Positions 1 through 64,000 of a stretch of 64,000 nt of DNA are shown in pieces (the first letter of the stretch is position 1; every line of letters begins with the position of its first letter). The notes below the pieces were generated by a model, which was given only the letters and a program-made list of their open reading frames with translations, was not told the origin of the DNA and searched no databases. Made by a program: the position numbers and the translations under genes. The DNA lies in IMG/VR virus record IMGVR_UViG_3300030202_003189, positions 124,001 to 188,000 of that record; one strand, 5' to 3'.

Positions 1-974
1 GTTGGGATGAATATAGGATAACAAGAACAAATGCTGACACATATATAATAGGAGGGACAGACTACGGCACATTCTGGTATAATCAGAGTTTTACAACATC
101 CACTTGTCAAGTAACTGATTATTATGCTTACTATGATGCCATGAGGAAACTAGCCAATCCAGAGGCGACACCAAGTAGCGTATTTACAACACCAGGTATA
201 GATTATACAAATAATTTAACATTGGTTAATCGAGCAAAAGAAATGATAGAAAATGATAAAGGAGACTCGATTTATATTGTAACTTCAGATAACCCAAGAA
301 ATCAAACAGTAGATGAAGCTGTAGATAATTTAGAAAACGCAGCATTAAATAGTAGTTATATGGCTACGTATTGGCCTTGGGTAAGGTATAACGATACTGA
401 AAATAACGTAAGAATATATATTCCACCTACAGCTAATGTTGTTAGAAATTTAGCATTAACTGATAATGTATCATTCCCGTGGTTCGCAACAGCTGGTTAT
501 AATAGAGGTAAACTGGATGTTGATAGGGCACAAACAAAACTAACTCAGATTAACAGAGACGACCTTTATGAGGCAAGAATAAACCCAATAGCCACATTTA
601 ATGGTGCGGGGGTTATTATATGGGGAAATAAAACTTTACAAACAACACAATCAGCTTTAGATAGAATTAATGTAAGACGACTTATGTTAGACCTTAAAAC
701 TAAAGTTAAAGATATAGGGTTACAATTATTATTTGAACAGAACGACGCTATTGTAAGACAACAATTCTTATCTTTAATTAATCCAGTTCTAGAAGAAGTA
801 AGGGCAAATAGAGGATTAACAGATTTCAGGGTAGAACTAAATTCAGATGTTAACGAACTAGACACCAACTCTATGACAGGTAAAATATTTGTTAAACCAA
901 CTAGAACACTTGAATTTATAGAAGTTGAGTTTAACATAACACCATCGAGTACATCATTCACTGACTTAACATAA
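1..974 (+). CDS. Contractile tail sheath protein (T4 gp18-like), C-terminal part; gene starts upstream of the window
   Basis: Frame is open from nt 3 (WDEYRITRTN...) through the annotated ATG at 141. Sheath C-terminal motifs: YWPW, PPT, WFATAGYNRG, RDDLYEARINPI, IWGNKTLQ, SALDRINVRRL, LFEQND, IFVKPTRTLEFI. Confidence 0.95.
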   Translation, partial: WDEYRITRTNADTYIIGGTDYGTFWYNQSFTTSTCQVTDYYAYYDAMRKLANPEATPSSVFTTPGIDYTNNLTLVNRAKEMIENDKGDSIYIVTSDNPRNQTVDEAVDNLENAALNSSYMATYWPWVRYNDTENNVRIYIPPTANVVRNLALTDNVSFPWFATAGYNRGKLDVDRAQTKLTQINRDDLYEARINPIATFNGAGVIIWGNKTLQTTQSALDRINVRRLMLDLKTKVKDIGLQLLFEQNDAIVRQQFLSLINPVLEEVRANRGLTDFRVELNSDVNELDTNSMTGKIFVKPTRTLEFIEVEFNITPSSTSFTDLT

Positions 975-979
975 TCACT

Positions 980-1762
980 ATGAGTAGAAAGTTATTATAT
1001 GAAATAACAATGAGAGCTTATAGTTTTGACTGGGATGATAATATTCTGCACATGCCAACCATGATTAACATGGAAAAAAGAATGGGTAATGGTTGGGAAT
1101 TGGTTAAATTAACAACTGGAGAATACGCGGAATTAAAAGATAATGAAGATTATAGATACCCAGAAGGGGACATTAGGAAAGCTTTTAGTGAGTTTGATGA
1201 CGACGAAGGATTTCTTAAGAATGTAGAAGACAGTCTAAGAAAAAAAGATTTTGCTCCAAGTTTTAACGACTTCAAAGAAGCAGTAATAAAGGCAAAACCA
1301 ATATCAATTATTACAGCGAGACCACAATCCCCAACAACTCTAAAGAAAGGAGTTTCAATGATAATTAATACTGATTTTAGTGATGAAGAAATCGATGAAA
1401 TGGTTAGAAATGTAGAAGAAAACTATGGATTTACTGGTGATTCAGATGAAATTATTGATAAATATATTGAATCAAACTACTATTACCCAGTTTCATTTAG
1501 GGATAGAAACGCCGATATTAAAAAAGGAAAGGGAGACGCTTTAGATAATTTTGTTGAAAATATTGTTAAATCTTTTGAAAAAATGGATAAAAAACTATAT
1601 AATAAAATGAGTGTTGGGTTTAGTGATGATGATGTAGACAACGTAGAAGAAATGATAAAAAAAGTAGAAAATGAAATGGCGGAAAAATATCCCGGAGTTA
1701 AATTTTTTATATATGATACCTCTGAAAGGGGTAAAAACAAATTAATAGTACATACAACTTAG
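980..1762 (+). CDS. HAD-superfamily phosphatase/hydrolase
   Basis: Motif I FDWDDNI (DxD), motif II IITAR, Lys motif, motif IV GFSDDD. Confidence 0.75.
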   Translation: MSRKLLYEITMRAYSFDWDDNILHMPTMINMEKRMGNGWELVKLTTGEYAELKDNEDYRYPEGDIRKAFSEFDDDEGFLKNVEDSLRKKDFAPSFNDFKEAVIKAKPISIITARPQSPTTLKKGVSMIINTDFSDEEIDEMVRNVEENYGFTGDSDEIIDKYIESNYYYPVSFRDRNADIKKGKGDALDNFVENIVKSFEKMDKKLYNKMSVGFSDDDVDNVEEMIKKVENEMAEKYPGVKFFIYDTSERGKNKLIVHTT

Positions 1763-1780
1763 ATAATTTTATATTTAGTT

Positions 1781-1788
1781 ATATTTAT
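1781..1788 (+). promoter_or_regulatory. ATATTTAT motif (candidate phage promoter) upstream of tail tube
   Basis: Motif recurs in 8 intergenic gaps. Confidence 0.5.
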
Positions 1789-1830
1789 AGTTGTATTCAA
1801 TATAATAATACAAATAAAAAAAAATAGAAA

Positions 1831-2319
1831 ATGGCAGACTTACTAATGAAAATGCCGGTTCCTTACGAACCAAAAAGAAAGAATCGGTTTATAATGAAAT
1901 TTCCTTCTGACTTAGGAATAGCAGAATGGATAGTATCTAGTGCGGCTAGACCATCAATAACAATTAACGAAGTTGAGATTCCATTTCTTAACACTAAAAC
2001 TTTCGTAGCTGGACAATTCCAATGGGAAACAATTGATGTTACCTTTAGAGATCCTATCGCACCTTCTTCATCACAAGCGTTGATGGAATGGGTTAGATTA
2101 CACGCAGAATCAGTAACAGGTAGAATGGGATATGCGGCAGGATACAAAAAGAAAGTAGATTTATTCATGTTAGACCCAACAGGTGCTATCGTGGAAAATT
2201 GGGAATTAAGAGGAACTTTCTTAACTAATGTTAATTTTGGTGATTTAGATTATAGTGGTGATGATTTGGCAGATGTTTCTGCAACACTACGTTTTGATAG
2301 AGCAATCTTAAAGTACTAA
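1831..2319 (+). CDS. Tail tube protein (T4 gp19-like)
   Basis: 162 aa with EPKRKNRF, RPSI..E.EIPFLN, AG..WE.I.VTFRD, QALMEW, YKK...L.MLDP.G..VE.W, FGDLDYS, LRFDRA; downstream of sheath. Confidence 0.93.
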   Translation: MADLLMKMPVPYEPKRKNRFIMKFPSDLGIAEWIVSSAARPSITINEVEIPFLNTKTFVAGQFQWETIDVTFRDPIAPSSSQALMEWVRLHAESVTGRMGYAAGYKKKVDLFMLDPTGAIVENWELRGTFLTNVNFGDLDYSGDDLADVSATLRFDRAILKY

Positions 2320-2346
2320 ACATTATAACAAAAATATATTTCAATA

Positions 2347-2375
2347 TAAGGGCCTATTTAGGTCCTTAATTGTTT
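2347..2375 (+). terminator. Putative intrinsic terminator/hairpin after tail tube
   Basis: TAAGGGCCT-ATTT-AGGTCCTTA stem (one G.U pair) followed by ATTGTTT. Confidence 0.55.
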
Positions 2376-2411
2376 ACAAAGTGTTACACTTTACTATTCT
2401 TAGTAAATAAA
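2371..2411 (+). promoter_or_regulatory. Putative promoter upstream of tail chaperone (same class as 23217)
   Basis: TGTTTACA, 16-bp spacer, TATTCT, then TAGTAAATAAA. Confidence 0.5.
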
Positions 2412-2431
2412 CTGTATTAAAAAAAAAAGTT

Positions 2432-3190
2432 ATGTCAGAAAACAAAAATGAATTTGTCGTACCATTCGACGTTATTGAACTTCCTTCAAAAGGGTTATTA
2501 TACCAAAATTGTGGTGGGTCAATAAAAATCGAGTATATGACTGCTGAGGATGAAAACATTCTAACCTCACCCAACCTAGTACAATCAGGCAAGGTTCTTG
2601 ATGTATTAATGGAACGTAAAATCAAAGAAGAAGGACTCAACGCTAAAGACCTTTTACTTGGTGATAGAAACGCAATTATGGTGTTTTTAAGGTCCACTGC
2701 TTATGGTGAGATGTATCCAGTTAAATTAACCGACCCTTCAACAGGAGAAGAATTTGAAACTGAAATCGATCTATCCAAATTAGAAGTAAAACAAATTGGT
2801 GCGTCTCCTGATGAAAACGGACTATTCTCCTTCGACTTACCAAAAACTAAAAAGACGATAAAATTTAGATTACTAACTGCACGAGATGAAGAAGACTTGG
2901 TTAAATCAGAAGAGAAAAGAAAGAAATTACTACAGAATAAAGTCTCACAACTCCTAACATCAAGATTAGCCCTACAAATTATGGACGTAGACGGCAATAA
3001 GGACAAAAGTTATATACAACAATTTGTTCAGTATTTACCAGCATTCGATTCTTTAGAATTAAGAAAATATATGGAAGAAATCGAGCCGGGTATAGATCTG
3101 AGGGCAGACGTGGAGTCTCCTTCAGGTGCCAGCTTTCGCGCTCTCGTTCCAATTACAGTCAGATTTTTTTGGCCTAACATCGAGTTATAA
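2432..3190 (+). CDS. Tail assembly chaperone / baseplate hub assembly protein (T4 gp26-like)
   Basis: LPSKG..Y, YMTAEDENIL, DLLLGDRNAI...LR..AYG, F.LP.....IKFRLLT..DE, C-terminal FFWP; lies between tube and tape measure. Confidence 0.8.
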   Translation: MSENKNEFVVPFDVIELPSKGLLYQNCGGSIKIEYMTAEDENILTSPNLVQSGKVLDVLMERKIKEEGLNAKDLLLGDRNAIMVFLRSTAYGEMYPVKLTDPSTGEEFETEIDLSKLEVKQIGASPDENGLFSFDLPKTKKTIKFRLLTARDEEDLVKSEEKRKKLLQNKVSQLLTSRLALQIMDVDGNKDKSYIQQFVQYLPAFDSLELRKYMEEIEPGIDLRADVESPSGASFRALVPITVRFFWPNIEL

Positions 3191-3371
3191 ACCGGAGTTA
3201 TTTAAGGAGATATATATCTTAGTTCATCATTGTGGATTTTCACGAGCAGATATAATGAAGATGCCAATATATGAAAGAAGGGTTTATCTGGGTGAATTAA
3301 CCAAGGAATTGGAAGAAAAACAGAAACAACAAAAAGCCGCTGAACGAAAGGCAAAATCAAAGAGGGGATAG
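3165..3371 (+). CDS. Tail assembly chaperone extension (GT-like), probably reached by frameshift from the upstream gene
   Basis: +1-frame ORF overlapping the end of 2432..3190 across a T7 run (3164-3170). Sequence EIYILVHHCGFSRADIMKMPIYERRVYL resembles chaperone T-segments. The called start at 3126 is a GTG inside the upstream gene. Confidence 0.7.
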   Translation, partial: FFGLTSSYKPELFKEIYILVHHCGFSRADIMKMPIYERRVYLGELTKELEEKQKQQKAAERKAKSKRG

Positions 3372-3388
3372 TCCCTCTTTTTTTTATA
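3360..3388 (+). terminator. Intrinsic terminator after chaperone extension
   Basis: AAGAGGGG-ATAG-TCCCTCTT hairpin followed by a poly-T run. Confidence 0.75.
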
Positions 3389-3392
3389 TTAG

Positions 3393-3400
3393 ATATTTAT
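3393..3400 (+). promoter_or_regulatory. ATATTTAT motif (candidate phage promoter)
   Basis: Directly after terminator, upstream of the next gene. Confidence 0.5.
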
Positions 3401-5016
3401 TGTTAAACACATACCTTTTGAAAACAGAAGAAAGAAGACATATACGTATAAAAGAACTAATGGGTATCGAAAAACCTCTATTAGAACAAGCACCTACCGC
3501 TGATTTATTTGGTACAAAACCAAGTAGTAAAGTGGCGGACCAAGGATTGCAAGATTTAGTTGGGGCAGAAGCCGCAGTTGCTGCAGGAAGAGAGTTAATG
3601 GGTACAACCCCAATTTCACAGGGATATATAAATAGAGTTGTATTAAAATACCTAGATGGGACGGGACCATTCGGACTAACTTATTCATTCTCAAAAGATA
3701 TAGTTGAGGGAAATACTGTTTATAAATCTAGTGACATTTTTTCTACAAAAAATGCTGAATATTTTGGTGTTACTTCAGTTGGTAATGCTATTATAGTTGA
3801 CGCTCCAACATCAGAAGAAATCGAAACAGACGATAAAGAGGAGGAAATAGAGAAAAAAGAAGAAGATAATAGAAATAAAAGATTAACACAGATATTCAAA
3901 AAAATAGGTATAAATTTTGACCATAAAGATCCATTTATTGTATATTTTAGAAAAGGTATCCGACCAATACTAAGAAGATTAAAGACAGAATTTCCTGAAT
4001 ATAACATAGAATTTCTTGACCAAGCAACAAATGTTGGAGTAGAAGATGTTATTGTTGATGGTTTCCTAACAACTAAATCTATATTATTTGAAGAGTATAA
4101 AGACTCTATGAGACACCTAATGGATTTACATAAGGGTAAAAAAGAATATAGTAAGGATAAAAAGATGGTAGGTATCCTAGATGGTGAAATTGAAAAAGAA
4201 AAAAAGAAACTTCTTAAAATAGTTAAACCACGATTTAAGAAAGTATTTAAGAAATATTTTACTTCATTAGACGACGATAAATTATTAAGACTAGGTATGT
4301 ACCTATCAACCTTTTTATCAGGACTTAAAAAAGATTATCCACAATATAATATAAATTATGGACAAATGAGAGTAACCGAGCAGGAAGAAAAGGAAGTTAC
4401 TCCAGAAAAATTATCCATAATCTTAGAACAAAATGTAACAGAAGTATGGATAGGTAGAAGATACCCTTGTAAGGTTAAGGTAGGTGAGGGTAAGGAAGCA
4501 AATAATACGATAAAGATATTAGATGTGGACTCCGAATATGTATTCAAAGGAGGTACAACTTCTAAAAAAGGACCCGGGGGAGGAGGAGAAGGTAATAAGT
4601 GTCCAGAAGGAAAAGTATGGAACGAAAAAACTAAAAAATGTGAAGAAAAACAGGGTTCATATACTTTCCCAAGTGGGTTAACTAATAGACAAGATAAAGG
4701 AAAAAAATTCTGGGTAACAATGGAGATAACTACTTCTCCAGCTAACTACCTAAAACAAGGATTTGAAACAGACGTACTACAACCCCATAACTCATTTGTG
4801 TATGTTGTAGAAATGTTATTTAATGGTTTTGAGTTTGAAAGAATAAACAGTAGTGCATTCCCAAACCAAAACTTTGAAGGTAAACAAATTAGATTTATTT
4901 TTGAAGATGACGTTGACGAAGTAGATTTTGGAAAAGAATACCAAATTGAAGTTAAAAAAGAGAACGAATCCCTTGGGTACTTAAATATAATAGTTACAGA
5001 TATAGTTAAAAGATAG
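3400..5016 (+). CDS. Hypothetical protein, possibly virion/head-associated (likely true start TTG 3418)
   Basis: 538-aa ORF. RIKELMGI..LLEQ leader, internal repeat LKTEFPEYNIEF / LKKDYPQYNINY, small CPEGKVWNEKTKKC motif. Confidence 0.6.
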   Translation: MLNTYLLKTEERRHIRIKELMGIEKPLLEQAPTADLFGTKPSSKVADQGLQDLVGAEAAVAAGRELMGTTPISQGYINRVVLKYLDGTGPFGLTYSFSKDIVEGNTVYKSSDIFSTKNAEYFGVTSVGNAIIVDAPTSEEIETDDKEEEIEKKEEDNRNKRLTQIFKKIGINFDHKDPFIVYFRKGIRPILRRLKTEFPEYNIEFLDQATNVGVEDVIVDGFLTTKSILFEEYKDSMRHLMDLHKGKKEYSKDKKMVGILDGEIEKEKKKLLKIVKPRFKKVFKKYFTSLDDDKLLRLGMYLSTFLSGLKKDYPQYNINYGQMRVTEQEEKEVTPEKLSIILEQNVTEVWIGRRYPCKVKVGEGKEANNTIKILDVDSEYVFKGGTTSKKGPGGGGEGNKCPEGKVWNEKTKKCEEKQGSYTFPSGLTNRQDKGKKFWVTMEITTSPANYLKQGFETDVLQPHNSFVYVVEMLFNGFEFERINSSAFPNQNFEGKQIRFIFEDDVDEVDFGKEYQIEVKKENESLGYLNIIVTDIVKR

Positions 5017-5022
5017 TAAATC

Positions 5023-7626
5023 ATGGCAGAAGGATCATCAACTTCAGACAGAATTAAAGAACTACAACAGGAGAGGGCATTACTCCAGTGGATGATTGAT
5101 AACCAAAAAAGGGTTAACAACGGCATTTCCAGTTACCTTAAGGCTAGAAGAGAAATTCTAGTAATTGACCAACAAATAGCAGAAGCTGCTAAACAATTAG
5201 CAAAATCCCAAAAAATTATTGACGATTTAGAAAAGGAGAATAAGGATAGAATGGGAAGGGTCAAGAAATATTATGATGAAAAAATAAAACAACAAAAGAA
5301 GTTTCACGCTGGTGTTCAAAAAACTTTAGATGATTTAGATGAGGAACAAAAGAAGTTAAAGGGAACGTTAAATATAATGAAGGCGATAACAAAATCGCTT
5401 ACCGACCAACTTAAAAAGTTTACAGAACAACACTTCTCACTTAAACAACTTAAGAAAGTATATCTGGAGTACGATAAAGCAGTTAGAATGACTCAAGTTA
5501 GTATGGGAGCAACTGCGGGAGCTGCTGATATGATTAGGAGAAATTTAGGGGAAGCAGCATATGAAGGAGCTAGATATGGGATATCGGTTGCGGAAATGGC
5601 CGCAAATCAAAGAGATATTAGTGAAAGTATAGGTAGACAATTAATTATGACTTCGGAACAGTTATCTAAGTTTGGTGTTATGAATAAATTAGTTCCGGGG
5701 GTAGCCAATGAATTGGCTTCTTTATTTGATGTATTTGGTAAGAGTCTAGAATATACGGGAGATATGATGCAGAGAATACTTACCACATCTGTAGAAACAG
5801 GATTAAACTTCACTAGATTAACTAAAGAAAATGCTAAAAATGCGAAACTTGCAACAAGATTCAGGTTCAAAGGAGGACTTAGAGACATTGAAGGTATTAG
5901 TAAACAAATGGTAAGACTAAGAACTAACTTTGAATCTATCGCTGGTTTTGCGGAAAAAGTGTTTAGACCCGAAGGGGCAATTGAGGCGGCGGCACAACTA
6001 CAAGTTTTAGGGGGCGCTATGGCTAATCTTGGTGATCCTTTTATGTTAATGTATAAAGCACGTAACGATGTTGCTGGGTTCACAGAGGAAGTTCTTAAGG
6101 CAACTAAATTCACAGGAATGTGGGATAAGAAGACACAGGAATTTACATTAACGGCTAATGAGTTAGACCGTTTAAGAGAATTGGCAAAAATTACAGGTCA
6201 ATCTATGGAGGAGTTAGCGGTACAAGCACGACAACAAATTAGATTTGATGCTATTGGAGGGGAGATAGCAGCAAACTTTACCGGTAAGGACAAAGAGTTG
6301 ATTGAGAATTTGGCAGTTATGAAAGATGGTAAGTTCAAAATGAATGTTAGTACAGAAATTGGTGGGGAAGAATTTGTAGAGATTGGTAAGGTTACACCAG
6401 AACAAATAAAACTACTTACAGATCACCGACAAACACTAGAAGACCAAGCAAGGATGGCACTTACATTCCAAGAAAAGTTTGATGCGTTTATAAATCAACT
6501 ACAAACTCTTTTAATCCCATCAATGGACAAGATTGCCGCATGGTTAGATAAATGGGCAATAAAAATAGATATGTGGAGTGATAAAACAAAAGAAAATCTT
6601 GCATACTTTTTAGTCGGGGCGGCGGCACTTTTTAGTGTAACTGCCATGTTTGGAATGGGGATATCCCTAGGACTTGGATTTAGGGCCAGTTCAGGAATAG
6701 GAGGACTTGCAGCTGGTGGTGGGTATCAAGGAGGAATGGCGTCAAAGTTAGCGGGAAAAAAAGGTGGTATGTATGCAGCAAAAGGAAGTATGATGAAAAT
6801 GTTGGGGGCTGCGGCTGTGATAACAGCGGTTGGTGCGGCAATTCTAATGGTTGGTCATGGTATGAAGGCCGCGTCAGAAGGATTCTCAACATTAGCCAAC
6901 GCAATGGCCAGTCTTCCAGTTACTCATTTAGAAACCTTCGAATCAATAGTAACTAAACTAGGTACTGGTGTTGTAATTATGGCGGTGGGTCTTGGAATAT
7001 TGGCGGCTGTATTAATCGGTATGGGAGCAACATCAGCAGCAATGGGGATGGCGGCAGTAGTTCTATTGGCAGTTGGTGCTGCTGTTTTAATGATTGGAGG
7101 GGCGGTTTGGTTAGCAGCAAATGGTATGGCGTCATTAGTAGATTCGATGTCGAATTTGATGAAAAATCCAGGTGTAGGTGATGAGATGTTAAAGATGGGA
7201 GCGGGGTTAGTAGCAATGGCTGGTGGACTAACTCTAATGGCAAATCCATTAGCGATGTTAGGAATGGGGGAGGCGTGGTGGTTCTTATCTAAAGTTTCTA
7301 AATACGGCCCTGGTATCCAGGCTGCTGGAGAAGGGGTTAAATACTTAAACGAAAACCTAGGAGGACTAAAGTCCTCAATTAAAAACTTTGATGCGGATGG
7401 AGGTATGTTTGAGAAGTTGGCACAAATTGATAAAATGATAACCAGAACACAATCAAAACCAATCATTGTTGAAGTAAAAGGTGATTTAGGGGGTAGGTTA
7501 ACTGTAGACGTTCTTGGTGCTGAAACTGAAAGAAAGATATTACTGTCAGATGGTAGATTCATAACTAACTTAACAAATGAGATTGAAGATAGAATAGATA
7601 TAAAACAAAAGATTAGTGGTAAATAA
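5023..7626 (+). CDS. Tape measure protein
   Basis: 867 aa; coiled-coil N-terminus, EGAIEAAAQLQVLGG..DPF.LMY core, Gly/Ala-rich hydrophobic C-terminal half; canonical position after tube and chaperone. Confidence 0.85.
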   Translation: MAEGSSTSDRIKELQQERALLQWMIDNQKRVNNGISSYLKARREILVIDQQIAEAAKQLAKSQKIIDDLEKENKDRMGRVKKYYDEKIKQQKKFHAGVQKTLDDLDEEQKKLKGTLNIMKAITKSLTDQLKKFTEQHFSLKQLKKVYLEYDKAVRMTQVSMGATAGAADMIRRNLGEAAYEGARYGISVAEMAANQRDISESIGRQLIMTSEQLSKFGVMNKLVPGVANELASLFDVFGKSLEYTGDMMQRILTTSVETGLNFTRLTKENAKNAKLATRFRFKGGLRDIEGISKQMVRLRTNFESIAGFAEKVFRPEGAIEAAAQLQVLGGAMANLGDPFMLMYKARNDVAGFTEEVLKATKFTGMWDKKTQEFTLTANELDRLRELAKITGQSMEELAVQARQQIRFDAIGGEIAANFTGKDKELIENLAVMKDGKFKMNVSTEIGGEEFVEIGKVTPEQIKLLTDHRQTLEDQARMALTFQEKFDAFINQLQTLLIPSMDKIAAWLDKWAIKIDMWSDKTKENLAYFLVGAAALFSVTAMFGMGISLGLGFRASSGIGGLAAGGGYQGGMASKLAGKKGGMYAAKGSMMKMLGAAAVITAVGAAILMVGHGMKAASEGFSTLANAMASLPVTHLETFESIVTKLGTGVVIMAVGLGILAAVLIGMGATSAAMGMAAVVLLAVGAAVLMIGGAVWLAANGMASLVDSMSNLMKNPGVGDEMLKMGAGLVAMAGGLTLMANPLAMLGMGEAWWFLSKVSKYGPGIQAAGEGVKYLNENLGGLKSSIKNFDADGGMFEKLAQIDKMITRTQSKPIIVEVKGDLGGRLTVDVLGAETERKILLSDGRFITNLTNEIEDRIDIKQKISGK

Positions 7627-7631
7627 AAAAT

Positions 7632-10600
7632 ATGGGAATTAATATAGATAATACAGTAATTAATGGAGTTTCACAAGCAACCACAACTGCTGAACTAAGA
7701 GAGTGGTTACTAAATAGAAATTTACCTAATGTTATAACAGAAGCTGGGTTTCAACAGAATGTACAAATGCTTCAAGAAGCCTCACTGTTATTTGAAGAAA
7801 CCAACCAAGGATTTCTCCAATCACTAGTTGTTGGGAATGAGTTTTATCAGACTGGTGCGTATTATAGCGCTGGGGTTAATTACGGTATGTTAAATGGGCC
7901 ACAATATTCTATTGATAATCTAGGTGAGATTAATATTGATACAACTACAGACTCATCTGGAAATTTAATGCCACACATCTCTTGTGAATTACCAGACTAT
8001 ATCTTTCCTATAGAATCGAGTTCACTATGTGAAATAAATTTATTTAGTGCAGAATTAGAATATACCGCTAATAATCTAGATTATTATGAAATACCAACAT
8101 CAGATGGGACACCAATATCAGAAACATATAACCCAGAGTCATTTGGGGTTTTACCACCATTTAATATGGCTAGAACATCTAGTGATTTTAGTGTTCTTGC
8201 TCAGTATGGTGAAGGAGTGGATAGTCTAGTTAAAAAGACACAGAATCAAAACCCGGCGAATAACCCATATTCTTGGTTCAATTCAAATCCGACAATGTAC
8301 GACTTATTCATTTCACCTAATTTTGATGGTAATTTTATGAGATTCGATTCAACAGCTTTAGAATTATCACCATTAGATAATAGATTCTATGGGTTAAAAA
8401 TTAGTCAAAGGGGATTTGAATTTAATAATGCTTCAGCACCTGATGGTTCAGGAGTTAAAACTTTCTATACACCTTTACAACCATATAATGATGGTTTCTC
8501 TGATGCTCCGTCTACTTTAATACAAAATACTAGAATATTAGAACAATGGGTTCTTGGTTCTTATGGTACTAGAATAGTTAGAGACGCTCATTTATTAAGA
8601 AATTCATTCACATCCTGTGACATGTATCTTAGTAATAGTCCTGGACTTCCTGGTATTGATTCTATCGAAGGAACAGTAGGATTAAATAATTACTATTTAA
8701 CTTTGGCTTGGGTGTTATCAGGCCCAAGAAAACCGAAATCAAACACTAACTACTTTGTACAACAACTAACCGCGTCTCAAATGGACCCTACAGCTCTTGC
8801 TGGAGGACTTGGGGAGGCGGTTATTGACCAAGATTTTGGGTGGGATAGGGCATTAATACCTGATTTTGCTGCACTACCAACAGCTCGAAAAATAGAAAGT
8901 GGTGCTAGATGGCAACCACAAAGAACTATTAGTAACTTTGAATTAATGGAAGAAGTAGGGACTAAAGGAATATTAAACTATACCCAACGAATAATTAATA
9001 ACTCCACTGATGGTGCACAAGGGGTAGTAAAAGTCGGTGATTATATTAGACAGGACACGAAATACATTAAAACAAAAAATGGACCAATTAGTAGAGGTTC
9101 AGGGGTAGACTCACTTAAAAATAGTGGTCAGAAACCATTTTATAGAAGTTGGATTAGAGCAAAGAAAGAAGAAGTAGTACAAGGAGGTGAAGACGGATCA
9201 CTTCCATTAAATTATTCAAGGTACGATGCTTTAATAAGACACCAAGGATTAGTCCTAGGAGGTAATCGTTCTACTTGGAGTGGAGGAGCAAGTGTAATCG
9301 AGGAAACTGGAGGGGCACATAATGCTCAATCAGGACCTACAGATACAAAAAGATTCATGTTTTCACTTGAAAATTTAGCGTGGAAGGATGATAATGACAG
9401 TCTTTCACCCCATGAAATAGGTCCAAATAAAGGTAGGATAATGTGGTTCCCACCTTATATTGAAAGTTGGACTGAAAACTCAAGTGCAAACTGGACACAG
9501 ACAGATATTTTAGGTAGGGTTGAACCTATTTTTACTTATAAAAATTCGTTTAGACAAACTAACCTTAACTTTATGGTTGTAACTGACTATCCAGAAGTAT
9601 TAGATACAATAAGTAAGGATTTTTCACCAACTAATTCTGATATGGAGGCTGCTCAGTTCTTCTCAGGAGAAGATTTTGATAGATATAGAGACGCAATTGT
9701 TTCAGGTAAAACAATGGGAGGTAACTCACAATTCTTTGAAGATGTTGGTGCTGTAAAATTAAAACCTGCTAGTGATTTTTTAACTGATGTAGGGGAAAGT
9801 GTGCCGAATGGTTTTGATACTGAGGAAATAACACTTTATTATTTTAGTGGATGTTCACAAATGAATTCAGTAGGTACTGAGGTGTGGCCATATACAGATA
9901 CAGAACCTGCTTGTACAAATTGTGGAGAACTTTGGGAAGGGCAGTATGATAAAACAACTGAAGCAGATGCGTATTCAACACGAGGGGGAGATGTGAAACT
10001 TGGAGCTAAAAATAAACTACAAGAACTTGCTGAGTGGTTAGTTACCGAACAAGGAAAGAGATATAAAATTCAAATTCAATACTATAGAGGTCCAATACAG
10101 GAAGATATGGGGGATGACTTCCATCACATACCTGTTCCTGGTAATCATGGAGTTCCTTTTGAGGGAGAAGGTGAAGGGATTGAGGTAGTAAATTCTTTAT
10201 CTGAAGAGGCAGTATCTCTTATAAATAAAGACTATGTAACGTGTGGACCAAGTAGAGGATTAAAGGCAGCGGATTTATTACAGGGTTTAATGAGTACGTA
10301 TGAAGAGGCTAATTTAGAAGAATTATTAACAACTAGAAATGATAGTTGGTATATGGAAGACGCCCCAGAAGATGGTAGATGGGAAGTAACATATGGTGGG
10401 GCAGCACCATATGATGAGATAATTTTAGAAAAAGATAATAACTCTACAGTAACTAATGTTGTTGATGCGGATTATGTTGTACCATATCCGGGGTATATCC
10501 AAGCCTTACCTATAACATTGAAAGTGATACTTAATCCAGAGTTAACGAGTCAAGACGCTAAGGATGAGGCTCAAGCAACATTCGAGGCTGAGAAGGCTAC

Positions 10601-11906
10601 GGTTATTGAAGAATATGAATCCGGAGGAAACGACAGAATTCCAACAGGAACATTTTTTAGAGACTTAGAACAAAAGGATACCTTTGCTTATCAAAATTAT
10701 AAAGAAAAAATAAACAACTTTCATCCCGCATTTCATTCTATTCATCCTTGTGAGTTTAATGCAAGAATGACCTTCTTAAACCAATGTTTAAGGCCAGGTA
10801 GTTCAATAGAAGGGATTGTAGGTCCTAACAACATGTCATTTGGAAGACCTCCGGTATGTGTTCTTAGACTGGGGGATTACTATAATTGTAAAGTTATTAT
10901 TAATAATATAGATTTCAGTTATGAACAACCATTTTGGGACTTAAACCCAGAAGGGATTGGTGCACAACCATGGGTTGTTAGAGTTTCCATGCAAATGTAT
11001 ATTGTAGGTGGAATGAGTCTTGGTGGTCCATTATCACAATTACAAAATGCAGTTTCCTTTAACTATTTTGCTAATACTGAACTTTGTGAACCAGATAGGG
11101 CAAAACCTACTGTACCAACAACTTTAACAACTACACAAGAGGAGATAATTCCTAATGATTCAGAAATAGGAGATGGTGATGATGATAATGACGAAATAAT
11201 AATCCAAAACAATTCAGGAGTTGGAAATAATCCAGAGCAAACTAACAATTCTGAAGTAGTAGTCACAAATGATGAAAATGAGATAATGTGGACAGGGTTC
11301 ATAAATAGTGGTACTTTAACAAATACATACGACGCATCCCAAGCTGATCCTCTAAATCTAGCTGACCCTGGGTTTGCAATACCTTCGGCAAATTATGAGG
11401 GTATGTTCAGATGTACGGCAACTTTACAAAGAGTAGGGACAGGGAATCAATATAAGATATCCTGGTCTTATGCTGTTGCCACAACTCAGATTAAACAAAA
11501 GGTTGTGAATTTATTAGACCCAAGTGACCTAAACTACAGTGACCCATTTACATGGGAGAGTGTTGGTATTGGAGATAATATGACATATAATACAGAGGTA
11601 TTTGAAGATACCACTGAATGTATCAAAGACAATAAAGCGGGATGTACGGTACTTTTGCAACAAATGAAGACTCTTGCGCTTAAGGTCGAGGACTTTTACC
11701 AAGAGTGGTATAATCTATACTGGGGAGACATGTGGGCTGAGGGTTCTACTCCCCCTGACCTACCTTCATTCAAATTAAATTTCTGTTACAGTGTGTCAAC
11801 AGGTGATCCACACTCAAACAGCACATTTGACGAGTGTTTAACAAACCCAACAGGAAATAAACTTGAAACAGATGGTACTGCAGTAATAAACATCATTAAA
11901 ACCTAA
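7632..11906 (+). CDS. Baseplate hub / tail-tube initiator-like structural protein with large insertions
   Basis: Tube-initiator-like segments RIMWFPPY..W.ENSSANW...ILGR.EPIFTY.NS.R..L.F and FGRPPVCVLRLGD.YN.KVII.NI.FSYE..WDLNPEGIG; immediately after tape measure. Confidence 0.65.
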   Translation: MGINIDNTVINGVSQATTTAELREWLLNRNLPNVITEAGFQQNVQMLQEASLLFEETNQGFLQSLVVGNEFYQTGAYYSAGVNYGMLNGPQYSIDNLGEINIDTTTDSSGNLMPHISCELPDYIFPIESSSLCEINLFSAELEYTANNLDYYEIPTSDGTPISETYNPESFGVLPPFNMARTSSDFSVLAQYGEGVDSLVKKTQNQNPANNPYSWFNSNPTMYDLFISPNFDGNFMRFDSTALELSPLDNRFYGLKISQRGFEFNNASAPDGSGVKTFYTPLQPYNDGFSDAPSTLIQNTRILEQWVLGSYGTRIVRDAHLLRNSFTSCDMYLSNSPGLPGIDSIEGTVGLNNYYLTLAWVLSGPRKPKSNTNYFVQQLTASQMDPTALAGGLGEAVIDQDFGWDRALIPDFAALPTARKIESGARWQPQRTISNFELMEEVGTKGILNYTQRIINNSTDGAQGVVKVGDYIRQDTKYIKTKNGPISRGSGVDSLKNSGQKPFYRSWIRAKKEEVVQGGEDGSLPLNYSRYDALIRHQGLVLGGNRSTWSGGASVIEETGGAHNAQSGPTDTKRFMFSLENLAWKDDNDSLSPHEIGPNKGRIMWFPPYIESWTENSSANWTQTDILGRVEPIFTYKNSFRQTNLNFMVVTDYPEVLDTISKDFSPTNSDMEAAQFFSGEDFDRYRDAIVSGKTMGGNSQFFEDVGAVKLKPASDFLTDVGESVPNGFDTEEITLYYFSGCSQMNSVGTEVWPYTDTEPACTNCGELWEGQYDKTTEADAYSTRGGDVKLGAKNKLQELAEWLVTEQGKRYKIQIQYYRGPIQEDMGDDFHHIPVPGNHGVPFEGEGEGIEVVNSLSEEAVSLINKDYVTCGPSRGLKAADLLQGLMSTYEEANLEELLTTRNDSWYMEDAPEDGRWEVTYGGAAPYDEIILEKDNNSTVTNVVDADYVVPYPGYIQALPITLKVILNPELTSQDAKDEAQATFEAEKATVIEEYESGGNDRIPTGTFFRDLEQKDTFAYQNYKEKINNFHPAFHSIHPCEFNARMTFLNQCLRPGSSIEGIVGPNNMSFGRPPVCVLRLGDYYNCKVIINNIDFSYEQPFWDLNPEGIGAQPWVVRVSMQMYIVGGMSLGGPLSQLQNAVSFNYFANTELCEPDRAKPTVPTTLTTTQEEIIPNDSEIGDGDDDNDEIIIQNNSGVGNNPEQTNNSEVVVTNDENEIMWTGFINSGTLTNTYDASQADPLNLADPGFAIPSANYEGMFRCTATLQRVGTGNQYKISWSYAVATTQIKQKVVNLLDPSDLNYSDPFTWESVGIGDNMTYNTEVFEDTTECIKDNKAGCTVLLQQMKTLALKVEDFYQEWYNLYWGDMWAEGSTPPDLPSFKLNFCYSVSTGDPHSNSTFDECLTNPTGNKLETDGTAVINIIKT

Positions 11907-11909
11907 AAA

Positions 11910-12227
11910 ATGAGCTTATATTATAATAGATATCACAATATGACCAACGACGGAAAACCAAAACCGATGCCGTTTATAAAATTACCTAATAAATCAACCG
12001 ATAAATTTATAAAATACGAACAAGGGGTTACCAGGTTTGATAAGTTGAGCAATCAGTACTATGGGAACTCATTACATGGGTGGTTAATTATGCAAGGAAA
12101 TGCAGAATTGGGTGGTTTAGAGTTTACTATACCTGAGGGAACAATCATTAGAATACCATTCCCATTCAAAAAGTCTTTACAAGATTACGAGAATGCAGTA
12201 AATAGATATCTTAAACTAAATGGTTAA
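11910..12227 (+). CDS. LysM-like baseplate wedge protein (T4 gp53 / P2 gpX-like)
   Basis: 105 aa: TRFDKLSNQYYGNSLHGWLIMQGN...IPEGTIIRIP; sits between tube initiator and hub. Confidence 0.85.
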   Translation: MSLYYNRYHNMTNDGKPKPMPFIKLPNKSTDKFIKYEQGVTRFDKLSNQYYGNSLHGWLIMQGNAELGGLEFTIPEGTIIRIPFPFKKSLQDYENAVNRYLKLNG

Positions 12228-12230
12228 AAT

Positions 12231-15200
12231 ATGGGTGTAAATTTAATTGATCCGAATGAAGAGATAAGAAAATATGTTGGTGGAGGCGCTGACCTGCAAT
12301 TCCCTGGTAATAATAATGCGGGTTCGGTAACAGTACCCCCAGAAGATTTAGTACCCTATGCTAATTTAAGAGTTATTCTTCCGGGAAGAAGTGTAATAGT
12401 TGATAATGTTGCTGACCAAGTCCAAAATCAAGCAGAGATAGGGTTTATAGTACCATCTAAATTACCTCCTGAAAATAAAGGAAAAATGGGAACATCATGG
12501 ACTGAGATAGGAGGATTATCAGGATTCATGAAAGAGAAAGATGGATCGTATACGGTTGATGGATTAGGGAATCTCCAAAGAGAAGGGACATGGGGTGAAA
12601 CATTTGGAATAACAGACATCTCAGTTAAACTTAATGCGTCTTTTGAACCCCAAGTATTCATTAGTTTTGTTGATATTAGAGGTGCTTCCCTAATGGAACC
12701 AGGACTAAATTCTCCATACGCCGCATTTTTCCATATGCCATACCCATTATTTACTTTAGACCTAAAAGGGTATTACGGTAAAGGGATTAGCTATAAACTA
12801 CACCTAATGAAATTCAATTCAAAGTTTGATGCAGAAACAGGGAATTTTATTATTAACTGTGAATTTATTGGGTTTACGTTTACCTATCTTGCGGATTTGG
12901 CTGCAATATACTCAGATGTTGGTCCAGATCTTTATGGGCAATACGTTACTTCAGATCCTAACTATTTCCAACAAATAGGTAATGCAGGTAGTGGTTCTGG
13001 GAAACCGTGGCCAGAAGGTACAATGACTTTAGGTCCATATCTTAATAATATTGCTGACATGGCAGCAAAAATGGAGGCAATAGAGAATGATGAGGTTGTC
13101 CAAGACCACAAAGATATGGTTGATGCTGTCACATCATTAAAAGCGGTTATTGCATATTGGAAAGGTACCACTGTTAATAATATACGAAAAGATGGTAGTG
13201 ATGATATATACACTTATGACCCACATAATGAAACGTTAACTGTAACTGAATGTCTTTCTGCTAGTACAAAAACTTTATTAGCTGATTTGGAGTGTAAAAA
13301 GAAAAGAGCCGCCAATCAGAATGGATATTATCATGATCTTCTATTAACAATTAAAGGGTATGCAGACAAAACTAATAATAATCCAGATGTGGAAAAAGTC
13401 TTAGTAGAAAAAGCGTCAGGAGCCTATCGACCATATGCTACCTCTGTTTTCGCGTCCATACCTGATGGTGCAAAGACTAAAATAAATGGTCCCGAAGGGG
13501 CTCCATTACCAGCAGTTAGTCTAATAAAAACAAAATTCGATGGACCTGTCAAATGGGATCACGATTATAATCCTAATACTCCCGATGCTTATGGTGACGA
13601 TGGTGGTAATAAGGGTGGGGCGGTAATCTTATCAGATTATGATGACTCAACCGCCGATGCTGGGACTGGTGCTAATGGATGTGTTCAAGTTATTGCTAAG
13701 GAATTTTTAGATGGGGCAAAGGAGTCATTAGCATTTGCAGAAATGCGATTAGTAGAACTCGCTAAAGAGAAAAAGATACAAGAAGAAACTGTTAGATTGA
13801 ATTCATTGGTTATGCCCCCTACTTTGGAGAATGTATTTAAGTTAATATTGAATGGAGTGGATGGTTTTAATTCAACAGTAACTAATGTAGGTAAAATGGC
13901 AAATAAACAACATCAGGATGACGGGCGTTTAAGGGCTAAGTTAAGAGAATCAGGTACAGGAACAGACATTAAAGAAAATCAAAAACAAGTTTTTCCTTTT
14001 CCATTAGTATATAAAACGGTAACTCAGGGAACAAGTTCAACAACGAACGACTCAGACGCAACACTTAGGACAGTAAAAATATTTCCAGGTGAAAAAAATG
14101 CAGGTGGTGGTGAGTACACTTATCCAGATTATACAACTGATCCCTTTAAGTGGCCAGAGATTACTCTTGTTGAAAGATTGATACATACATTAATTGAAAA
14201 AACACGTCAAATAAATAGTACATTTAGTGAGGAAGAAGGATTTAGTGATGACGCTGGATATGTTGCTGCGACTGTTGAAGAAACACCACCTTCAGGTAAT
14301 CCATATGGAAAATTAACAGATGTTGATAAACAAATTATTCCATTAGTAATGTTAAGAACTATGTTACGATTAGGTAATTCTAATCTACTTAATAGTTCTG
14401 GTTATGGATCTATAGGTAAACAATTAGGAAATTTTACGAATATGGATATGTCGGATGCGACTGGAACGTATTCTTGGTATAACGCTCATAACTATTCGGA
14501 AACTGGTGACAATGAACTCATTACGGAACTAGGTAGGATGGAGGGAGAAACACTAATTCAAGGTATAGAAGACGATGCAACAAACGTCCGACTCGATGCT
14601 CTATATACAAAATTAACAGGAAATGCTGTTACTCAACAGGTTCCTAGCGGAACTAAGGGAAGATCAAAAGCTTGGCAGTTATATAAAGAAGCTGGGTATG
14701 ACACAAGGGGTTCGGGAATTAGTTGTGTGAGTACCGCATCAGATGCACAGAAGGAAGATACAGTGGGATGTCATTACATGTTTACCAATTTTGGTAACAA
14801 CACCCCAGTACAACAAGATGGAGCAACAGGAACAATTTTAGCAGGAACTTACAGTTTCTATGGGTGTAATTATAAAAATCAGAGTGGAGAACAGATTCTA
14901 AATGACTATGGGTATTATTTACCAAATGTAGAGGTAGAATTAAGTGGAGATATAAATTATGATCCATGTGTAACTCCAGAAACAAATAGTGGAGCGAGTG
15001 TATGTCCAGATTTTTGGATAACAGGAGTTGGGAGTAGTAATAACTTGGTGAGTTCTGTAGAAATATCAGGAGGATTATCAGAAGCGGTTCAAAACTACTA
15101 TGGTTTTAATACTCGTGCATTTGGAGGGAACCCAAAATTTACATCAGATATATGGATGATGATGGCACTCACAGGTGATATGACTAGTGCGACGGAGTAT

Positions 15201-18200
15201 GGTGGAGGTGATGACTCAATCAAGAAAACCGGACATTTCAAAACACCAAAATATATATTAGGAAAATACGGTACAGTTGATTATAATTGGGATAAATGGG
15301 GGAATTGGGACTGGTTCTCATACTACAATCCAATTATTGCTGATGGAAAAATCTCCCAAGGAGATACTAACAGTGAAGACAAGAGCACTTATATGAAACC
15401 TGATCAGTTTAGTCCTCTGGCGGTTTTCTACTCCGACGGAACAAAATACAGTGATAGATCATCAAACGAAGCACCATACACGGATGTGCAAACTTTTTTA
15501 TTAGAAGATGCTTTATGGATGAGAAATGACTGGGAAAATGAATTATATAGTAGTCAATTCCCTGTCATGCCTGCTGATCCTTTAATTACCGCATACACTA
15601 CGAGAGTGGAGTTAGATAATACTGATAAGAATTCTAAATTATATACTAGTGGTGCAGATACTGCAGGTTATCGTGAAGTCTTAAACGATAAGGCGTCTGG
15701 GGTGGCAGACCCAAGAGCGGCCAGTAATATAGCACTAGGTTACCTATATATAAATAATTGTGGTAAATACTTTAGTTTAAGTTATATGCACAGGGCCCGT
15801 GATAATAAACCATGGGACCAATTTAACTTAGGAAAATTATTACACAACTCAGGAGGATACCTTAAATTACCACAGTCTGTAATTCTTACCTTAGGGTCGT
15901 TATTATATCGTTATGATGAAACAAATGATATAATAGATTGGCCAAACTATTTTAATAGAACAGGGAAGGGGAATACGGATCTTAATGGTCATGATTGGGG
16001 GGTAAATACCGTCATGTATCAAATACCACGAAAAGATGAAAGACCAATGCCAGAACCTTACTTTAGACTCGGCGGAGGTATGACCCCAGACACCAGGAGA
16101 AAGTTTGCCGCTTCTCAAGACATAGAACAATGGCGAACCGCTGGTGACCTCAATAACACATTACACTTTTTGGCGGGTGGGTGTGTGACCTCTTATGGGG
16201 ATAAAATGACCTTTGGTAGTTGGTGTGGTGGTGGTGCACTTAGCCTTGCAAGCATAACAAACGCTACCGCTTTCCATTTCTACAATAACCTCACAAATTT
16301 TTTCTGTCCTGGATGTAACATTCATGACGATAAAGGCGACTTTCCTAACTACGGATTTTATGAGAAATTACCAGAATGGTTAATAAACGCCCCAAAATAC
16401 ATAAGAGAGAGACTTAAGACAGAATTTGTGTCATGGGCTACAGGCACCAATCAACACGATAAAGGACATTTTGAAATGCACCCTTCATTCCCAGAATTAA
16501 AGAGGTTAATGAAAGAAACCACAACAGTATTAGGTTGTGACCCTAATGAGAGTGGGTGTACTCCAGGTCTTAAATCCGATGATGGAAATGTGCAAATGGG
16601 CCCAACAACAGTAGGACCTAGTTATACAGAGAATATGGCCCCAGACAGTAGATTATATACTACTTTTTATAGTACCGGAGACTATTGGCTTCATAACAAC
16701 GACACTGGTTCTACAGACGAAAATGATATTAACAGAGGTATATGTACTATGTACACTGAACCGTGGGGTGCTGTTCATCCATATTTTATGACAGGTCATG
16801 CATCCAATAAAGCAAAAACTTTTACGTCACGAGAAATGGAAGGACAACATCAAAAAACAGGTACTACTAAAAAGAAAACTCTCGTGATAAACTTCGTAAA
16901 TGCATTTTCAAATTTAAGGAGTTCTCAAAAAGGTACCACGAATTTTATACAGCGTAAGGGACCTGCAGACGTATCAAAGGCTGAATTTACCTATACATTA
17001 CCTTTATTATGGAATGGTTGGGTGAATATGAGATGGCAAGGTTCTGGGGAAGTACCTGATAAATACGGAACAGAAGGATTCTTTAATACCATAACAAAAG
17101 ATACAATAAAGAGTTATGAGGATTTACGAAAACACCACCAAGCTAAACACTCAAAGTCTCCAGGTTATGGTATTTATGAAACATGGGGAATGGCTAACGT
17201 ATATTACTATATTAGAAAAGCAAGTCACACGAGTAATGTAGTAGTAGGAAATGGTTTTAATAGGAAGTACATAAACAACTGGGATGGAATTGGGTCAATA
17301 GTAACAGCTTTTAATGATTCGATTCAGGGATTTAACCAAGTTGGAAATGAAGTTTATAAAAATATTCATTTTCAGAGTGAGGGGTGTGCGTTTAATTTTA
17401 ATCCTGGGACGGCTATGGGTAACCAAATACCAAGAAAAAGGTTTACTGCGGATCCTGCAGATGGAGACTGGGCATACTCCTATGAAATATATGAAGAAGC
17501 TGGACTAGGTGGAATTAATCAAGATACAGAAACATTTATTGGGGGAGGAGATGGAAACGGAGTTCAGTTCATTCCAAATTTTTACATACCTAAGATGCAA
17601 TACTTAGCAACAGCCAAAAATAACACCGCCGACTATGTTGCTAATGAATTATATATCCAAACCAAAGACTTCATGCAAAGAATAGTTGAAATAAAAAATC
17701 CTTCATGGAGATATTGGATGGGATGGAAAGAGAACGATAACTACGTAAACTCAGTATTTACAACTTCAACACACGCTGATAGGTTTTTTGGTGGATTTTT
17801 AGCTGCGATAAACGAATATCTCGCATCTCAAATTAAAAGTGGTGCACAACAGACGGCCCGAGTGGATAAATTGGATATATTAAACGATAACGACATTAAG
17901 TTAGATACTTATTTAACTGTTAAAAATCTACATGATAAATGGTTATGTGAACCACAACAATCGGCTAGAAATAATTTAACCACAGGAAATGCTAGAGAGG
18001 CTAGTAAAATTGGGTGGTTATTTGACCAATTTAGTTTTGTTGATAGGGCGTATAACGATATTAGACATAAATTTATTGACCCATCACCCCTCTTAAATCT
18101 TAAAAAGAATCCTAAAATGAGTTTATATACACTAATATATGACCTCATAGTACATAATCAATTTGAATTCTTCCCCTTACCTTCTAATATAGACTTTTCA

Positions 18201-20471
18201 CCAGAGGAGTTTAGACAGGCATTTACACCGTTTCTAACAGTTAATGAGAGAGACATGAATAAAAATCCTAGGTTCTATATTATGTATATGGGTGGTTTTT
18301 CAGATAGTCTTGATGTTGACAGCACAGATTACCAATATAGTAACGACGGATTTGATATTGATAATGAGTGTATAGATTGTCCAGCTGACTACTTCGGCGA
18401 AGAAATTTCTAAAAAATATGGTGATAGTTTAGTGTTCGGTCAACTATTGAGTGAGGGAAAAATGAAATGTGAGAGTGGTGAATGTGGTAGTGGTGATATT
18501 AAAAAAGCACCACAATTAGTACCACAAACTGGACATTGGGTATGTTGGAGTGAGGATGCGACAGGAGGTACATGTAAAGTTAGGACTCAGAATGTTACGG
18601 CTTTCAGAGTGGCCTTTGGACAAGATAACCAAAACTTCTTCAAGTCTGTTTCTCTAGATCAAGCAGAATTCCAAGAAACACAGGAATCGTTAGAACTGAT
18701 AGATGCTTTAGCAAAAGAAGAAGGTACTTCTAAGGATCCTATGTTAAAAGGACAAAACCTATTTAATGTATACCAAAAAAGAAGTTATACTTGTAGTGTA
18801 GATGCTTTCGGAATGATGAACATCCTACCTTTACAATACTTTCAACTAGATCAAGTCCCTATGTTTCATGGGGCGTACATTATAACAAATGTTGACCACA
18901 CCATCACACCAGGAGAGTTTCAAACAAATTTCAAAGGAACTAGAATATCACGTTCTGTTGTACCCTACGTATCCAATTTTATTACAAATACTCTTATTGT
19001 AGAGTCAGATAATCCAGAAATTAGTTATGGACAAGGTGATGTAAACTATACCGTTTTAGATGGAAATGTTGATAGGGTGGGTGTATGGATGGATAGTAAA
19101 GTTACTAACGCATCAATAAATAATTTTGTAGTCGGTGCGGGAGGTAATAGTGTGGGTATTGAACTAAATAGTAGTTGGCCTAATTATAAAAAGGATATTG
19201 GAAAAATCTCTCCAGTTAGTGGGAATAAAGTTACATGTGCGACAAAATATATGGGAGAAACATGGCATTGGCAACCAATTCATACAGGAACACAATATAG
19301 TCCAAATTCAAGATATTCATTAGATGAACTTAAAGAAGCGTGTGTTAAGTTAGCAAAAAAGAACGTTTTTATATTTATATGGTTATATTTTGTACCTACG
19401 AAATCTTATGTTGAGCCTATGTGTGGCGGAACAGGAATAGAAAGTTATGACCCTAAAAAAGATTGGGTTGATTGGGAGGCGAAAGGGGCTTCGGTACCAC
19501 CTAGTTTACCTCAGTTAGTGAAACAATTAAATGATGCTTGTAAGGCAGATTCTGAAGTTGGAAAAAATTGTATTGGTGCGGTAGAGTTTGATTTAGAGGC
19601 TCATTATACAAATACAAAATATGAAGGGAGTAATACTACGATGGTAGATGGGTGTTATACAGCGTGGAGGAATCAACAAGAGAATGTTTATGGATCTTAT
19701 AATAATGTTAAGAAAAAAGATTTGGCACTAAAAGTTATGGCAAAACTACGACAAGATTTACCATCTGATTGTCAAATAGGTATATCTACCATTATGAATA
19801 ATCCTGGTAAGGATGAAAAACTTAAATCAGAGATCAGAGATAACGATACTAACTATTGGAAAGGTGTGGTGTGTGCAGAATATGCATTACAATCAGACTA
19901 TGTTGCGGCTCAAGCATATTCTCACCCAAGATGTGAAGAAGGTAAAGATGAAATGTGTAAATCATGCACTTCAGATAATCAGTGTAGTGGAGACAATTTC
20001 TGTCAAGGAAGTCCTGATGGTATGTATGAGGGAGATAGACCTATGGGTAAAAGATTTTATACCAATAAAGTATGTCAAAGCCCTACATACAAGTGGGATG
20101 GATGGGCTGGTACAGGAGTTACTGGAAGACCTGGACTTTACGCTCGTTATGTTAAGGCCTTACAAGAGTCTACCTGGTTAGGTCACGACGCATCCTCAGG
20201 TAAACCAGAATTTGTTTGTGGTTTAGCAGGGTATGATAAGAAATGGAATAACCATACCCCTGCCGATGGGGCTACCGAAGATTGGAATGGATGTACCGAT
20301 GAGGTTGCTAATGGTATAAAAGCAAAAGAAGTAAGATATTGGTCATATCTTAATACTTTTAGTAATGGTGGTAAAGGAGGGGCAAGAGGAAGAATGGCAA
20401 ATCAAAATGGTGGAGATGGACTTTGGCCATACGGTTGGAGAGACTTTGTTAAGGCAAGAACAACCACATAA
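12231..20471 (+). CDS. Giant baseplate hub protein (gp27/gpD-like) with C-terminal GH18-like glycoside hydrolase domain
   Basis: N-terminal FGITDI.VK.N.SF.P.V.I.FVDIRG..L and PYPLF.L.LKGYYGK; hub C-terminal segment YTC.V...G...I.PLQYF.L..VPMF.GAY.IT.V.H.I.PG.F.T.F.G.R; last ~470 aa has AVEFDLE, DYVAAQAY, GLAGY, YWS. Confidence 0.7.
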   Translation: MGVNLIDPNEEIRKYVGGGADLQFPGNNNAGSVTVPPEDLVPYANLRVILPGRSVIVDNVADQVQNQAEIGFIVPSKLPPENKGKMGTSWTEIGGLSGFMKEKDGSYTVDGLGNLQREGTWGETFGITDISVKLNASFEPQVFISFVDIRGASLMEPGLNSPYAAFFHMPYPLFTLDLKGYYGKGISYKLHLMKFNSKFDAETGNFIINCEFIGFTFTYLADLAAIYSDVGPDLYGQYVTSDPNYFQQIGNAGSGSGKPWPEGTMTLGPYLNNIADMAAKMEAIENDEVVQDHKDMVDAVTSLKAVIAYWKGTTVNNIRKDGSDDIYTYDPHNETLTVTECLSASTKTLLADLECKKKRAANQNGYYHDLLLTIKGYADKTNNNPDVEKVLVEKASGAYRPYATSVFASIPDGAKTKINGPEGAPLPAVSLIKTKFDGPVKWDHDYNPNTPDAYGDDGGNKGGAVILSDYDDSTADAGTGANGCVQVIAKEFLDGAKESLAFAEMRLVELAKEKKIQEETVRLNSLVMPPTLENVFKLILNGVDGFNSTVTNVGKMANKQHQDDGRLRAKLRESGTGTDIKENQKQVFPFPLVYKTVTQGTSSTTNDSDATLRTVKIFPGEKNAGGGEYTYPDYTTDPFKWPEITLVERLIHTLIEKTRQINSTFSEEEGFSDDAGYVAATVEETPPSGNPYGKLTDVDKQIIPLVMLRTMLRLGNSNLLNSSGYGSIGKQLGNFTNMDMSDATGTYSWYNAHNYSETGDNELITELGRMEGETLIQGIEDDATNVRLDALYTKLTGNAVTQQVPSGTKGRSKAWQLYKEAGYDTRGSGISCVSTASDAQKEDTVGCHYMFTNFGNNTPVQQDGATGTILAGTYSFYGCNYKNQSGEQILNDYGYYLPNVEVELSGDINYDPCVTPETNSGASVCPDFWITGVGSSNNLVSSVEISGGLSEAVQNYYGFNTRAFGGNPKFTSDIWMMMALTGDMTSATEYGGGDDSIKKTGHFKTPKYILGKYGTVDYNWDKWGNWDWFSYYNPIIADGKISQGDTNSEDKSTYMKPDQFSPLAVFYSDGTKYSDRSSNEAPYTDVQTFLLEDALWMRNDWENELYSSQFPVMPADPLITAYTTRVELDNTDKNSKLYTSGADTAGYREVLNDKASGVADPRAASNIALGYLYINNCGKYFSLSYMHRARDNKPWDQFNLGKLLHNSGGYLKLPQSVILTLGSLLYRYDETNDIIDWPNYFNRTGKGNTDLNGHDWGVNTVMYQIPRKDERPMPEPYFRLGGGMTPDTRRKFAASQDIEQWRTAGDLNNTLHFLAGGCVTSYGDKMTFGSWCGGGALSLASITNATAFHFYNNLTNFFCPGCNIHDDKGDFPNYGFYEKLPEWLINAPKYIRERLKTEFVSWATGTNQHDKGHFEMHPSFPELKRLMKETTTVLGCDPNESGCTPGLKSDDGNVQMGPTTVGPSYTENMAPDSRLYTTFYSTGDYWLHNNDTGSTDENDINRGICTMYTEPWGAVHPYFMTGHASNKAKTFTSREMEGQHQKTGTTKKKTLVINFVNAFSNLRSSQKGTTNFIQRKGPADVSKAEFTYTLPLLWNGWVNMRWQGSGEVPDKYGTEGFFNTITKDTIKSYEDLRKHHQAKHSKSPGYGIYETWGMANVYYYIRKASHTSNVVVGNGFNRKYINNWDGIGSIVTAFNDSIQGFNQVGNEVYKNIHFQSEGCAFNFNPGTAMGNQIPRKRFTADPADGDWAYSYEIYEEAGLGGINQDTETFIGGGDGNGVQFIPNFYIPKMQYLATAKNNTADYVANELYIQTKDFMQRIVEIKNPSWRYWMGWKENDNYVNSVFTTSTHADRFFGGFLAAINEYLASQIKSGAQQTARVDKLDILNDNDIKLDTYLTVKNLHDKWLCEPQQSARNNLTTGNAREASKIGWLFDQFSFVDRAYNDIRHKFIDPSPLLNLKKNPKMSLYTLIYDLIVHNQFEFFPLPSNIDFSPEEFRQAFTPFLTVNERDMNKNPRFYIMYMGGFSDSLDVDSTDYQYSNDGFDIDNECIDCPADYFGEEISKKYGDSLVFGQLLSEGKMKCESGECGSGDIKKAPQLVPQTGHWVCWSEDATGGTCKVRTQNVTAFRVAFGQDNQNFFKSVSLDQAEFQETQESLELIDALAKEEGTSKDPMLKGQNLFNVYQKRSYTCSVDAFGMMNILPLQYFQLDQVPMFHGAYIITNVDHTITPGEFQTNFKGTRISRSVVPYVSNFITNTLIVESDNPEISYGQGDVNYTVLDGNVDRVGVWMDSKVTNASINNFVVGAGGNSVGIELNSSWPNYKKDIGKISPVSGNKVTCATKYMGETWHWQPIHTGTQYSPNSRYSLDELKEACVKLAKKNVFIFIWLYFVPTKSYVEPMCGGTGIESYDPKKDWVDWEAKGASVPPSLPQLVKQLNDACKADSEVGKNCIGAVEFDLEAHYTNTKYEGSNTTMVDGCYTAWRNQQENVYGSYNNVKKKDLALKVMAKLRQDLPSDCQIGISTIMNNPGKDEKLKSEIRDNDTNYWKGVVCAEYALQSDYVAAQAYSHPRCEEGKDEMCKSCTSDNQCSGDNFCQGSPDGMYEGDRPMGKRFYTNKVCQSPTYKWDGWAGTGVTGRPGLYARYVKALQESTWLGHDASSGKPEFVCGLAGYDKKWNNHTPADGATEDWNGCTDEVANGIKAKEVRYWSYLNTFSNGGKGGARGRMANQNGGDGLWPYGWRDFVKARTTT

Positions 20472-20515
20472 ACCCCCAAATCTAATTTAACTTTGTACTA
20501 AGAGAAATATAATTC

Positions 20516-20522
20516 TATTTAT
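20516..20522 (+). promoter_or_regulatory. TATTTAT motif (candidate phage promoter)
   Basis: 12 nt upstream of ATG 20535. Confidence 0.45.
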
Positions 20523-20534
20523 ATATAAACAATA

Positions 20535-20954
20535 ATGAACAATAATATATCTAAATCCTCACTGGTTTGTACTTTTGTTGAACATAAATCCTTAGAAAAA
20601 ATATACTCTAATTTAGAAAAAGGATTTGGTGTTGATACAAATAAGGTCTTTATATTTAATATTGAGGATAAAGAAAAATACTTAATAACGTATAAGATTA
20701 ATTTAGATAACGAACAACGAAAAGACTTCAAAAGAAGAATGAAACGAACGTTTCCGATACATAAAAAAGGGAAAACATTTTTCACAATTAACGGACTTAA
20801 TAAACTAATAGAAAAAATATATAAATTAACCCCAGGGAACATAAACTATAAGGACTATCAAATAAACTGGAAAGATTATGACAACAAATTAATAATGATA
20901 AAGGAAAAAGAATTATATATTATTGATCTAGATAGAGTTTTCCTAGATAAGTAA
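20535..20954 (+). CDS. Hypothetical phage protein
   Basis: 139-aa ORF with its own upstream TATTTAT motif; LVCTF, IHKK..TFFTINGLNKLI, INW..Y.N. Confidence 0.7.
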   Translation: MNNNISKSSLVCTFVEHKSLEKIYSNLEKGFGVDTNKVFIFNIEDKEKYLITYKINLDNEQRKDFKRRMKRTFPIHKKGKTFFTINGLNKLIEKIYKLTPGNINYKDYQINWKDYDNKLIMIKEKELYIIDLDRVFLDK

Positions 20955-20961
20955 TATTTAT
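20954..20961 (+). promoter_or_regulatory. ATATTTAT motif (candidate phage promoter)
   Basis: 18 nt upstream of ATG 20980. Confidence 0.5.
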
Positions 20962-20979
20962 AGTAAAAGAATTAGTATC

Positions 20980-21192
20980 ATGAAAAAAGAAAACAAGATA
21001 ACAAACGATGCGATAAATGAATTTTTAGGTGACGATTTAACAGTAAATGTTAATAAAGAAGATTGTGTTGACCAAGAATGTAAATTAAAATCTAAGGACG
21101 GATTAATAGAATCAACTAAAGTTATAAATAAAAAAGTCATTGTAGAAGATGGTAGAGAATTATTAAGAGAAGTAACTTTTAAGCACGAGTAA
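20980..21192 (+). CDS. Small hypothetical protein
   Basis: 70 aa, CVDQEC..K.KDGLIE..K...EDGRELLRE; preceded by ATATTTAT. Confidence 0.7.
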   Translation: MKKENKITNDAINEFLGDDLTVNVNKEDCVDQECKLKSKDGLIESTKVINKKVIVEDGRELLREVTFKHE

Positions 21193-21194
21193 AA

Positions 21195-22025
21195 ATGAAA
21201 AAATCATTGAATGAAGAGTTGAAAAGACACATGCAAATCGTTAATTACGCTAATGGTTTAGATAATGTCATTGAAGAAAAATTTAAGGTTACCTTCCAAG
21301 AACAAGAACCGGAAACTGAACCTGAAGAAGTAGAGGGTGAAGCAGAGGATGCACCAGCCACACCACCTACCCCACCTACACCCGGAGCAACACCTCCAAC
21401 ACCAGCAGCAACAGGAACACCAAAGTCAGCAACAGGTGGAAAGAATCTTCCAGCTAAACCTGATTTATCAGGAGGTAATAGACCAGTTCCACCAGCACCA
21501 CCAGCAGCAGGAGCACCAGCAGGAGCACCAGAAGCAGGAGCGACAACACCTCCACCTCCACCACCACCAGCACCTGGACAGGATGTAGAGGTAGATGAAG
21601 ATGTTGAGGAGATAGATGTTACCGATTTAGTAAATAATACAGAAGAAGTGGGTGATACAGTTGATAAATTTGCTAAACAACTAACCGATATAGAATCTAG
21701 ATTCAGCGAACTATCTGGACAATTAAGTAAAATGGATATGGTATTCCAAAAGATTGATAATATAGAAATGGAGATAGAAAAAATGATACCACCAACACCA
21801 GTAGAAAAAATGGAACTAAGATCATTAGATAGTTTTCCTTATAATCAACGACTAGATGATTATTTTGACCAGAAGAAAGGAGAATATAAAAGATTACGTG
21901 GAGTTGATTTAGACGTTAAACCACAACAAGAAAAAGAATATACTTTAACTGTGGGAGACACAGAAGAATGGGATGACAACTCAATAGGGAAATCATTTAA
22001 TCCCGACTATGACGAAAATAACTAA
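21195..22025 (+). CDS. Acidic, Pro-rich coiled-coil protein; candidate head scaffold/core protein
   Basis: MKKSLNEELKR leader, Pro/Ala low-complexity tract, EEIDVTDLV, heptad region, PTPVEKMELRSLDSFPYN. Confidence 0.55.
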   Translation: MKKSLNEELKRHMQIVNYANGLDNVIEEKFKVTFQEQEPETEPEEVEGEAEDAPATPPTPPTPGATPPTPAATGTPKSATGGKNLPAKPDLSGGNRPVPPAPPAAGAPAGAPEAGATTPPPPPPPAPGQDVEVDEDVEEIDVTDLVNNTEEVGDTVDKFAKQLTDIESRFSELSGQLSKMDMVFQKIDNIEMEIEKMIPPTPVEKMELRSLDSFPYNQRLDDYFDQKKGEYKRLRGVDLDVKPQQEKEYTLTVGDTEEWDDNSIGKSFNPDYDENN

Positions 22026-22040
22026 AAAAAATTAAAAAAA

Positions 22041-22778
22041 ATGGCAAGAGTAATAAAATTAAAAGAATCAGATATCACTAAGATCGTTAAAAAAATATTA
22101 AAAGAAAGAAAATTTGAAATGCCTGATTTATCAGGATTACCACCGGACCACTATCCAGACTTTGATAATCCTTTTGGTGATGGAACGACATGGAACACTG
22201 GCGGAGGTGGTGGAGGAACTACATGGGGAGGTAATAAAGGAGATAAATCTAAAACACATCCAGGTAGACGTGATTATGAAGGAAATGGTGGTGTAGAAAT
22301 TACTTTTGAGACCATGAAGGAGGCTTTAGGTGATTGTAGAACTATGGATGATTGTTTAAGAGGGTATGAGGCTTTATATAATAGAGGTAAAAAAGGAAAA
22401 ATACAAGGTATGCCAACACCACAAGAAATGAGTATGAAGGTTATGGAAATTGAAGAATCAGATCCAGATCCATCTCCAGCTATGTTTATATGGCTTCTAG
22501 TTGGTACTGCGGTAGCTTTAGGTATTCGTTGGATAAATGGTACTAATCCATGGACATGGAATTCTGATGTAACATTAAAAGAAAATATAAATTTAGTAGG
22601 GAAGTCAAAATCAGGTATTAATATTTATGAGTTTGATTATATTAATAAAAAATACGGTAACGGAAGATATCGTGGAGTTATGGCACAAGAAGTACCATCA
22701 GCGTCTTTTGTTGGACCAGAAGGTACTTTAATGGTAGACTATTCAAAATTAGATGTACAATTTGAAGAATTAAATTAA
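22041..22778 (+). CDS. Protein with LKESD leader, predicted transmembrane helix and C-terminal peptidase S74 intramolecular chaperone domain
   Basis: SDVTLKENI (Ser/Lys dyad spacing) at 22563, IYEFDY, GVMAQEV, VDYSKL; hydrophobic AMFIWLLVGTAVALGIRW just before it. Confidence 0.8.
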   Translation: MARVIKLKESDITKIVKKILKERKFEMPDLSGLPPDHYPDFDNPFGDGTTWNTGGGGGGTTWGGNKGDKSKTHPGRRDYEGNGGVEITFETMKEALGDCRTMDDCLRGYEALYNRGKKGKIQGMPTPQEMSMKVMEIEESDPDPSPAMFIWLLVGTAVALGIRWINGTNPWTWNSDVTLKENINLVGKSKSGINIYEFDYINKKYGNGRYRGVMAQEVPSASFVGPEGTLMVDYSKLDVQFEELN

Positions 22779-22780
22779 CT

Positions 22781-23134
22781 ATGGCACGAATAATAAAATT
22801 AAGAGAATCAGATATCACTAATATTGTTAAGAAAATATTAATGGAAGAAAAAGGTAAGCGTAAGGATGATAAATGTCAGGAAATTAAAGTAAGGAGTGTT
22901 AAAGATGTTAAACGTTTATTAGGAAACGCTAAAACTATGGACGAGTTGGTTACTAACTATAAAAAATTATATAGTGGCCAATCTAATAAAAAAGGTATGC
23001 CAACACCAAAAGAAGTTATGGAGAGAAGTAAACAAATAACTGACGCAGGTCCTAAAGAACCAGTTATTGCGATGTTTTGGTGGATATTTGCCGTTGTTAT
23101 AGGTCTGATGATAATACTTTGTATCGATTGGTAA
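22781..23134 (+). CDS. Paralog of 22041..22778 lacking the S74 domain; C-terminal transmembrane helix
   Basis: 54 of the first 60 nt match the upstream gene; shares LG...TMD....Y..LY, GMPTP.E and AMF.W. Confidence 0.75.
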   Translation: MARIIKLRESDITNIVKKILMEEKGKRKDDKCQEIKVRSVKDVKRLLGNAKTMDELVTNYKKLYSGQSNKKGMPTPKEVMERSKQITDAGPKEPVIAMFWWIFAVVIGLMIILCIDW

Positions 23135-23174
23135 CACAAGATACTTGATACAAACAATAAAAAAGTATAATATT

Positions 23175-23204
23175 AACCCAACCCTAAAAAAGTTGGGTTT
23201 TTAT
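23175..23204 (+). terminator. Intrinsic terminator before the replication block
   Basis: AACCCAAC-N9-GTTGGGTT followed by TTTAT. Confidence 0.7.
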
Positions 23205-23216
23205 GTATACAGCATG

Positions 23217-23256
23217 TTTACTTTATAATATTTGTTTTGTATACTTAGTAAGTAAA
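23217..23256 (+). promoter_or_regulatory. Putative promoter for ssb-recA-exonuclease operon
   Basis: TTTACT (23217-22), 17-bp spacer, TATACT (23240-45), then TAGTAAGTAAA; near-copy at 2373-2411. Confidence 0.6.
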
Positions 23257-23290
23257 AATATTAATTAATTAGTTAAAAAAAACAAAAAAC

Positions 23291-24109
23291 ATGAGTAATA
23301 TACTAGATTCAATTCTTAAGCAGTACGAGTCCAACAAGTCTGGAGTAGGGACCGAAAAAAAGAAAACAGACCTTAGAAAATATTTCGCACCCTTTTTACC
23401 AAAAGGAGAGGCGAATGGAGAAAGAACAGTTAGAATTTTACCTCCTAAAGATGGGGCATCACCATTCCAAGAAGCTTGGTTCCATGAGGTACAAATTGAT
23501 GGTAAATGGCAAAAACTTTATGACCCAGGAAAAAATGATAACGAAAGAAGTCCTATTACTGAAGTTAATGAAGCATTGTTAATGACAGGAGACCCAGAAG
23601 ATAAAGTTCTTGCAAGACAATACAGACCAAGAAAATTTTATGTTGTTAGAGTTATCGATAGAGATAAAGAAGAAGAAGGGGTTAAATTCTGGAGATTTAA
23701 GCACAATTATAAAGGAGATGGGATAATGGACAAATTAATTCCACTATTTCAAAAGAAAGGAGATATTACCGACCCAAGAGAGGGGAGAGATATTAACCTA
23801 ATTCTTAAAGCGGTTAAATTACCAAGTGGTCATGGAACTTACACAACAGTATCAACAATAATGACTGAAGATCCTTCTATGTTAACTACTGATACAGAAA
23901 AAGCTAAAAATTGGATGGCTAATACTGAAACATTTAGAGATGTTTATGTAAAGAAAGATGTAGACTTTCTTGAAAAGGTAGCTAAAGGAGAAAATCCTTA
24001 TGAAAGAAAAGAGGAAAGTACACCAAAACCAACTTCTAGTGTTAGCGATACAACAATATCAGAATTAGATAAAGGTACTGAGATTAACATGGATGATATG
24101 CCATTTTAA
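23291..24109 (+). CDS. ssb: Single-stranded DNA-binding protein (T4 gp32-like)
   Basis: RILPP...SPF....FH, VIDRD.EEEGVKFW, DITDP.EGRD, acidic C-terminal tail DDMPF; upstream of recombinase. Confidence 0.85.
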   Translation: MSNILDSILKQYESNKSGVGTEKKKTDLRKYFAPFLPKGEANGERTVRILPPKDGASPFQEAWFHEVQIDGKWQKLYDPGKNDNERSPITEVNEALLMTGDPEDKVLARQYRPRKFYVVRVIDRDKEEEGVKFWRFKHNYKGDGIMDKLIPLFQKKGDITDPREGRDINLILKAVKLPSGHGTYTTVSTIMTEDPSMLTTDTEKAKNWMANTETFRDVYVKKDVDFLEKVAKGENPYERKEESTPKPTSSVSDTTISELDKGTEINMDDMPF

Positions 24110-24120
24110 TAATTATAGAT

Positions 24121-25119
24121 ATGGCTAAATCAATAAAGAAAAAAACATTCTCATTAGAAGACCTACAAGGAAAGTATAGTACAAAGGCAAAATACAAAGA
24201 AGATAGTTTCTTTGATGTTGGCGAAGCATTTTACAAAGCTTGTGGAATACCAGGACCAGCAGAAGGACATATAAATGTATTTTTAGGACATTCTGACACT
24301 GGAAAAACCACGGCTTTAGTTAGGTCAGCTATAGACGCTCAAAAAAAAGGAAAATTACCCGTTTTTATAATAACTGAACAGAAATGGGATTTCCAACACG
24401 CAAAATTAATGGGTTTTGATTGTGAATTAAACGCAACAGGAGAGTGGAGTGGTACATTCTTATTTAATGATGGATTTTCTTATATAGAACAAATTACTGA
24501 TTATATAAATGAATTAATAGATGAACAACAAAAAGGAAATATACCTTATGATTTAGTTTTCTTTTGGGATTCGGTAGGTTCAGTACCTTGTAAAATGACT
24601 TTTGAGGGTAAAGGTGGAAAAATGCACAATGCGAGTACATTAGCAGATAAAATAGGAATGGGGATTAATCAAAGAATTACAGGATCAAGAAAAGAAAGTG
24701 AAAAGTTTACAAATACCTTAATAATTGTTAATCAACCATGGGTAGAATTACCAGATAATCCATTTAGTCAACCAAGAATTAAAATGAAAGGAGGGGAGGC
24801 AATATTTCTAAACTCCACACTAGTCTTTTTATTTGGAAATCAAAAAAATTCTGGAATATCAAAAATAAACGCCACTAAAAATGGACGTAAAGTAGCTTTT
24901 GCTACTAGAACTAAAGTCTCCATACTTAAAAATCATGTAAATGGTATTGGTTTTTCTGATGGTAGAGTAATCGTTACACCACATAGTTTTATTAATGATG
25001 ACGCTAACGATATAAAGAAGTACAAAGAAAGTCACTCAAGTTATTGGGTTGAGCAATTTGAAAAAGCTGGTGAGAAAGTAGATGATGGAAGTTTCGAACT
25101 AGTAGAATCCGATGTTTAA
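24121..25119 (+). CDS. recA: RecA/UvsX-like recombinase
   Basis: Walker A GHSDTGKTT, FIITEQK, Walker B FFWDSVG, IIVNQ, KGGEA, KNHVNG. Confidence 0.9.
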   Translation: MAKSIKKKTFSLEDLQGKYSTKAKYKEDSFFDVGEAFYKACGIPGPAEGHINVFLGHSDTGKTTALVRSAIDAQKKGKLPVFIITEQKWDFQHAKLMGFDCELNATGEWSGTFLFNDGFSYIEQITDYINELIDEQQKGNIPYDLVFFWDSVGSVPCKMTFEGKGGKMHNASTLADKIGMGINQRITGSRKESEKFTNTLIIVNQPWVELPDNPFSQPRIKMKGGEAIFLNSTLVFLFGNQKNSGISKINATKNGRKVAFATRTKVSILKNHVNGIGFSDGRVIVTPHSFINDDANDIKKYKESHSSYWVEQFEKAGEKVDDGSFELVESDV

Positions 25120-25137
25120 CCTTTTAATTACAATGAG

Positions 25138-26169
25138 TTGAGACGTAGAAATAATCAAAAAAATCTTGAAACCCTTGTAGTAGATGGAGATGCTCTTCTA
25201 AAAAGATCATTCTTCGGGGCTAAAAATGTTTTTAATGAAAAAAAAGAACATATCGGCGGACTATACCAATTTATCAATATCCTTAGAAAAACTTTATCAG
25301 AGAAGTATTATAATAAAGTTGTTGTTTTTTGGGATGGGGTAAATGGTAATTTAGCCCGACGTAAGATATATCCAAATTATAAATTGAATAGAAAAAAGAG
25401 TAGTAATTATGATTCAGACGCTTTTTTACGTCAGAAATTAAGAACACAACAATACTTAGAAGAATTATATATTAGACAATACGTTCATAAAGACACAGAA
25501 GCGGATGACCTTATTGCTGAATATTGTATAAACAAAAAGGAAAAAGAAATAATAACAATTTATACCGCAGATAGGGACCTCGTACAATTAATCAATGAAA
25601 AAGTTAGAGTATTTCTTTTAGATAAAAAGGAGTTAGTTACAGAGGATACCATTTTAGTAACAAGAGAATTAGAATACCTCCCCAAAAACGTATGTTTAAT
25701 TAAGATTCTTTTAGGAGACGCGTCCGATAACATATTAGGGATAAAGGGACTATCACCAAAAAGATTGGGTGAAATATCCCCAGAACTTAAAAGTCGAAAA
25801 GTTAACCTACAGGAAATTAAAGATATAGAATACGATGGGGATAATTGGAGAGTACGTAATGTATTAAATAACATTAAAACCGGAACAAGTAATGGAGGGG
25901 TATTTGGGGACGAACTCTATGAGATAAATAATAAGATAATAAGTTTAGAAGAACCTTTTATTGATGAAGATATTAGGAAAGATGTAAAAGATTTAGTAAA
26001 CTTAAATCTAGATCCTTCAGGACGAGATTACAAAAATGTAATAAAAATGATGATAGAAGATGGGTTAGTTAATGTGATACCAGCTTCATATGAAGATCAG
26101 TCAGAATTTTTAATACCATTTATAACACTTAAAAATAATGAAACAAAAAATGGAAAAGACAAGAAGTAA
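25138..26169 (+). CDS. 5'-3' exonuclease / flap endonuclease (Pol I N-terminal / T4 RNase H-like)
   Basis: LVVDGD, VFWDG, R..IYP.YK.NR, EADDLIA, TADRDLVQL, GDASDNI.GIKG (H3TH). Confidence 0.92.
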   Translation: MRRRNNQKNLETLVVDGDALLKRSFFGAKNVFNEKKEHIGGLYQFINILRKTLSEKYYNKVVVFWDGVNGNLARRKIYPNYKLNRKKSSNYDSDAFLRQKLRTQQYLEELYIRQYVHKDTEADDLIAEYCINKKEKEIITIYTADRDLVQLINEKVRVFLLDKKELVTEDTILVTRELEYLPKNVCLIKILLGDASDNILGIKGLSPKRLGEISPELKSRKVNLQEIKDIEYDGDNWRVRNVLNNIKTGTSNGGVFGDELYEINNKIISLEEPFIDEDIRKDVKDLVNLNLDPSGRDYKNVIKMMIEDGLVNVIPASYEDQSEFLIPFITLKNNETKNGKDKK

Positions 26170-26614
26170 ATACACAGATAAATTTGAGTTTATATTAAGA
26201 ATTAATGGGAATATAGTTTGCCAAAGATACTTTAATATTAGAGGGTATAACGATAACAGTAAAAACTCTATGGAATTAAGATGGGAATTAGGGGAGATTG
26301 TGGATACAATACAAAGTTATTTGAAACAAAAAAGTGAAGATTTTCTTTGGGCAAATCACAATCCCTTCTCTAATAGAAACTCCGTAGTTAAAGACACAAA
26401 AAAAGAGGAAGAAGACTACTTTACCTTCGAAATCAGAGTGGATGGTAAGGTTATTATTATACAGAGATTCACAGGAATGGTTTTCCCACCTAAAATTAGA
26501 TATTCAGTAAACATAAAAAGCTTGATACCATCTATAATTTCAAAGATTCAGAGGTGTTTAAGTAAGAGAAAATACCTTAATGTTAAAAGATATTACAACC
26601 ACCAAACTACGTAG
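26138..26614 (+). CDS. Hypothetical phage protein
   Basis: 158-aa ORF overlapping exonuclease end; FEF.L.INGNIVCQRYFN, FPPKIRYSVNI. Confidence 0.7.
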   Translation: MKQKMEKTRSKYTDKFEFILRINGNIVCQRYFNIRGYNDNSKNSMELRWELGEIVDTIQSYLKQKSEDFLWANHNPFSNRNSVVKDTKKEEEDYFTFEIRVDGKVIIIQRFTGMVFPPKIRYSVNIKSLIPSIISKIQRCLSKRKYLNVKRYYNHQTT

Positions 26615-26630
26615 AATAAAGATAAATAAT

Positions 26631-26638
26631 ATATTTAT
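26631..26638 (+). promoter_or_regulatory. ATATTTAT motif (candidate phage promoter)
   Basis: 19 nt upstream of helicase ATG. Confidence 0.45.
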
Positions 26639-26657
26639 TATTAAATAAATTAATAAA

Positions 26658-28031
26658 ATGACAGACAGAAACTTCGGATACCTTGGAGATAAATTCCAAT
26701 TAAAATTACTTTCACTTTTAATTGTGGATAATAAATTTGCTGACAATATAGTAGAGTCCATAGAACCCACTTATTTTGATGACCAATATTGTAGATTATT
26801 GATGCAGTTAATTAAGGAATATTATGGTAAATATGAGACAGTACCAACCCACGATTCACTTGACCAACTTATTAGAATAGAGGTGTCAAATGAAACAGCA
26901 AAAGAATACTTAAAAGACACATTAAAAAAACTAAAGGACCAAGATTTTGCTGATGCTGACTTTACTCAACAAACAGCATTAAAATTCTGTAAACAACAAG
27001 AGATTAAGAAAGCCATCTCCAATTCGGAGAAAATAATGTCAAATGGTAATTTTGAGGATTATGATAAAATAGAAGATTTATTTAGAAAGGCACTTAGTGT
27101 AGGAAATGACAAAGAAGATGGTATTGATGTTTTTACGGCACTAGAAGATGTTTTATCAGACGATTTTAGACATCCAGTACAAACAGGCATAACAGGAATA
27201 GATAACATAACAAATGGGGGACTATCAAAAGGAGAATTAGGTGTAGTTTTAGCCCCTTTTGGTGTGGGTAAATCTACAGTATTAACAAAATTTGCTAACA
27301 CTGCTTATAATTTAGGACATAATGTAGTACAAATAATTTTTGAGGACAACCCAAAAGTTATACAAAGAAAACACATATCATGTTGGACTGGTATTGAACT
27401 AAATGAACTATCTGAGAGAAAAGAAGAGGTTAAAGAAAAGTTAGAAAAGTTTAAGAAGGACAGAGGAAATTTAATAATTAAAAAAATGGCTTCCGATGGG
27501 ACAACAGTTGCCAAAATAAAACACTATATTAGAAAGTTAATCACTAGAGGTATAAGACCGGATGTTATTCTTTTAGACTATATTGATTGTGTTGTTCCAA
27601 GTAGACTTTTTACAGATGAATACGCTGGAGAAGGTAATGTAATGAGAGAGTTTGAAACATTAGTTCATGAATTTGATATGGTAGGGTGGACAGCCGTACA
27701 AGGAAACAGAAGTTCAATAGGGGCAGATGTAGTTGAGGCTCACCAAATAGGAGGGTCGATTAAAAAAGGCCAAATAGGACACTTTATTATGTCTATTGCT
27801 AAAACTTTAGAACAAAAAGAAAGTGGAAGGGCAACTATAGCAGTACTTAAATCTAGATTTGGTAAAGACGGTGTTATTTTTGAAGACTGTGTATTTGACA
27901 ATGGTAAAGTACATATAGATACAGATGATCAGGTATCCTTTTTAGGTTTTGAGGATGTTAAAAAAGAAAAGAATGCGAATAGGGTCTTAGACGCAATACA
28001 GAAAAGAAACGAAAAGTTAAATAATAATTAA
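26658..28031 (+). CDS. dnaB: Replicative DNA helicase (DnaB / T4 gp41-like)
   Basis: TGI..ID....GGL.KGELG, Walker A APFGVGKST, ILLDYID, WTAVQGNR, KSRFG. Confidence 0.93.
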   Translation: MTDRNFGYLGDKFQLKLLSLLIVDNKFADNIVESIEPTYFDDQYCRLLMQLIKEYYGKYETVPTHDSLDQLIRIEVSNETAKEYLKDTLKKLKDQDFADADFTQQTALKFCKQQEIKKAISNSEKIMSNGNFEDYDKIEDLFRKALSVGNDKEDGIDVFTALEDVLSDDFRHPVQTGITGIDNITNGGLSKGELGVVLAPFGVGKSTVLTKFANTAYNLGHNVVQIIFEDNPKVIQRKHISCWTGIELNELSERKEEVKEKLEKFKKDRGNLIIKKMASDGTTVAKIKHYIRKLITRGIRPDVILLDYIDCVVPSRLFTDEYAGEGNVMREFETLVHEFDMVGWTAVQGNRSSIGADVVEAHQIGGSIKKGQIGHFIMSIAKTLEQKESGRATIAVLKSRFGKDGVIFEDCVFDNGKVHIDTDDQVSFLGFEDVKKEKNANRVLDAIQKRNEKLNNN

Positions 28032-28047
28032 GAAAAATTTATAAAAA

Positions 28048-29958
28048 ATGGATGTATCAAATAGAATTTTGTCGGATATTACTGTGTATATGAAATATGC
28101 TAAGTATATCCCTGAATTAAATAGAAGAGAAACTTGGGAAGAATTAGTAACTAGAAATAAGAATATGCATATTAAAAGTTATCCTAACCTAAAAGAAGAG
28201 ATTGAAGATAAGTATAGATTTGTATATGAAAAGAAGGTATTACCCTCCATGAGAAGTATGCAATTTGGTGGAAAACCAATTGAAATATCACCAAACAGAA
28301 TTTATAATTGTGCTTATATGCCAATTGATAATATAGATTCTTTTAGTGAGTGTATGTTTTTACTACTAGGAGGAACAGGTGTAGGATACTCCGTTCAGAA
28401 ACATCATGTGGCAAAATTACCAATAATACAAAAACCTTACCCTAAAAAGAAAAGAAGATTCTTAATTGGAGATTCTATCGAAGGATGGGCAGACTCCATT
28501 AAAGTTCTAATGAAATCATATATGAATGGTGGAGGTTCTAGAGTAGAGTTTGATTTTTCTGATATTAGACCTAAAGGGGCTAGATTAATAACATCAGGTG
28601 GTAAAGCACCAGGACCTCAACCACTAAAAGAATGTTTAGTAAAAATAGAAGGTCTATTAAATCAAAAAGAAAATGGAGAACAACTTACAACAATTGAAGT
28701 ACATGACATTGTCTGTCATATCGCAGATGCGGTACTTGCCGGTGGTATTCGTAGAGCAGCTCTTATTAGTTTATTTAGTGCTGATGACGATGCTATGATT
28801 GGATGTAAAGCAGGTAACTGGTGGGAAACAAATCCACAACGAGGTAGGTCAAATAACTCGGCTGTACTAATGAGACATAAAATCACAAAAGAATTCTTTT
28901 TAGAACTATGGAAAAGAGTTGAGTTATCAGGGGCAGGAGAACCAGGTATATATTTGAATAATGATAAAGACTGGGGAACCAACCCATGTTGTGAAATTGC
29001 TCTAAGACCATATCAGTTCTGTAATTTATGTGAGGTAAATGTTTCAAACATAGAATCACAAGATGATTTGAATGAAAGAGTGAAGGTGGCGGCATTTATA
29101 GGTACATTACAAGCTGGATATACTTCGTTTCATTATTTAAGAGATGTGTGGAGAGAAACAACAGAAAAAGATGCTTTAATAGGAGTATCAATGACAGGTA
29201 TAGGATCCGGTAAAGTTTTAAGATATGACATGTCTAAAGCTGCTAGTCTAGTAAAAAGAGAAAATACTAGAGTTTCGAAATTATTAGGTATTAATCAGGC
29301 GGCAAGAACAACAACAGTTAAACCAGCAGGAACAACATCATTAACACTAGGAACATCATCAGGTATTCATGCATGGCATAATGATTATTATATTAGAAGA
29401 ATTAGAGTTGGTAAAAATGAAGCAATATATACTTATTTAACAATTAATCATCCAGAATTAGTTGAGGATGAATATTTTAGACCTCATGATACTGCGGTTA
29501 TTAGCATACCACAAAAATCACCAGAAGGTTCCATACTAAGAACTGAGTCACCATTCCAATTACTAGAAAGAGTTAAAAAGGTTGCATCTGAATGGGTAAA
29601 TGCTGGACACAGAAAGGGTTCTAATAGTCATAATGTATCTGCGACTATTTCTTTAAGAGACCATGAGTGGGATCCTGCAGGAGAATGGATGTGGGAAAAT
29701 AGAAAATTTTATAATGGATTATCAGTATTACCTTATAATGGAGGAACATATAAACAAGCACCATTTGAGGATATTACTGAAGAAACATATGAAGAAATGT
29801 TAAAATCTTTAACCAATGTTGACCTATCTAATGTAATAGAATTAGATGATAACACAGATTTGTCTGGTGAATTAGCTTGTTCTGGTGGTAATTGTGAAAT
29901 TGATGTAGATATGAAATCTATAGAGGAGAAGGGAGAGGTTGAATTAAATGACGCATAA
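28048..29958 (+). CDS. nrdJ: Class II (adenosylcobalamin-dependent) ribonucleotide reductase
   Basis: RRETWEE, LPSMR, YNCA, GTGVG, GGIRRAA, GEPG, TNPCCEI, CNLCE, VKPAGT, C-terminal ACSGGNC; no nrdB nearby. Confidence 0.93.
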   Translation: MDVSNRILSDITVYMKYAKYIPELNRRETWEELVTRNKNMHIKSYPNLKEEIEDKYRFVYEKKVLPSMRSMQFGGKPIEISPNRIYNCAYMPIDNIDSFSECMFLLLGGTGVGYSVQKHHVAKLPIIQKPYPKKKRRFLIGDSIEGWADSIKVLMKSYMNGGGSRVEFDFSDIRPKGARLITSGGKAPGPQPLKECLVKIEGLLNQKENGEQLTTIEVHDIVCHIADAVLAGGIRRAALISLFSADDDAMIGCKAGNWWETNPQRGRSNNSAVLMRHKITKEFFLELWKRVELSGAGEPGIYLNNDKDWGTNPCCEIALRPYQFCNLCEVNVSNIESQDDLNERVKVAAFIGTLQAGYTSFHYLRDVWRETTEKDALIGVSMTGIGSGKVLRYDMSKAASLVKRENTRVSKLLGINQAARTTTVKPAGTTSLTLGTSSGIHAWHNDYYIRRIRVGKNEAIYTYLTINHPELVEDEYFRPHDTAVISIPQKSPEGSILRTESPFQLLERVKKVASEWVNAGHRKGSNSHNVSATISLRDHEWDPAGEWMWENRKFYNGLSVLPYNGGTYKQAPFEDITEETYEEMLKSLTNVDLSNVIELDDNTDLSGELACSGGNCEIDVDMKSIEEKGEVELNDA

Positions 29959-30154
29959 ATTTAGTAAAGAAATATTATATCACTTTAATTGTGGTAAGTG
30001 TAATAAATGGTGGTCAATTGCTGACTACCATTTATTTTCTAAAGAAGTACGGCCATATCAATACCTACAACCCAGTTTAATGACTTGTCCCCATTGTGGA
30101 CATAAAAAAGAAGTAAAAGAAATAGAAAATGACGAGAAGAGACGATTGGATTAG
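29948..30154 (+). CDS. Small zinc-ribbon protein
   Basis: CGKC...WWS...CPHCG; overlaps the RNR stop. Confidence 0.65.
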   Translation: MTHKFSKEILYHFNCGKCNKWWSIADYHLFSKEVRPYQYLQPSLMTCPHCGHKKEVKEIENDEKRRLD

Positions 30155-30350
30155 TGAACTACACTATAGAGAATTTATTAAACCTAAATTACAACCCCAA
30201 GACTTTTATTGGGATGGTGGTAATATGGTAATGACAGAAGAGTATCATAAAAAAAGAGGGAGTTGTTGTGGTAGTGGGTGTAAACACTGTCCTTTTTGGC
30301 CACAATACATTAAAATGAATAAAGAGTTAAAAGAAGATGTTAAAGTATAA
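30129..30350 (+). CDS. DUF5522-like Cys-rich small protein
   Basis: V.TE.YH.KRG.CCGSGCKHCPF motif. Confidence 0.75.
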   Translation: MTRRDDWISELHYREFIKPKLQPQDFYWDGGNMVMTEEYHKKRGSCCGSGCKHCPFWPQYIKMNKELKEDVKV

Positions 30351-30373
30351 GGTCTTACAAATTAAAACCATCG

Positions 30374-30381
30374 ATATTTAT
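30374..30381 (+). promoter_or_regulatory. ATATTTAT motif (candidate phage promoter)
   Basis: 15 nt upstream of gp25-like ATG, at the replication-to-structural boundary. Confidence 0.55.
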
Positions 30382-30396
30382 AATAAAGAATTATAA

Positions 30397-30777
30397 ATGG
30401 CGGTAAAAACAATTAATATAGGGTTTCCTTTCGAAACCTCACCTATTGGGAATTTTTTGAGGTTAAATAGAACATCAAAAGATGCGATAAAGTCTGATAT
30501 TACCCACCTTCTAATGACAAGAAAAGGGGAGAGACTTTACAATAATGAGTTTGGTTCGGGTTTATATACTTTTTTATTCGAACAAATTGACGAAAAAACA
30601 GTAACTGATATTAAATTAGAACTAACAGAAAGTATTGCTAAGTATATGCCTAATGTGACAATAGACGACTTAATAGTAGAGTCGGATCCTGATAATAATC
30701 ACATTAAAATTAACTTAGAATATACAATAACTAACACATCATTTGATGAGAGTGATGCAATTGAAATTATTTTATAA
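30397..30777 (+). CDS. Baseplate wedge / sheath initiator (T4 gp25-like, GPW_gp25)
   Basis: I.FPF, IKSDI..LLMT.KGER...EFGS.L..FLFEQ, I.KYMP.V.I. Confidence 0.92.
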   Translation: MAVKTINIGFPFETSPIGNFLRLNRTSKDAIKSDITHLLMTRKGERLYNNEFGSGLYTFLFEQIDEKTVTDIKLELTESIAKYMPNVTIDDLIVESDPDNNHIKINLEYTITNTSFDESDAIEIIL

Positions 30778-30779
30778 AA

Positions 30780-32588
30780 ATGGCTAATCAAGGAATTAAC
30801 TATAATGCACGTAATTTTGTAGAGGTAAGGTCGGAATTAATAAATTTTGTTAAACAATATTATCCTGATTTATTTAGTGATTTTAATGACGCTTCTGTGG
30901 GACAAATGTTATTGGAGCTTAACGCAGCGGTTGCTGACATGTTATCCTATAATACCGATAGAACATTTCAAGAAACACAGATAGACTATGCTCAGGAAAG
31001 AGCTTCCATATTAGCAATGGGACGTACTTTAGGATTAAATGTACCAGGAGTAAGACCTAGTATGTGTTTAGTAGATTTCACGGTAATTGTTCCCCCAAAA
31101 GGAGATAGTTTCGATATTAATTACGCACCTATGTTAAAATATGGATCTCAAGTAGAAGGGGCGGGACAAATATTCCAAGTAGATGAGGATGTTAACTTTG
31201 CATCCCCACTTTCATCAGGAGGAGTACCAAACAGATTGGTATTACCTAATAAAGACAGTAATGGTGTAATAGTATCTTATAGTATTGTTAAGAGAGAGGC
31301 GGTAATAAATGGTAGGAGTAAGGTATTAAAAAGAAATGTTAGACCTGAGGATATAAAACCATTTATGGAGATAATACTACCAGAGACTAATGTTACTAGT
31401 ATAGAACAAGTTAAACTAGTTGATGGATTAGACGCTGTGGAACCATCCTTATCTGACTTCCTAAAGTTTGAAAATAGTTTTTATGAGGTAGACTCTTTGG
31501 CCGAATCACAAGTTTTTATGGAAGATAAAAATAGACAGAGTGATAACGGGGCAATAATTCCTGGTAAATGGGTTAGTGTAGATAAGAGATTTGTAAAAGA
31601 TTACACGGATAAAGGATTTTGTAGATTAACTTTTGGTAGTGGTACACCAAACGCGCAACCTCTCGTAGACTATATTAATAATAATTCATTAAGTCAGATA
31701 GATAATGTACTTAACAATAAGAGTCTAGGAGAATTACCTAAGGCGAATTCAACACTGTTTATTAGATATAATGTAGGTGGAGGGGAATCCTCTAACGTTG
31801 GACCAAATGTGTTGCAGAATAAAGGGGTGATATATATGATAACACAAGGTAGTTCAGCTGCCAATAATGAAGTGGTAGAACTATCCTTAAAGTGTACTAA
31901 CCCTACTCCAGCTATTGGAGGTGCGGATACCCCATCAATAGATGAACTAAGACACTTAATAAAATATAATTTCGCAAGTCAAAATAGAGCGGTAACAGTA
32001 AGGGATTATTATACTCTCATCACAAAAATGAGTAGTAAATTTGGTGTTCCATATAAAAGCGCAATAGCCGAAACACAAAATAAAATTGAAGTATCAACAC
32101 TGAGTCTGGATAGTAATAGAAAGTTAACAGCAATATCGACAGATACACTTAATGATAATATGTCAAGATACCTGGCAAACTATAGAATGATAAATGATTA
32201 TATAACCGTAACGTCAGGAAAAATAATAAATATATCTATGGAGGTTTATTGTTATATTGATAAAAACTTTAATAAGTCATTAGTTATTTCTCAAATGATT
32301 AATACTGTTAGTACCTATCTGAGTGTAACCACCCAAACGATGGGTCAGAATATCTATTTATCTGACCTTACAAGAGAGTTAAATAATATTGATGGTGTTC
32401 TAAATATAGTAGAGTTTAAGGTTTATAATAAAATTGGTGGTAAATACTCTCTTAATATAACACCACAAGAACTAGACCCAACAACAAATGAAATATCAAT
32501 CAAAGAAAGTCTTACGTTATTCGGGAACTTTAACACCATGTATGAGATAAAATACCCAACCACTGACATTCAAGTATTCGCAAAGTAA
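30780..32588 (+). CDS. Baseplate wedge protein (T4 gp6 / baseplate J-like)
   Basis: Y.ARNF...R.EL, DFNDASVG.MLLE, A.ER.S, L.FG.G, Y.VGGG..SNV, NP.PA.GG.D, QNRAVT..DY. Confidence 0.9.
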   Translation: MANQGINYNARNFVEVRSELINFVKQYYPDLFSDFNDASVGQMLLELNAAVADMLSYNTDRTFQETQIDYAQERASILAMGRTLGLNVPGVRPSMCLVDFTVIVPPKGDSFDINYAPMLKYGSQVEGAGQIFQVDEDVNFASPLSSGGVPNRLVLPNKDSNGVIVSYSIVKREAVINGRSKVLKRNVRPEDIKPFMEIILPETNVTSIEQVKLVDGLDAVEPSLSDFLKFENSFYEVDSLAESQVFMEDKNRQSDNGAIIPGKWVSVDKRFVKDYTDKGFCRLTFGSGTPNAQPLVDYINNNSLSQIDNVLNNKSLGELPKANSTLFIRYNVGGGESSNVGPNVLQNKGVIYMITQGSSAANNEVVELSLKCTNPTPAIGGADTPSIDELRHLIKYNFASQNRAVTVRDYYTLITKMSSKFGVPYKSAIAETQNKIEVSTLSLDSNRKLTAISTDTLNDNMSRYLANYRMINDYITVTSGKIINISMEVYCYIDKNFNKSLVISQMINTVSTYLSVTTQTMGQNIYLSDLTRELNNIDGVLNIVEFKVYNKIGGKYSLNITPQELDPTTNEISIKESLTLFGNFNTMYEIKYPTTDIQVFAK

Positions 32589-32622
32589 ACTCGTTTACTT
32601 TCTGCAAATTATTAATAAAATA

Positions 32623-32630
32623 ATATTTAT
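32623..32630 (+). promoter_or_regulatory. ATATTTAT motif (candidate phage promoter)
   Basis: 26 nt upstream of ATG 32657. Confidence 0.5.
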
Positions 32631-32656
32631 TAATAAATAAACTAAGAAGTAAACTT

Positions 32657-35600
32657 ATGGGGGACAATCGAACAATACATTTAGCAACAAAAGAAGGCAC
32701 ACAAAGCGTTAATATAGACCTAGAACAAGATTTTGATTTCCTAGAGGTATTGAGTCTTCGTATAACACAACAAGAGGCTTATAGAATCTTCTGTGCGAAC
32801 TATGGAGTCTTAGTTGGTAAGGTAAAGGCAAACGGAGGTTATCCTATTAAGAACGCAAAACTATCTATTTTTATTCCATTAGACAATGTAGACGCAGGAA
32901 ATTCAGTAATAAGAAATATCTACCCTTTTGAGACACCTACAGACACACTACCATCAGGACAAAGATATAATTTATTACCCAGAGATAAGCAATTAGCGAC
33001 TCCGGCTGATCATACCCCTGTAGGGACGTTCCCATCCAAATATGACATAATGGTTAATGAAACATTATTATATGTTCATGAGAAGTACTATAAGTACACA
33101 ACCACCACCAATGAGAATGGAGATTATATGTTTTTTGGATTACCTATTGGAACCCAAATAGTTCACATGGATGTTGACTTAAGTGATATAGGAAATAATT
33201 CTGTAACACCAGCGGATTTAATGAATTTAGGGTATTCTGAGGCCCTATTTGAATCCGATGCTAAATTTAAGAGATCAAATGACTTAGACCAATTAGCTCA
33301 GATAGTTGGAATAAATAAAACAGTATATATTAGACCTTTTTGGGGTGATGTGGATGAATGTGAATATGGTATAACAAGGGCTGATTTTGATACCGCAAGG
33401 TTTGTTTTCCCTAAGGGTTATCTAATAGGAAGTGTATATACCGATGGACCAGCGGAGGATAATAACTCTTTTGTTCCTAAATCATGTTGGCAAGAAAGTT
33501 CAACCTCAGCTTCATCTGGAGTAGGACTTAGGGGAGGGGTTTCGCGAATCGTTAGAGCCGATAGTCTAAGAACACCAGAGGAGGTTGCTAGTGCTGGAGA
33601 GAAATATGGAAAAGTTGGAGTAGTAGAAGCTTGTAGATTAACATCAGACGGCACAACTGAATATGTTGGTAAATGGAATACAAAACCAGATGGGTCGTTC
33701 ATGATTCCCTTACCCTTAAATTTAGGAAAAAAGATTTGGGATGAAGATTCACAATCTTGGGTAGATAATGAGGATGAAGGGTTTGCCACTTTTGCAGATT
33801 ATAGATTTAAGATCTATTGGGAAGGTCAAGGGGATGGTAGTAATGAACAAAACGTGGAGAATTACTACGATAATACCATCAACACAACCCAGCTCATTTT
33901 AGGATCTGAGGGAGAAGGAGTACTACGTAGTCCAAAGTATTCTCAATCAGGAGAAGAATACGGCGACTCCTACTCTTCAATATCAAACCTTACGGGAAAT
34001 CTTTGGTACGGTACTTTTTATAATAATTCTAATAGAGATAGTGCAAAACTTAATAGAGGAGTATTATTTTTACCAAATCCATATGTTGATTTAGGTACCT
34101 CAGGAAGTGAGGAGGCTAATAGTTATACCTTCTTTGCAGAACCAGATACATTAAATGCTAGTTCAGCACCATTTAATATGAAGGATCAATTCGGTAATCA
34201 ACTAGGAAGATGGTCAAATTACACAAGAATTAGACTAAGTTCCTATTATACGGTTGCACAGTATTTTAATTATGTAAGTGATTATGATGTTGCAGTACCA
34301 GGTAGAAAACCTGAAGGTTGTTTTAGTGAAGGAATACTCGGGGCTTGGTATAATGGACCCGGAGATTCAGTTTACTCCACTCCAAATAAACCAAGTGTAT
34401 ATGATGACAATGGTCCTGATTGGAATACTCAAAGTGTAGGAACTAACCCTTGGATAATTTCAAGAAGTTGGGTTGATTCAGACGAAGAAATAAGACAATT
34501 CCCAGTTAATTATATTTTTAACAAATATAAAAGAAAAGATCCAAGATGGCAAGGAATACACTTAGAAGGTGATGAAGTGTGGTTGAAAAATTATGGAGGG
34601 TTTATATCTAACTACACCACAGCCTCATTAAAAGTCTATGCGGCTTTTAATATGGGGGCGTCGGCTGGGTTTAATGAACAAACAACCTCTAACTCCGCAG
34701 GATGTCATTTGGAACATATAATTGGAAATGGTGGTGGATTTAGAGGTAATCACAGAGCGGCTGCTCAGTATTGTGATACACAAGGAGATTGTTGTAACCC
34801 ACCCCAACTATTATATTGTACAACCAGTGCTTGTGATTGTACTAACGTATGTACTGGAACGTATGCAGGTAGCTCACTATTTTGTCAGGATGGCGATTGT
34901 TTTGGTAAGACGGACGGAACCAACGGAGTTATAGACGGATACTGGTTTACCACTGCTAGGAATTTCTACCATTTTGATATGGATGGGGCTTCAGGGAACG
35001 GAAACGATTTAATTTTTAACACTACAATAGATGAATGGGAATCCACCAATCATTTGGATGGTTGTAAAGGATGTATGGATTTGGATACAGTATATGAAGA
35101 TATGGCGAACTGGTCAATGACAGGAAGAGGAGGGTCTATATTTAACGAGGATGCTACTCCTTATTCGTGGGTTATGCCACCAGGTCAAACCCCATTATAT
35201 GACCCAAACCAAGGGGTTGATATATCGGGAACACTAACATATGGTAATATGAGAGATACTCCATCACCCCTAGCAAAGGGGTCAAATAAAGTTACAATGG
35301 TAGGTGATGGTGTAACTGAGAATACAGGTATTATGGGGAATACTATATGTGGCGGGTTTCTTGCTCCAGTATGGGGACAATACGCTGTCAGAGCACGTAT
35401 ACCTTACGGAGGAGCTGACTCTTGTTTCGCCGGTGTAGTTGGTATACACTATTGTGATACAACGAGAAAAAATTGTGACCTTAACGCCAATTGGAGCTAT
35501 TCTGCGGCGACCTCACAATTTTTTAATACAGGATATGATAAACAATCTGTATCCTTTGCCGGATTCGCAGGTAATGATGATTATACAAGATCACTGGACT

Positions 35601-37183
35601 ACTCATCTAACTATTGTCCAAGTTTTATCACCGGCCAACCAGCCCTAGTGGATAGTCACTGTAGTGCACTAGAGAAAAATGTAAGAGTTTGTGGGGATGG
35701 ACATGATAAGGATTGTGGAGCTCTGGGAGCTTACCACCAAAAAGGGGGTGGAGGATTCGTCAGTTGGGAATTACGTCTAAAGGAAGGTATGGCCGTTAGA
35801 TTAGGGGTACAACCGGTTGCTGCTAATAGTTGGGATAGTATTCCGGCATGGTGTGATCCCGGTATTACTTGTAATCACAATGGAACTACTGATGGTGGGA
35901 ATTTAGCAATCCCATCATTGGCACATGACCAAAATCTCTGTGATAATGGGTTTGGGTGTGGTTATGTCTACCTTAATATGTCGATTAGTCATTATGTGAA
36001 TCCTAGAGAAAGTGAACTCGTAGAGAATTACCAAAGAACAATAGGAGAACCAATACACGGTTCCTTATATTTTCCACAATACTATGTGGGTACTAACGAT
36101 GATGAATGTTGTTCAAGATCCAATGGTGACTTTGAGGGATGGAGTCATAATGCACCAGAAGAAAGACATAAAGTGGATGTATGGGAAAACTTTTCATTAT
36201 TATATGCTGGTAGTTTTATGGAGGTTAATGGGACTCTTAATTTTGAAAATTATACAACAGGACAAGGGGATGTGTTAGGGGGATCACCAGTGAGGAACGG
36301 TAAATATTATAACACTAGAACAATAGGAAATACAGATATTATTGAGATAACTAAAGAGAAACCTAATTTTAGACTGGGGCCAAACCAATGGGCTAGTATA
36401 GACATGAACTTACCTAATACATCAGTTAATTTAAGTTCTGATTATAATTATTCTCTAATATTAGATAAAAGTGATTATGGCCCTTTCTTCACCAATCAAG
36501 ACACTCAAAATTGGCCATTAACATACGGTGGAGGTATGGAAGAACTACAGAATAAGAATTTTGCACCATACGACTGGTTAGATTTTAGATTATCACAACA
36601 ATATCCTCCACAATTTGATACTAATGAGATAATGCAAAACGGTATTGGTGCTCAAGGAGATATTCCAGTTAATTGGGATTGGATGAATGGTGGTAATTGG
36701 GGGGCATCAACCTCCTCATTGGTTTATCCAGTACAATTTCCTTATTATGCTACCGCTGGTAATCTTGTTGAGTCTAACTATAATGTTTTCAGATACGACG
36801 TCCAAGGATTTTCTCAAGGGGGTGTTGTATTTCCTGGGGTATATCCTAGGTGGTACAATTGGTTAAGACCAATGCCAGAGAGTTGGTATTCTACTAATAC
36901 TTTTTGGTGGAAAGACATCTACGCCCTATCAACCGAATATAAAGAGTTAGATGGTGAAACTCCAGGAGCTTATAGTCCAACAACGCCATGGTCAGCAGGT
37001 GAAACTTATAATAATGACTGGGGTACTCAGAAGACACAAGAAGTTGGTAGATCAGGATGGAGTGCAACTAATCTAAATGCTTATCCTATTCGAAAATATT
37101 ATTATTTCGGTCTTAGGAAAAATAGATGGACATCTTTAGATGAATTAAAAGATGTATTAGGAAACGTACAAATGGATTATTAA
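32657..37183 (+). CDS. Large baseplate/tail structural protein with Cys/Trp-rich insertions
   Basis: Globular-looking N-terminus (LEQDFDFLEVLSL, YGV..G.V, KYYKYTT.TN..GDYM.FG.P.G, PFWG, GITRADF) and terminal YYYFGL; Cys-rich centre. Confidence 0.65.
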   Translation: MGDNRTIHLATKEGTQSVNIDLEQDFDFLEVLSLRITQQEAYRIFCANYGVLVGKVKANGGYPIKNAKLSIFIPLDNVDAGNSVIRNIYPFETPTDTLPSGQRYNLLPRDKQLATPADHTPVGTFPSKYDIMVNETLLYVHEKYYKYTTTTNENGDYMFFGLPIGTQIVHMDVDLSDIGNNSVTPADLMNLGYSEALFESDAKFKRSNDLDQLAQIVGINKTVYIRPFWGDVDECEYGITRADFDTARFVFPKGYLIGSVYTDGPAEDNNSFVPKSCWQESSTSASSGVGLRGGVSRIVRADSLRTPEEVASAGEKYGKVGVVEACRLTSDGTTEYVGKWNTKPDGSFMIPLPLNLGKKIWDEDSQSWVDNEDEGFATFADYRFKIYWEGQGDGSNEQNVENYYDNTINTTQLILGSEGEGVLRSPKYSQSGEEYGDSYSSISNLTGNLWYGTFYNNSNRDSAKLNRGVLFLPNPYVDLGTSGSEEANSYTFFAEPDTLNASSAPFNMKDQFGNQLGRWSNYTRIRLSSYYTVAQYFNYVSDYDVAVPGRKPEGCFSEGILGAWYNGPGDSVYSTPNKPSVYDDNGPDWNTQSVGTNPWIISRSWVDSDEEIRQFPVNYIFNKYKRKDPRWQGIHLEGDEVWLKNYGGFISNYTTASLKVYAAFNMGASAGFNEQTTSNSAGCHLEHIIGNGGGFRGNHRAAAQYCDTQGDCCNPPQLLYCTTSACDCTNVCTGTYAGSSLFCQDGDCFGKTDGTNGVIDGYWFTTARNFYHFDMDGASGNGNDLIFNTTIDEWESTNHLDGCKGCMDLDTVYEDMANWSMTGRGGSIFNEDATPYSWVMPPGQTPLYDPNQGVDISGTLTYGNMRDTPSPLAKGSNKVTMVGDGVTENTGIMGNTICGGFLAPVWGQYAVRARIPYGGADSCFAGVVGIHYCDTTRKNCDLNANWSYSAATSQFFNTGYDKQSVSFAGFAGNDDYTRSLDYSSNYCPSFITGQPALVDSHCSALEKNVRVCGDGHDKDCGALGAYHQKGGGGFVSWELRLKEGMAVRLGVQPVAANSWDSIPAWCDPGITCNHNGTTDGGNLAIPSLAHDQNLCDNGFGCGYVYLNMSISHYVNPRESELVENYQRTIGEPIHGSLYFPQYYVGTNDDECCSRSNGDFEGWSHNAPEERHKVDVWENFSLLYAGSFMEVNGTLNFENYTTGQGDVLGGSPVRNGKYYNTRTIGNTDIIEITKEKPNFRLGPNQWASIDMNLPNTSVNLSSDYNYSLILDKSDYGPFFTNQDTQNWPLTYGGGMEELQNKNFAPYDWLDFRLSQQYPPQFDTNEIMQNGIGAQGDIPVNWDWMNGGNWGASTSSLVYPVQFPYYATAGNLVESNYNVFRYDVQGFSQGGVVFPGVYPRWYNWLRPMPESWYSTNTFWWKDIYALSTEYKELDGETPGAYSPTTPWSAGETYNNDWGTQKTQEVGRSGWSATNLNAYPIRKYYYFGLRKNRWTSLDELKDVLGNVQMDY

Positions 37184-40100
37184 TGGAAAGAAAAAAGACA
37201 ATAAGAACACAAGATAAAAGAGCCGGAGCTAAAGGAATAGGCTATAGTGAGACTGTTGGTTTTACTAACACAAATAAACCTTTACCAACGGGAGAGGTTA
37301 TTAAAATAGTTAGTCAATCAGAACAGTTTTTTACTGAAAGAAAAGAATCAAAATTATATCGACTAACCGCTACTCTCACACCATTAGTTTATCTACCACA
37401 ACAATATTATTGGATAGGTGCTAACTTAGCACCAAATGGTGAATTAGCAATCGTAGATTCGACATCACAAACAAGTGTATATGAAACATTAAATTATTCA
37501 TTACCTAATATTCTCACACCATCCTTTGCCGGTGGTAACCCAACAGAATATAATTTTGATTTAGATAATACTAGTAATTGGGTAGGACATATTTTATACC
37601 CTTATGAAAATGAATATCTAAAACTATATACAATACCAGAGTTTACTGCCAGTCTTATGTTTATTCCAGATATTAACGATGCAAGATATGGGATTAATAC
37701 TGGAATAAATGATTTAGTATATTATGATATAGTGAACTATTTAGAGAGTGATTTAGATGGATTAACAATATCAGAATGGTTTAACGGAGTTGACCATATC
37801 TTAGAAGAACCACTATGGGTAGATAATAGTGGGGCGGTTGTACCAGTCACCGATGAAAATGCTACTACACTAACTTTCCCAGAACTAAAAATAAGTAATC
37901 AAGAGTATAAAGGGTACACACAAGATGGAGTTCCTTTTCTTTTTAGTGTTCCGGTAAAAACAGAACAGGGATGGTATACCGCATTATATACACCATTTGA
38001 ACATAATTTCGAGGAAGGTGACTATATCTTTGTTAAACCATTGGTTACAATTGGATATGTAACACTAAACGGTAAATATGACACTTGTGACCCTAGTTTA
38101 TATGGATTTAAGAGAGTAATTGGTGCATCATGGGATGTGGTAGGAGATAAATACTCGAGACACTATGTTATTATTGAACATAAGACTAAAAAACATTGGG
38201 ATTGGGTAACAGCTGGTGGTGGAACAAACACAGCTGGAGAAAACTATACATGGAGCGTTGAAAGCTCACAAGGGTTTATAAAGAAGGTGTCAAACTACTC
38301 ACCAGAACTTATCCAATCAATAAGTGTTGAATTTATAAATCTTTCTCATTTTACTCTAATTCCTACTCAACCAGATACCATTCTGGTTACCCTAGGTGTG
38401 TTAGAAACTGGATTAAGAGTTGATGATAAAGTGTTAATAACCATATCTGAAGATGCTTATGGTACAGAATTTTATGAAGAAAGAAGACCATCGTTATTTA
38501 ATTTAAGTGGAATATATACTGTTGCGAGTATTGAAAGTTTATTCTCTTTTACAATACGTGCAAGAGAAATTCAGGATAATATACCATTTTTTGATCAAAC
38601 TCTAAATCAGTTGGTATTTGGTGGAACAAACTATCGTGTTGAGGTATCAAGGATAGGGTCGACACCATCAGAATATTACCTAAGAAAAGGAAAAATTATA
38701 ACAAGTATTAATAATTTTGAGATTAATAAATTACCTTTTAGTAATAGTATATATAGTGATCCTAATTATAATGTTGTTGTAGATGAGGATATTGATATCT
38801 CTAAAATAAAAGATAACTACGGAAAACCAATCTCTGAGTTATTCTTAATGTTAACTAAGAGAGCGGGGCAGAAAACATACGATTTTACTGATGTAGAATG
38901 TTTCTTTTCTTGGATGTTTAACTACTCCTCTATATTAGTAAAAACAGGTGATGGGTTAGATATAGTATCAAAAAGAAGTGCTGATAGTAAACTTAGTGGA
39001 CATGTAAAGAACGTAAGCGGTGGTTTTATGAGTGAATATAATGATTATTTAGGTGATTGGTATTATATGGATTTTGTGGAATATAACAATACTCAACTCA
39101 CTGAAACTAGAATAGAGAGATTAAAAAATAGATTTAATACAATAGGACGGGAATGTCCAGATAATAAATGTGATGAAGTTTTAATTGACGGATCAAATGG
39201 ATTTGAGATAAATATATGGGACGTTTACAATAGTTACAATGTGGGGAGTCTAACTTTAACAGATGGGGGTTCTAGTATTGGAGGAATACTAAGCTCAAGT
39301 AGTGCAGGTCTCGGACAATCACAACCAGCAGATGGTAATTACATATATACTACAGTTTTTATCACTCCAGAATTATGTAATTTACCAGATGAGGGGTTAT
39401 TATTGGAATTTGATTTTACACAGGTCACAACCACAGGGGTGGTTAGAATCCTAGGACCATCTGGGAATGAAGAGACTTTAGGGAATGGTTCTTCGGCTCT
39501 GTTTGTTGGAACTGCCGCTGATGTAAATGGAGTTGCTCAAACAATAAACTACTCACTAACATTCAACCCAGCCACTTCTGGAGTTTATAGAATATTATTA
39601 GGTATAGTTAATTTTGAAGGAAGTTATGATGCTAATACGGGGGGTACGTTTTCTCCACCATATGAGGCTTACTTCAATAATGTTACCTTAATGAGGTATT
39701 TTGGTACACCAAAATATGGTGGATGGGTATACGATCCTCTTGCGGATTACCAGATAAAAAGATGGTCAAGTTATATAGAAACTGCTGACCCTTCAGTTCT
39801 AGGTATTCCTTATTGGGCTCAAGATGTGGATGGACTAATGGTTTGGAGAGAATTACTAGATATTGGTTATTTTGAAGATGTGGAACAGACCTTAGGGGTA
39901 GATTACCCTTTCCTAAACGGAAAACACTATATTAATATAGATAAAACAATTGCTGTGGGTATAACACCGTCCAAACTTGGAGAAAATAGTTCTTCTTACT
40001 CTACTGTAATATATGGATGTATGGATGATGTGGCTGCCAATTATAACCCTTTTGCAACATATCCTTGTGCCAGTAATATAGTGCAAGGCGGACCATGTGT

Positions 40101-42375
40101 TGGGGACGTTAACGGAATTATGCAAACATATCCAGGTGGTGCCAACCCCAACCCAAATGGATGTTGTTGTTCGTATGTAACTGGAACAAATCCAAGTAGT
40201 GCAGGAAATTACGGAACTGTATTTGCAACACAACTTAACCCAATTATAATTACTTTTAATACGGCGATTAATACTTTTAGTGGACTACCTTTTGGTCCCA
40301 GCCCTGAATACCAAAGAGGTGATCACAATTTTGGGTGGAACGCGGGTAGGGGTCTATTCCCGTATTGGAAAGAAGCTACTTATTTTGGTACCAATTTTGT
40401 CGCTTATGACATAAATGAAAACTTTTCTACTACAAATTATCCTTCAAGAAGTCGTTTTTCTGGCGTGGTTTGTGGTGTGTCTAATCCTGTTTTTAACGCA
40501 AATAAGGAAAGTGGAGTGATTGCTTATGATATTTTTAGATATGAAAACTTTTTACTTACACCAGACTTTACTGATTTTTATGGTTCATTAGACCCGGCTA
40601 ATACAGGATTTTCACAATTTGGTACAAATAAGGGAAAAAAACAAGCATTATTTGATAATGAGACATCACCATTTGGGGTTGAAACAAAAGGACCAAGTTT
40701 TACTTATAACGCAGCAAATTTTAATAATGGTCAAACGGATTGGAGTTCTCAAATAACTGATGCTAATGGATCTACAGGTAATCCAGTGTATTTTGACCAT
40801 AACCTTTTCGAATTTTATAAGTTCGACACCTCCCAATGTAATACCTGTTATGATAAGGGTAGTGGGATTCCGGGGACTAATGACTATTTAGCCCCACGAC
40901 ACGGATGGCCTGTAGATGTGGATTCAGATGGAAATGTTAATAACCCAGCAGGAGTACCAGTTTGGCAACAAACACAACCTTATGGGGGACTGGGGATACA
41001 ATGGGTAGGTTTTGGTACGGCAGACGGACGGTCTGGAATAATAGAGGATTCACAATATGCTATGGTTCCTGGTAGTGTTAATATTGTTGGACATCGATTA
41101 CCTAGTGACCCAGATAATTGGAGATTTTTTTATGGACAATGTACACAAACATGGTATACTAATTTTATAGCATCAACTTCTGAGGGCGCCGCAGAGTGGC
41201 CAGACGGTACTCCAGAATCTGACGCTAGTCCATTTTCGGGTAACCCCTATGCCAATGGAGGAGTCACTCCGGGTAATTTACCCATACCACTTGATAATTG
41301 GACTAATTCAAGAGCGGGAAGTATTTTGGGTAAATGTTATAAAAGTGACGCTTGTTCTATGAGTTGTGGGTGTATGAATCTAGATGCAGGAAATAGGTGG
41401 TATGATTATGATGGTGGGGGAACTTCACAAGCTCAAGCGGTCGGTAATATTATGAAACCGTACACACAACCTTCATATTTTAAGCCAGATATACCAAATA
41501 ATATGACATATACTTACGAGTTTAGAGGTAGACTTAACATTGAAATGGGGATTAACTATGATGGATATGAACATTGGTATAATGGTACTAATACTGATCG
41601 AGGGTGGTCAGTGGCTGGATCTTGGGTAGGTGGACCACCAATAGTATGGAATAATCCAAATATGAATGATGGAACTGCATCTTGGTCTGGAGGTCCTACA
41701 GTACTCTCTCTAAGTGAAGCTAAAAACTTAGCTTATAAAATGTCTCTAACAGACGCTTATCAGAGATATACTAGATTATATTCAGGTTTCTGGATAGGTA
41801 TTGTTTCTGAAAAATGTGGAGTGGCAGGACCGGGAACAGGTTCCAATTCTTGTACGTATATCTACGACCCTGATGATGGGACAGCAGGAGGGTCTTCTAA
41901 CGCACAACCATGGTACCAATCCGAAGGGTATAACTCATTTGTTAATAAAAAATGGAATCACGGTTGTGGAGGTTTTGATGTTAATGGAGTACCAGCGGTT
42001 AATAAAATGGCGTATAGTCCATGTAGAGACGCCTTCACGGCTTATGCAGACTGTAATATAGGAAATATTAATAGTTACGAGTATGACCCAATTAATCATG
42101 CAAGTGCTGAGTATCTACCAAGTTGTGGAGAAAGTGGTTCAAATTCGAATAAGGGAGATTTCCAAAAAAGATGGTCACAAAGTTTTAAGTCCGCACCAAT
42201 ACCAATGCATCAAGGAGACAAAGCTTTTATTTTTATACGTTCAGTAGGGGGAACTTTAAGGGATAATAATCTACATTATGAGGGTTATGGAGTAGAATAC
42301 TATGCTGGGTCTCCACAAGTAACATCATTAGCCACTTATTGGGCAGCTAGAAATGTTGATCAAGTAACTATATAA
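37183..42375 (+). CDS. Large baseplate/tail structural protein with CBM-like and GCxD modules
   Basis: ER.ES..YRL, SEYYLRK, DN.GKPISELFL, DFVEYN, WRELLDIG, DYPFLNG.HY; jelly-roll-like insert; one GCMD..A.NYNP.A repeat. Confidence 0.6.
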   Translation: MERKKTIRTQDKRAGAKGIGYSETVGFTNTNKPLPTGEVIKIVSQSEQFFTERKESKLYRLTATLTPLVYLPQQYYWIGANLAPNGELAIVDSTSQTSVYETLNYSLPNILTPSFAGGNPTEYNFDLDNTSNWVGHILYPYENEYLKLYTIPEFTASLMFIPDINDARYGINTGINDLVYYDIVNYLESDLDGLTISEWFNGVDHILEEPLWVDNSGAVVPVTDENATTLTFPELKISNQEYKGYTQDGVPFLFSVPVKTEQGWYTALYTPFEHNFEEGDYIFVKPLVTIGYVTLNGKYDTCDPSLYGFKRVIGASWDVVGDKYSRHYVIIEHKTKKHWDWVTAGGGTNTAGENYTWSVESSQGFIKKVSNYSPELIQSISVEFINLSHFTLIPTQPDTILVTLGVLETGLRVDDKVLITISEDAYGTEFYEERRPSLFNLSGIYTVASIESLFSFTIRAREIQDNIPFFDQTLNQLVFGGTNYRVEVSRIGSTPSEYYLRKGKIITSINNFEINKLPFSNSIYSDPNYNVVVDEDIDISKIKDNYGKPISELFLMLTKRAGQKTYDFTDVECFFSWMFNYSSILVKTGDGLDIVSKRSADSKLSGHVKNVSGGFMSEYNDYLGDWYYMDFVEYNNTQLTETRIERLKNRFNTIGRECPDNKCDEVLIDGSNGFEINIWDVYNSYNVGSLTLTDGGSSIGGILSSSSAGLGQSQPADGNYIYTTVFITPELCNLPDEGLLLEFDFTQVTTTGVVRILGPSGNEETLGNGSSALFVGTAADVNGVAQTINYSLTFNPATSGVYRILLGIVNFEGSYDANTGGTFSPPYEAYFNNVTLMRYFGTPKYGGWVYDPLADYQIKRWSSYIETADPSVLGIPYWAQDVDGLMVWRELLDIGYFEDVEQTLGVDYPFLNGKHYINIDKTIAVGITPSKLGENSSSYSTVIYGCMDDVAANYNPFATYPCASNIVQGGPCVGDVNGIMQTYPGGANPNPNGCCCSYVTGTNPSSAGNYGTVFATQLNPIIITFNTAINTFSGLPFGPSPEYQRGDHNFGWNAGRGLFPYWKEATYFGTNFVAYDINENFSTTNYPSRSRFSGVVCGVSNPVFNANKESGVIAYDIFRYENFLLTPDFTDFYGSLDPANTGFSQFGTNKGKKQALFDNETSPFGVETKGPSFTYNAANFNNGQTDWSSQITDANGSTGNPVYFDHNLFEFYKFDTSQCNTCYDKGSGIPGTNDYLAPRHGWPVDVDSDGNVNNPAGVPVWQQTQPYGGLGIQWVGFGTADGRSGIIEDSQYAMVPGSVNIVGHRLPSDPDNWRFFYGQCTQTWYTNFIASTSEGAAEWPDGTPESDASPFSGNPYANGGVTPGNLPIPLDNWTNSRAGSILGKCYKSDACSMSCGCMNLDAGNRWYDYDGGGTSQAQAVGNIMKPYTQPSYFKPDIPNNMTYTYEFRGRLNIEMGINYDGYEHWYNGTNTDRGWSVAGSWVGGPPIVWNNPNMNDGTASWSGGPTVLSLSEAKNLAYKMSLTDAYQRYTRLYSGFWIGIVSEKCGVAGPGTGSNSCTYIYDPDDGTAGGSSNAQPWYQSEGYNSFVNKKWNHGCGGFDVNGVPAVNKMAYSPCRDAFTAYADCNIGNINSYEYDPINHASAEYLPSCGESGSNSNKGDFQKRWSQSFKSAPIPMHQGDKAFIFIRSVGGTLRDNNLHYEGYGVEYYAGSPQVTSLATYWAARNVDQVTI

Positions 42376-42382
42376 ACATATT

Positions 42383-43285
42383 ATGAGTGATATACAAAAA
42401 TATAAATTAAGAAGTACAGGGAAAAAACGTAATGTTAATATACAGATTGAACAAGACTTTTTCCCAGTTGACAATACCGAAGAGGTAAAAGAGAGAATAG
42501 ATAAAATAACCCAACTAGAAATTAATCCTATTGATGATTGGGAAAAAACAAAATATACTTTAAGATGTGATGAAGGGTCAAATATTGGGGATAACTTAAA
42601 CGAACAGGCTGGGTGTTACACTATTCAGATGCATATGTGGAACAATTGTGATGGTTCTGGTTGTATTCCGTCTATGACAACAAGTTGGACAGAATCTGGA
42701 ATATTTAGTAAACAAGATGTTGCTTATAGATCTGCTCGGTTTATAGGAAGTTATGTTAGATTATCTTATTTCACAACACCACATCGAGAAACTCAGAAAT
42801 TAGTATCATATGCTAATATACAATTATCAGAAAATGATAATTCCTTTATTAATCTTTGTAAGTCAGAACAGGGTTCGTTCTTATATCATTGGAAATCTGA
42901 GGCGAAATTAAATATGACAGATAGTAGACTCTATATGAAGGTAGAGTTTTTTAATTCAGCGAAGGGAGTCGTTCACACATTAGGTAGGACTTTTCCTGTC
43001 GATAGTAATGATGGTAATTTTTATATTGATTATTGGAATGAAAAATTTGATTATGTCACGGTGTTATTGGATCCGGCTACCCGAACTTATAGGTTTGAAA
43101 CAAGTTGGGTTGACCTAGATCTCATAGCATGGTGGAACCAATACATAATATCACAAGGTGCAGGTGATCCACTACCTAGACTTAAAAATTATTTAGTTGA
43201 AAATACTTATAATAATGGGTGTGAAATGGATCTATGGGATAAAAGATTAAATAACTTACCAATCTGGCCAGGAATAGAATATTAA
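42383..43285 (+). CDS. Hypothetical virion structural protein
   Basis: 300 aa; INPI.D.EK, S...L.YF.TP...QKL, LYMK.EFFN...G; within baseplate cluster. Confidence 0.55.
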   Translation: MSDIQKYKLRSTGKKRNVNIQIEQDFFPVDNTEEVKERIDKITQLEINPIDDWEKTKYTLRCDEGSNIGDNLNEQAGCYTIQMHMWNNCDGSGCIPSMTTSWTESGIFSKQDVAYRSARFIGSYVRLSYFTTPHRETQKLVSYANIQLSENDNSFINLCKSEQGSFLYHWKSEAKLNMTDSRLYMKVEFFNSAKGVVHTLGRTFPVDSNDGNFYIDYWNEKFDYVTVLLDPATRTYRFETSWVDLDLIAWWNQYIISQGAGDPLPRLKNYLVENTYNNGCEMDLWDKRLNNLPIWPGIEY

Positions 43286-43287
43286 AA

Positions 43288-43521
43288 ATGAAATCAGGAA
43301 AAACAAGAACATATATATTACCTCCTTTACCTAAGGTTCAGGCACCAACTGTGGTTCAAGTGGAGCCACAACCACAAGATATGTCGGGATTTGCGGATTT
43401 TATACCAAAAGGAGTTAAAAACTCAATTAAAAGAATGAGAAGGTTAAAACCAAATTATTCTATTGAACAATTAAAGACTGCATATAGCGGAGGTACCATA
43501 ACCCCCTTTTTTGAACAATAA
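43288..43521 (+). CDS. Small hypothetical protein
   Basis: 77-aa ORF exactly filling the gap between neighbours, AAAATG start. Confidence 0.5.
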   Translation: MKSGKTRTYILPPLPKVQAPTVVQVEPQPQDMSGFADFIPKGVKNSIKRMRRLKPNYSIEQLKTAYSGGTITPFFEQ

Positions 43522-43524
43522 TAA

Positions 43525-46500
43525 ATGGAATATATAAAAAGAAAAATATCAAGAGGAAGTTTATTAGGAGATAGGACTAATATGAGACGAGCGATTCTAA
43601 ATCCAGAACCGATATACACTAATGGAATATATCCTTATCCTTGTTTGGACACCAATCAATCTATGGATGATTGTATTGAATCCCTTTTTATTGACGTAGA
43701 TGCTGATGGTATTAAGGACTGGTTTGTGATTCCTCCTACATGGTTTGGTGGTAATTTAGTAACTGATGCTTATGGTCAGTGGGAGCAAGATATTGATGAA
43801 AAAATTATAGAACTATTTAATGACTTTATTGATGACGCTTTTCATGATGATTTTGAAATGGGAACCGCTAGATGGTATGGAGGTAGTGAAGAATACGATA
43901 CAAAATTAGTGTGGAATCAGTATAGCCCATATATTGTTATTCCGGGAAATAATAATATTAGATTAGAAATTACTGATATTATCGGAGGTGCCGTTCCAAA
44001 CTTTGGTAGACTAATTTTACAAACTCCATCAGTTAATCCCCTATTATCTCCAGGGGTTATGGATCCATTTACACTAAATCAAGGAATACAGTTATCGGCT
44101 GGAGTGAATTATAGATTATCGGTGAATATAATGAGTAGAGTTAGGTCACATAAAGACTTTATCGATGATTTGGCAACCACCAACCCTTTCCAAGTCCAAA
44201 TAATGGGAATTGATATGGTAACTCAAAATTTAGTGGTGTTCGATTGGTCATCAGAACAGATTCCATATTATCCTGATAGAGAAACTATAACAACTACATT
44301 CACTGCACCTTCAGGAGGTAACTACTGGTTTACTATAGTGGTTAATATACCAGCAGGACCAACAGGAGTGGTAAATATGGTAGGCGACTTTATACAAATA
44401 GATGATTTCTCAATCTCATTAGAAAGTTCACCCAGTCAACAGAATACTTTTAACTCAGTAAAAAGAAAAGTATTTGGATTCTTCAAAGGGTTTAATATAT
44501 TACCAACTGCTTACAATATAGAATTATATAAACATAACATAACAGGATATCTTCTAAATTCTGACCCAATAGATGTTGACAATTTACCTCTAGGGGTGTA
44601 CGGGTCTCAAACGTACGATGATTTAGGGAACCAAGTTTATTATGAATTAACTAACCCTCCTTTAGGGGTTATCCCTTTCTATTATCTTGGTTATAATCTT
44701 TATGGTGCTATAACTACTAATGTACAAGGTAATACCCTAATGAATGATGGGTACTTGTATTGTAATGGTGCAGATTTAGGACCGTGGGATGGGGTTAATA
44801 ATATATACGAAATAGGGGATGTGGTAGAAGATACTACAGGTTCATTGTGGTATTGTAGTGCTCTTATTAATGGAGAATGTAATACATGTGCACCAGAAGA
44901 TGATTGTGGATGGGTGAAATGTTTAAGTATGTTGGCATATGGTGGAGGAACTTTGAATATTAATATACCACTTTACCAAGACGTAAAAGATATTGGTATT
45001 TATAGGGATGTAATTCACCCTGGTATTGCGGAGGAATGTAGTGGAAGTGTAGAAACTTTAACTGAAGATTATAAATGCCCAATACCTTATTATATACAAG
45101 ACAATGGGGCTGTTATGTTTTATGACCCCCTAACAACTAAAGAGATAGTAGTTAAAAGACCATGTTGTGAGGACTATAGTGAATATGGTTTTGTGTGGTG
45201 GAATGGTAAGTGTTATTTAGACTATGGTAATGACATACAAGGACAAGGAAAAGAATTATTTAATTTTCCTTATAGTACTCTGTTTCTAGGAAGAGGTGAT
45301 AATGGGTTGTTATATTCAGATGTTGGTCTCCAATCACCAGACCAGGTATTTGTAAATTCAGGACTTCAAGGGGAAATAATACAAGATAGTGGAGAAAGAG
45401 TGTTACTTTATAGTCCTTTAGTGAATGATGTCATAGATGGTGTAACATATATCGCTAAAGCAACCTTAACAATGGAGGATTATAATAGTCAAACCCTGAG
45501 TACAATACAATTAGGAGCAACAGGACAACTCGATCCAGACTGGGGTTATATATATTTCGAAGATTTTGAAATGGGAGAAGATGACGATTTACAACCAGGT
45601 GTAATAACTACTCCAGGGGCAACAGTTATAGATGCGGTAGTAGATGGTATATATACCATAATAACCGATGACTTTCCAGGATTAGCGTTAAATCTAATAA
45701 GATCATTAGAACAGAATAGAACCTATAGATTCCGGTTTGGGTATGTTGGTCTTACATTAGGTGGAACAACAACACCATATTATACCCCATCAGTTGATAA
45801 TGTATTACAGGGTACTGATCTACATATTGAAGTTTCAGCATACCCTGGTGGTACAACGGTAATACCTCTTATGTTCTATGGAGGATCAGGGTCTAATGAC
45901 ATTGAGGCGGTCTTCACAATCCCAGCCACAGGTAACTACTTAATACAATTATTAGTTGTCAACCCACAAGGATCATTTATCGCTGGAGATTTTTATGGTT
46001 TTGGATTAGATTATTTTGCAATTGATGAGATGCCCTATAATTACACAACTGACAACAATACATTAATTACTCCAAGAAAAGTATGGTCTAGTAATTCTTT
46101 TGATGCTGCGGATGGACTACAAACAATAGAGTTGGAGAGCGAAATTACAGTTAGAGGAGCTACAGATTTAAGTTTAAGGTTAATATGTGATATTAAAGAA
46201 CCGATAGTTAATAGTCCTTTAACTTTTACTCTACTCTTAAAAGATTTATCATTGAAATATCACCAAAAACCAAATTTCTTAGGGTGTAAACCAACTCATT
46301 TCCTTAATGAGGTAAGTAATACCTTTACACAAGAAATTAATACACTTACACCTACCCAGGATGGAACCTATGACACTTTCTCCCCGGTAATCCCTGGGGC
46401 TATTAACCAACTAACATTTGGGTCTGCTTTTGGTGCACAAGGGATACAAGGAAGTGATATTCAAACTACATCAGCTCCTTATGTAACACCAGTATTTGGT

Positions 46501-47637
46501 ACTGATCATAGAATAATCCCATCTGGACCAGAAGATACAAGTGCTCAGTGCGAAACTTCACAATTTATTGTGGGATGGTATTGTAACCTTAACTATTATA
46601 TTGAACTTAATGGAATACCAGTCCAACAACCTGATGGTTCTTTAGGAGTTAGAGGTTGTGTGGGTTCTCCAGTGATGATTCCAGGGGTTACCATGTATTC
46701 TACAGCAGCTGATTGTGTGGCGCAAAGTGATTGTACATCTATAATTGGGTGTATGAATGACGAGGCCACTAATTATAATCCCTCGGCGACAGAACCTTGT
46801 TTTGACCTAAATAACGTACCAGGTCAAAATTATGTTTGTGAATGTGGGATAACTTCTAGTTGTGTGGATCCAAATTCTATACTAACTAATCAACAATATT
46901 CGGGTCTTTGTTTTGGTGACCAAAATATGTGTACCGATCCCGCTCAATGTAATTCTAACTGGGTACCATTATTAAATGGAGGTCATTGTTGTGTTATGGA
47001 AGACTCAGATTGGGGATGTATGGATTACAATTCAGAGGACTGGGCCCCTAATATGGAATACGATGGAGGAGAAGTTTATTGTCATTATCAACCAGGATGT
47101 CCCGACCCTACTGCAAGTAACTATCTAGTAGGACCAAATAATTGTACACCACAGGTGGGGCCAAATGGTAACGTATATAGTTGTACTGATTGTTCTGGTA
47201 ATCCACCTTCTTCAGTTTGGGGATTAACAGCACAAGCAACTAATACCTCCTTAGGGATAACACAAGGACAATTACTATACTCAAACGCTATAATACCTGG
47301 GACTCTAGGTGACACTAGTTGTTGTTATTTTGATAATTCTAACGATATGCCAATAGGGTGTAGTGACCCAATGGCGGTTAACTTTGGCGACCCAATTAAT
47401 ATAGATTGTGCAAATGCAATTAATAACGGTGACCCCTGTTTCGATAATGGCACTTGTCTATATGGTACCATATTTGAAGTACATTGTTGTGTCAATGTTG
47501 GTGGGACATGGGGACCGGCATGTGACGGTTACACCTTACTAAGTCAAGCTTCTTATGATGCTTTAATGAACTCTTCGGGTGGTATGTGTCAGGATCTTTT
47601 ATCTGATTGTATAAATTTAACCCCATGTACAAGTTAA
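43525..47637 (+). CDS. Multi-domain structural/adhesin-like protein (CBM-like jelly rolls, CBM5/12-like module, GCxD repeats)
   Basis: Two DFEMG-initiated beta modules, W.....Y.IGD.V....G..W.C...P...W module, several GCxD.A.NY repeats. Confidence 0.6.
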   Translation: MEYIKRKISRGSLLGDRTNMRRAILNPEPIYTNGIYPYPCLDTNQSMDDCIESLFIDVDADGIKDWFVIPPTWFGGNLVTDAYGQWEQDIDEKIIELFNDFIDDAFHDDFEMGTARWYGGSEEYDTKLVWNQYSPYIVIPGNNNIRLEITDIIGGAVPNFGRLILQTPSVNPLLSPGVMDPFTLNQGIQLSAGVNYRLSVNIMSRVRSHKDFIDDLATTNPFQVQIMGIDMVTQNLVVFDWSSEQIPYYPDRETITTTFTAPSGGNYWFTIVVNIPAGPTGVVNMVGDFIQIDDFSISLESSPSQQNTFNSVKRKVFGFFKGFNILPTAYNIELYKHNITGYLLNSDPIDVDNLPLGVYGSQTYDDLGNQVYYELTNPPLGVIPFYYLGYNLYGAITTNVQGNTLMNDGYLYCNGADLGPWDGVNNIYEIGDVVEDTTGSLWYCSALINGECNTCAPEDDCGWVKCLSMLAYGGGTLNINIPLYQDVKDIGIYRDVIHPGIAEECSGSVETLTEDYKCPIPYYIQDNGAVMFYDPLTTKEIVVKRPCCEDYSEYGFVWWNGKCYLDYGNDIQGQGKELFNFPYSTLFLGRGDNGLLYSDVGLQSPDQVFVNSGLQGEIIQDSGERVLLYSPLVNDVIDGVTYIAKATLTMEDYNSQTLSTIQLGATGQLDPDWGYIYFEDFEMGEDDDLQPGVITTPGATVIDAVVDGIYTIITDDFPGLALNLIRSLEQNRTYRFRFGYVGLTLGGTTTPYYTPSVDNVLQGTDLHIEVSAYPGGTTVIPLMFYGGSGSNDIEAVFTIPATGNYLIQLLVVNPQGSFIAGDFYGFGLDYFAIDEMPYNYTTDNNTLITPRKVWSSNSFDAADGLQTIELESEITVRGATDLSLRLICDIKEPIVNSPLTFTLLLKDLSLKYHQKPNFLGCKPTHFLNEVSNTFTQEINTLTPTQDGTYDTFSPVIPGAINQLTFGSAFGAQGIQGSDIQTTSAPYVTPVFGTDHRIIPSGPEDTSAQCETSQFIVGWYCNLNYYIELNGIPVQQPDGSLGVRGCVGSPVMIPGVTMYSTAADCVAQSDCTSIIGCMNDEATNYNPSATEPCFDLNNVPGQNYVCECGITSSCVDPNSILTNQQYSGLCFGDQNMCTDPAQCNSNWVPLLNGGHCCVMEDSDWGCMDYNSEDWAPNMEYDGGEVYCHYQPGCPDPTASNYLVGPNNCTPQVGPNGNVYSCTDCSGNPPSSVWGLTAQATNTSLGITQGQLLYSNAIIPGTLGDTSCCYFDNSNDMPIGCSDPMAVNFGDPINIDCANAINNGDPCFDNGTCLYGTIFEVHCCVNVGGTWGPACDGYTLLSQASYDALMNSSGGMCQDLLSDCINLTPCTS

Positions 47638-47650
47638 TAATATATAAGTT

Positions 47651-48619
47651 ATGAATAAAAATAAAAAAATAGGATGTTTAGATATAACAGCATTAAATTA
47701 TGATGAAACTGTAGGGGTTGCTTGTGATAGATGTTGCATAAAACCAGAACAGGACAATATCATAAAGGAAGTTCTCAATTTTATGTTATTTGGTAAAAGA
47801 GACCCGAATAAACCGATAGATTATTCAACATACGCTGTGTCAAAACTAGACAATGAACCACTCTTTAACCTACCTTCCCAAGCAAGAGAATATGGGTTAC
47901 AAATAGGGTGTTTAGGTTTTCATGAACATATTATGAGGGGAAAAAAATTATATATGGCGTGTTCTTCTCATGAAGACGCTCTATCAGAAGATAGAGTTGA
48001 ACCAACAGCCGAAGACTATGTTGAAAGTATAACAACAGAAGGGGTTGTACAGTGGTATAGATCTACAACAATTGAACAACAAGTAAAATTCTGTGAAGAA
48101 AAAATAAGTGAGGGTTATAGATGGAATCGTATAGATAGAATATGTAGTATGCCAAACAGGGATAATACAAACATAGGGAATCATCAGATAGTCGGATACG
48201 TAGATAATATACCTGTATGGTATACAAAAGGAGCCGCCATGGAATATGCCAATGTAATAAAATGTGATGGATATTACTCCTATAATATGAATGGTACACT
48301 TGGATATATTGCTTGTGAGAATTATGATATTGTAAAAGAGAAACTACTAGGTGTAGAATGTAAAGGAACCAGAAAGATGTTAGACGGGACCTTAGCATTT
48401 GTTCAATTAGGTCAAATAAACGCAACTAAATATGGTGAGGCTTGTTGTCTAGAACAAGCACACCAAGGATATTTATGGAATGGAAGAGGATGTGTTAAAA
48501 ATCAAATGGAACTAACATGGTCATGTATTGATAATTTAACAACAGAAATCTATGATGGTACCGGTGAATATAAAACATTTGACGAATGTCTAATGTTCTG
48601 TGAAAAAAATAAAAAATAA
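47651..48619 (+). CDS. Cys-rich protein with GCxD repeat and two DUF3721-like modules
   Basis: GCLDITALNY; A.EY...IGC.G.H.H...G...YMAC and a degenerate second copy. Confidence 0.55.
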   Translation: MNKNKKIGCLDITALNYDETVGVACDRCCIKPEQDNIIKEVLNFMLFGKRDPNKPIDYSTYAVSKLDNEPLFNLPSQAREYGLQIGCLGFHEHIMRGKKLYMACSSHEDALSEDRVEPTAEDYVESITTEGVVQWYRSTTIEQQVKFCEEKISEGYRWNRIDRICSMPNRDNTNIGNHQIVGYVDNIPVWYTKGAAMEYANVIKCDGYYSYNMNGTLGYIACENYDIVKEKLLGVECKGTRKMLDGTLAFVQLGQINATKYGEACCLEQAHQGYLWNGRGCVKNQMELTWSCIDNLTTEIYDGTGEYKTFDECLMFCEKNKK

Positions 48620-48624
48620 GTATA

Positions 48625-50217
48625 ATGGCACAACCAGGATGTATTGATGAATTATGTTTAAGTTTTGACTTTGCTTCTTATCCGTATAGTGGCCCAATTA
48701 ACTCGTATTTCTTTGAGTCTATTGACACTAATGTGGCTAATGTTTGGGGACTACCAACTCCGGTAATCGGAGCGTTTAATCCGTTCAGTTTAGGGGCAAA
48801 TATTTTGATCGGTAGTAGTGACGCTGGTATGACGTCAACCACTACCGGACTAAGTACCTCTTACGAATTATTTTACTTCCAAGGAGGTAATTTCTTATCA
48901 GTTCCATTGGCAACTCCAATTCTTATACCAAGTACCTATGTTGTTAGAGTCACTTCTACATCTGAAATCGCAGATGATGGGTCGGCTTGTATTTATGATT
49001 TTTCTTTCGCAATAAATAATAATTATGATTTTATTCCTTTTGTGATGGCTGGTTCCACAGGAGCGAATGGTTGGTGTAATGCCTGGGGATGTACTGAAGC
49101 ATCATCACCTAATTATATTCCAGGGGCTAATGCAAATGACGGTTCTTGTGTCTATAATATGGATGCTGATCCTTATGGTTGTACCGATAATAATGCTTGT
49201 AATTACGATTTCTTAAAAACTATTGACGACGGAAGTTGTAATTATGATTGTTATGGATGTACAGACCCTAACGCTGGTAATTGGAACACTTCAGCAACAA
49301 TTCCATGTAATGGACTCTATAATTTTTGTGTAAATATGGGGGTTTCCAACTGTTGTTGTGATTATAACCAACAAACATTTGGGTGTACAGATTTTTTAGC
49401 AGATAACTACGATTCATCAGCTTCATTTGACGATGGAAGTTGTACCTTCACAACTGAAGGATGTACGGATCCTAGGGCAGATAATTATAACCCTATTTAT
49501 ACAACTGATGATGGAACTTGTAGTATTGGTGGGTGTATGGATAACACAGCTTCTAATTGGAATCAGGAAGCCACGTTTGACAATGGTTCCTGTGTGTATG
49601 ATAACTGTAAATATGGTTGTACGGACCCAACATCGTCTAATTATGATATTTACGCAACTTGTGATGACGGTTCTTGTATGGGTGGATGTTGTGGAAAAAC
49701 AAACTCAGGTAATTTTATAATTACAGGTACTACAGAAAGTAAATTAAACAGAATTAAGTGGCTTGGGACCGCTATAGGGGTCGACTCAAGTGGTGCGGTT
49801 CAAGACAATGTAAATATTGCGATGACTGATGCAAACATGACGGCAAAATACGGTGTTAATCAATGGTATCCTTTAGTTAGAAGAGTCCCATCTTTAGGAA
49901 TGAAGAATGGATGGACACAAATAACTCCTGGAGTTGTTACTGCATACACCATTGATAATATACATTATTGGGATTATGAGATAGGAAAACAATCAATGTT
50001 CGCAGTAGAGATGAAAAATTGTTGTCCAGGATGTCTTTATCCAGATATAAAAGAAGAGTGGACAATGGGACATGTTTTCCCTCCACAAATAGAAAATAAT
50101 GTATTTATAGATAGAGGAATTGCTTCCGTTTTTGAAGAACATTATAGATTAACAGAAGTTAAGACTTTGGAGGATTTTGATATTTACCAATCAGGATTTT
50201 TCAATATAATAAATTAA
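48625..50217 (+). CDS. Structural protein with tandem GCTD...DDGSC repeats
   Basis: Seven repeats, then ITGTTESKL ... KEE...G.V.PP.I.NNVFIDRG..SVFE.H.RL.EV.TL C-terminal domain. Confidence 0.65.
   Translation: MAQPGCIDELCLSFDFASYPYSGPINSYFFESIDTNVANVWGLPTPVIGAFNPFSLGANILIGSSDAGMTSTTTGLSTSYELFYFQGGNFLSVPLATPILIPSTYVVRVTSTSEIADDGSACIYDFSFAINNNYDFIPFVMAGSTGANGWCNAWGCTEASSPNYIPGANANDGSCVYNMDADPYGCTDNNACNYDFLKTIDDGSCNYDCYGCTDPNAGNWNTSATIPCNGLYNFCVNMGVSNCCCDYNQQTFGCTDFLADNYDSSASFDDGSCTFTTEGCTDPRADNYNPIYTTDDGTCSIGGCMDNTASNWNQEATFDNGSCVYDNCKYGCTDPTSSNYDIYATCDDGSCMGGCCGKTNSGNFIITGTTESKLNRIKWLGTAIGVDSSGAVQDNVNIAMTDANMTAKYGVNQWYPLVRRVPSLGMKNGWTQITPGVVTAYTIDNIHYWDYEIGKQSMFAVEMKNCCPGCLYPDIKEEWTMGHVFPPQIENNVFIDRGIASVFEEHYRLTEVKTLEDFDIYQSGFFNIIN
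49087..49677 (+). repeat. Seven tandem GC(T/M)(D/E)xxAxN(Y/W)xxxAxxDDGSC-type coding repeats
   Basis: GCTEASSPNY, GCTDNNACNY, GCTDPNAGNW, GCTDFLADNY, GCTDPRADNY, GCMDNTASNW, GCTDPTSSNY read directly from the translation. Confidence 0.9.
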
Positions 50218-50235
50218 AAACTAAAAAATTATTAA

Positions 50236-51126
50236 ATGGCAACAGGTAATTATGGAATAAAAAGACCGGCAGATGTATCACCACAGGATGTGGATATGTA
50301 CGTACACTACTCACCAAGTAGGGACTCAAACTTTACTAATAGTTTCGTAAAAGTAAGTGCCCCTGAATTTTTAACGAGTTATAATAAGCCATCGTCGGGA
50401 GGAGCACTAGGAGGGGTGTTAGAAGGTTTGTATAATTTAACCCTTTCCCCAACAATATTCAATGCTAGGGGTATCTATACCATTGTTTTGAAACCAAGAG
50501 AAATTATTAAAACAATAGTTGATTGTGGTAATCTAGCGGCACTTCCAGAGGTAAAAGGTATTGTCCTTGACAACTCCAATCTTACTTCTGAAGCAGTAAA
50601 TGGAGGGTTAGTGGGATATAGAATTGAATACTATGACCAAAATACTAACTCTAAAATAAGAAATTTATTTAGGATAGTTACATCCTCAAATTTAGCAGAG
50701 CCAGTTAATCAACAATTATCTAATACAACTCAGAAGGCAATAAGGTATAGTTTTAACGATGGAGGAAATCTCATATTTTTAACCTTAACCCCAAGTTCTG
50801 CACCTAATGTTAAACCAAACGCAGAACCTTTTTTAGGACAAACAGGACAGGTGATCGCAATCTCCAATACATTCTTTAATCCAGTAACGATAGAGATAGA
50901 ACTAACAGAACATGATTTTGATACTTTAGGAACCGGTATATTTGGTAACCAAACAAAATCAATCCAAGACGGAATATACACAATTTATGATTCAAGTAAC
51001 GCTATTTATAAACAATATAACTTATTTGAAATTAAAGACACATTTAATGAATCTCTATATGAAGTTAGAGAAGAACGTACAAATGTCGATACCAGTAAAA
51101 CTTTTAATAGTATAACCTCGTTATAA
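50236..51126 (+). CDS. Putative baseplate structural protein
   Basis: 296 aa, MATGNYGIKRPADV, GLYNL.L, GYRIEY, NTFFNP, NQTKSI.DGIYTIYD; overlaps the next gene (TAATG). Confidence 0.6.
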   Translation: MATGNYGIKRPADVSPQDVDMYVHYSPSRDSNFTNSFVKVSAPEFLTSYNKPSSGGALGGVLEGLYNLTLSPTIFNARGIYTIVLKPREIIKTIVDCGNLAALPEVKGIVLDNSNLTSEAVNGGLVGYRIEYYDQNTNSKIRNLFRIVTSSNLAEPVNQQLSNTTQKAIRYSFNDGGNLIFLTLTPSSAPNVKPNAEPFLGQTGQVIAISNTFFNPVTIEIELTEHDFDTLGTGIFGNQTKSIQDGIYTIYDSSNAIYKQYNLFEIKDTFNESLYEVREERTNVDTSKTFNSITSL

Positions 51127-54100
51127 TGGCATATAAAAGAGTAATAGGTAATTATCAATCTAACGCGGACTTTTCACCGAGTTTAGTGGGATATCAAATA
51201 TCAGAAGGTAGCATAACGATATTTAACACTTTTTATACTACAGCTAATCTGGAGTCTAGAAGTAATATTTTCTACGAAACACAGGGATTTTCTCAAGCAA
51301 TATCATTGAGTAATTTAGGTATTACGTCCACCCAAGGACAATCACTTCTTGATAACAACCTAAATTTAGTCTTAAATCTAGATCAAAACGACCTATTTAA
51401 TTATACTTTATTTGGTAGTCTAAGAGAACACATAAAGTCAAGTATTACTAGTATAATAAGGAAGTGGCCAGCTTCCCTATACGTCAATAAGATAGTTAGT
51501 GGGGCGACTTTGAATACAATTCTGGAATATGACTACAGTCCAATAACAAATCGATCAAAATTCAAAGTTCCCGCATCAACGATAAGGAATAATTTTGATA
51601 TTAATTTAGAGAACTCACCTAATCCATATCAAGGATATAATGGGATTAGAATGATGGGGTTAGACTATTATAAATATGTTATAAAATTTCCGGTAACTGG
51701 AAGTACAATAGGTAATAGTCCAGGATATGCAAATAATGTACAAGAATTACCAATAATCGGGTATACTGGCACATCAAACCTTTCACAAAACTATGTGTAT
51801 TTTAATGTTAAAGGAAATCCTTTCACAGGTACTACTTCTTCACCTAGTGGAGGAATAATGTCTGCAAATTTCCACATAAAACCAAATAAACAAATAGTCG
51901 AAGAATTTTTTTCTAAATTAAAAAATTTAGACAGTTTCTTATTAAATAGAGAGACAACACCTATTTTTACATCAAAATTTACAGTTCCTATGGAGGGTAA
52001 TGGAGGTGGATTTATAGAGACACCTAGAAAATACACTTGGCCAACCACAGATGGGTATAATATAGATATTAACACCACAAAGTATCAAACATACCTTATA
52101 GGATTATTAGAGTTGTCCGATTCTTACGACAATTATAAAACAGATCTAGTTTCTAGGTTTTTTACAACAGAAGCAATAAAAGAATTTGACACATCTGATA
52201 ATAGAGTACAAAAATTATTAAGAATATACGGTCGTGAATTTGATGAAGTTAAAAGATATATAGATGGATTGGCTTTCGCTAATCGTGTTAGTTATAATAA
52301 GAGTAATAATATACCGGATCAATTAGTTAAGAACTTTGCGAGAACATTAGGGTTTGAGACTATTGATTTTAATGATCAGAGTAATCTACTAGAATCTTTT
52401 TTTGGAGGAACAAACAACCCTATTTTTTCAGGGACTTCAGTAAGTATGACACCAGTGGAATTTGATATTGAGTTATGGAGACGATTGATTATAAACGCTG
52501 GTTATTTATTTAGGGCAAAAGGGACACGAAAAATCATAGAATTTTTCTTAAAATTTATTGGTGCACCGGAATCCCTGGTTGAGTTTAATGAATATGTTTA
52601 CACTACGAGAGGTAAACTTGATACAGACATGGTTAACCAGTCTATTCACTACTTGACTAATTCTCTTGATCAGGCAGCAGTTTCAGTGGACATACCAATG
52701 GACGCAGAAGGATATCCTCGAGTACTTTCTCATGATGACAACTACTACTTTCAAATGAAGGGTGGATGGTATCGGGAAACTAACACCATTGGTGCTAACT
52801 CACCACATAGAGGTCCTTATGATGGGGGTCAAGAGTATTTTGATAAATTTAGGTGTTTTACAGATATCTCTGGGGCTTCGATTACCACCAGAACCGTACC
52901 AACAGGAACCATACCAGAAGAAGATTTAACAATAGTTTTAGTTTCTAATGAATTAGGACTAGAGAATAATTTTAATTATATAAAAAATTCTTTAGGGGCC
53001 GGTGTAGGGTTAGGTTATACAAATAGTACTGGAGGAGGAGGTATAGGAAAAGGTAACACACCAGGGGCTTGTGATCCTAATAATCCAGCATTATTTTGTA
53101 CATGGACTAATGTAAATGAAGCTGTACAATTTGGTGGTGGTGCGGTATATGTTTTTGAACACGTTGGGGAAGAAATTCCTGCAAATATGCAACAATTAGC
53201 AAAAGATTTATATGATGCAGGATACGCCGTACTCACAATAAGTGACTATTCCCAACCTTCATTATATCCTATAACATCTGTGAGTGATCATATAATAGGT
53301 GAACCTTGGGGTTTTATTGAGAATCCTTTTATTGACGCATTAAATCCTTTAGGTCAAAGTTGGGGAGTTTCCCCATCAATGAGTACCGCACAAGGATGGA
53401 ACATTACCGGAACCAAACCAGAGGCACAGACACTAGCGTATAATGCACCACCAAACGAGACAATTATAAACACAGTATATCTACACAATACCAACCAAGG
53501 AAGATGGGTACATTCACAAAATCCTAACTTATGGCAAGGAGGAGTGGGGTCACAGCAATTGTTCACTAATATAATGAACTTCTTAACAATGAGAACCGAA
53601 GAATACCGACAATATTTTAATTTTGAATGGAATGACTTCTACGAACAAGAAATATATGTCTCCTGTCCTGGTTTCTCTTTAACACCACAGGTTGATAATA
53701 AAAAATCTTGGTCTGTGAAAGATGGGATCGACACAATTAGAGATTGGAGTATTAGTGATAGTAATACAGCAACTACTAATACAATTCGAGATACCTATTA
53801 CGCTGTTGGGGATAGTGAAAAATTAGTATTGAACACCAAGATGGTAGATGCTCATATTAATGTGGCAAAGGGGATAGAATATGATGTTTACAAATACAAT
53901 AAGGATTACGGATTTCCAATATCACAGAATTTTGAATATTATTCACAAAATTATGCACCAACAATGGGTGACCCAGCAACACCGGGTACTGATAGGTATA
54001 TGGAAAATAATCTATGGCCAGTTTATAGTTATAGAACGAATCCTTTCATGGCTAGTTCTACTGATCCATTAAACCCATTTAGTTATTATTATGGTTCACA

Positions 54101-55373
54101 ATTAAGCGCCGCTTCTTTTACAGTTAGTGCTACAACATTTGCTCAGTATATTGATAACCTTAAGACCACCTTTATAAACGTTAAAAATAGAAAGACGATA
54201 GGTGGAGGGGGATTTGGATTCCAACCAAATTGGCCAGCATATCCAACATTAAGGAATTTATACGAATCTTATGTGAGTGGAGGAACACATTCAACATCAA
54301 CCGGAGTTGTAACTTATCCATTTAGTAGTAATCAATTAGATTATGAAAATATGATAGGATTTATGAGTAAAATAGAACCATACTGGACGCCATTAGTAGA
54401 GCAATTTATACCTTCTACTACTATAATAGGTCTAGGAACAAAATATAGTAATACAGTCTTTGATAAACAGAAATATGTTTATAGACATGGACAACATAGT
54501 ACAATGGAAATAGAAGATATTTCTAACAGCACAATGTTAACAAACCCTTTTCCTGCTTATGATACCCCAGATACGTTAAATAATAACACGGGTAGTCAAT
54601 GGTATAATAAAACAGTAGTATATTCACGAATAATTGGACCAGGTGATGCCGCAACAGAAACAGAACCATTAATATTAGTACAAACTGATGGCACCAATAC
54701 AGTTGGTGGGGTTTCAACCCCAGTTAGTGCCTTAGTTGCGGGGGGGTCTTTTAGTCTTAGAATAGGGGTTAAATTTATTTCTGGGTTACAAAATATACCA
54801 GGTTCTTTAGGGGGACAAAAAACATATAATGTTGGTGGATCAATAGGATGTGCCAATAATAGTGTTCCATTTGGACCACCTACGAATTGTTTTGATTTTA
54901 TTGCGGGTGTTGGAATTCCAGAAAGACAAGGAAAAATATTCATAAAAGATGCCATAACTGCAGGTGAGGATTTAGAAATATTAGTTAGAGGACCAGGGTT
55001 TTATGAAGTCGATTGGTCTCCTAGTGTTGGGTGTACAACCGATTTCAAAATATCTACTAATATAAATGGATTAATATTGGATAGTGTTAAACTTTATAGA
55101 AGCACTGGTGCCGTATCAACTGCATATATAGTTGATATTGAAAATCGTAATGGGGCCTTTACTATGGGAATGGAATATGACCAAGACGCTCAATTAGATT
55201 GTAATAGAATGATGCATTGGAGAGGATTATCTGGAAGTGCACCACCAGCAGGAGGTACTGCTAAATGGGGACTTTCACCAGGACATGGTAATGTTTGGCC
55301 TGGCACTGATGGAACAGAATCTGTTACTGAAATAGATTGGTATGAAAGAGGATTAATAGACGACGTAGTTTAG
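51126..55373 (+). CDS. Baseplate wedge protein (T4 gp7 / P2 gpI-like core) with insertions
   Basis: IYGREFDE.K.YID, NIPD.L.KN.A..LG, ELWRRLI.N..YLF.AKGTRK.IEF.L, LVEQFIP.TT. Confidence 0.7.
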   Translation: MAYKRVIGNYQSNADFSPSLVGYQISEGSITIFNTFYTTANLESRSNIFYETQGFSQAISLSNLGITSTQGQSLLDNNLNLVLNLDQNDLFNYTLFGSLREHIKSSITSIIRKWPASLYVNKIVSGATLNTILEYDYSPITNRSKFKVPASTIRNNFDINLENSPNPYQGYNGIRMMGLDYYKYVIKFPVTGSTIGNSPGYANNVQELPIIGYTGTSNLSQNYVYFNVKGNPFTGTTSSPSGGIMSANFHIKPNKQIVEEFFSKLKNLDSFLLNRETTPIFTSKFTVPMEGNGGGFIETPRKYTWPTTDGYNIDINTTKYQTYLIGLLELSDSYDNYKTDLVSRFFTTEAIKEFDTSDNRVQKLLRIYGREFDEVKRYIDGLAFANRVSYNKSNNIPDQLVKNFARTLGFETIDFNDQSNLLESFFGGTNNPIFSGTSVSMTPVEFDIELWRRLIINAGYLFRAKGTRKIIEFFLKFIGAPESLVEFNEYVYTTRGKLDTDMVNQSIHYLTNSLDQAAVSVDIPMDAEGYPRVLSHDDNYYFQMKGGWYRETNTIGANSPHRGPYDGGQEYFDKFRCFTDISGASITTRTVPTGTIPEEDLTIVLVSNELGLENNFNYIKNSLGAGVGLGYTNSTGGGGIGKGNTPGACDPNNPALFCTWTNVNEAVQFGGGAVYVFEHVGEEIPANMQQLAKDLYDAGYAVLTISDYSQPSLYPITSVSDHIIGEPWGFIENPFIDALNPLGQSWGVSPSMSTAQGWNITGTKPEAQTLAYNAPPNETIINTVYLHNTNQGRWVHSQNPNLWQGGVGSQQLFTNIMNFLTMRTEEYRQYFNFEWNDFYEQEIYVSCPGFSLTPQVDNKKSWSVKDGIDTIRDWSISDSNTATTNTIRDTYYAVGDSEKLVLNTKMVDAHINVAKGIEYDVYKYNKDYGFPISQNFEYYSQNYAPTMGDPATPGTDRYMENNLWPVYSYRTNPFMASSTDPLNPFSYYYGSQLSAASFTVSATTFAQYIDNLKTTFINVKNRKTIGGGGFGFQPNWPAYPTLRNLYESYVSGGTHSTSTGVVTYPFSSNQLDYENMIGFMSKIEPYWTPLVEQFIPSTTIIGLGTKYSNTVFDKQKYVYRHGQHSTMEIEDISNSTMLTNPFPAYDTPDTLNNNTGSQWYNKTVVYSRIIGPGDAATETEPLILVQTDGTNTVGGVSTPVSALVAGGSFSLRIGVKFISGLQNIPGSLGGQKTYNVGGSIGCANNSVPFGPPTNCFDFIAGVGIPERQGKIFIKDAITAGEDLEILVRGPGFYEVDWSPSVGCTTDFKISTNINGLILDSVKLYRSTGAVSTAYIVDIENRNGAFTMGMEYDQDAQLDCNRMMHWRGLSGSAPPAGGTAKWGLSPGHGNVWPGTDGTESVTEIDWYERGLIDDVV

Positions 55374-55385
55374 AAAATAAATATT

Positions 55386-55706
55386 ATGAAGAAAACAGGA
55401 AATATAAATGTAACACCTACAATAACAACAACTTCTACAGCCTCTGGTTATGATAGAAGTCCCGATAAGGATGTATCAATCGAAAGAGAGGACGGCACTT
55501 ATAAAAGAGGACCTGGTACTCTAGACAATACACAGAATTATGGTACATTAATTTTAGGTCAAAATATTGAAAGTAATGGGACTATACAAAGAGAAAATAT
55601 AAAACTATATGGAACTAATAATTTAGGTCCTATAACAAATAACAACAAAACACGTACCAAAATAATAAAGGGTAGTGTTAATTCATCATTGTACTCAAAT
55701 GGATAA
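55386..55706 (+). CDS. Small Thr/Asn-rich hypothetical protein
   Basis: 106-aa ORF filling the gap; its stop overlaps the next start. Confidence 0.5.
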   Translation: MKKTGNINVTPTITTTSTASGYDRSPDKDVSIEREDGTYKRGPGTLDNTQNYGTLILGQNIESNGTIQRENIKLYGTNNLGPITNNNKTRTKIIKGSVNSSLYSNG

Positions 55707-58002
55707 ATGTAGATATAAAACTTTATTAAGAGATTCGGCTAAGTTGATTAGTAATTCACAGTATACTAATCAGAATACTGCTTATATACCTTTAGATGTG
55801 TACACATGTTATGATGTATTTTATCGACCTACTATCACAATGAGTGGTGCGTCCAAATTATCTAACTATTATAGATACTCTTTTTCAGGAAGTCCGTACA
55901 CTACTCTGAATATGCTACCAACAGGACCCACGGCATCCACTAATAATTCAGTATGGAATGTTACTAAATCTGCGGCAACCCTAGAATATTATATACCACG
56001 TAGTTTTGCCACTGGGTATACGGGAAAATTTAGAAGTAGTGTGTATAAGTGGAGTGATAGACAGAAAGGATTTGTCTACCCCCCAGTACATCAACGATTA
56101 TTTGGGGCGTTTCCCGAAACACCTAACTTAGCGTGTAGTGCTACTACAACTTCTAGTACTTATAGTGTCTTTTTTAGTATATCGGCAAATTCTCTAGGAC
56201 CAGGATTAGATCCTTCATACCTATCAAAACCTTCTTTTTATTGGTGGGGGAATGATATTACAAGAGGACATGGTTCAGGAGGTCACTTAGCCCCTATATG
56301 GGACGGTTTTTATACTGCAGGTACACTATCTAATTACCTAACAGGAGTTCGCATAACCACGGGTGGAACTATACAAACTTTTGGAAACACAGGAGAGACC
56401 TTTTATTATGATGGAAAAAAGGCACCGACAACCGACATACTATCATATACTGCAAGATTTAAGACAGCGGAAAAGAATGGACACATTATACCAATCCCAA
56501 ACCCAACCACAGGAGCTCTAAACATACTAAACGAAGGTGTTACTGGTAATGCGGGATATTGGGAAAGGGATCAATGTTACATGTCAGGAATGACATTTGA
56601 TTTTGCAATAGGTGCAGGTAATGGTTGGTTATCTGGAGGTCCTCAGTTTATAAGTGCAACCACATCTTATAGTGGATATTATACTGGATTTGCAACAGGA
56701 AATGTTTATGTGTATAGTGCATGTTGCCAACACAAACTAGTTGATACGGTACTTCCATCAGCTTTGGCCTCACAAAGAGGACCCGGACAACCAGAAAATT
56801 CAAACGACTTTTTAGTTAAAAGTTCTTTTGTGTATACTGGAGATGGAACAACCGCAAGTTGTTACCTAACCTCCGGACTGACCTACGATACTTTAATTGA
56901 TAATCCAGATGATAAAGGGTATGAAGCTTTAGTAAGTACAATATATAAAAATAACCTAAATTATTCAGGTACTGATTATACTTTTATTGCTGTAACAGAC
57001 CCAGCAGTACCTTATATATTAGAACCTAATAATAATGTAAGTCCTTATGATGCAACAAATTTAGGAATTGCAACTGGTATGACAGATACTGGGATAGGGT
57101 TTAATACGACAGAAAAGATTGAATTAATAGTTGAGGATTTACCTATTATAACATCTGGACAGTCAGAGTACTATTTAAGTCAGGAACCTGTTGGGGATGT
57201 AAGTCTAACCCTAAATGGAGTGGTTCTATTAAAAGACATTGAGTATATTAAAGACCAAAGAAAGATAACAATAATGGTGGACAAGACTGTTGCCAATTCA
57301 GTTAATATAAAAACCTCCGATAGAATAGTTGTAACCTACATAAAAGGTAGTACCATAGATGGATTTGTGTCAGAAACAGAGACAGTCCCGACAACGATGA
57401 CTTCTGGAGCTACAACTACAGATGTTAATTATAATACATTTAATTATAACACGGGATCAACATCATATGAATACTATACCAACCAAGATATAATTAACAG
57501 TACTGATTTAAGCAATACAGTAGTTCTATTAAATGGAGTGAGATTAGTACCTAATGATGAATATTATAGGTCAACAACTAATCCGAAAAGAATAATTTTT
57601 AATGAGAATATAAGACTAGTGGCTGGTGAGATAGTGAACGTTTTTTATATAACTAATTTAACTGGAATTAACAGTCAAAGTCTATCAACACCATATAAGA
57701 ATATAACATGGGGAGTAACTCCCACACCAACTACTAGCTCTGGTTATTTTGAGATACAGGTCACTAATAGTGCCGATACACAATTTTACTCAGCAACGAC
57801 TTGGACAACTATCACACATCAAGAAAACATGTCCCAATATAACACTAAAATTGGACCATTCGATACACTAAATCAAAAGTATTTATATAGGATAGTTAGT
57901 TATAAAACATATGTATCTGTTAGCGGGTCAACTCTAACCACAACGGCTACAAGTTCAACAAATAAGTTTGACACGTTTAATGCGTCATTAAAAAGCTATT
58001 AG
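55699..58002 (+). CDS. Tail fibre/baseplate-associated structural protein (start ATG 55699 preferred over 55675)
   Basis: Ser/Thr/Gly-rich; two V.LNG..L....EY...I......D/E...V.Y modules typical of myovirus fibre/baseplate proteins; FN3-like C-terminus. Confidence 0.6.
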   Translation: MDKCRYKTLLRDSAKLISNSQYTNQNTAYIPLDVYTCYDVFYRPTITMSGASKLSNYYRYSFSGSPYTTLNMLPTGPTASTNNSVWNVTKSAATLEYYIPRSFATGYTGKFRSSVYKWSDRQKGFVYPPVHQRLFGAFPETPNLACSATTTSSTYSVFFSISANSLGPGLDPSYLSKPSFYWWGNDITRGHGSGGHLAPIWDGFYTAGTLSNYLTGVRITTGGTIQTFGNTGETFYYDGKKAPTTDILSYTARFKTAEKNGHIIPIPNPTTGALNILNEGVTGNAGYWERDQCYMSGMTFDFAIGAGNGWLSGGPQFISATTSYSGYYTGFATGNVYVYSACCQHKLVDTVLPSALASQRGPGQPENSNDFLVKSSFVYTGDGTTASCYLTSGLTYDTLIDNPDDKGYEALVSTIYKNNLNYSGTDYTFIAVTDPAVPYILEPNNNVSPYDATNLGIATGMTDTGIGFNTTEKIELIVEDLPIITSGQSEYYLSQEPVGDVSLTLNGVVLLKDIEYIKDQRKITIMVDKTVANSVNIKTSDRIVVTYIKGSTIDGFVSETETVPTTMTSGATTTDVNYNTFNYNTGSTSYEYYTNQDIINSTDLSNTVVLLNGVRLVPNDEYYRSTTNPKRIIFNENIRLVAGEIVNVFYITNLTGINSQSLSTPYKNITWGVTPTPTTSSGYFEIQVTNSADTQFYSATTWTTITHQENMSQYNTKIGPFDTLNQKYLYRIVSYKTYVSVSGSTLTTTATSSTNKFDTFNASLKSY

Positions 58003-58017
58003 AAATTTTAGAGTTTG

Positions 58018-58025
58018 ATATTTAT
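58018..58025 (+). promoter_or_regulatory. ATATTTAT motif (candidate phage promoter)
   Basis: 40 nt upstream of ATG 58066. Confidence 0.5.
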
Positions 58026-58065
58026 AATAAAATGAAAGATAATATATTAAAGAAAATAAATTAAA

Positions 58066-60519
58066 ATGGGATATATAAAAAAAGATAGTGTAGCATATGT
58101 GAGTGCTAAATTAACAGACTATGGTAGAGAAAAATTAGCATTAGGTAGACTTAACTTTAGTTATTGGGGGTTTGGTGATTCTGAAATGGATTACGGAACT
58201 TTTGGTGATGATTATTCGTGGTTAAATAATGGAGCTGGTGGTAACGTTGATTTAGGTTTATTAAATATTCTACGACCAGCGGATAACCCTCCTGGACAAA
58301 GGTATCCTTTATTACGTGTTCCGGGTAATAGTGGAAGTAGTTACACCTCTATAAGTTCACCAGACGTACTTAAAACGATTATAAATAATCAAGCAGTAAC
58401 AAGAGGATTTTTTACAGGGGCTACTAAAAATTCTACATCTTATCCTGAACGTAAATACGATTACTTTGTCCAATCAGGAACATCCTACACTAAAGGTGTT
58501 GGGAAAACTAATTTAGCAAGTATTGTTAGAGCGGGTAGTAATGTTGTTAAAAGTACTGTACCGGGAACAACTGGTATTGATATAAATTTAGGACAAACTG
58601 GGGCTATAACAGATGTAAGTGTAAATGGAGTAGAACCAGTAGCTGGAGACTTTATGTTATTAGTACCAAACTCATTCGCTCTTTATCCTAATACAATTAC
58701 ACCAGATCCGGCTGTTTTTGTGAGTGATGGAACGACTGGTCCAGGGACAATAGATTCATCACAAGGTACACCATTTTTATGGTATAGAATAGTTGAGGTG
58801 ACAGGTACTTTATCAGCTAACAGTCTAAAAGTTACTGTAGATAGATCAATACCTAATTTTACTGGGTCTACAACTACACAATATAGAGATTCCTATGTGT
58901 TCTTTTATGATGGAGGTGGGGTTAACCATAACCCTATTGACACTTATTACGGAACAGGTACAACAATTCCTTATTGGAATGAGTTAAGTTTATCATTTGA
59001 CAGTAACTGTGATGTTTCTGTAAATGATGTTAAAATTTGGAATATGAATATTCCTTGGACAGAAACAGTTGCAGGGTTGACAGCATCAACACACGGAACA
59101 GTAGCAAATTTTGGTTCCACAGCCTACACTTCAACTAAAGAATATCTGGAGTACACAAAACCAGTATTTTCAGAATCTTATGGTGGAATCACAGATGACT
59201 ATAGACAGAAATCTATTGCGGTTATACACTACACTAATAATTCTATTTCTAATTTTTATGGAGAAGGATTTTACTGGTCAGAGACTGGAGTTAATAACTT
59301 CCAACTTACTTTACCAACCGTTATGTATAACTATACTGGGAATACAACGATGGGGTTGTTATTAACAGGAGAAACAAGAGTGACACCAAGAACTTTGGTA
59401 TCAACATATAATTCAAATAGTGAAATTGATTATTATCAATTACATACTTCCGGAGGAACATCTAATACTACAATAGGTGGTATATTAATTGAAAATTACA
59501 CAGCCCCAGTTAGTGTTGGAAAGATATTTCCCGATCTAAAAATTGCAGTTATTGATGATGAGGAGATTGTTGCGGCGTTATCTTATAAGAGTAATAGAAA
59601 CTGGGTTTTACCACAGTTAAAAGCAGATTATACGGCAGTGACTGGGAGTACGGCGGCTGAAGGAGTATCCCAAGCTGGAGACCAATTCTGGATAACTTAC
59701 CAATTTACTAGTACTAGTGGATATACAAGTGGGATGTACTGTAACAAATATACTTTCCTATCAATGGAAGCAACAAACTGTGACAATTGTGATGGGGCAA
59801 ATAAAAATATTAAACTTACTTTCCCTTATGGTAGTTTACCGTTTATGAGAAGAAATGGTATCGCTGCAGAATCAGGAGGACCAAATGATGAAAAATATTT
59901 AGGGTGGGAGGCAACAGGATTTGATATATTGATACAAAAAACTCAGAATAATGAACCACCAACTTCCACAGGGTGGAAAAGAATTCCAGTTGCTCAGGAC
60001 GCGGCAGGTAATTCTATATTAAATTCATTTACAGATGGTGCCGGTGGAACAGACATGTTTGTTGATTATGAAATTTTATATAATGGAGAATTTGTAATAA
60101 CAAAAGAGTATTTTGATAATTGTGTGATCACTGCGACCAGTCCATATACACCAGATTATGGTCTATTTAGTCTAAACGATTGGATTCATATGCCACTTTT
60201 AACAGACATGACAGACTCAACACCAACAGCAACTCTAACTTTTGGAGATGAAAGATGGACGTATGGGAATGTAGATACAGACATTAAAGCAACGGTATTC
60301 CGTACAACATTCATGTTTACTGCAGCTGGTACAGACTTTAATACATCACAGAATCCTACATGGGGTACTGGTAGTGCAGACCCTGCACACAATGTAAGAA
60401 TTAGTGAGGTATCAGTTTATGATAGTGAATTTAGAGAAGTCATTGTAGGAAAAATAAGTGATCCGATTGAGAAAAAACAGGATTCACAATTTACATTAGC
60501 GATGGGACTAGATTTTTAG
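58066..60519 (+). CDS. Tail-collar fibre-like (DUF3751-like) structural protein
   Basis: N-terminal KLTDYGREKLA.G....YWGFGDSE.DY and C-terminal VRISEV.VYD......VGK.S.PI.K. Confidence 0.65.
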   Translation: MGYIKKDSVAYVSAKLTDYGREKLALGRLNFSYWGFGDSEMDYGTFGDDYSWLNNGAGGNVDLGLLNILRPADNPPGQRYPLLRVPGNSGSSYTSISSPDVLKTIINNQAVTRGFFTGATKNSTSYPERKYDYFVQSGTSYTKGVGKTNLASIVRAGSNVVKSTVPGTTGIDINLGQTGAITDVSVNGVEPVAGDFMLLVPNSFALYPNTITPDPAVFVSDGTTGPGTIDSSQGTPFLWYRIVEVTGTLSANSLKVTVDRSIPNFTGSTTTQYRDSYVFFYDGGGVNHNPIDTYYGTGTTIPYWNELSLSFDSNCDVSVNDVKIWNMNIPWTETVAGLTASTHGTVANFGSTAYTSTKEYLEYTKPVFSESYGGITDDYRQKSIAVIHYTNNSISNFYGEGFYWSETGVNNFQLTLPTVMYNYTGNTTMGLLLTGETRVTPRTLVSTYNSNSEIDYYQLHTSGGTSNTTIGGILIENYTAPVSVGKIFPDLKIAVIDDEEIVAALSYKSNRNWVLPQLKADYTAVTGSTAAEGVSQAGDQFWITYQFTSTSGYTSGMYCNKYTFLSMEATNCDNCDGANKNIKLTFPYGSLPFMRRNGIAAESGGPNDEKYLGWEATGFDILIQKTQNNEPPTSTGWKRIPVAQDAAGNSILNSFTDGAGGTDMFVDYEILYNGEFVITKEYFDNCVITATSPYTPDYGLFSLNDWIHMPLLTDMTDSTPTATLTFGDERWTYGNVDTDIKATVFRTTFMFTAAGTDFNTSQNPTWGTGSADPAHNVRISEVSVYDSEFREVIVGKISDPIEKKQDSQFTLAMGLDF

Positions 60520-60522
60520 ATA

Positions 60523-60996
60523 ATGGGATTCACAAAAACAAATACTGAGAATTTTGAAGTTTATTTAACCCCTATGGCTAGAGAAAAATTATATACTGGA
60601 AAAGGAGGGAAGATAAAGATTAAGTATTTTAGTTTACATGATGGAGACATCAATTACACTAAATCGGCAAAAACACAGACTTTTGCCACAACTCCAGCTG
60701 GGAAATACACTGAAGTGCCAAACCTTAGAGGGGAACCTACAACAATAGGGGTTAATGGGTGTCAAGTTTACCAGTTAGAAGATTTTATATTAAGAAAGGA
60801 TACAATGAGTGATCAAAAATGTCCGGATGGGTATATTAAAAATGAGGTAGGTATATGTGTTAAAAACCCTCTTAATACACAACCTCCTAAGGAGAAAATA
60901 ATAAAAAGAAAAAATAATGACATTACCAGAACGGCTAACAGATTGGGAGGAAATAACTCGAGTGTTGGGATTATACCAGGAGGAAGTAGTTATTAA
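60523..60996 (+). CDS. Short paralog carrying the LTxxxREKL...YF...D..INY N-terminal domain
   Basis: MGF...YLTPMAREKL...IKYFSLHDGDINY; CPDGY.....C motif. Confidence 0.6.
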   Translation: MGFTKTNTENFEVYLTPMAREKLYTGKGGKIKIKYFSLHDGDINYTKSAKTQTFATTPAGKYTEVPNLRGEPTTIGVNGCQVYQLEDFILRKDTMSDQKCPDGYIKNEVGICVKNPLNTQPPKEKIIKRKNNDITRTANRLGGNNSSVGIIPGGSSY

Positions 60997-61000
60997 TAAC

Positions 61001-61025
61001 ATTAAATAAAAAATTATATAAATGG
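61001..61025 (+). repeat. 25-bp exact direct repeat, copy 1 (ATTAAATAAAAAATTATATAAATGG)
   Basis: Identical to 63211-63235; covers the intergenic gap and start codon. Confidence 0.85.
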
Positions 61026-62620
61026 GATATCAACCTTCAGGAACCACAACTACACAAGTAACTATAGATGTAAAACTCACCAAACAGGGTAGAGAAAGAT
61101 TAATCTATGGAAGTGGATCCAATATTGCTTATTTTACCTTACACGATGAAGGAATAAATTATACCTCCACATCCAAACCAACTAGAGGTAGAACACCAGA
61201 AGCGGCAGGAACTTTAAGCTCTAATTCAGGGGTGGCCGATGGACAAGGTTTTAGAGATGTAATTCTAAGAGAAGTTATAGACGGAATGGGTAATCTTATT
61301 GAACAAACTGGAGTTAAACAAGTAAAGTTTGGTACGTCATCTAAAGGATGGGGGTCCTTAATTGGATTAACTGCAGACACTGCTAGTTATAATAAGTTAA
61401 ATGTAACCGTTAATTTGGATTACGCAATTAACTTTATGAAATGGTTAGCGGGACAAGTGGAACAGGGATCAACTATAGACTATAGTATGTTCTACGACAC
61501 TAATAACCATCCAGCGTCCTCTCTTAAAGACGGATTCCTTAACTTTATGGATTACATAGAGATTGATACTGTAGATGAAACAACACAAGCAATACTTAAT
61601 ACAGAAAAAGATGAAATAGATGTATGTTTCTTATCAGATAATGATAAGATATTAAATAGAAGTGTTAATAAATATAGTTCTGATTTACAGAAATATATTT
61701 TCATGTCTAAAGAAATGTTATACAGTAATGGAGGAAGTCCTGTAAATATAAGTTATCTTGATAACGCTATGGATAGTCCATTTAAGTTTGCATTCTCGTC
61801 AGGGAGAGATTCAACTGTTTCGGAATCGATAGGTAGATTAACTAAAGATCCTTCACAAGCTAAACAAAGAGGTAAACTATATGGAGGAGCTGGTAAATGG
61901 GGGGTTAGTTTAGGTTCTACCGATTTTGTTTATGGTATAAGGAGAAAGGATTGGAAGAGTGATGGTATTAATGGTTTATTTGACTCTGGAATATCGGCAG
62001 ACGGAGGACAAAAGTCTGGTTTTATATCATATTTTGATATGGTTAACTATAATGATGGGGCCAATGCTATTAATACAGACTTAGATTTTATGGAACTTGA
62101 TCCTGCTACCTACGAAAATAAAATGTTACCTAAGAGTATTAGTAACCCAACAACGGATGTTCCATTATATGTGGGACAATCAATATTAACAAATAAGAAT
62201 AAGGGATTCTATCCGAGAACTAGAGAAGGTAGTTATCCATTTGCCATACCTGGATTAGAGATGTGTTCATTTGGTTCACAGGTAATCGCGGTACAAAATG
62301 ACATAGTAGAAACATTCTTTAGAAGAACAAGTACTACTCCATATAATTTTACAAACTTATCCGCTAGTACATACCATACTAGTTTAAGTTTCATTGCAAA
62401 ACCACGAACAATTAAAGCTTCTAGAGCTAATCCAATTAAAGAAGGGTTATTAACAGTAACTTTCAAATATAATAAATCCATAGCTGAGTCTACTATAGAT
62501 TGGGGTATGAAGGCGGATTGGGCTTCGAGTTATAACTATAATAATTTTGTAGTAAGAGAAAGAACTGATTACGGATTGTCATATACACACGCATTACCAG
62601 ATCCAGTAGTGAGTTATTAA
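61022..62620 (+). CDS. Structural protein with LTxxGRExL...YF...D..INY N-terminal domain
   Basis: MGY...KLTKQGRERL...IAYFTLHDEGINY. Confidence 0.6.
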   Translation: MGYQPSGTTTTQVTIDVKLTKQGRERLIYGSGSNIAYFTLHDEGINYTSTSKPTRGRTPEAAGTLSSNSGVADGQGFRDVILREVIDGMGNLIEQTGVKQVKFGTSSKGWGSLIGLTADTASYNKLNVTVNLDYAINFMKWLAGQVEQGSTIDYSMFYDTNNHPASSLKDGFLNFMDYIEIDTVDETTQAILNTEKDEIDVCFLSDNDKILNRSVNKYSSDLQKYIFMSKEMLYSNGGSPVNISYLDNAMDSPFKFAFSSGRDSTVSESIGRLTKDPSQAKQRGKLYGGAGKWGVSLGSTDFVYGIRRKDWKSDGINGLFDSGISADGGQKSGFISYFDMVNYNDGANAINTDLDFMELDPATYENKMLPKSISNPTTDVPLYVGQSILTNKNKGFYPRTREGSYPFAIPGLEMCSFGSQVIAVQNDIVETFFRRTSTTPYNFTNLSASTYHTSLSFIAKPRTIKASRANPIKEGLLTVTFKYNKSIAESTIDWGMKADWASSYNYNNFVVRERTDYGLSYTHALPDPVVSY

Positions 62621-62633
62621 AAAATAAAGAATT

Positions 62634-63206
62634 ATGCCATTATTAAATAAAATACCAACAATATCATCAGGAGATTATAAGAATTATAATGCATATTTTG
62701 ATGAAACACCGGGAAGAGCAACGGTACAATACTTTCTAAATACTAAAGTATTAATAACAGATGAAAATGGGGTCTATAGAACAATACTTGGAAATTTGAC
62801 TCGATCCGAACCATACGCTGACTATACGTCTGCTTATGTAAAAACATTTATTAATTTTCCGTTTAAGAAAAATCCTCTTTATACAGTGAGTAAAGGTAAT
62901 ATTGACACTAAAAGTGGTATAATAATAAATGAGACTCCTGCGGGAGAGACTAACCCGACGTATAAAGCTCAACCCACTTTTATGATTGCATGTTCGGGAA
63001 GAGACACAATGGCTCTTGACCCATCAACAAAAATGTTGACAAATACTAGAATAGTAACACAAGGTGGTTTAACACAAAATAATAATAAACAACAAAATAC
63101 TACACCTACTAGTCAACCTCAAACAACACGTACCTCAAGTATGGGATCAACAGGTGGTTCTATGGGTGGTTCTATGGGTGGTAGCGGAGGAGGAGGAGGT
63201 TATTAA
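62634..63206 (+). CDS. Hypothetical protein with low-complexity Gly/Ser/Met tail
   Basis: 190-aa ORF ending GGSMGGSMGGSGGGGGY (GGTGGTTCTATG x2 at 63153-63176). Confidence 0.55.
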   Translation: MPLLNKIPTISSGDYKNYNAYFDETPGRATVQYFLNTKVLITDENGVYRTILGNLTRSEPYADYTSAYVKTFINFPFKKNPLYTVSKGNIDTKSGIIINETPAGETNPTYKAQPTFMIACSGRDTMALDPSTKMLTNTRIVTQGGLTQNNNKQQNTTPTSQPQTTRTSSMGSTGGSMGGSMGGSGGGGGY

Positions 63207-63210
63207 CAAT

Positions 63211-63235
63211 ATTAAATAAAAAATTATATAAATGG
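63211..63235 (+). repeat. 25-bp exact direct repeat, copy 2
   Basis: Identical to 61001-61025. Confidence 0.85.
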
Positions 63236-64000
63236 CATTAAATAAAGGATTTTTCAAAAAAGTAGAGGACAGCTCCTCAAAAATTAAACCAATAACAATT
63301 AATACTGATAGTGTAACACTAAGCGGAAAGTCAATGAAGTTTTATGTTGGGGATCGTAGAAACCTATCCAACCAATATAATAATATATTCATGACAATGA
63401 ACTTACCCTTGACACCTACTCAAAGAACGGTATTTGAGGGAAATTTCTCAACAGGAACAACATATAACTTCTCTGGGACTAGTGGGTTTAATCAGAATGT
63501 TATAGTGTTTACACCAATAACAGGTACAAGTTATGGGGAGTTAATTGTAGGACACTCTATTCATATGAAAGTGCCAGTTCAGACAGGAAATACAACGTGG
63601 TTACCAGTTGCTAGTAGTACTTGTGGGGTAATTCCATGTGTACAAACAATTGATATATATGGGTCTTATCAGTTCCAAGGAGGATATAAAAATAGTTTTG
63701 ATAATTTAACATCAGAAAGTAGTAAAAATGCAGTTGAGTTTGGACAACCTATGTACAACATCAATGATGAATTGATTAATTACAATCCTTATAAGAGTAA
63801 TGTAGTTTTTTTATTCTCTGATTTTGTGAGAAGACCTAATAATGATGTGGCAAAATCATGGGCAACACAATCAGCAAACGCTCTAATAAATACAAATAAA
63901 GTTTTTAAGGACGGTAAAGAGCCATTTAATTATGAATCAATTAATATTAATGGTAGAGATATTGTAGACGTACCTGTAGGTCTATGTCTTCTAGATGCTG
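63232..64000 (+). CDS. Probable virion structural protein, truncated by window end
   Basis: ATG at 63232 (MALNKGFFKKVEDSS...); the last bases read DVPVGLCLLDA in the same frame. Missing from the ORF track, consistent with no stop inside the window. Confidence 0.65.
   Translation, partial: MALNKGFFKKVEDSSSKIKPITINTDSVTLSGKSMKFYVGDRRNLSNQYNNIFMTMNLPLTPTQRTVFEGNFSTGTTYNFSGTSGFNQNVIVFTPITGTSYGELIVGHSIHMKVPVQTGNTTWLPVASSTCGVIPCVQTIDIYGSYQFQGGYKNSFDNLTSESSKNAVEFGQPMYNINDELINYNPYKSNVVFLFSDFVRRPNNDVAKSWATQSANALINTNKVFKDGKEPFNYESININGRDIVDVPVGLCLLDA

What the first reader, a model, noticed from the sequence alone, without database searches (positions are those of the whole stretch)
43840..46260. Duplicated and nested carbohydrate-binding-like modules plus a CBM5/12-like domain
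Seen: two modules start with DFEMG (identical 15 nt GATTTTGAAATGGGA at 43849 and 45562) and share L..G/N..YR.....FT.P..GNY......D.F.I. The second appears inserted inside a third module (VIDGVTYIAKATL ... IELESEITV...LKDLSL). PWDGVNNIYEIGDVVEDTTGSLWYC...P...GW (~44782-44922) fits the CBM5/12 chitin-binding pattern. A related module sits in 37183. Inference: together with the GH18-like hub domain, the virion may bind and cut GlcNAc glycans, for example adhering to particles colonised by its host.
Basis: partly seen in the sequence, partly recalled or inferred. Interest (0 to 1): 0.6.

Follow-up and report, generated by a model that had tools for sequence, protein, structure and literature searches.

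The report
Phage tail protein with CBM-like modules
The finding lies in a 1370-residue protein of the baseplate and tail-fibre gene block of an uncultured marine contractile-tailed phage; it carries two old duplicate sugar-binding-type beta-sandwich modules, one probably nested in another domain, which is the usual way phages build host-recognition proteins, and no chitin-cutting link was found.

Summary
The finding lies inside one ORF (43525-47637, +, 1370 aa). This ORF follows gp25-like and gp6-like baseplate wedge genes in a 231-kb marine myovirus record.

- **Duplicate modules:** Module 1 (aa 105-302) and module 2 (aa 669-842) are true paralogues. hhalign gives E 2e-7 over 146 columns, with a score of 44-51 against at most 19 for shuffled controls. 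The exact 15-nt repeat on its own is only marginally beyond chance.
- **Fold:** AlphaFold models of both modules superpose on solved CBM4/CBM22/CBM16/CBM70 jelly rolls (Z 13.8 and 11.2).
- **Sequence link:** A combined module profile retrieves bacterial surface proteins at stretches that Pfam calls CBM_4_9. The phage modules themselves stay below Pfam's cut-off.
- **Nesting:** Module 2 looks nested in a third beta-sandwich. The support is the model's strand pattern, higher conservation of the flanks, and a weak complementation score (0.40 against 0.02).
- **CBM5/12-like stretch:** It has the motif and a language-model lead, but fails every profile test.
- **GH18:** No GH18 domain is detectable in the genome.

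The best reading is a baseplate-attached receptor-binding or adhesion protein with variable, exposed glycan-binding-type modules. It is a new member of a known kind.

The parts
43525..47637 (+). ORF of 1370 aa (P0001) that holds the whole finding. It belongs to a protein family found only in uncultured marine phage contigs.
   Evidence: 17 homologues at 36-96% identity, aligned as A1. No Pfam or PHROG family. No match in 50,697 GenBank phage records.
43525..43836 (+). N-terminal region, aa 1-104. The first 40 residues are conserved. Possible attachment part (inferred).
   Evidence: A1. Mean pairwise identity 0.43. Not modelled with confidence.
43837..44430 (+). Module 1, aa 105-302: a CBM4/CBM22-type beta jelly roll that starts FxDDF(E/S)xG..W and ends GDFxxIDDF.
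   Evidence: AF2 model m0801cdecf4b4, residues 16-209, pLDDT about 75-90. Foldseek top hits are CBM70, CBM4, CBM22 and CBM16 at E 3e-6 to 1e-4. VIA gives 1gu3_A (CBM4) Z 11.2, rmsd 3.0 over 127 of 142 residues. Least conserved region of the protein, identity 0.36.
44431..44751 (+). Conserved linker, aa 303-409, partly helical and poorly modelled.
   Evidence: pLDDT below 50. Identity 0.57.
44752..44934 (+). Small six-cysteine beta domain, aa 410-470, with a CBM5/12-like half-motif (W421, Y428, G431-D432, V434, G439, W442-Y443). C455 and C461 are lost together in one homologue.
   Evidence: A1 and A4. pLDDT about 75. The nearest named clusters in the language-model search are all CBM5/12, but at scores of 0.81-0.83, which the tool rates as a lead only. 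Pfam PF02839 finds nothing. A profile search of PDB sequences finds nothing relevant. hhalign against the E. coli ChiA CBM5/12 gives E 0.15.
44935..45237 (+). Most conserved core, aa 471-571, with five cysteines. Likely scaffold or assembly part (inferred).
   Evidence: Identity 0.69. Dense invariant columns. aa 514-564 are modelled as beta at pLDDT about 70.
45238..45528 (+). N-terminal half of the outer beta-sandwich ('third module'), aa 572-668.
   Evidence: Model mc0710d000e50, strands at 13-102, pLDDT about 76-83. Identity 0.51.
45529..46050 (+). Module 2, aa 669-842: a CBM4/CBM22-type beta jelly roll, paralogue of module 1, inserted between the two halves of the outer sandwich.
   Evidence: hhalign against module 1 gives E 2e-7. 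VIA gives 1gui_A (CBM4) Z 13.8, rmsd 2.4 over 136 of 155 residues, model range 112-272. CBM22, CBM70, CBM16, CBA120 TSP4 and K2-2 TSP score Z 12-13.6. These results come both from the Foldseek-led search and from the exhaustive search. Identity 0.35.
46051..46278 (+). C-terminal half of the outer beta-sandwich, aa 843-918. Four predicted strands, including IELESEITV and LKDLSL.
   Evidence: Model strands at 282-348, pLDDT about 77-87. Split-chain complementation with aa 572-668 scores ipSAE 0.40 (runs 0.40, 0.44, 0.39) against a best control of 0.02; partner pLDDT at least 52; at least 75% of contacts shared. The tool's verdict is 'weak support'.
46279..46701 (+). Variable linker, aa 919-1059, after the invariant PNFLGC..THFL motif.
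   Evidence: A1. Identity 0.37.
46702..47637 (+). Cysteine-rich C-terminal region, aa 1060-1370 (30 Cys), with four degenerate copies of the genome-wide GC.D..A.NY.P.A repeat.
   Evidence: BLASTP to gp48625 gives E 5e-14, and to gp37183 aa 919-1016 gives E 2e-4. Motif census.
39190..39687 (+). Candidate related module in the neighbouring 1730-aa protein (gp37183, aa ~670-835). Weak.
   Evidence: hhalign of the module 2 profile against the gp37183 family gives E 8.7e-3 on the whole protein and E 1.2e-3, Prob 19%, 73 columns on the sub-region. The module 1 profile points to the same place at E 0.06-0.26. It shares the F(T/N)-P-x3-G-x-Y strand.
30397..32588 (+). Context: gp25-like (30397-30777) and gp6-like (30780-32588) baseplate wedge genes that open the block of large ORFs holding this protein.
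   Evidence: PHROGs phrog_261/43 (E 2e-25) and phrog_6/219 (E 1e-16). Tail sheath, tail tube and T4-type baseplate hub lie at 3-3190.

Best explanation
P0001 is most likely a baseplate-attached receptor-binding or adhesion protein (a side-fibre or peripheral baseplate protein) of an uncultured marine myovirus.

- **Scaffold:** A conserved scaffold would fix it to the tail. It comprises the N-terminus, the aa 303-571 core with a small disulfide-bonded domain, and the outer beta-sandwich.
- **Binding modules:** Two paralogous CBM4/CBM22-type jelly-roll modules are the exposed, fast-evolving parts. One lies near the N-terminus. The other is inserted into a loop of the outer sandwich, so it projects from it. 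They would bind a host surface polysaccharide (capsule, O-antigen or other exopolymer) reversibly during adsorption.
- **C-terminus:** The cysteine-rich C-terminal repeats, shared with neighbouring tail genes, would add stable extracellular modules of unknown partner.

Shown here: the paralogy of the two modules, their predicted fold, the gene context, and the family-wide conservation pattern. Inferred: virion location, nesting, glycan binding and which glycan. No catalytic domain was found.
For: Gene context:
- The ORF lies in a co-directional block directly after gp25-like and gp6-like wedge genes, in a genome with T4-type sheath, tube and hub genes.
- The same gene order, about 12 genes long, is kept in relatives down to 36% identity.

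Paralogy of the two modules:
- hhalign gives E 2e-7 over 146 columns. Controls against the middle region give Prob below 1%. Shuffled controls reach a maximum score of 19 against 44-51 for the real pair.
- MAFFT aligns the copies end to end.

Fold:
- Module 2 matches CBM4 1gui at Z 13.8, rmsd 2.4 over 136 residues.
- Module 1 matches CBM4 1gu3 at Z 11.2 and a mannanase CBM (1wky) at Z 11.3.
- Both hit the same set of folds: CBM4, CBM22, CBM16, CBM70, and the tailspike or fibre domains of CBA120 TSP4, K2-2 TSP and Kp7 gp52.
- BFVD hits are minor tail proteins, tail fibres and a 'CenC-like carbohydrate-binding' phage protein.

Sequence bridge to CBM_4_9:
- The combined module profile hits P0032, P0037 and P0064 (library-wide E 1.9e-9, 1.3e-8 and 5.4e-5). 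In each, the matched stretch coincides with a Pfam CBM_4_9 domain above cut-off.
- Six of the nine long-stretch hits carry CBM_4_9.

Exposure:
- Modules 1 and 2 are the least conserved regions (identity 0.36 and 0.35). The scaffold regions score 0.51-0.69.

Occurrence:
- The gene recurs in marine and seawater metagenomes from at least 7 studies.
Against: - No Pfam, PHROG or PDB sequence match exists for the protein itself. The modules are below the CBM_4_9 cut-off, and one homologue reaches only E 0.005.
- Per-domain scores in the bridge search are modest (10-25 bits). Many other hits of that search are PKD or Ig repeats that match only the short FT.P..G.Y strand.
- The same fold also occurs in non-glycan binders (MAM, ephrin-receptor LBD, Cry and Vip toxin domains), so the fold does not prove sugar binding.
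- There is no proteomic or structural evidence that the protein is in the virion.
- The models rest on only 17 sequences (pLDDT 73.7 and 59.6).
- The host is unknown.
Confidence: 0.6

Rival explanations
1. The jelly-roll modules are structural or protein-binding decorations of the baseplate. They would bind an outer-membrane protein, or serve as inter-subunit contacts or stabilisers, and not act as lectins.
For: The same fold class serves protein recognition in MAM domains, ephrin-receptor ligand-binding domains and Cry/Vip toxins, all among the hits at Z 10-11. No ligand-binding residues could be checked. Pfam CBM_4_9 is not reached.
Against: The top-ranked matches are consistently bona fide CBMs and the glycan-directed domains of phage tailspikes. 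The sequence bridge leads to CBM_4_9 domains. The high variability fits a receptor-recognition role but does not separate glycan from protein receptors.
Confidence: 0.22
2. One reading: the virion binds and cuts GlcNAc glycans such as chitin. A CBM5/12 domain in this protein would work with a GH18-like hub domain, for example to adhere to chitinous particles colonised by the host.
For: aa 421-446 carry the first half of the CBM5/12 motif. hhalign aligns this stretch in the expected register with the Pfam-verified CBM5/12 of E. coli ChiA. The ten nearest named clusters in the language-model search are CBM5/12 proteins, several of them viral, at scores of 0.81-0.83.
Against: - Pfam CBM_5_12 finds nothing in the protein, in its 16 homologues, or in the six-frame genome at E <= 10.
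- The domain profile finds no solved CBM5/12 chain. Its best hit is an SH3-like R67 DHFR at E 0.39.
- The hhalign match has E 0.15 and Prob 0.4%.
- Atlas scores below 0.9 are reached by a third of shuffled proteins.
- Pfam Glyco_hydro_18 finds nothing in the 231-kb record at E <= 10, and the hub gene matches only T4_baseplate.
- The domain has six conserved cysteines, which is atypical of CBM5/12 (the comparison is from my own knowledge).
Confidence: 0.08
3. The protein is not a virion component. It would be a secreted or cell-surface-acting phage protein, for example one that modifies or masks host polysaccharide during infection.
For: No direct evidence places it in the virion. There are many cysteines and CBM-like modules, as in the secreted bacterial proteins retrieved by the profile (T9SS-sorted proteins).
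Against: It sits inside a conserved, co-directional block that starts with baseplate wedge genes and is syntenic across the family. Structural look-alikes among viral proteins are tail proteins.
Confidence: 0.05

Closest known systems
CBM4 / CBM22 / CBM16-type carbohydrate-binding modules (Pfam CBM_4_9, PF02018; e.g. PDB 1gui, 1gu3, 4xuo, 2zew)
   Same: Both have a beta jelly-roll of about 150-200 residues. The first strand reads (D/N)F(E/S)xG..W and the last strand reads xDD(F/V)x(I/V), with a late FT.P..G.Y strand. Predicted models superpose at Z 11-14, rmsd 2.4-3.0. A profile bridge leads to proteins with Pfam-verified CBM_4_9 at the matched stretch.
   Different: The phage modules are below Pfam's gathering score. 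They are not attached to any glycoside hydrolase. No ligand or binding cleft has been shown. They sit in a phage tail protein.
CBM-like distal domains of phage tailspikes and tail fibres (CBA120 TSP4 5w6h, Klebsiella K2-2 TSP 8iq9, phage Kp7 gp52 7xyc, phi812 baseplate 9euf)
   Same: The same jelly-roll fold appears on host-recognition proteins of tailed phages (Z 9.4-13.2). The position in the tail gene block is similar.
   Different: Those proteins have a beta-helix depolymerase or a trimeric fibre shaft. Neither was detected here, there is no sequence similarity, and the oligomeric state of P0001 is unknown.
'Evolved' siphophage distal tail proteins with inserted CBMs (Pfam Dit-like_CBM2, PF21869; seen in Enterococcus phage Stockyards Dit)
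   Same: A complete CBM-type module is inserted into a loop of a host beta-sandwich of a tail protein, giving a nested domain architecture.
   Different: The host domain, the phage morphotype (siphovirus versus myovirus) and the sequence family all differ. The weak tblastn hit to Dit (E about 1) falls in the SPP1_Dit C-terminal domain and is not meaningful.
CBM5/12 chitin-binding domains (Pfam PF02839; e.g. E. coli ChiA aa 461-494)
   Same: Both share the W-x5/6-Y-x2-GD-x-V half-motif, and the domain is small and all-beta. The language-model neighbours are CBM5/12 clusters.
   Different: No profile match was found. The second half of the domain is a six-cysteine segment without counterpart. 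No GH18 or GH19 partner is in the genome.

Membership tests
CBM_4_9 (Pfam PF02018; CAZy CBM4/9/16/22-type modules) | Match to the family HMM at or above the gathering score (25.9 bits) | tested here: not met
   No hit for P0001 at E <= 0.1. No hit in the six-frame genome at E <= 10. One of 17 homologues reaches E 0.0051, below the cut-off.
CBM_4_9 (Pfam PF02018; CAZy CBM4/9/16/22-type modules) | Beta-sandwich jelly-roll fold that superposes on solved family members over most of the domain | tested here: met
   This holds for predicted models only. Module 2 against 1gui_A: Z 13.8, rmsd 2.4, 136 of 155 residues. Module 1 against 1gu3_A: Z 11.2, rmsd 3.0, 127 of 142 residues.
CBM_4_9 (Pfam PF02018; CAZy CBM4/9/16/22-type modules) | Sequence homology traceable to accepted members (transitive profile link) | tested here: met
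   The combined profile A5 hits P0032 (aa 96-214), P0037 (aa 412-557) and P0064 (aa 210-367) at library-wide E 1.9e-9 to 5.4e-5. Pfam places CBM_4_9 at aa 81-194, 413-545 and 212-338 of those proteins. The support is moderate: per-domain scores are 10-25 bits, and many other hits are PKD or Ig repeats.
CBM_4_9 (Pfam PF02018; CAZy CBM4/9/16/22-type modules) | Demonstrated carbohydrate binding in a cleft lined by aromatic residues | not testable with these tools
The invariant residues seen (F, G, Y, R, G) look structural.
CBM5/12 (Pfam PF02839) | Match to the family HMM (cut-off 26.2 bits) | tested here: not met
   No hit in P0001, in any of the 17 family members at E <= 1, or in the genome at E <= 10. 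The same model finds the E. coli ChiA domain at 39-48 bits.
CBM5/12 (Pfam PF02839) | Profile similarity to solved or verified CBM5/12 domains | tested here: inconclusive
   The A4 profile against PDB sequences finds no CBM5/12 chain at E <= 10. hhalign of A4 against the ChiA CBM5/12 aligns the WDG..Y..GDvV segment in register, but at E 0.15 and Prob 0.4%. The language-model neighbours are CBM5/12 clusters at 0.81-0.83, which the tool rates as a lead only.
CBM5/12 (Pfam PF02839) | Small three- or four-stranded fold with a row of exposed aromatic residues; chitin binding | not tested
   The domain is modelled at pLDDT about 75 with short strands.
   No match at E <= 10 in the 231-kb record. The hub gene at 2432-3190 matches T4_baseplate and phrog_150 only. 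The record is estimated to be 70% complete, so absence from the whole phage is not shown.
Phage tail proteins with a nested (inserted) CBM, as in evolved Dit proteins | A complete CBM domain inserted between two segments that together form one host domain | tested here: inconclusive
   Solved CBMs align to one contiguous stretch, model residues 109-275. That stretch is flanked by 5 + 4 confident strands. The flanks are more conserved than the insert (0.51 and 0.54 against 0.35). Split-chain complementation of the flanks scores 0.40 against a best control of 0.02, a 'weak support' verdict. The outer domain's fold could not be searched alone. hhalign of the joined flanks against modules 1 and 2 is not significant.
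Myovirus baseplate / tail-fibre gene module | Location in a conserved co-directional block next to baseplate wedge genes | tested here: met
   gp25-like and gp6-like genes lie at 30397-32588. Synteny is kept in L002, L003, L004, L007, L008 and L009.

The most novel reading that the evidence does not exclude
The aa 410-470 domain is a divergent, disulfide-stapled CBM5/12. Together with the two CBM4/22-type modules it would make the virion adhere to chitinous or other polysaccharide particles (marine snow, copepod or diatom exopolymers) and not only to the host cell. That would be a particle-adhesion strategy for a widespread clade of uncultured large marine myoviruses.
Probability: 0.1. Interest if true: 0.6.

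Novelty: new member of a known kind. Interest (0 to 1): 0.3.

Why it matters
The family has no annotation in Pfam, PHROGs, GenBank phages or the PDB. It nevertheless recurs in marine metagenomes of several independent studies, inside a conserved tail gene block of a large uncultured myovirus lineage. Parsing it into a conserved scaffold plus two variable CBM4/22-type modules marks the likely host-range determinants of that lineage. It also gives defined constructs (aa 105-302, 669-842, 405-475) for glycan-array or host pull-down work, which could help identify the unknown host. As biology it is ordinary: CBM-decorated and CBM-inserted tail proteins are a well-known theme.

Tried and rejected
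Searches that found nothing or failed:
- Megablast and tblastn of the region and the protein against GenBank phages gave no match.
- A full-length family profile against PDB sequences gave only chance hits at E 0.3-1.8.
- The genome search 'relatives' and 'of' were tried to collect diverse CBM5/12 sequences for a proper profile-profile test. Only the single E. coli ChiA domain could be used.
- A literature search for the Cys-repeat motif gave nothing relevant. The two general literature searches gave only background.

Weak or spurious hits rejected:
- tblastn of the CBM5/12-like stretch against phages gave hits only at E about 1. The Syn19 hit spans an intergenic/psbD region. The Enterococcus Dit hit lies in the SPP1_Dit C-terminal domain, not in a CBM5/12.
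- Module HMMs against all 447 ORFs of the genome found no further copy. The only cross-hit is the module 2 model on module 1 (i-E 0.0023).
- hhalign of module profiles against six neighbouring protein families found only the weak gp37183 hit.

Tests of the outer module that did not settle it:
- hhalign of the joined outer-module flanks against modules 1 and 2 is not significant. The only local match is the L..G..Y strand, at E 0.16-0.34. The outer module is therefore not shown to be a third paralogue.
- The complex prediction split-domain test returned only 'weak support' (score 0.40, best control 0.02). By the tool's calibration, 51 of 78 solved complexes and 2 of 108 mismatched pairs reached the mark. 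At 0.60 or under, only 5 of those 78 solved complexes passed, as did all 4 mismatches that passed.
- Atlas shape search, BFVD and the exhaustive VIA search of the aa 565-940 model were all filled by the inner jelly roll and did not test the outer domain.

Full report
**Location and context**

The finding (43840-46260) lies wholly inside one ORF, 43525-47637 on the + strand, 1370 aa (P0001). The window is bases 124001-188000 of a 231,285-bp IMG/VR virus record that CheckV rates 70% complete. G+C is about 35%.

PHROGs and Pfam identify the following genes in the window:
- tail sheath (3-974), tail tube (1831-2319) and a T4-type baseplate hub (2432-3190);
- a replication block (23291-29958);
- a gp25-like wedge gene (30397-30777) and a gp6-like wedge gene (30780-32588).

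After the wedge genes comes an unbroken co-directional run of large ORFs: 1508, 1730, 300, 77, 1370 (ours), 322, 530, 296, 1415, 106 and 775 aa.

The sheath and gp6-like proteins are only 25-41% identical to their best cultured relatives. These are Microcystis phage Mel-JY01, Flavobacterium phage immuto, and the uncultured 484-kb record LR756508. The phage is therefore a contractile-tailed phage of an uncultured marine lineage, and the protein sits where baseplate-peripheral and fibre proteins are encoded.

**The protein family**

- P0001 has no Pfam or PHROG family.
- It has no relative in 50,697 GenBank phage records.
- Its family profile finds no solved structure.
- All come from marine metagenomes (Tara, JGI, ENA) and all lack names and Pfam domains.
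- One viral contig (L002) carries an 81%-identical copy in the same gene order.
- Five more relatives, down to 36% identity, show the same neighbourhood of about 12 genes. One of them shows the gp6-like gene upstream.
- Near-identical DNA occurs in marine or seawater metagenomes of at least seven studies, not counting the possible source samples.

**Check of the observation**

- The 15-mer occurs exactly twice, at 43849 and 45562, and encodes DFEMG at aa 109 and 680.
- On its own this is weak evidence. The protein has two repeated pentapeptides against 0.85 expected, and 21% of shuffles reach that number. The ORF has one repeated 15-mer against 0.064 in codon shuffles, and 4.4% of shuffles reach it.
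- The codons used are the commonest ones, and in L002 the second copy reads DFSMG. Other short DNA repeats in the ORF are out of register and look like chance.
- What is conserved in both places in all 17 sequences is the looser motif (F/Y)-x-(D/E/N)-(D/N/S)-(F/Y)-(E/S/D/Q)-x-G.
- The real evidence for duplication comes from profiles. The aa 100-302 profile against the aa 668-842 profile gives hhalign Prob 93.7%, E 2e-7, with 146 aligned columns that span both modules. Either module against the middle region gives Prob below 1%.
- With a second match-state setting the score is 44.1. Forty column-shuffled controls give mean 12.9, sd 2.1 and maximum 19.0, and a reversed control gives 15.1.
- MAFFT aligns seven copies of each module end to end.
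- BLASTP sees only the last 45 residues of the similarity, at E 0.005. The duplication is therefore old.

**Fold**

Two AlphaFold2 jobs were run with the 17-sequence alignment.
- aa 565-940 gave mean pLDDT 73.7 and pTM 0.62, all beta.
- aa 95-580 gave mean pLDDT 59.6. It is good only for aa 116-302 (about 75-90), aa 414-464 (about 75) and aa 514-564 (about 70).

Module 2 (model residues 109-275):
- CBM4 1gui_A at Z 13.8, rmsd 2.4 over 136 of 155 residues;
- CBM4-2 at Z 13.6, CBM70 at Z 13.4 and CBM22 at Z 13.2;
- the distal domains of CBA120 TSP4 (Z 13.2), Klebsiella K2-2 TSP (Z 12.8) and Kp7 gp52 (Z 12.1).

These results hold both in the Foldseek-led second look and in the exhaustive comparison with 48,161 representative chains.

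Module 1 (model residues 16-209) hits the same set at Z 9.4-11.3. Among predicted viral structures the best matches are minor tail proteins, tail fibres and a 'CenC-like carbohydrate-binding' phage protein. Atlas neighbours include CBM_4_9/MAM proteins and viral hypotheticals.

Both modules are thus predicted CBM4/CBM22-type jelly rolls.

**Sequence link to CBM_4_9**

The modules themselves do not reach Pfam CBM_4_9. One homologue reaches E 0.005. Because family scans left the protein open, I used the one exhaustive profile search with the combined 14-copy module alignment (A5).
- It found 79 proteins at E <= 0.001 in 1.84 billion. Three are family representatives.
- Among the nine hits whose best stretch covers most of the profile, six carry Pfam CBM_4_9 above cut-off.
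- In three of them (P0032, P0037, P0064) the matched stretch coincides with the CBM_4_9 domain. Several are T9SS-sorted Bacteroidota-type surface proteins.
- Two cautions apply. Per-domain scores are modest (10-25 bits). Many of the remaining hits are PKD or Ig-repeat proteins that match only the short FT.P..G.Y strand several times.

I therefore file the modules as divergent relatives of the CBM_4_9 superfamily by fold and by a moderate transitive link, not as members by Pfam's criterion.

**Nesting**

- Solved single-domain CBMs align to one contiguous stretch, model residues 109-275 (aa 673-839).
- The flanks are more conserved (0.51 and 0.54) than the insert (0.35).
- Folding the two flanks as separate chains gave ipSAE 0.40 (runs 0.40, 0.44 and 0.39) against a best control of 0.02. 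Partner pLDDT was at least 52 and at least 75% of contacts were shared. The tool calls this 'weak support'. Its calibration: 51 of 78 solved complexes and 2 of 108 mismatches reached the mark, but at 0.60 or under only 5 of those 78 solved complexes passed, as did all 4 mismatches that passed.
- The joined flanks are not detectably homologous to modules 1 and 2. Their fold could not be searched alone.

I put the nested arrangement at about 0.7. In CBM4-type jelly rolls the two termini lie side by side, which makes such insertions easy. That last point is established knowledge, not tested here.

**The CBM5/12-like stretch**

- aa 421-446 carry W-x6-Y-x2-GD-x-V-x4-G-x2-WY, which is invariant in the family.
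- A language-model search of aa 408-472 returned CBM5/12 clusters as all ten nearest named neighbours, several of them viral. The scores were 0.81-0.83, which the tool rates as a lead only.
- Every alignment-based test failed:
  - Pfam CBM_5_12 finds nothing in the protein, its relatives or the genome, although it finds E. coli ChiA at 39-48 bits.
  - The domain profile finds no solved CBM5/12 chain. Its best hit is the SH3-like R67 dihydrofolate reductase at E 0.39.
  - hhalign against the ChiA domain aligns the expected half-motif, but at E 0.15 and Prob 0.4%.
- The domain has six conserved cysteines. One homologue (P0013) has lost C455 and C461 together, which suggests that they form a disulfide pair (inference).

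Membership is not shown. I give it about one chance in three that the fold is CBM5/12-like.

- The gp37183 family has a weak, same-place match to both module profiles at aa ~741-814. Module 2 gives E 8.7e-3 on the whole protein and E 1.2e-3, Prob 19% on the sub-region. Module 1 gives E 0.06-0.26. A similar F-N-P-x3-G-x-Y strand is present. This is suggestive only.
- Pfam Glyco_hydro_18 finds nothing in the record at E <= 10, and the hub gene matches only T4_baseplate. The glycan-cutting half of the inference has no support here. The record is incomplete, and I did not fold the hub.

**Mechanism**

The pattern is the usual anatomy of a phage host-recognition protein:
- a conserved N-terminus and core, with aa 471-571 the most conserved at 0.69;
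- two variable CBM-type modules, one displayed on a loop of another sandwich;
- a cysteine-rich tail that shares repeats with the neighbouring genes gp48625 (E 5e-14) and gp37183;
- a position after the wedge genes.

I therefore read it as a baseplate-attached receptor-binding or adhesion protein whose jelly-roll modules bind host surface polysaccharide reversibly. No enzymatic domain was detected.
- Shown: paralogy, predicted fold, context and conservation pattern.
- Inferred: virion location, nesting, glycan binding and specificity.

**Novelty and limits**

CBM-like modules on tailspikes and fibres, and CBMs inserted into tail proteins (evolved Dit proteins, Pfam Dit-like_CBM2, seen), are well known. 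This is a new, unannotated family of that kind in an uncultured marine lineage.

Limits:
- The models rest on 17 sequences.
- Model coordinates could not be inspected, so no binding-site analysis was possible.
- The outer sandwich and the small cysteine domain were never searched as isolated folds.

Noticed in passing
window 46702-47634 (P0001 aa 1075, 1164, 1191, 1278); window 48625-50217 (6 copies); window 40015 region (gp37183 aa 945); window 47672 region (gp47651 aa 8); outside the window G000:C1:17503-20538 (13 copies), 33021-36809 (18 copies), 203415-206612 (5 copies): A cysteine-bearing repeat of about 24-26 aa, consensus GCTDPxAxNYNPxATxDDGSC, occurs as tandem arrays in at least seven large ORFs across the phage genome. 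Pfam gives no hit for gp48625 at E <= 0.1, and only faint or weak DUF3721 hits on the downstream neighbour in relatives. It looks like a phage-wide, probably disulfide-stabilised extracellular module.
   Followed up: partly
window 44752-44934 (aa 410-470): Six conserved cysteines lie in a 60-aa beta domain. Homologue P0013 has lost C455 and C461 together, which fits a C455-C461 disulfide. The best (non-significant) PDB profile hit is the SH3-like R67 dihydrofolate reductase, not a CBM5/12.
   Followed up: partly
window 30397-58002 and loci L002, L003, L004, L007, L008, L009: A block of about 12 tail genes is strictly syntenic in relatives down to 36% identity: gp25-like, gp6-like, then ORFs of about 1300-1580, 1670-1770, 255-400, (78-86), 1190-1385, 320-340 (1057 and 398 aa in two relatives), 530-580, 296, 1350-1420, 106 and 745-780 aa. 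Almost none of these proteins has any Pfam or PHROG family.
   Followed up: partly
window 23291-29958: A replication and nucleotide-metabolism block (SSB, UvsX-like recombinase, exonuclease, DnaB-like helicase, ribonucleotide reductase) lies between the sheath/tube/hub genes and the baseplate wedge genes. It splits the tail module in two.
   Followed up: no
window 5023-20471: Three very large ORFs (867, 1424 and 2746 aa) directly follow the baseplate hub gene. The two scanned (867 and 1424 aa) have no Pfam family, and the 867-aa one has no PHROG family. The 2746-aa ORF (12231-20471) was not examined.
   Followed up: no
proteins P0025, P0032, P0037, P0070, P0080 (hits): Several of the closest non-phage look-alikes of the module profile are T9SS-sorted (Por_Secre_tail) multi-domain surface proteins typical of Bacteroidota. 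The nearest cultured phages by sheath and gp6 include a Flavobacterium phage, and G+C is about 35%. This is a faint hint at a Bacteroidota host, nothing more.
   Followed up: no
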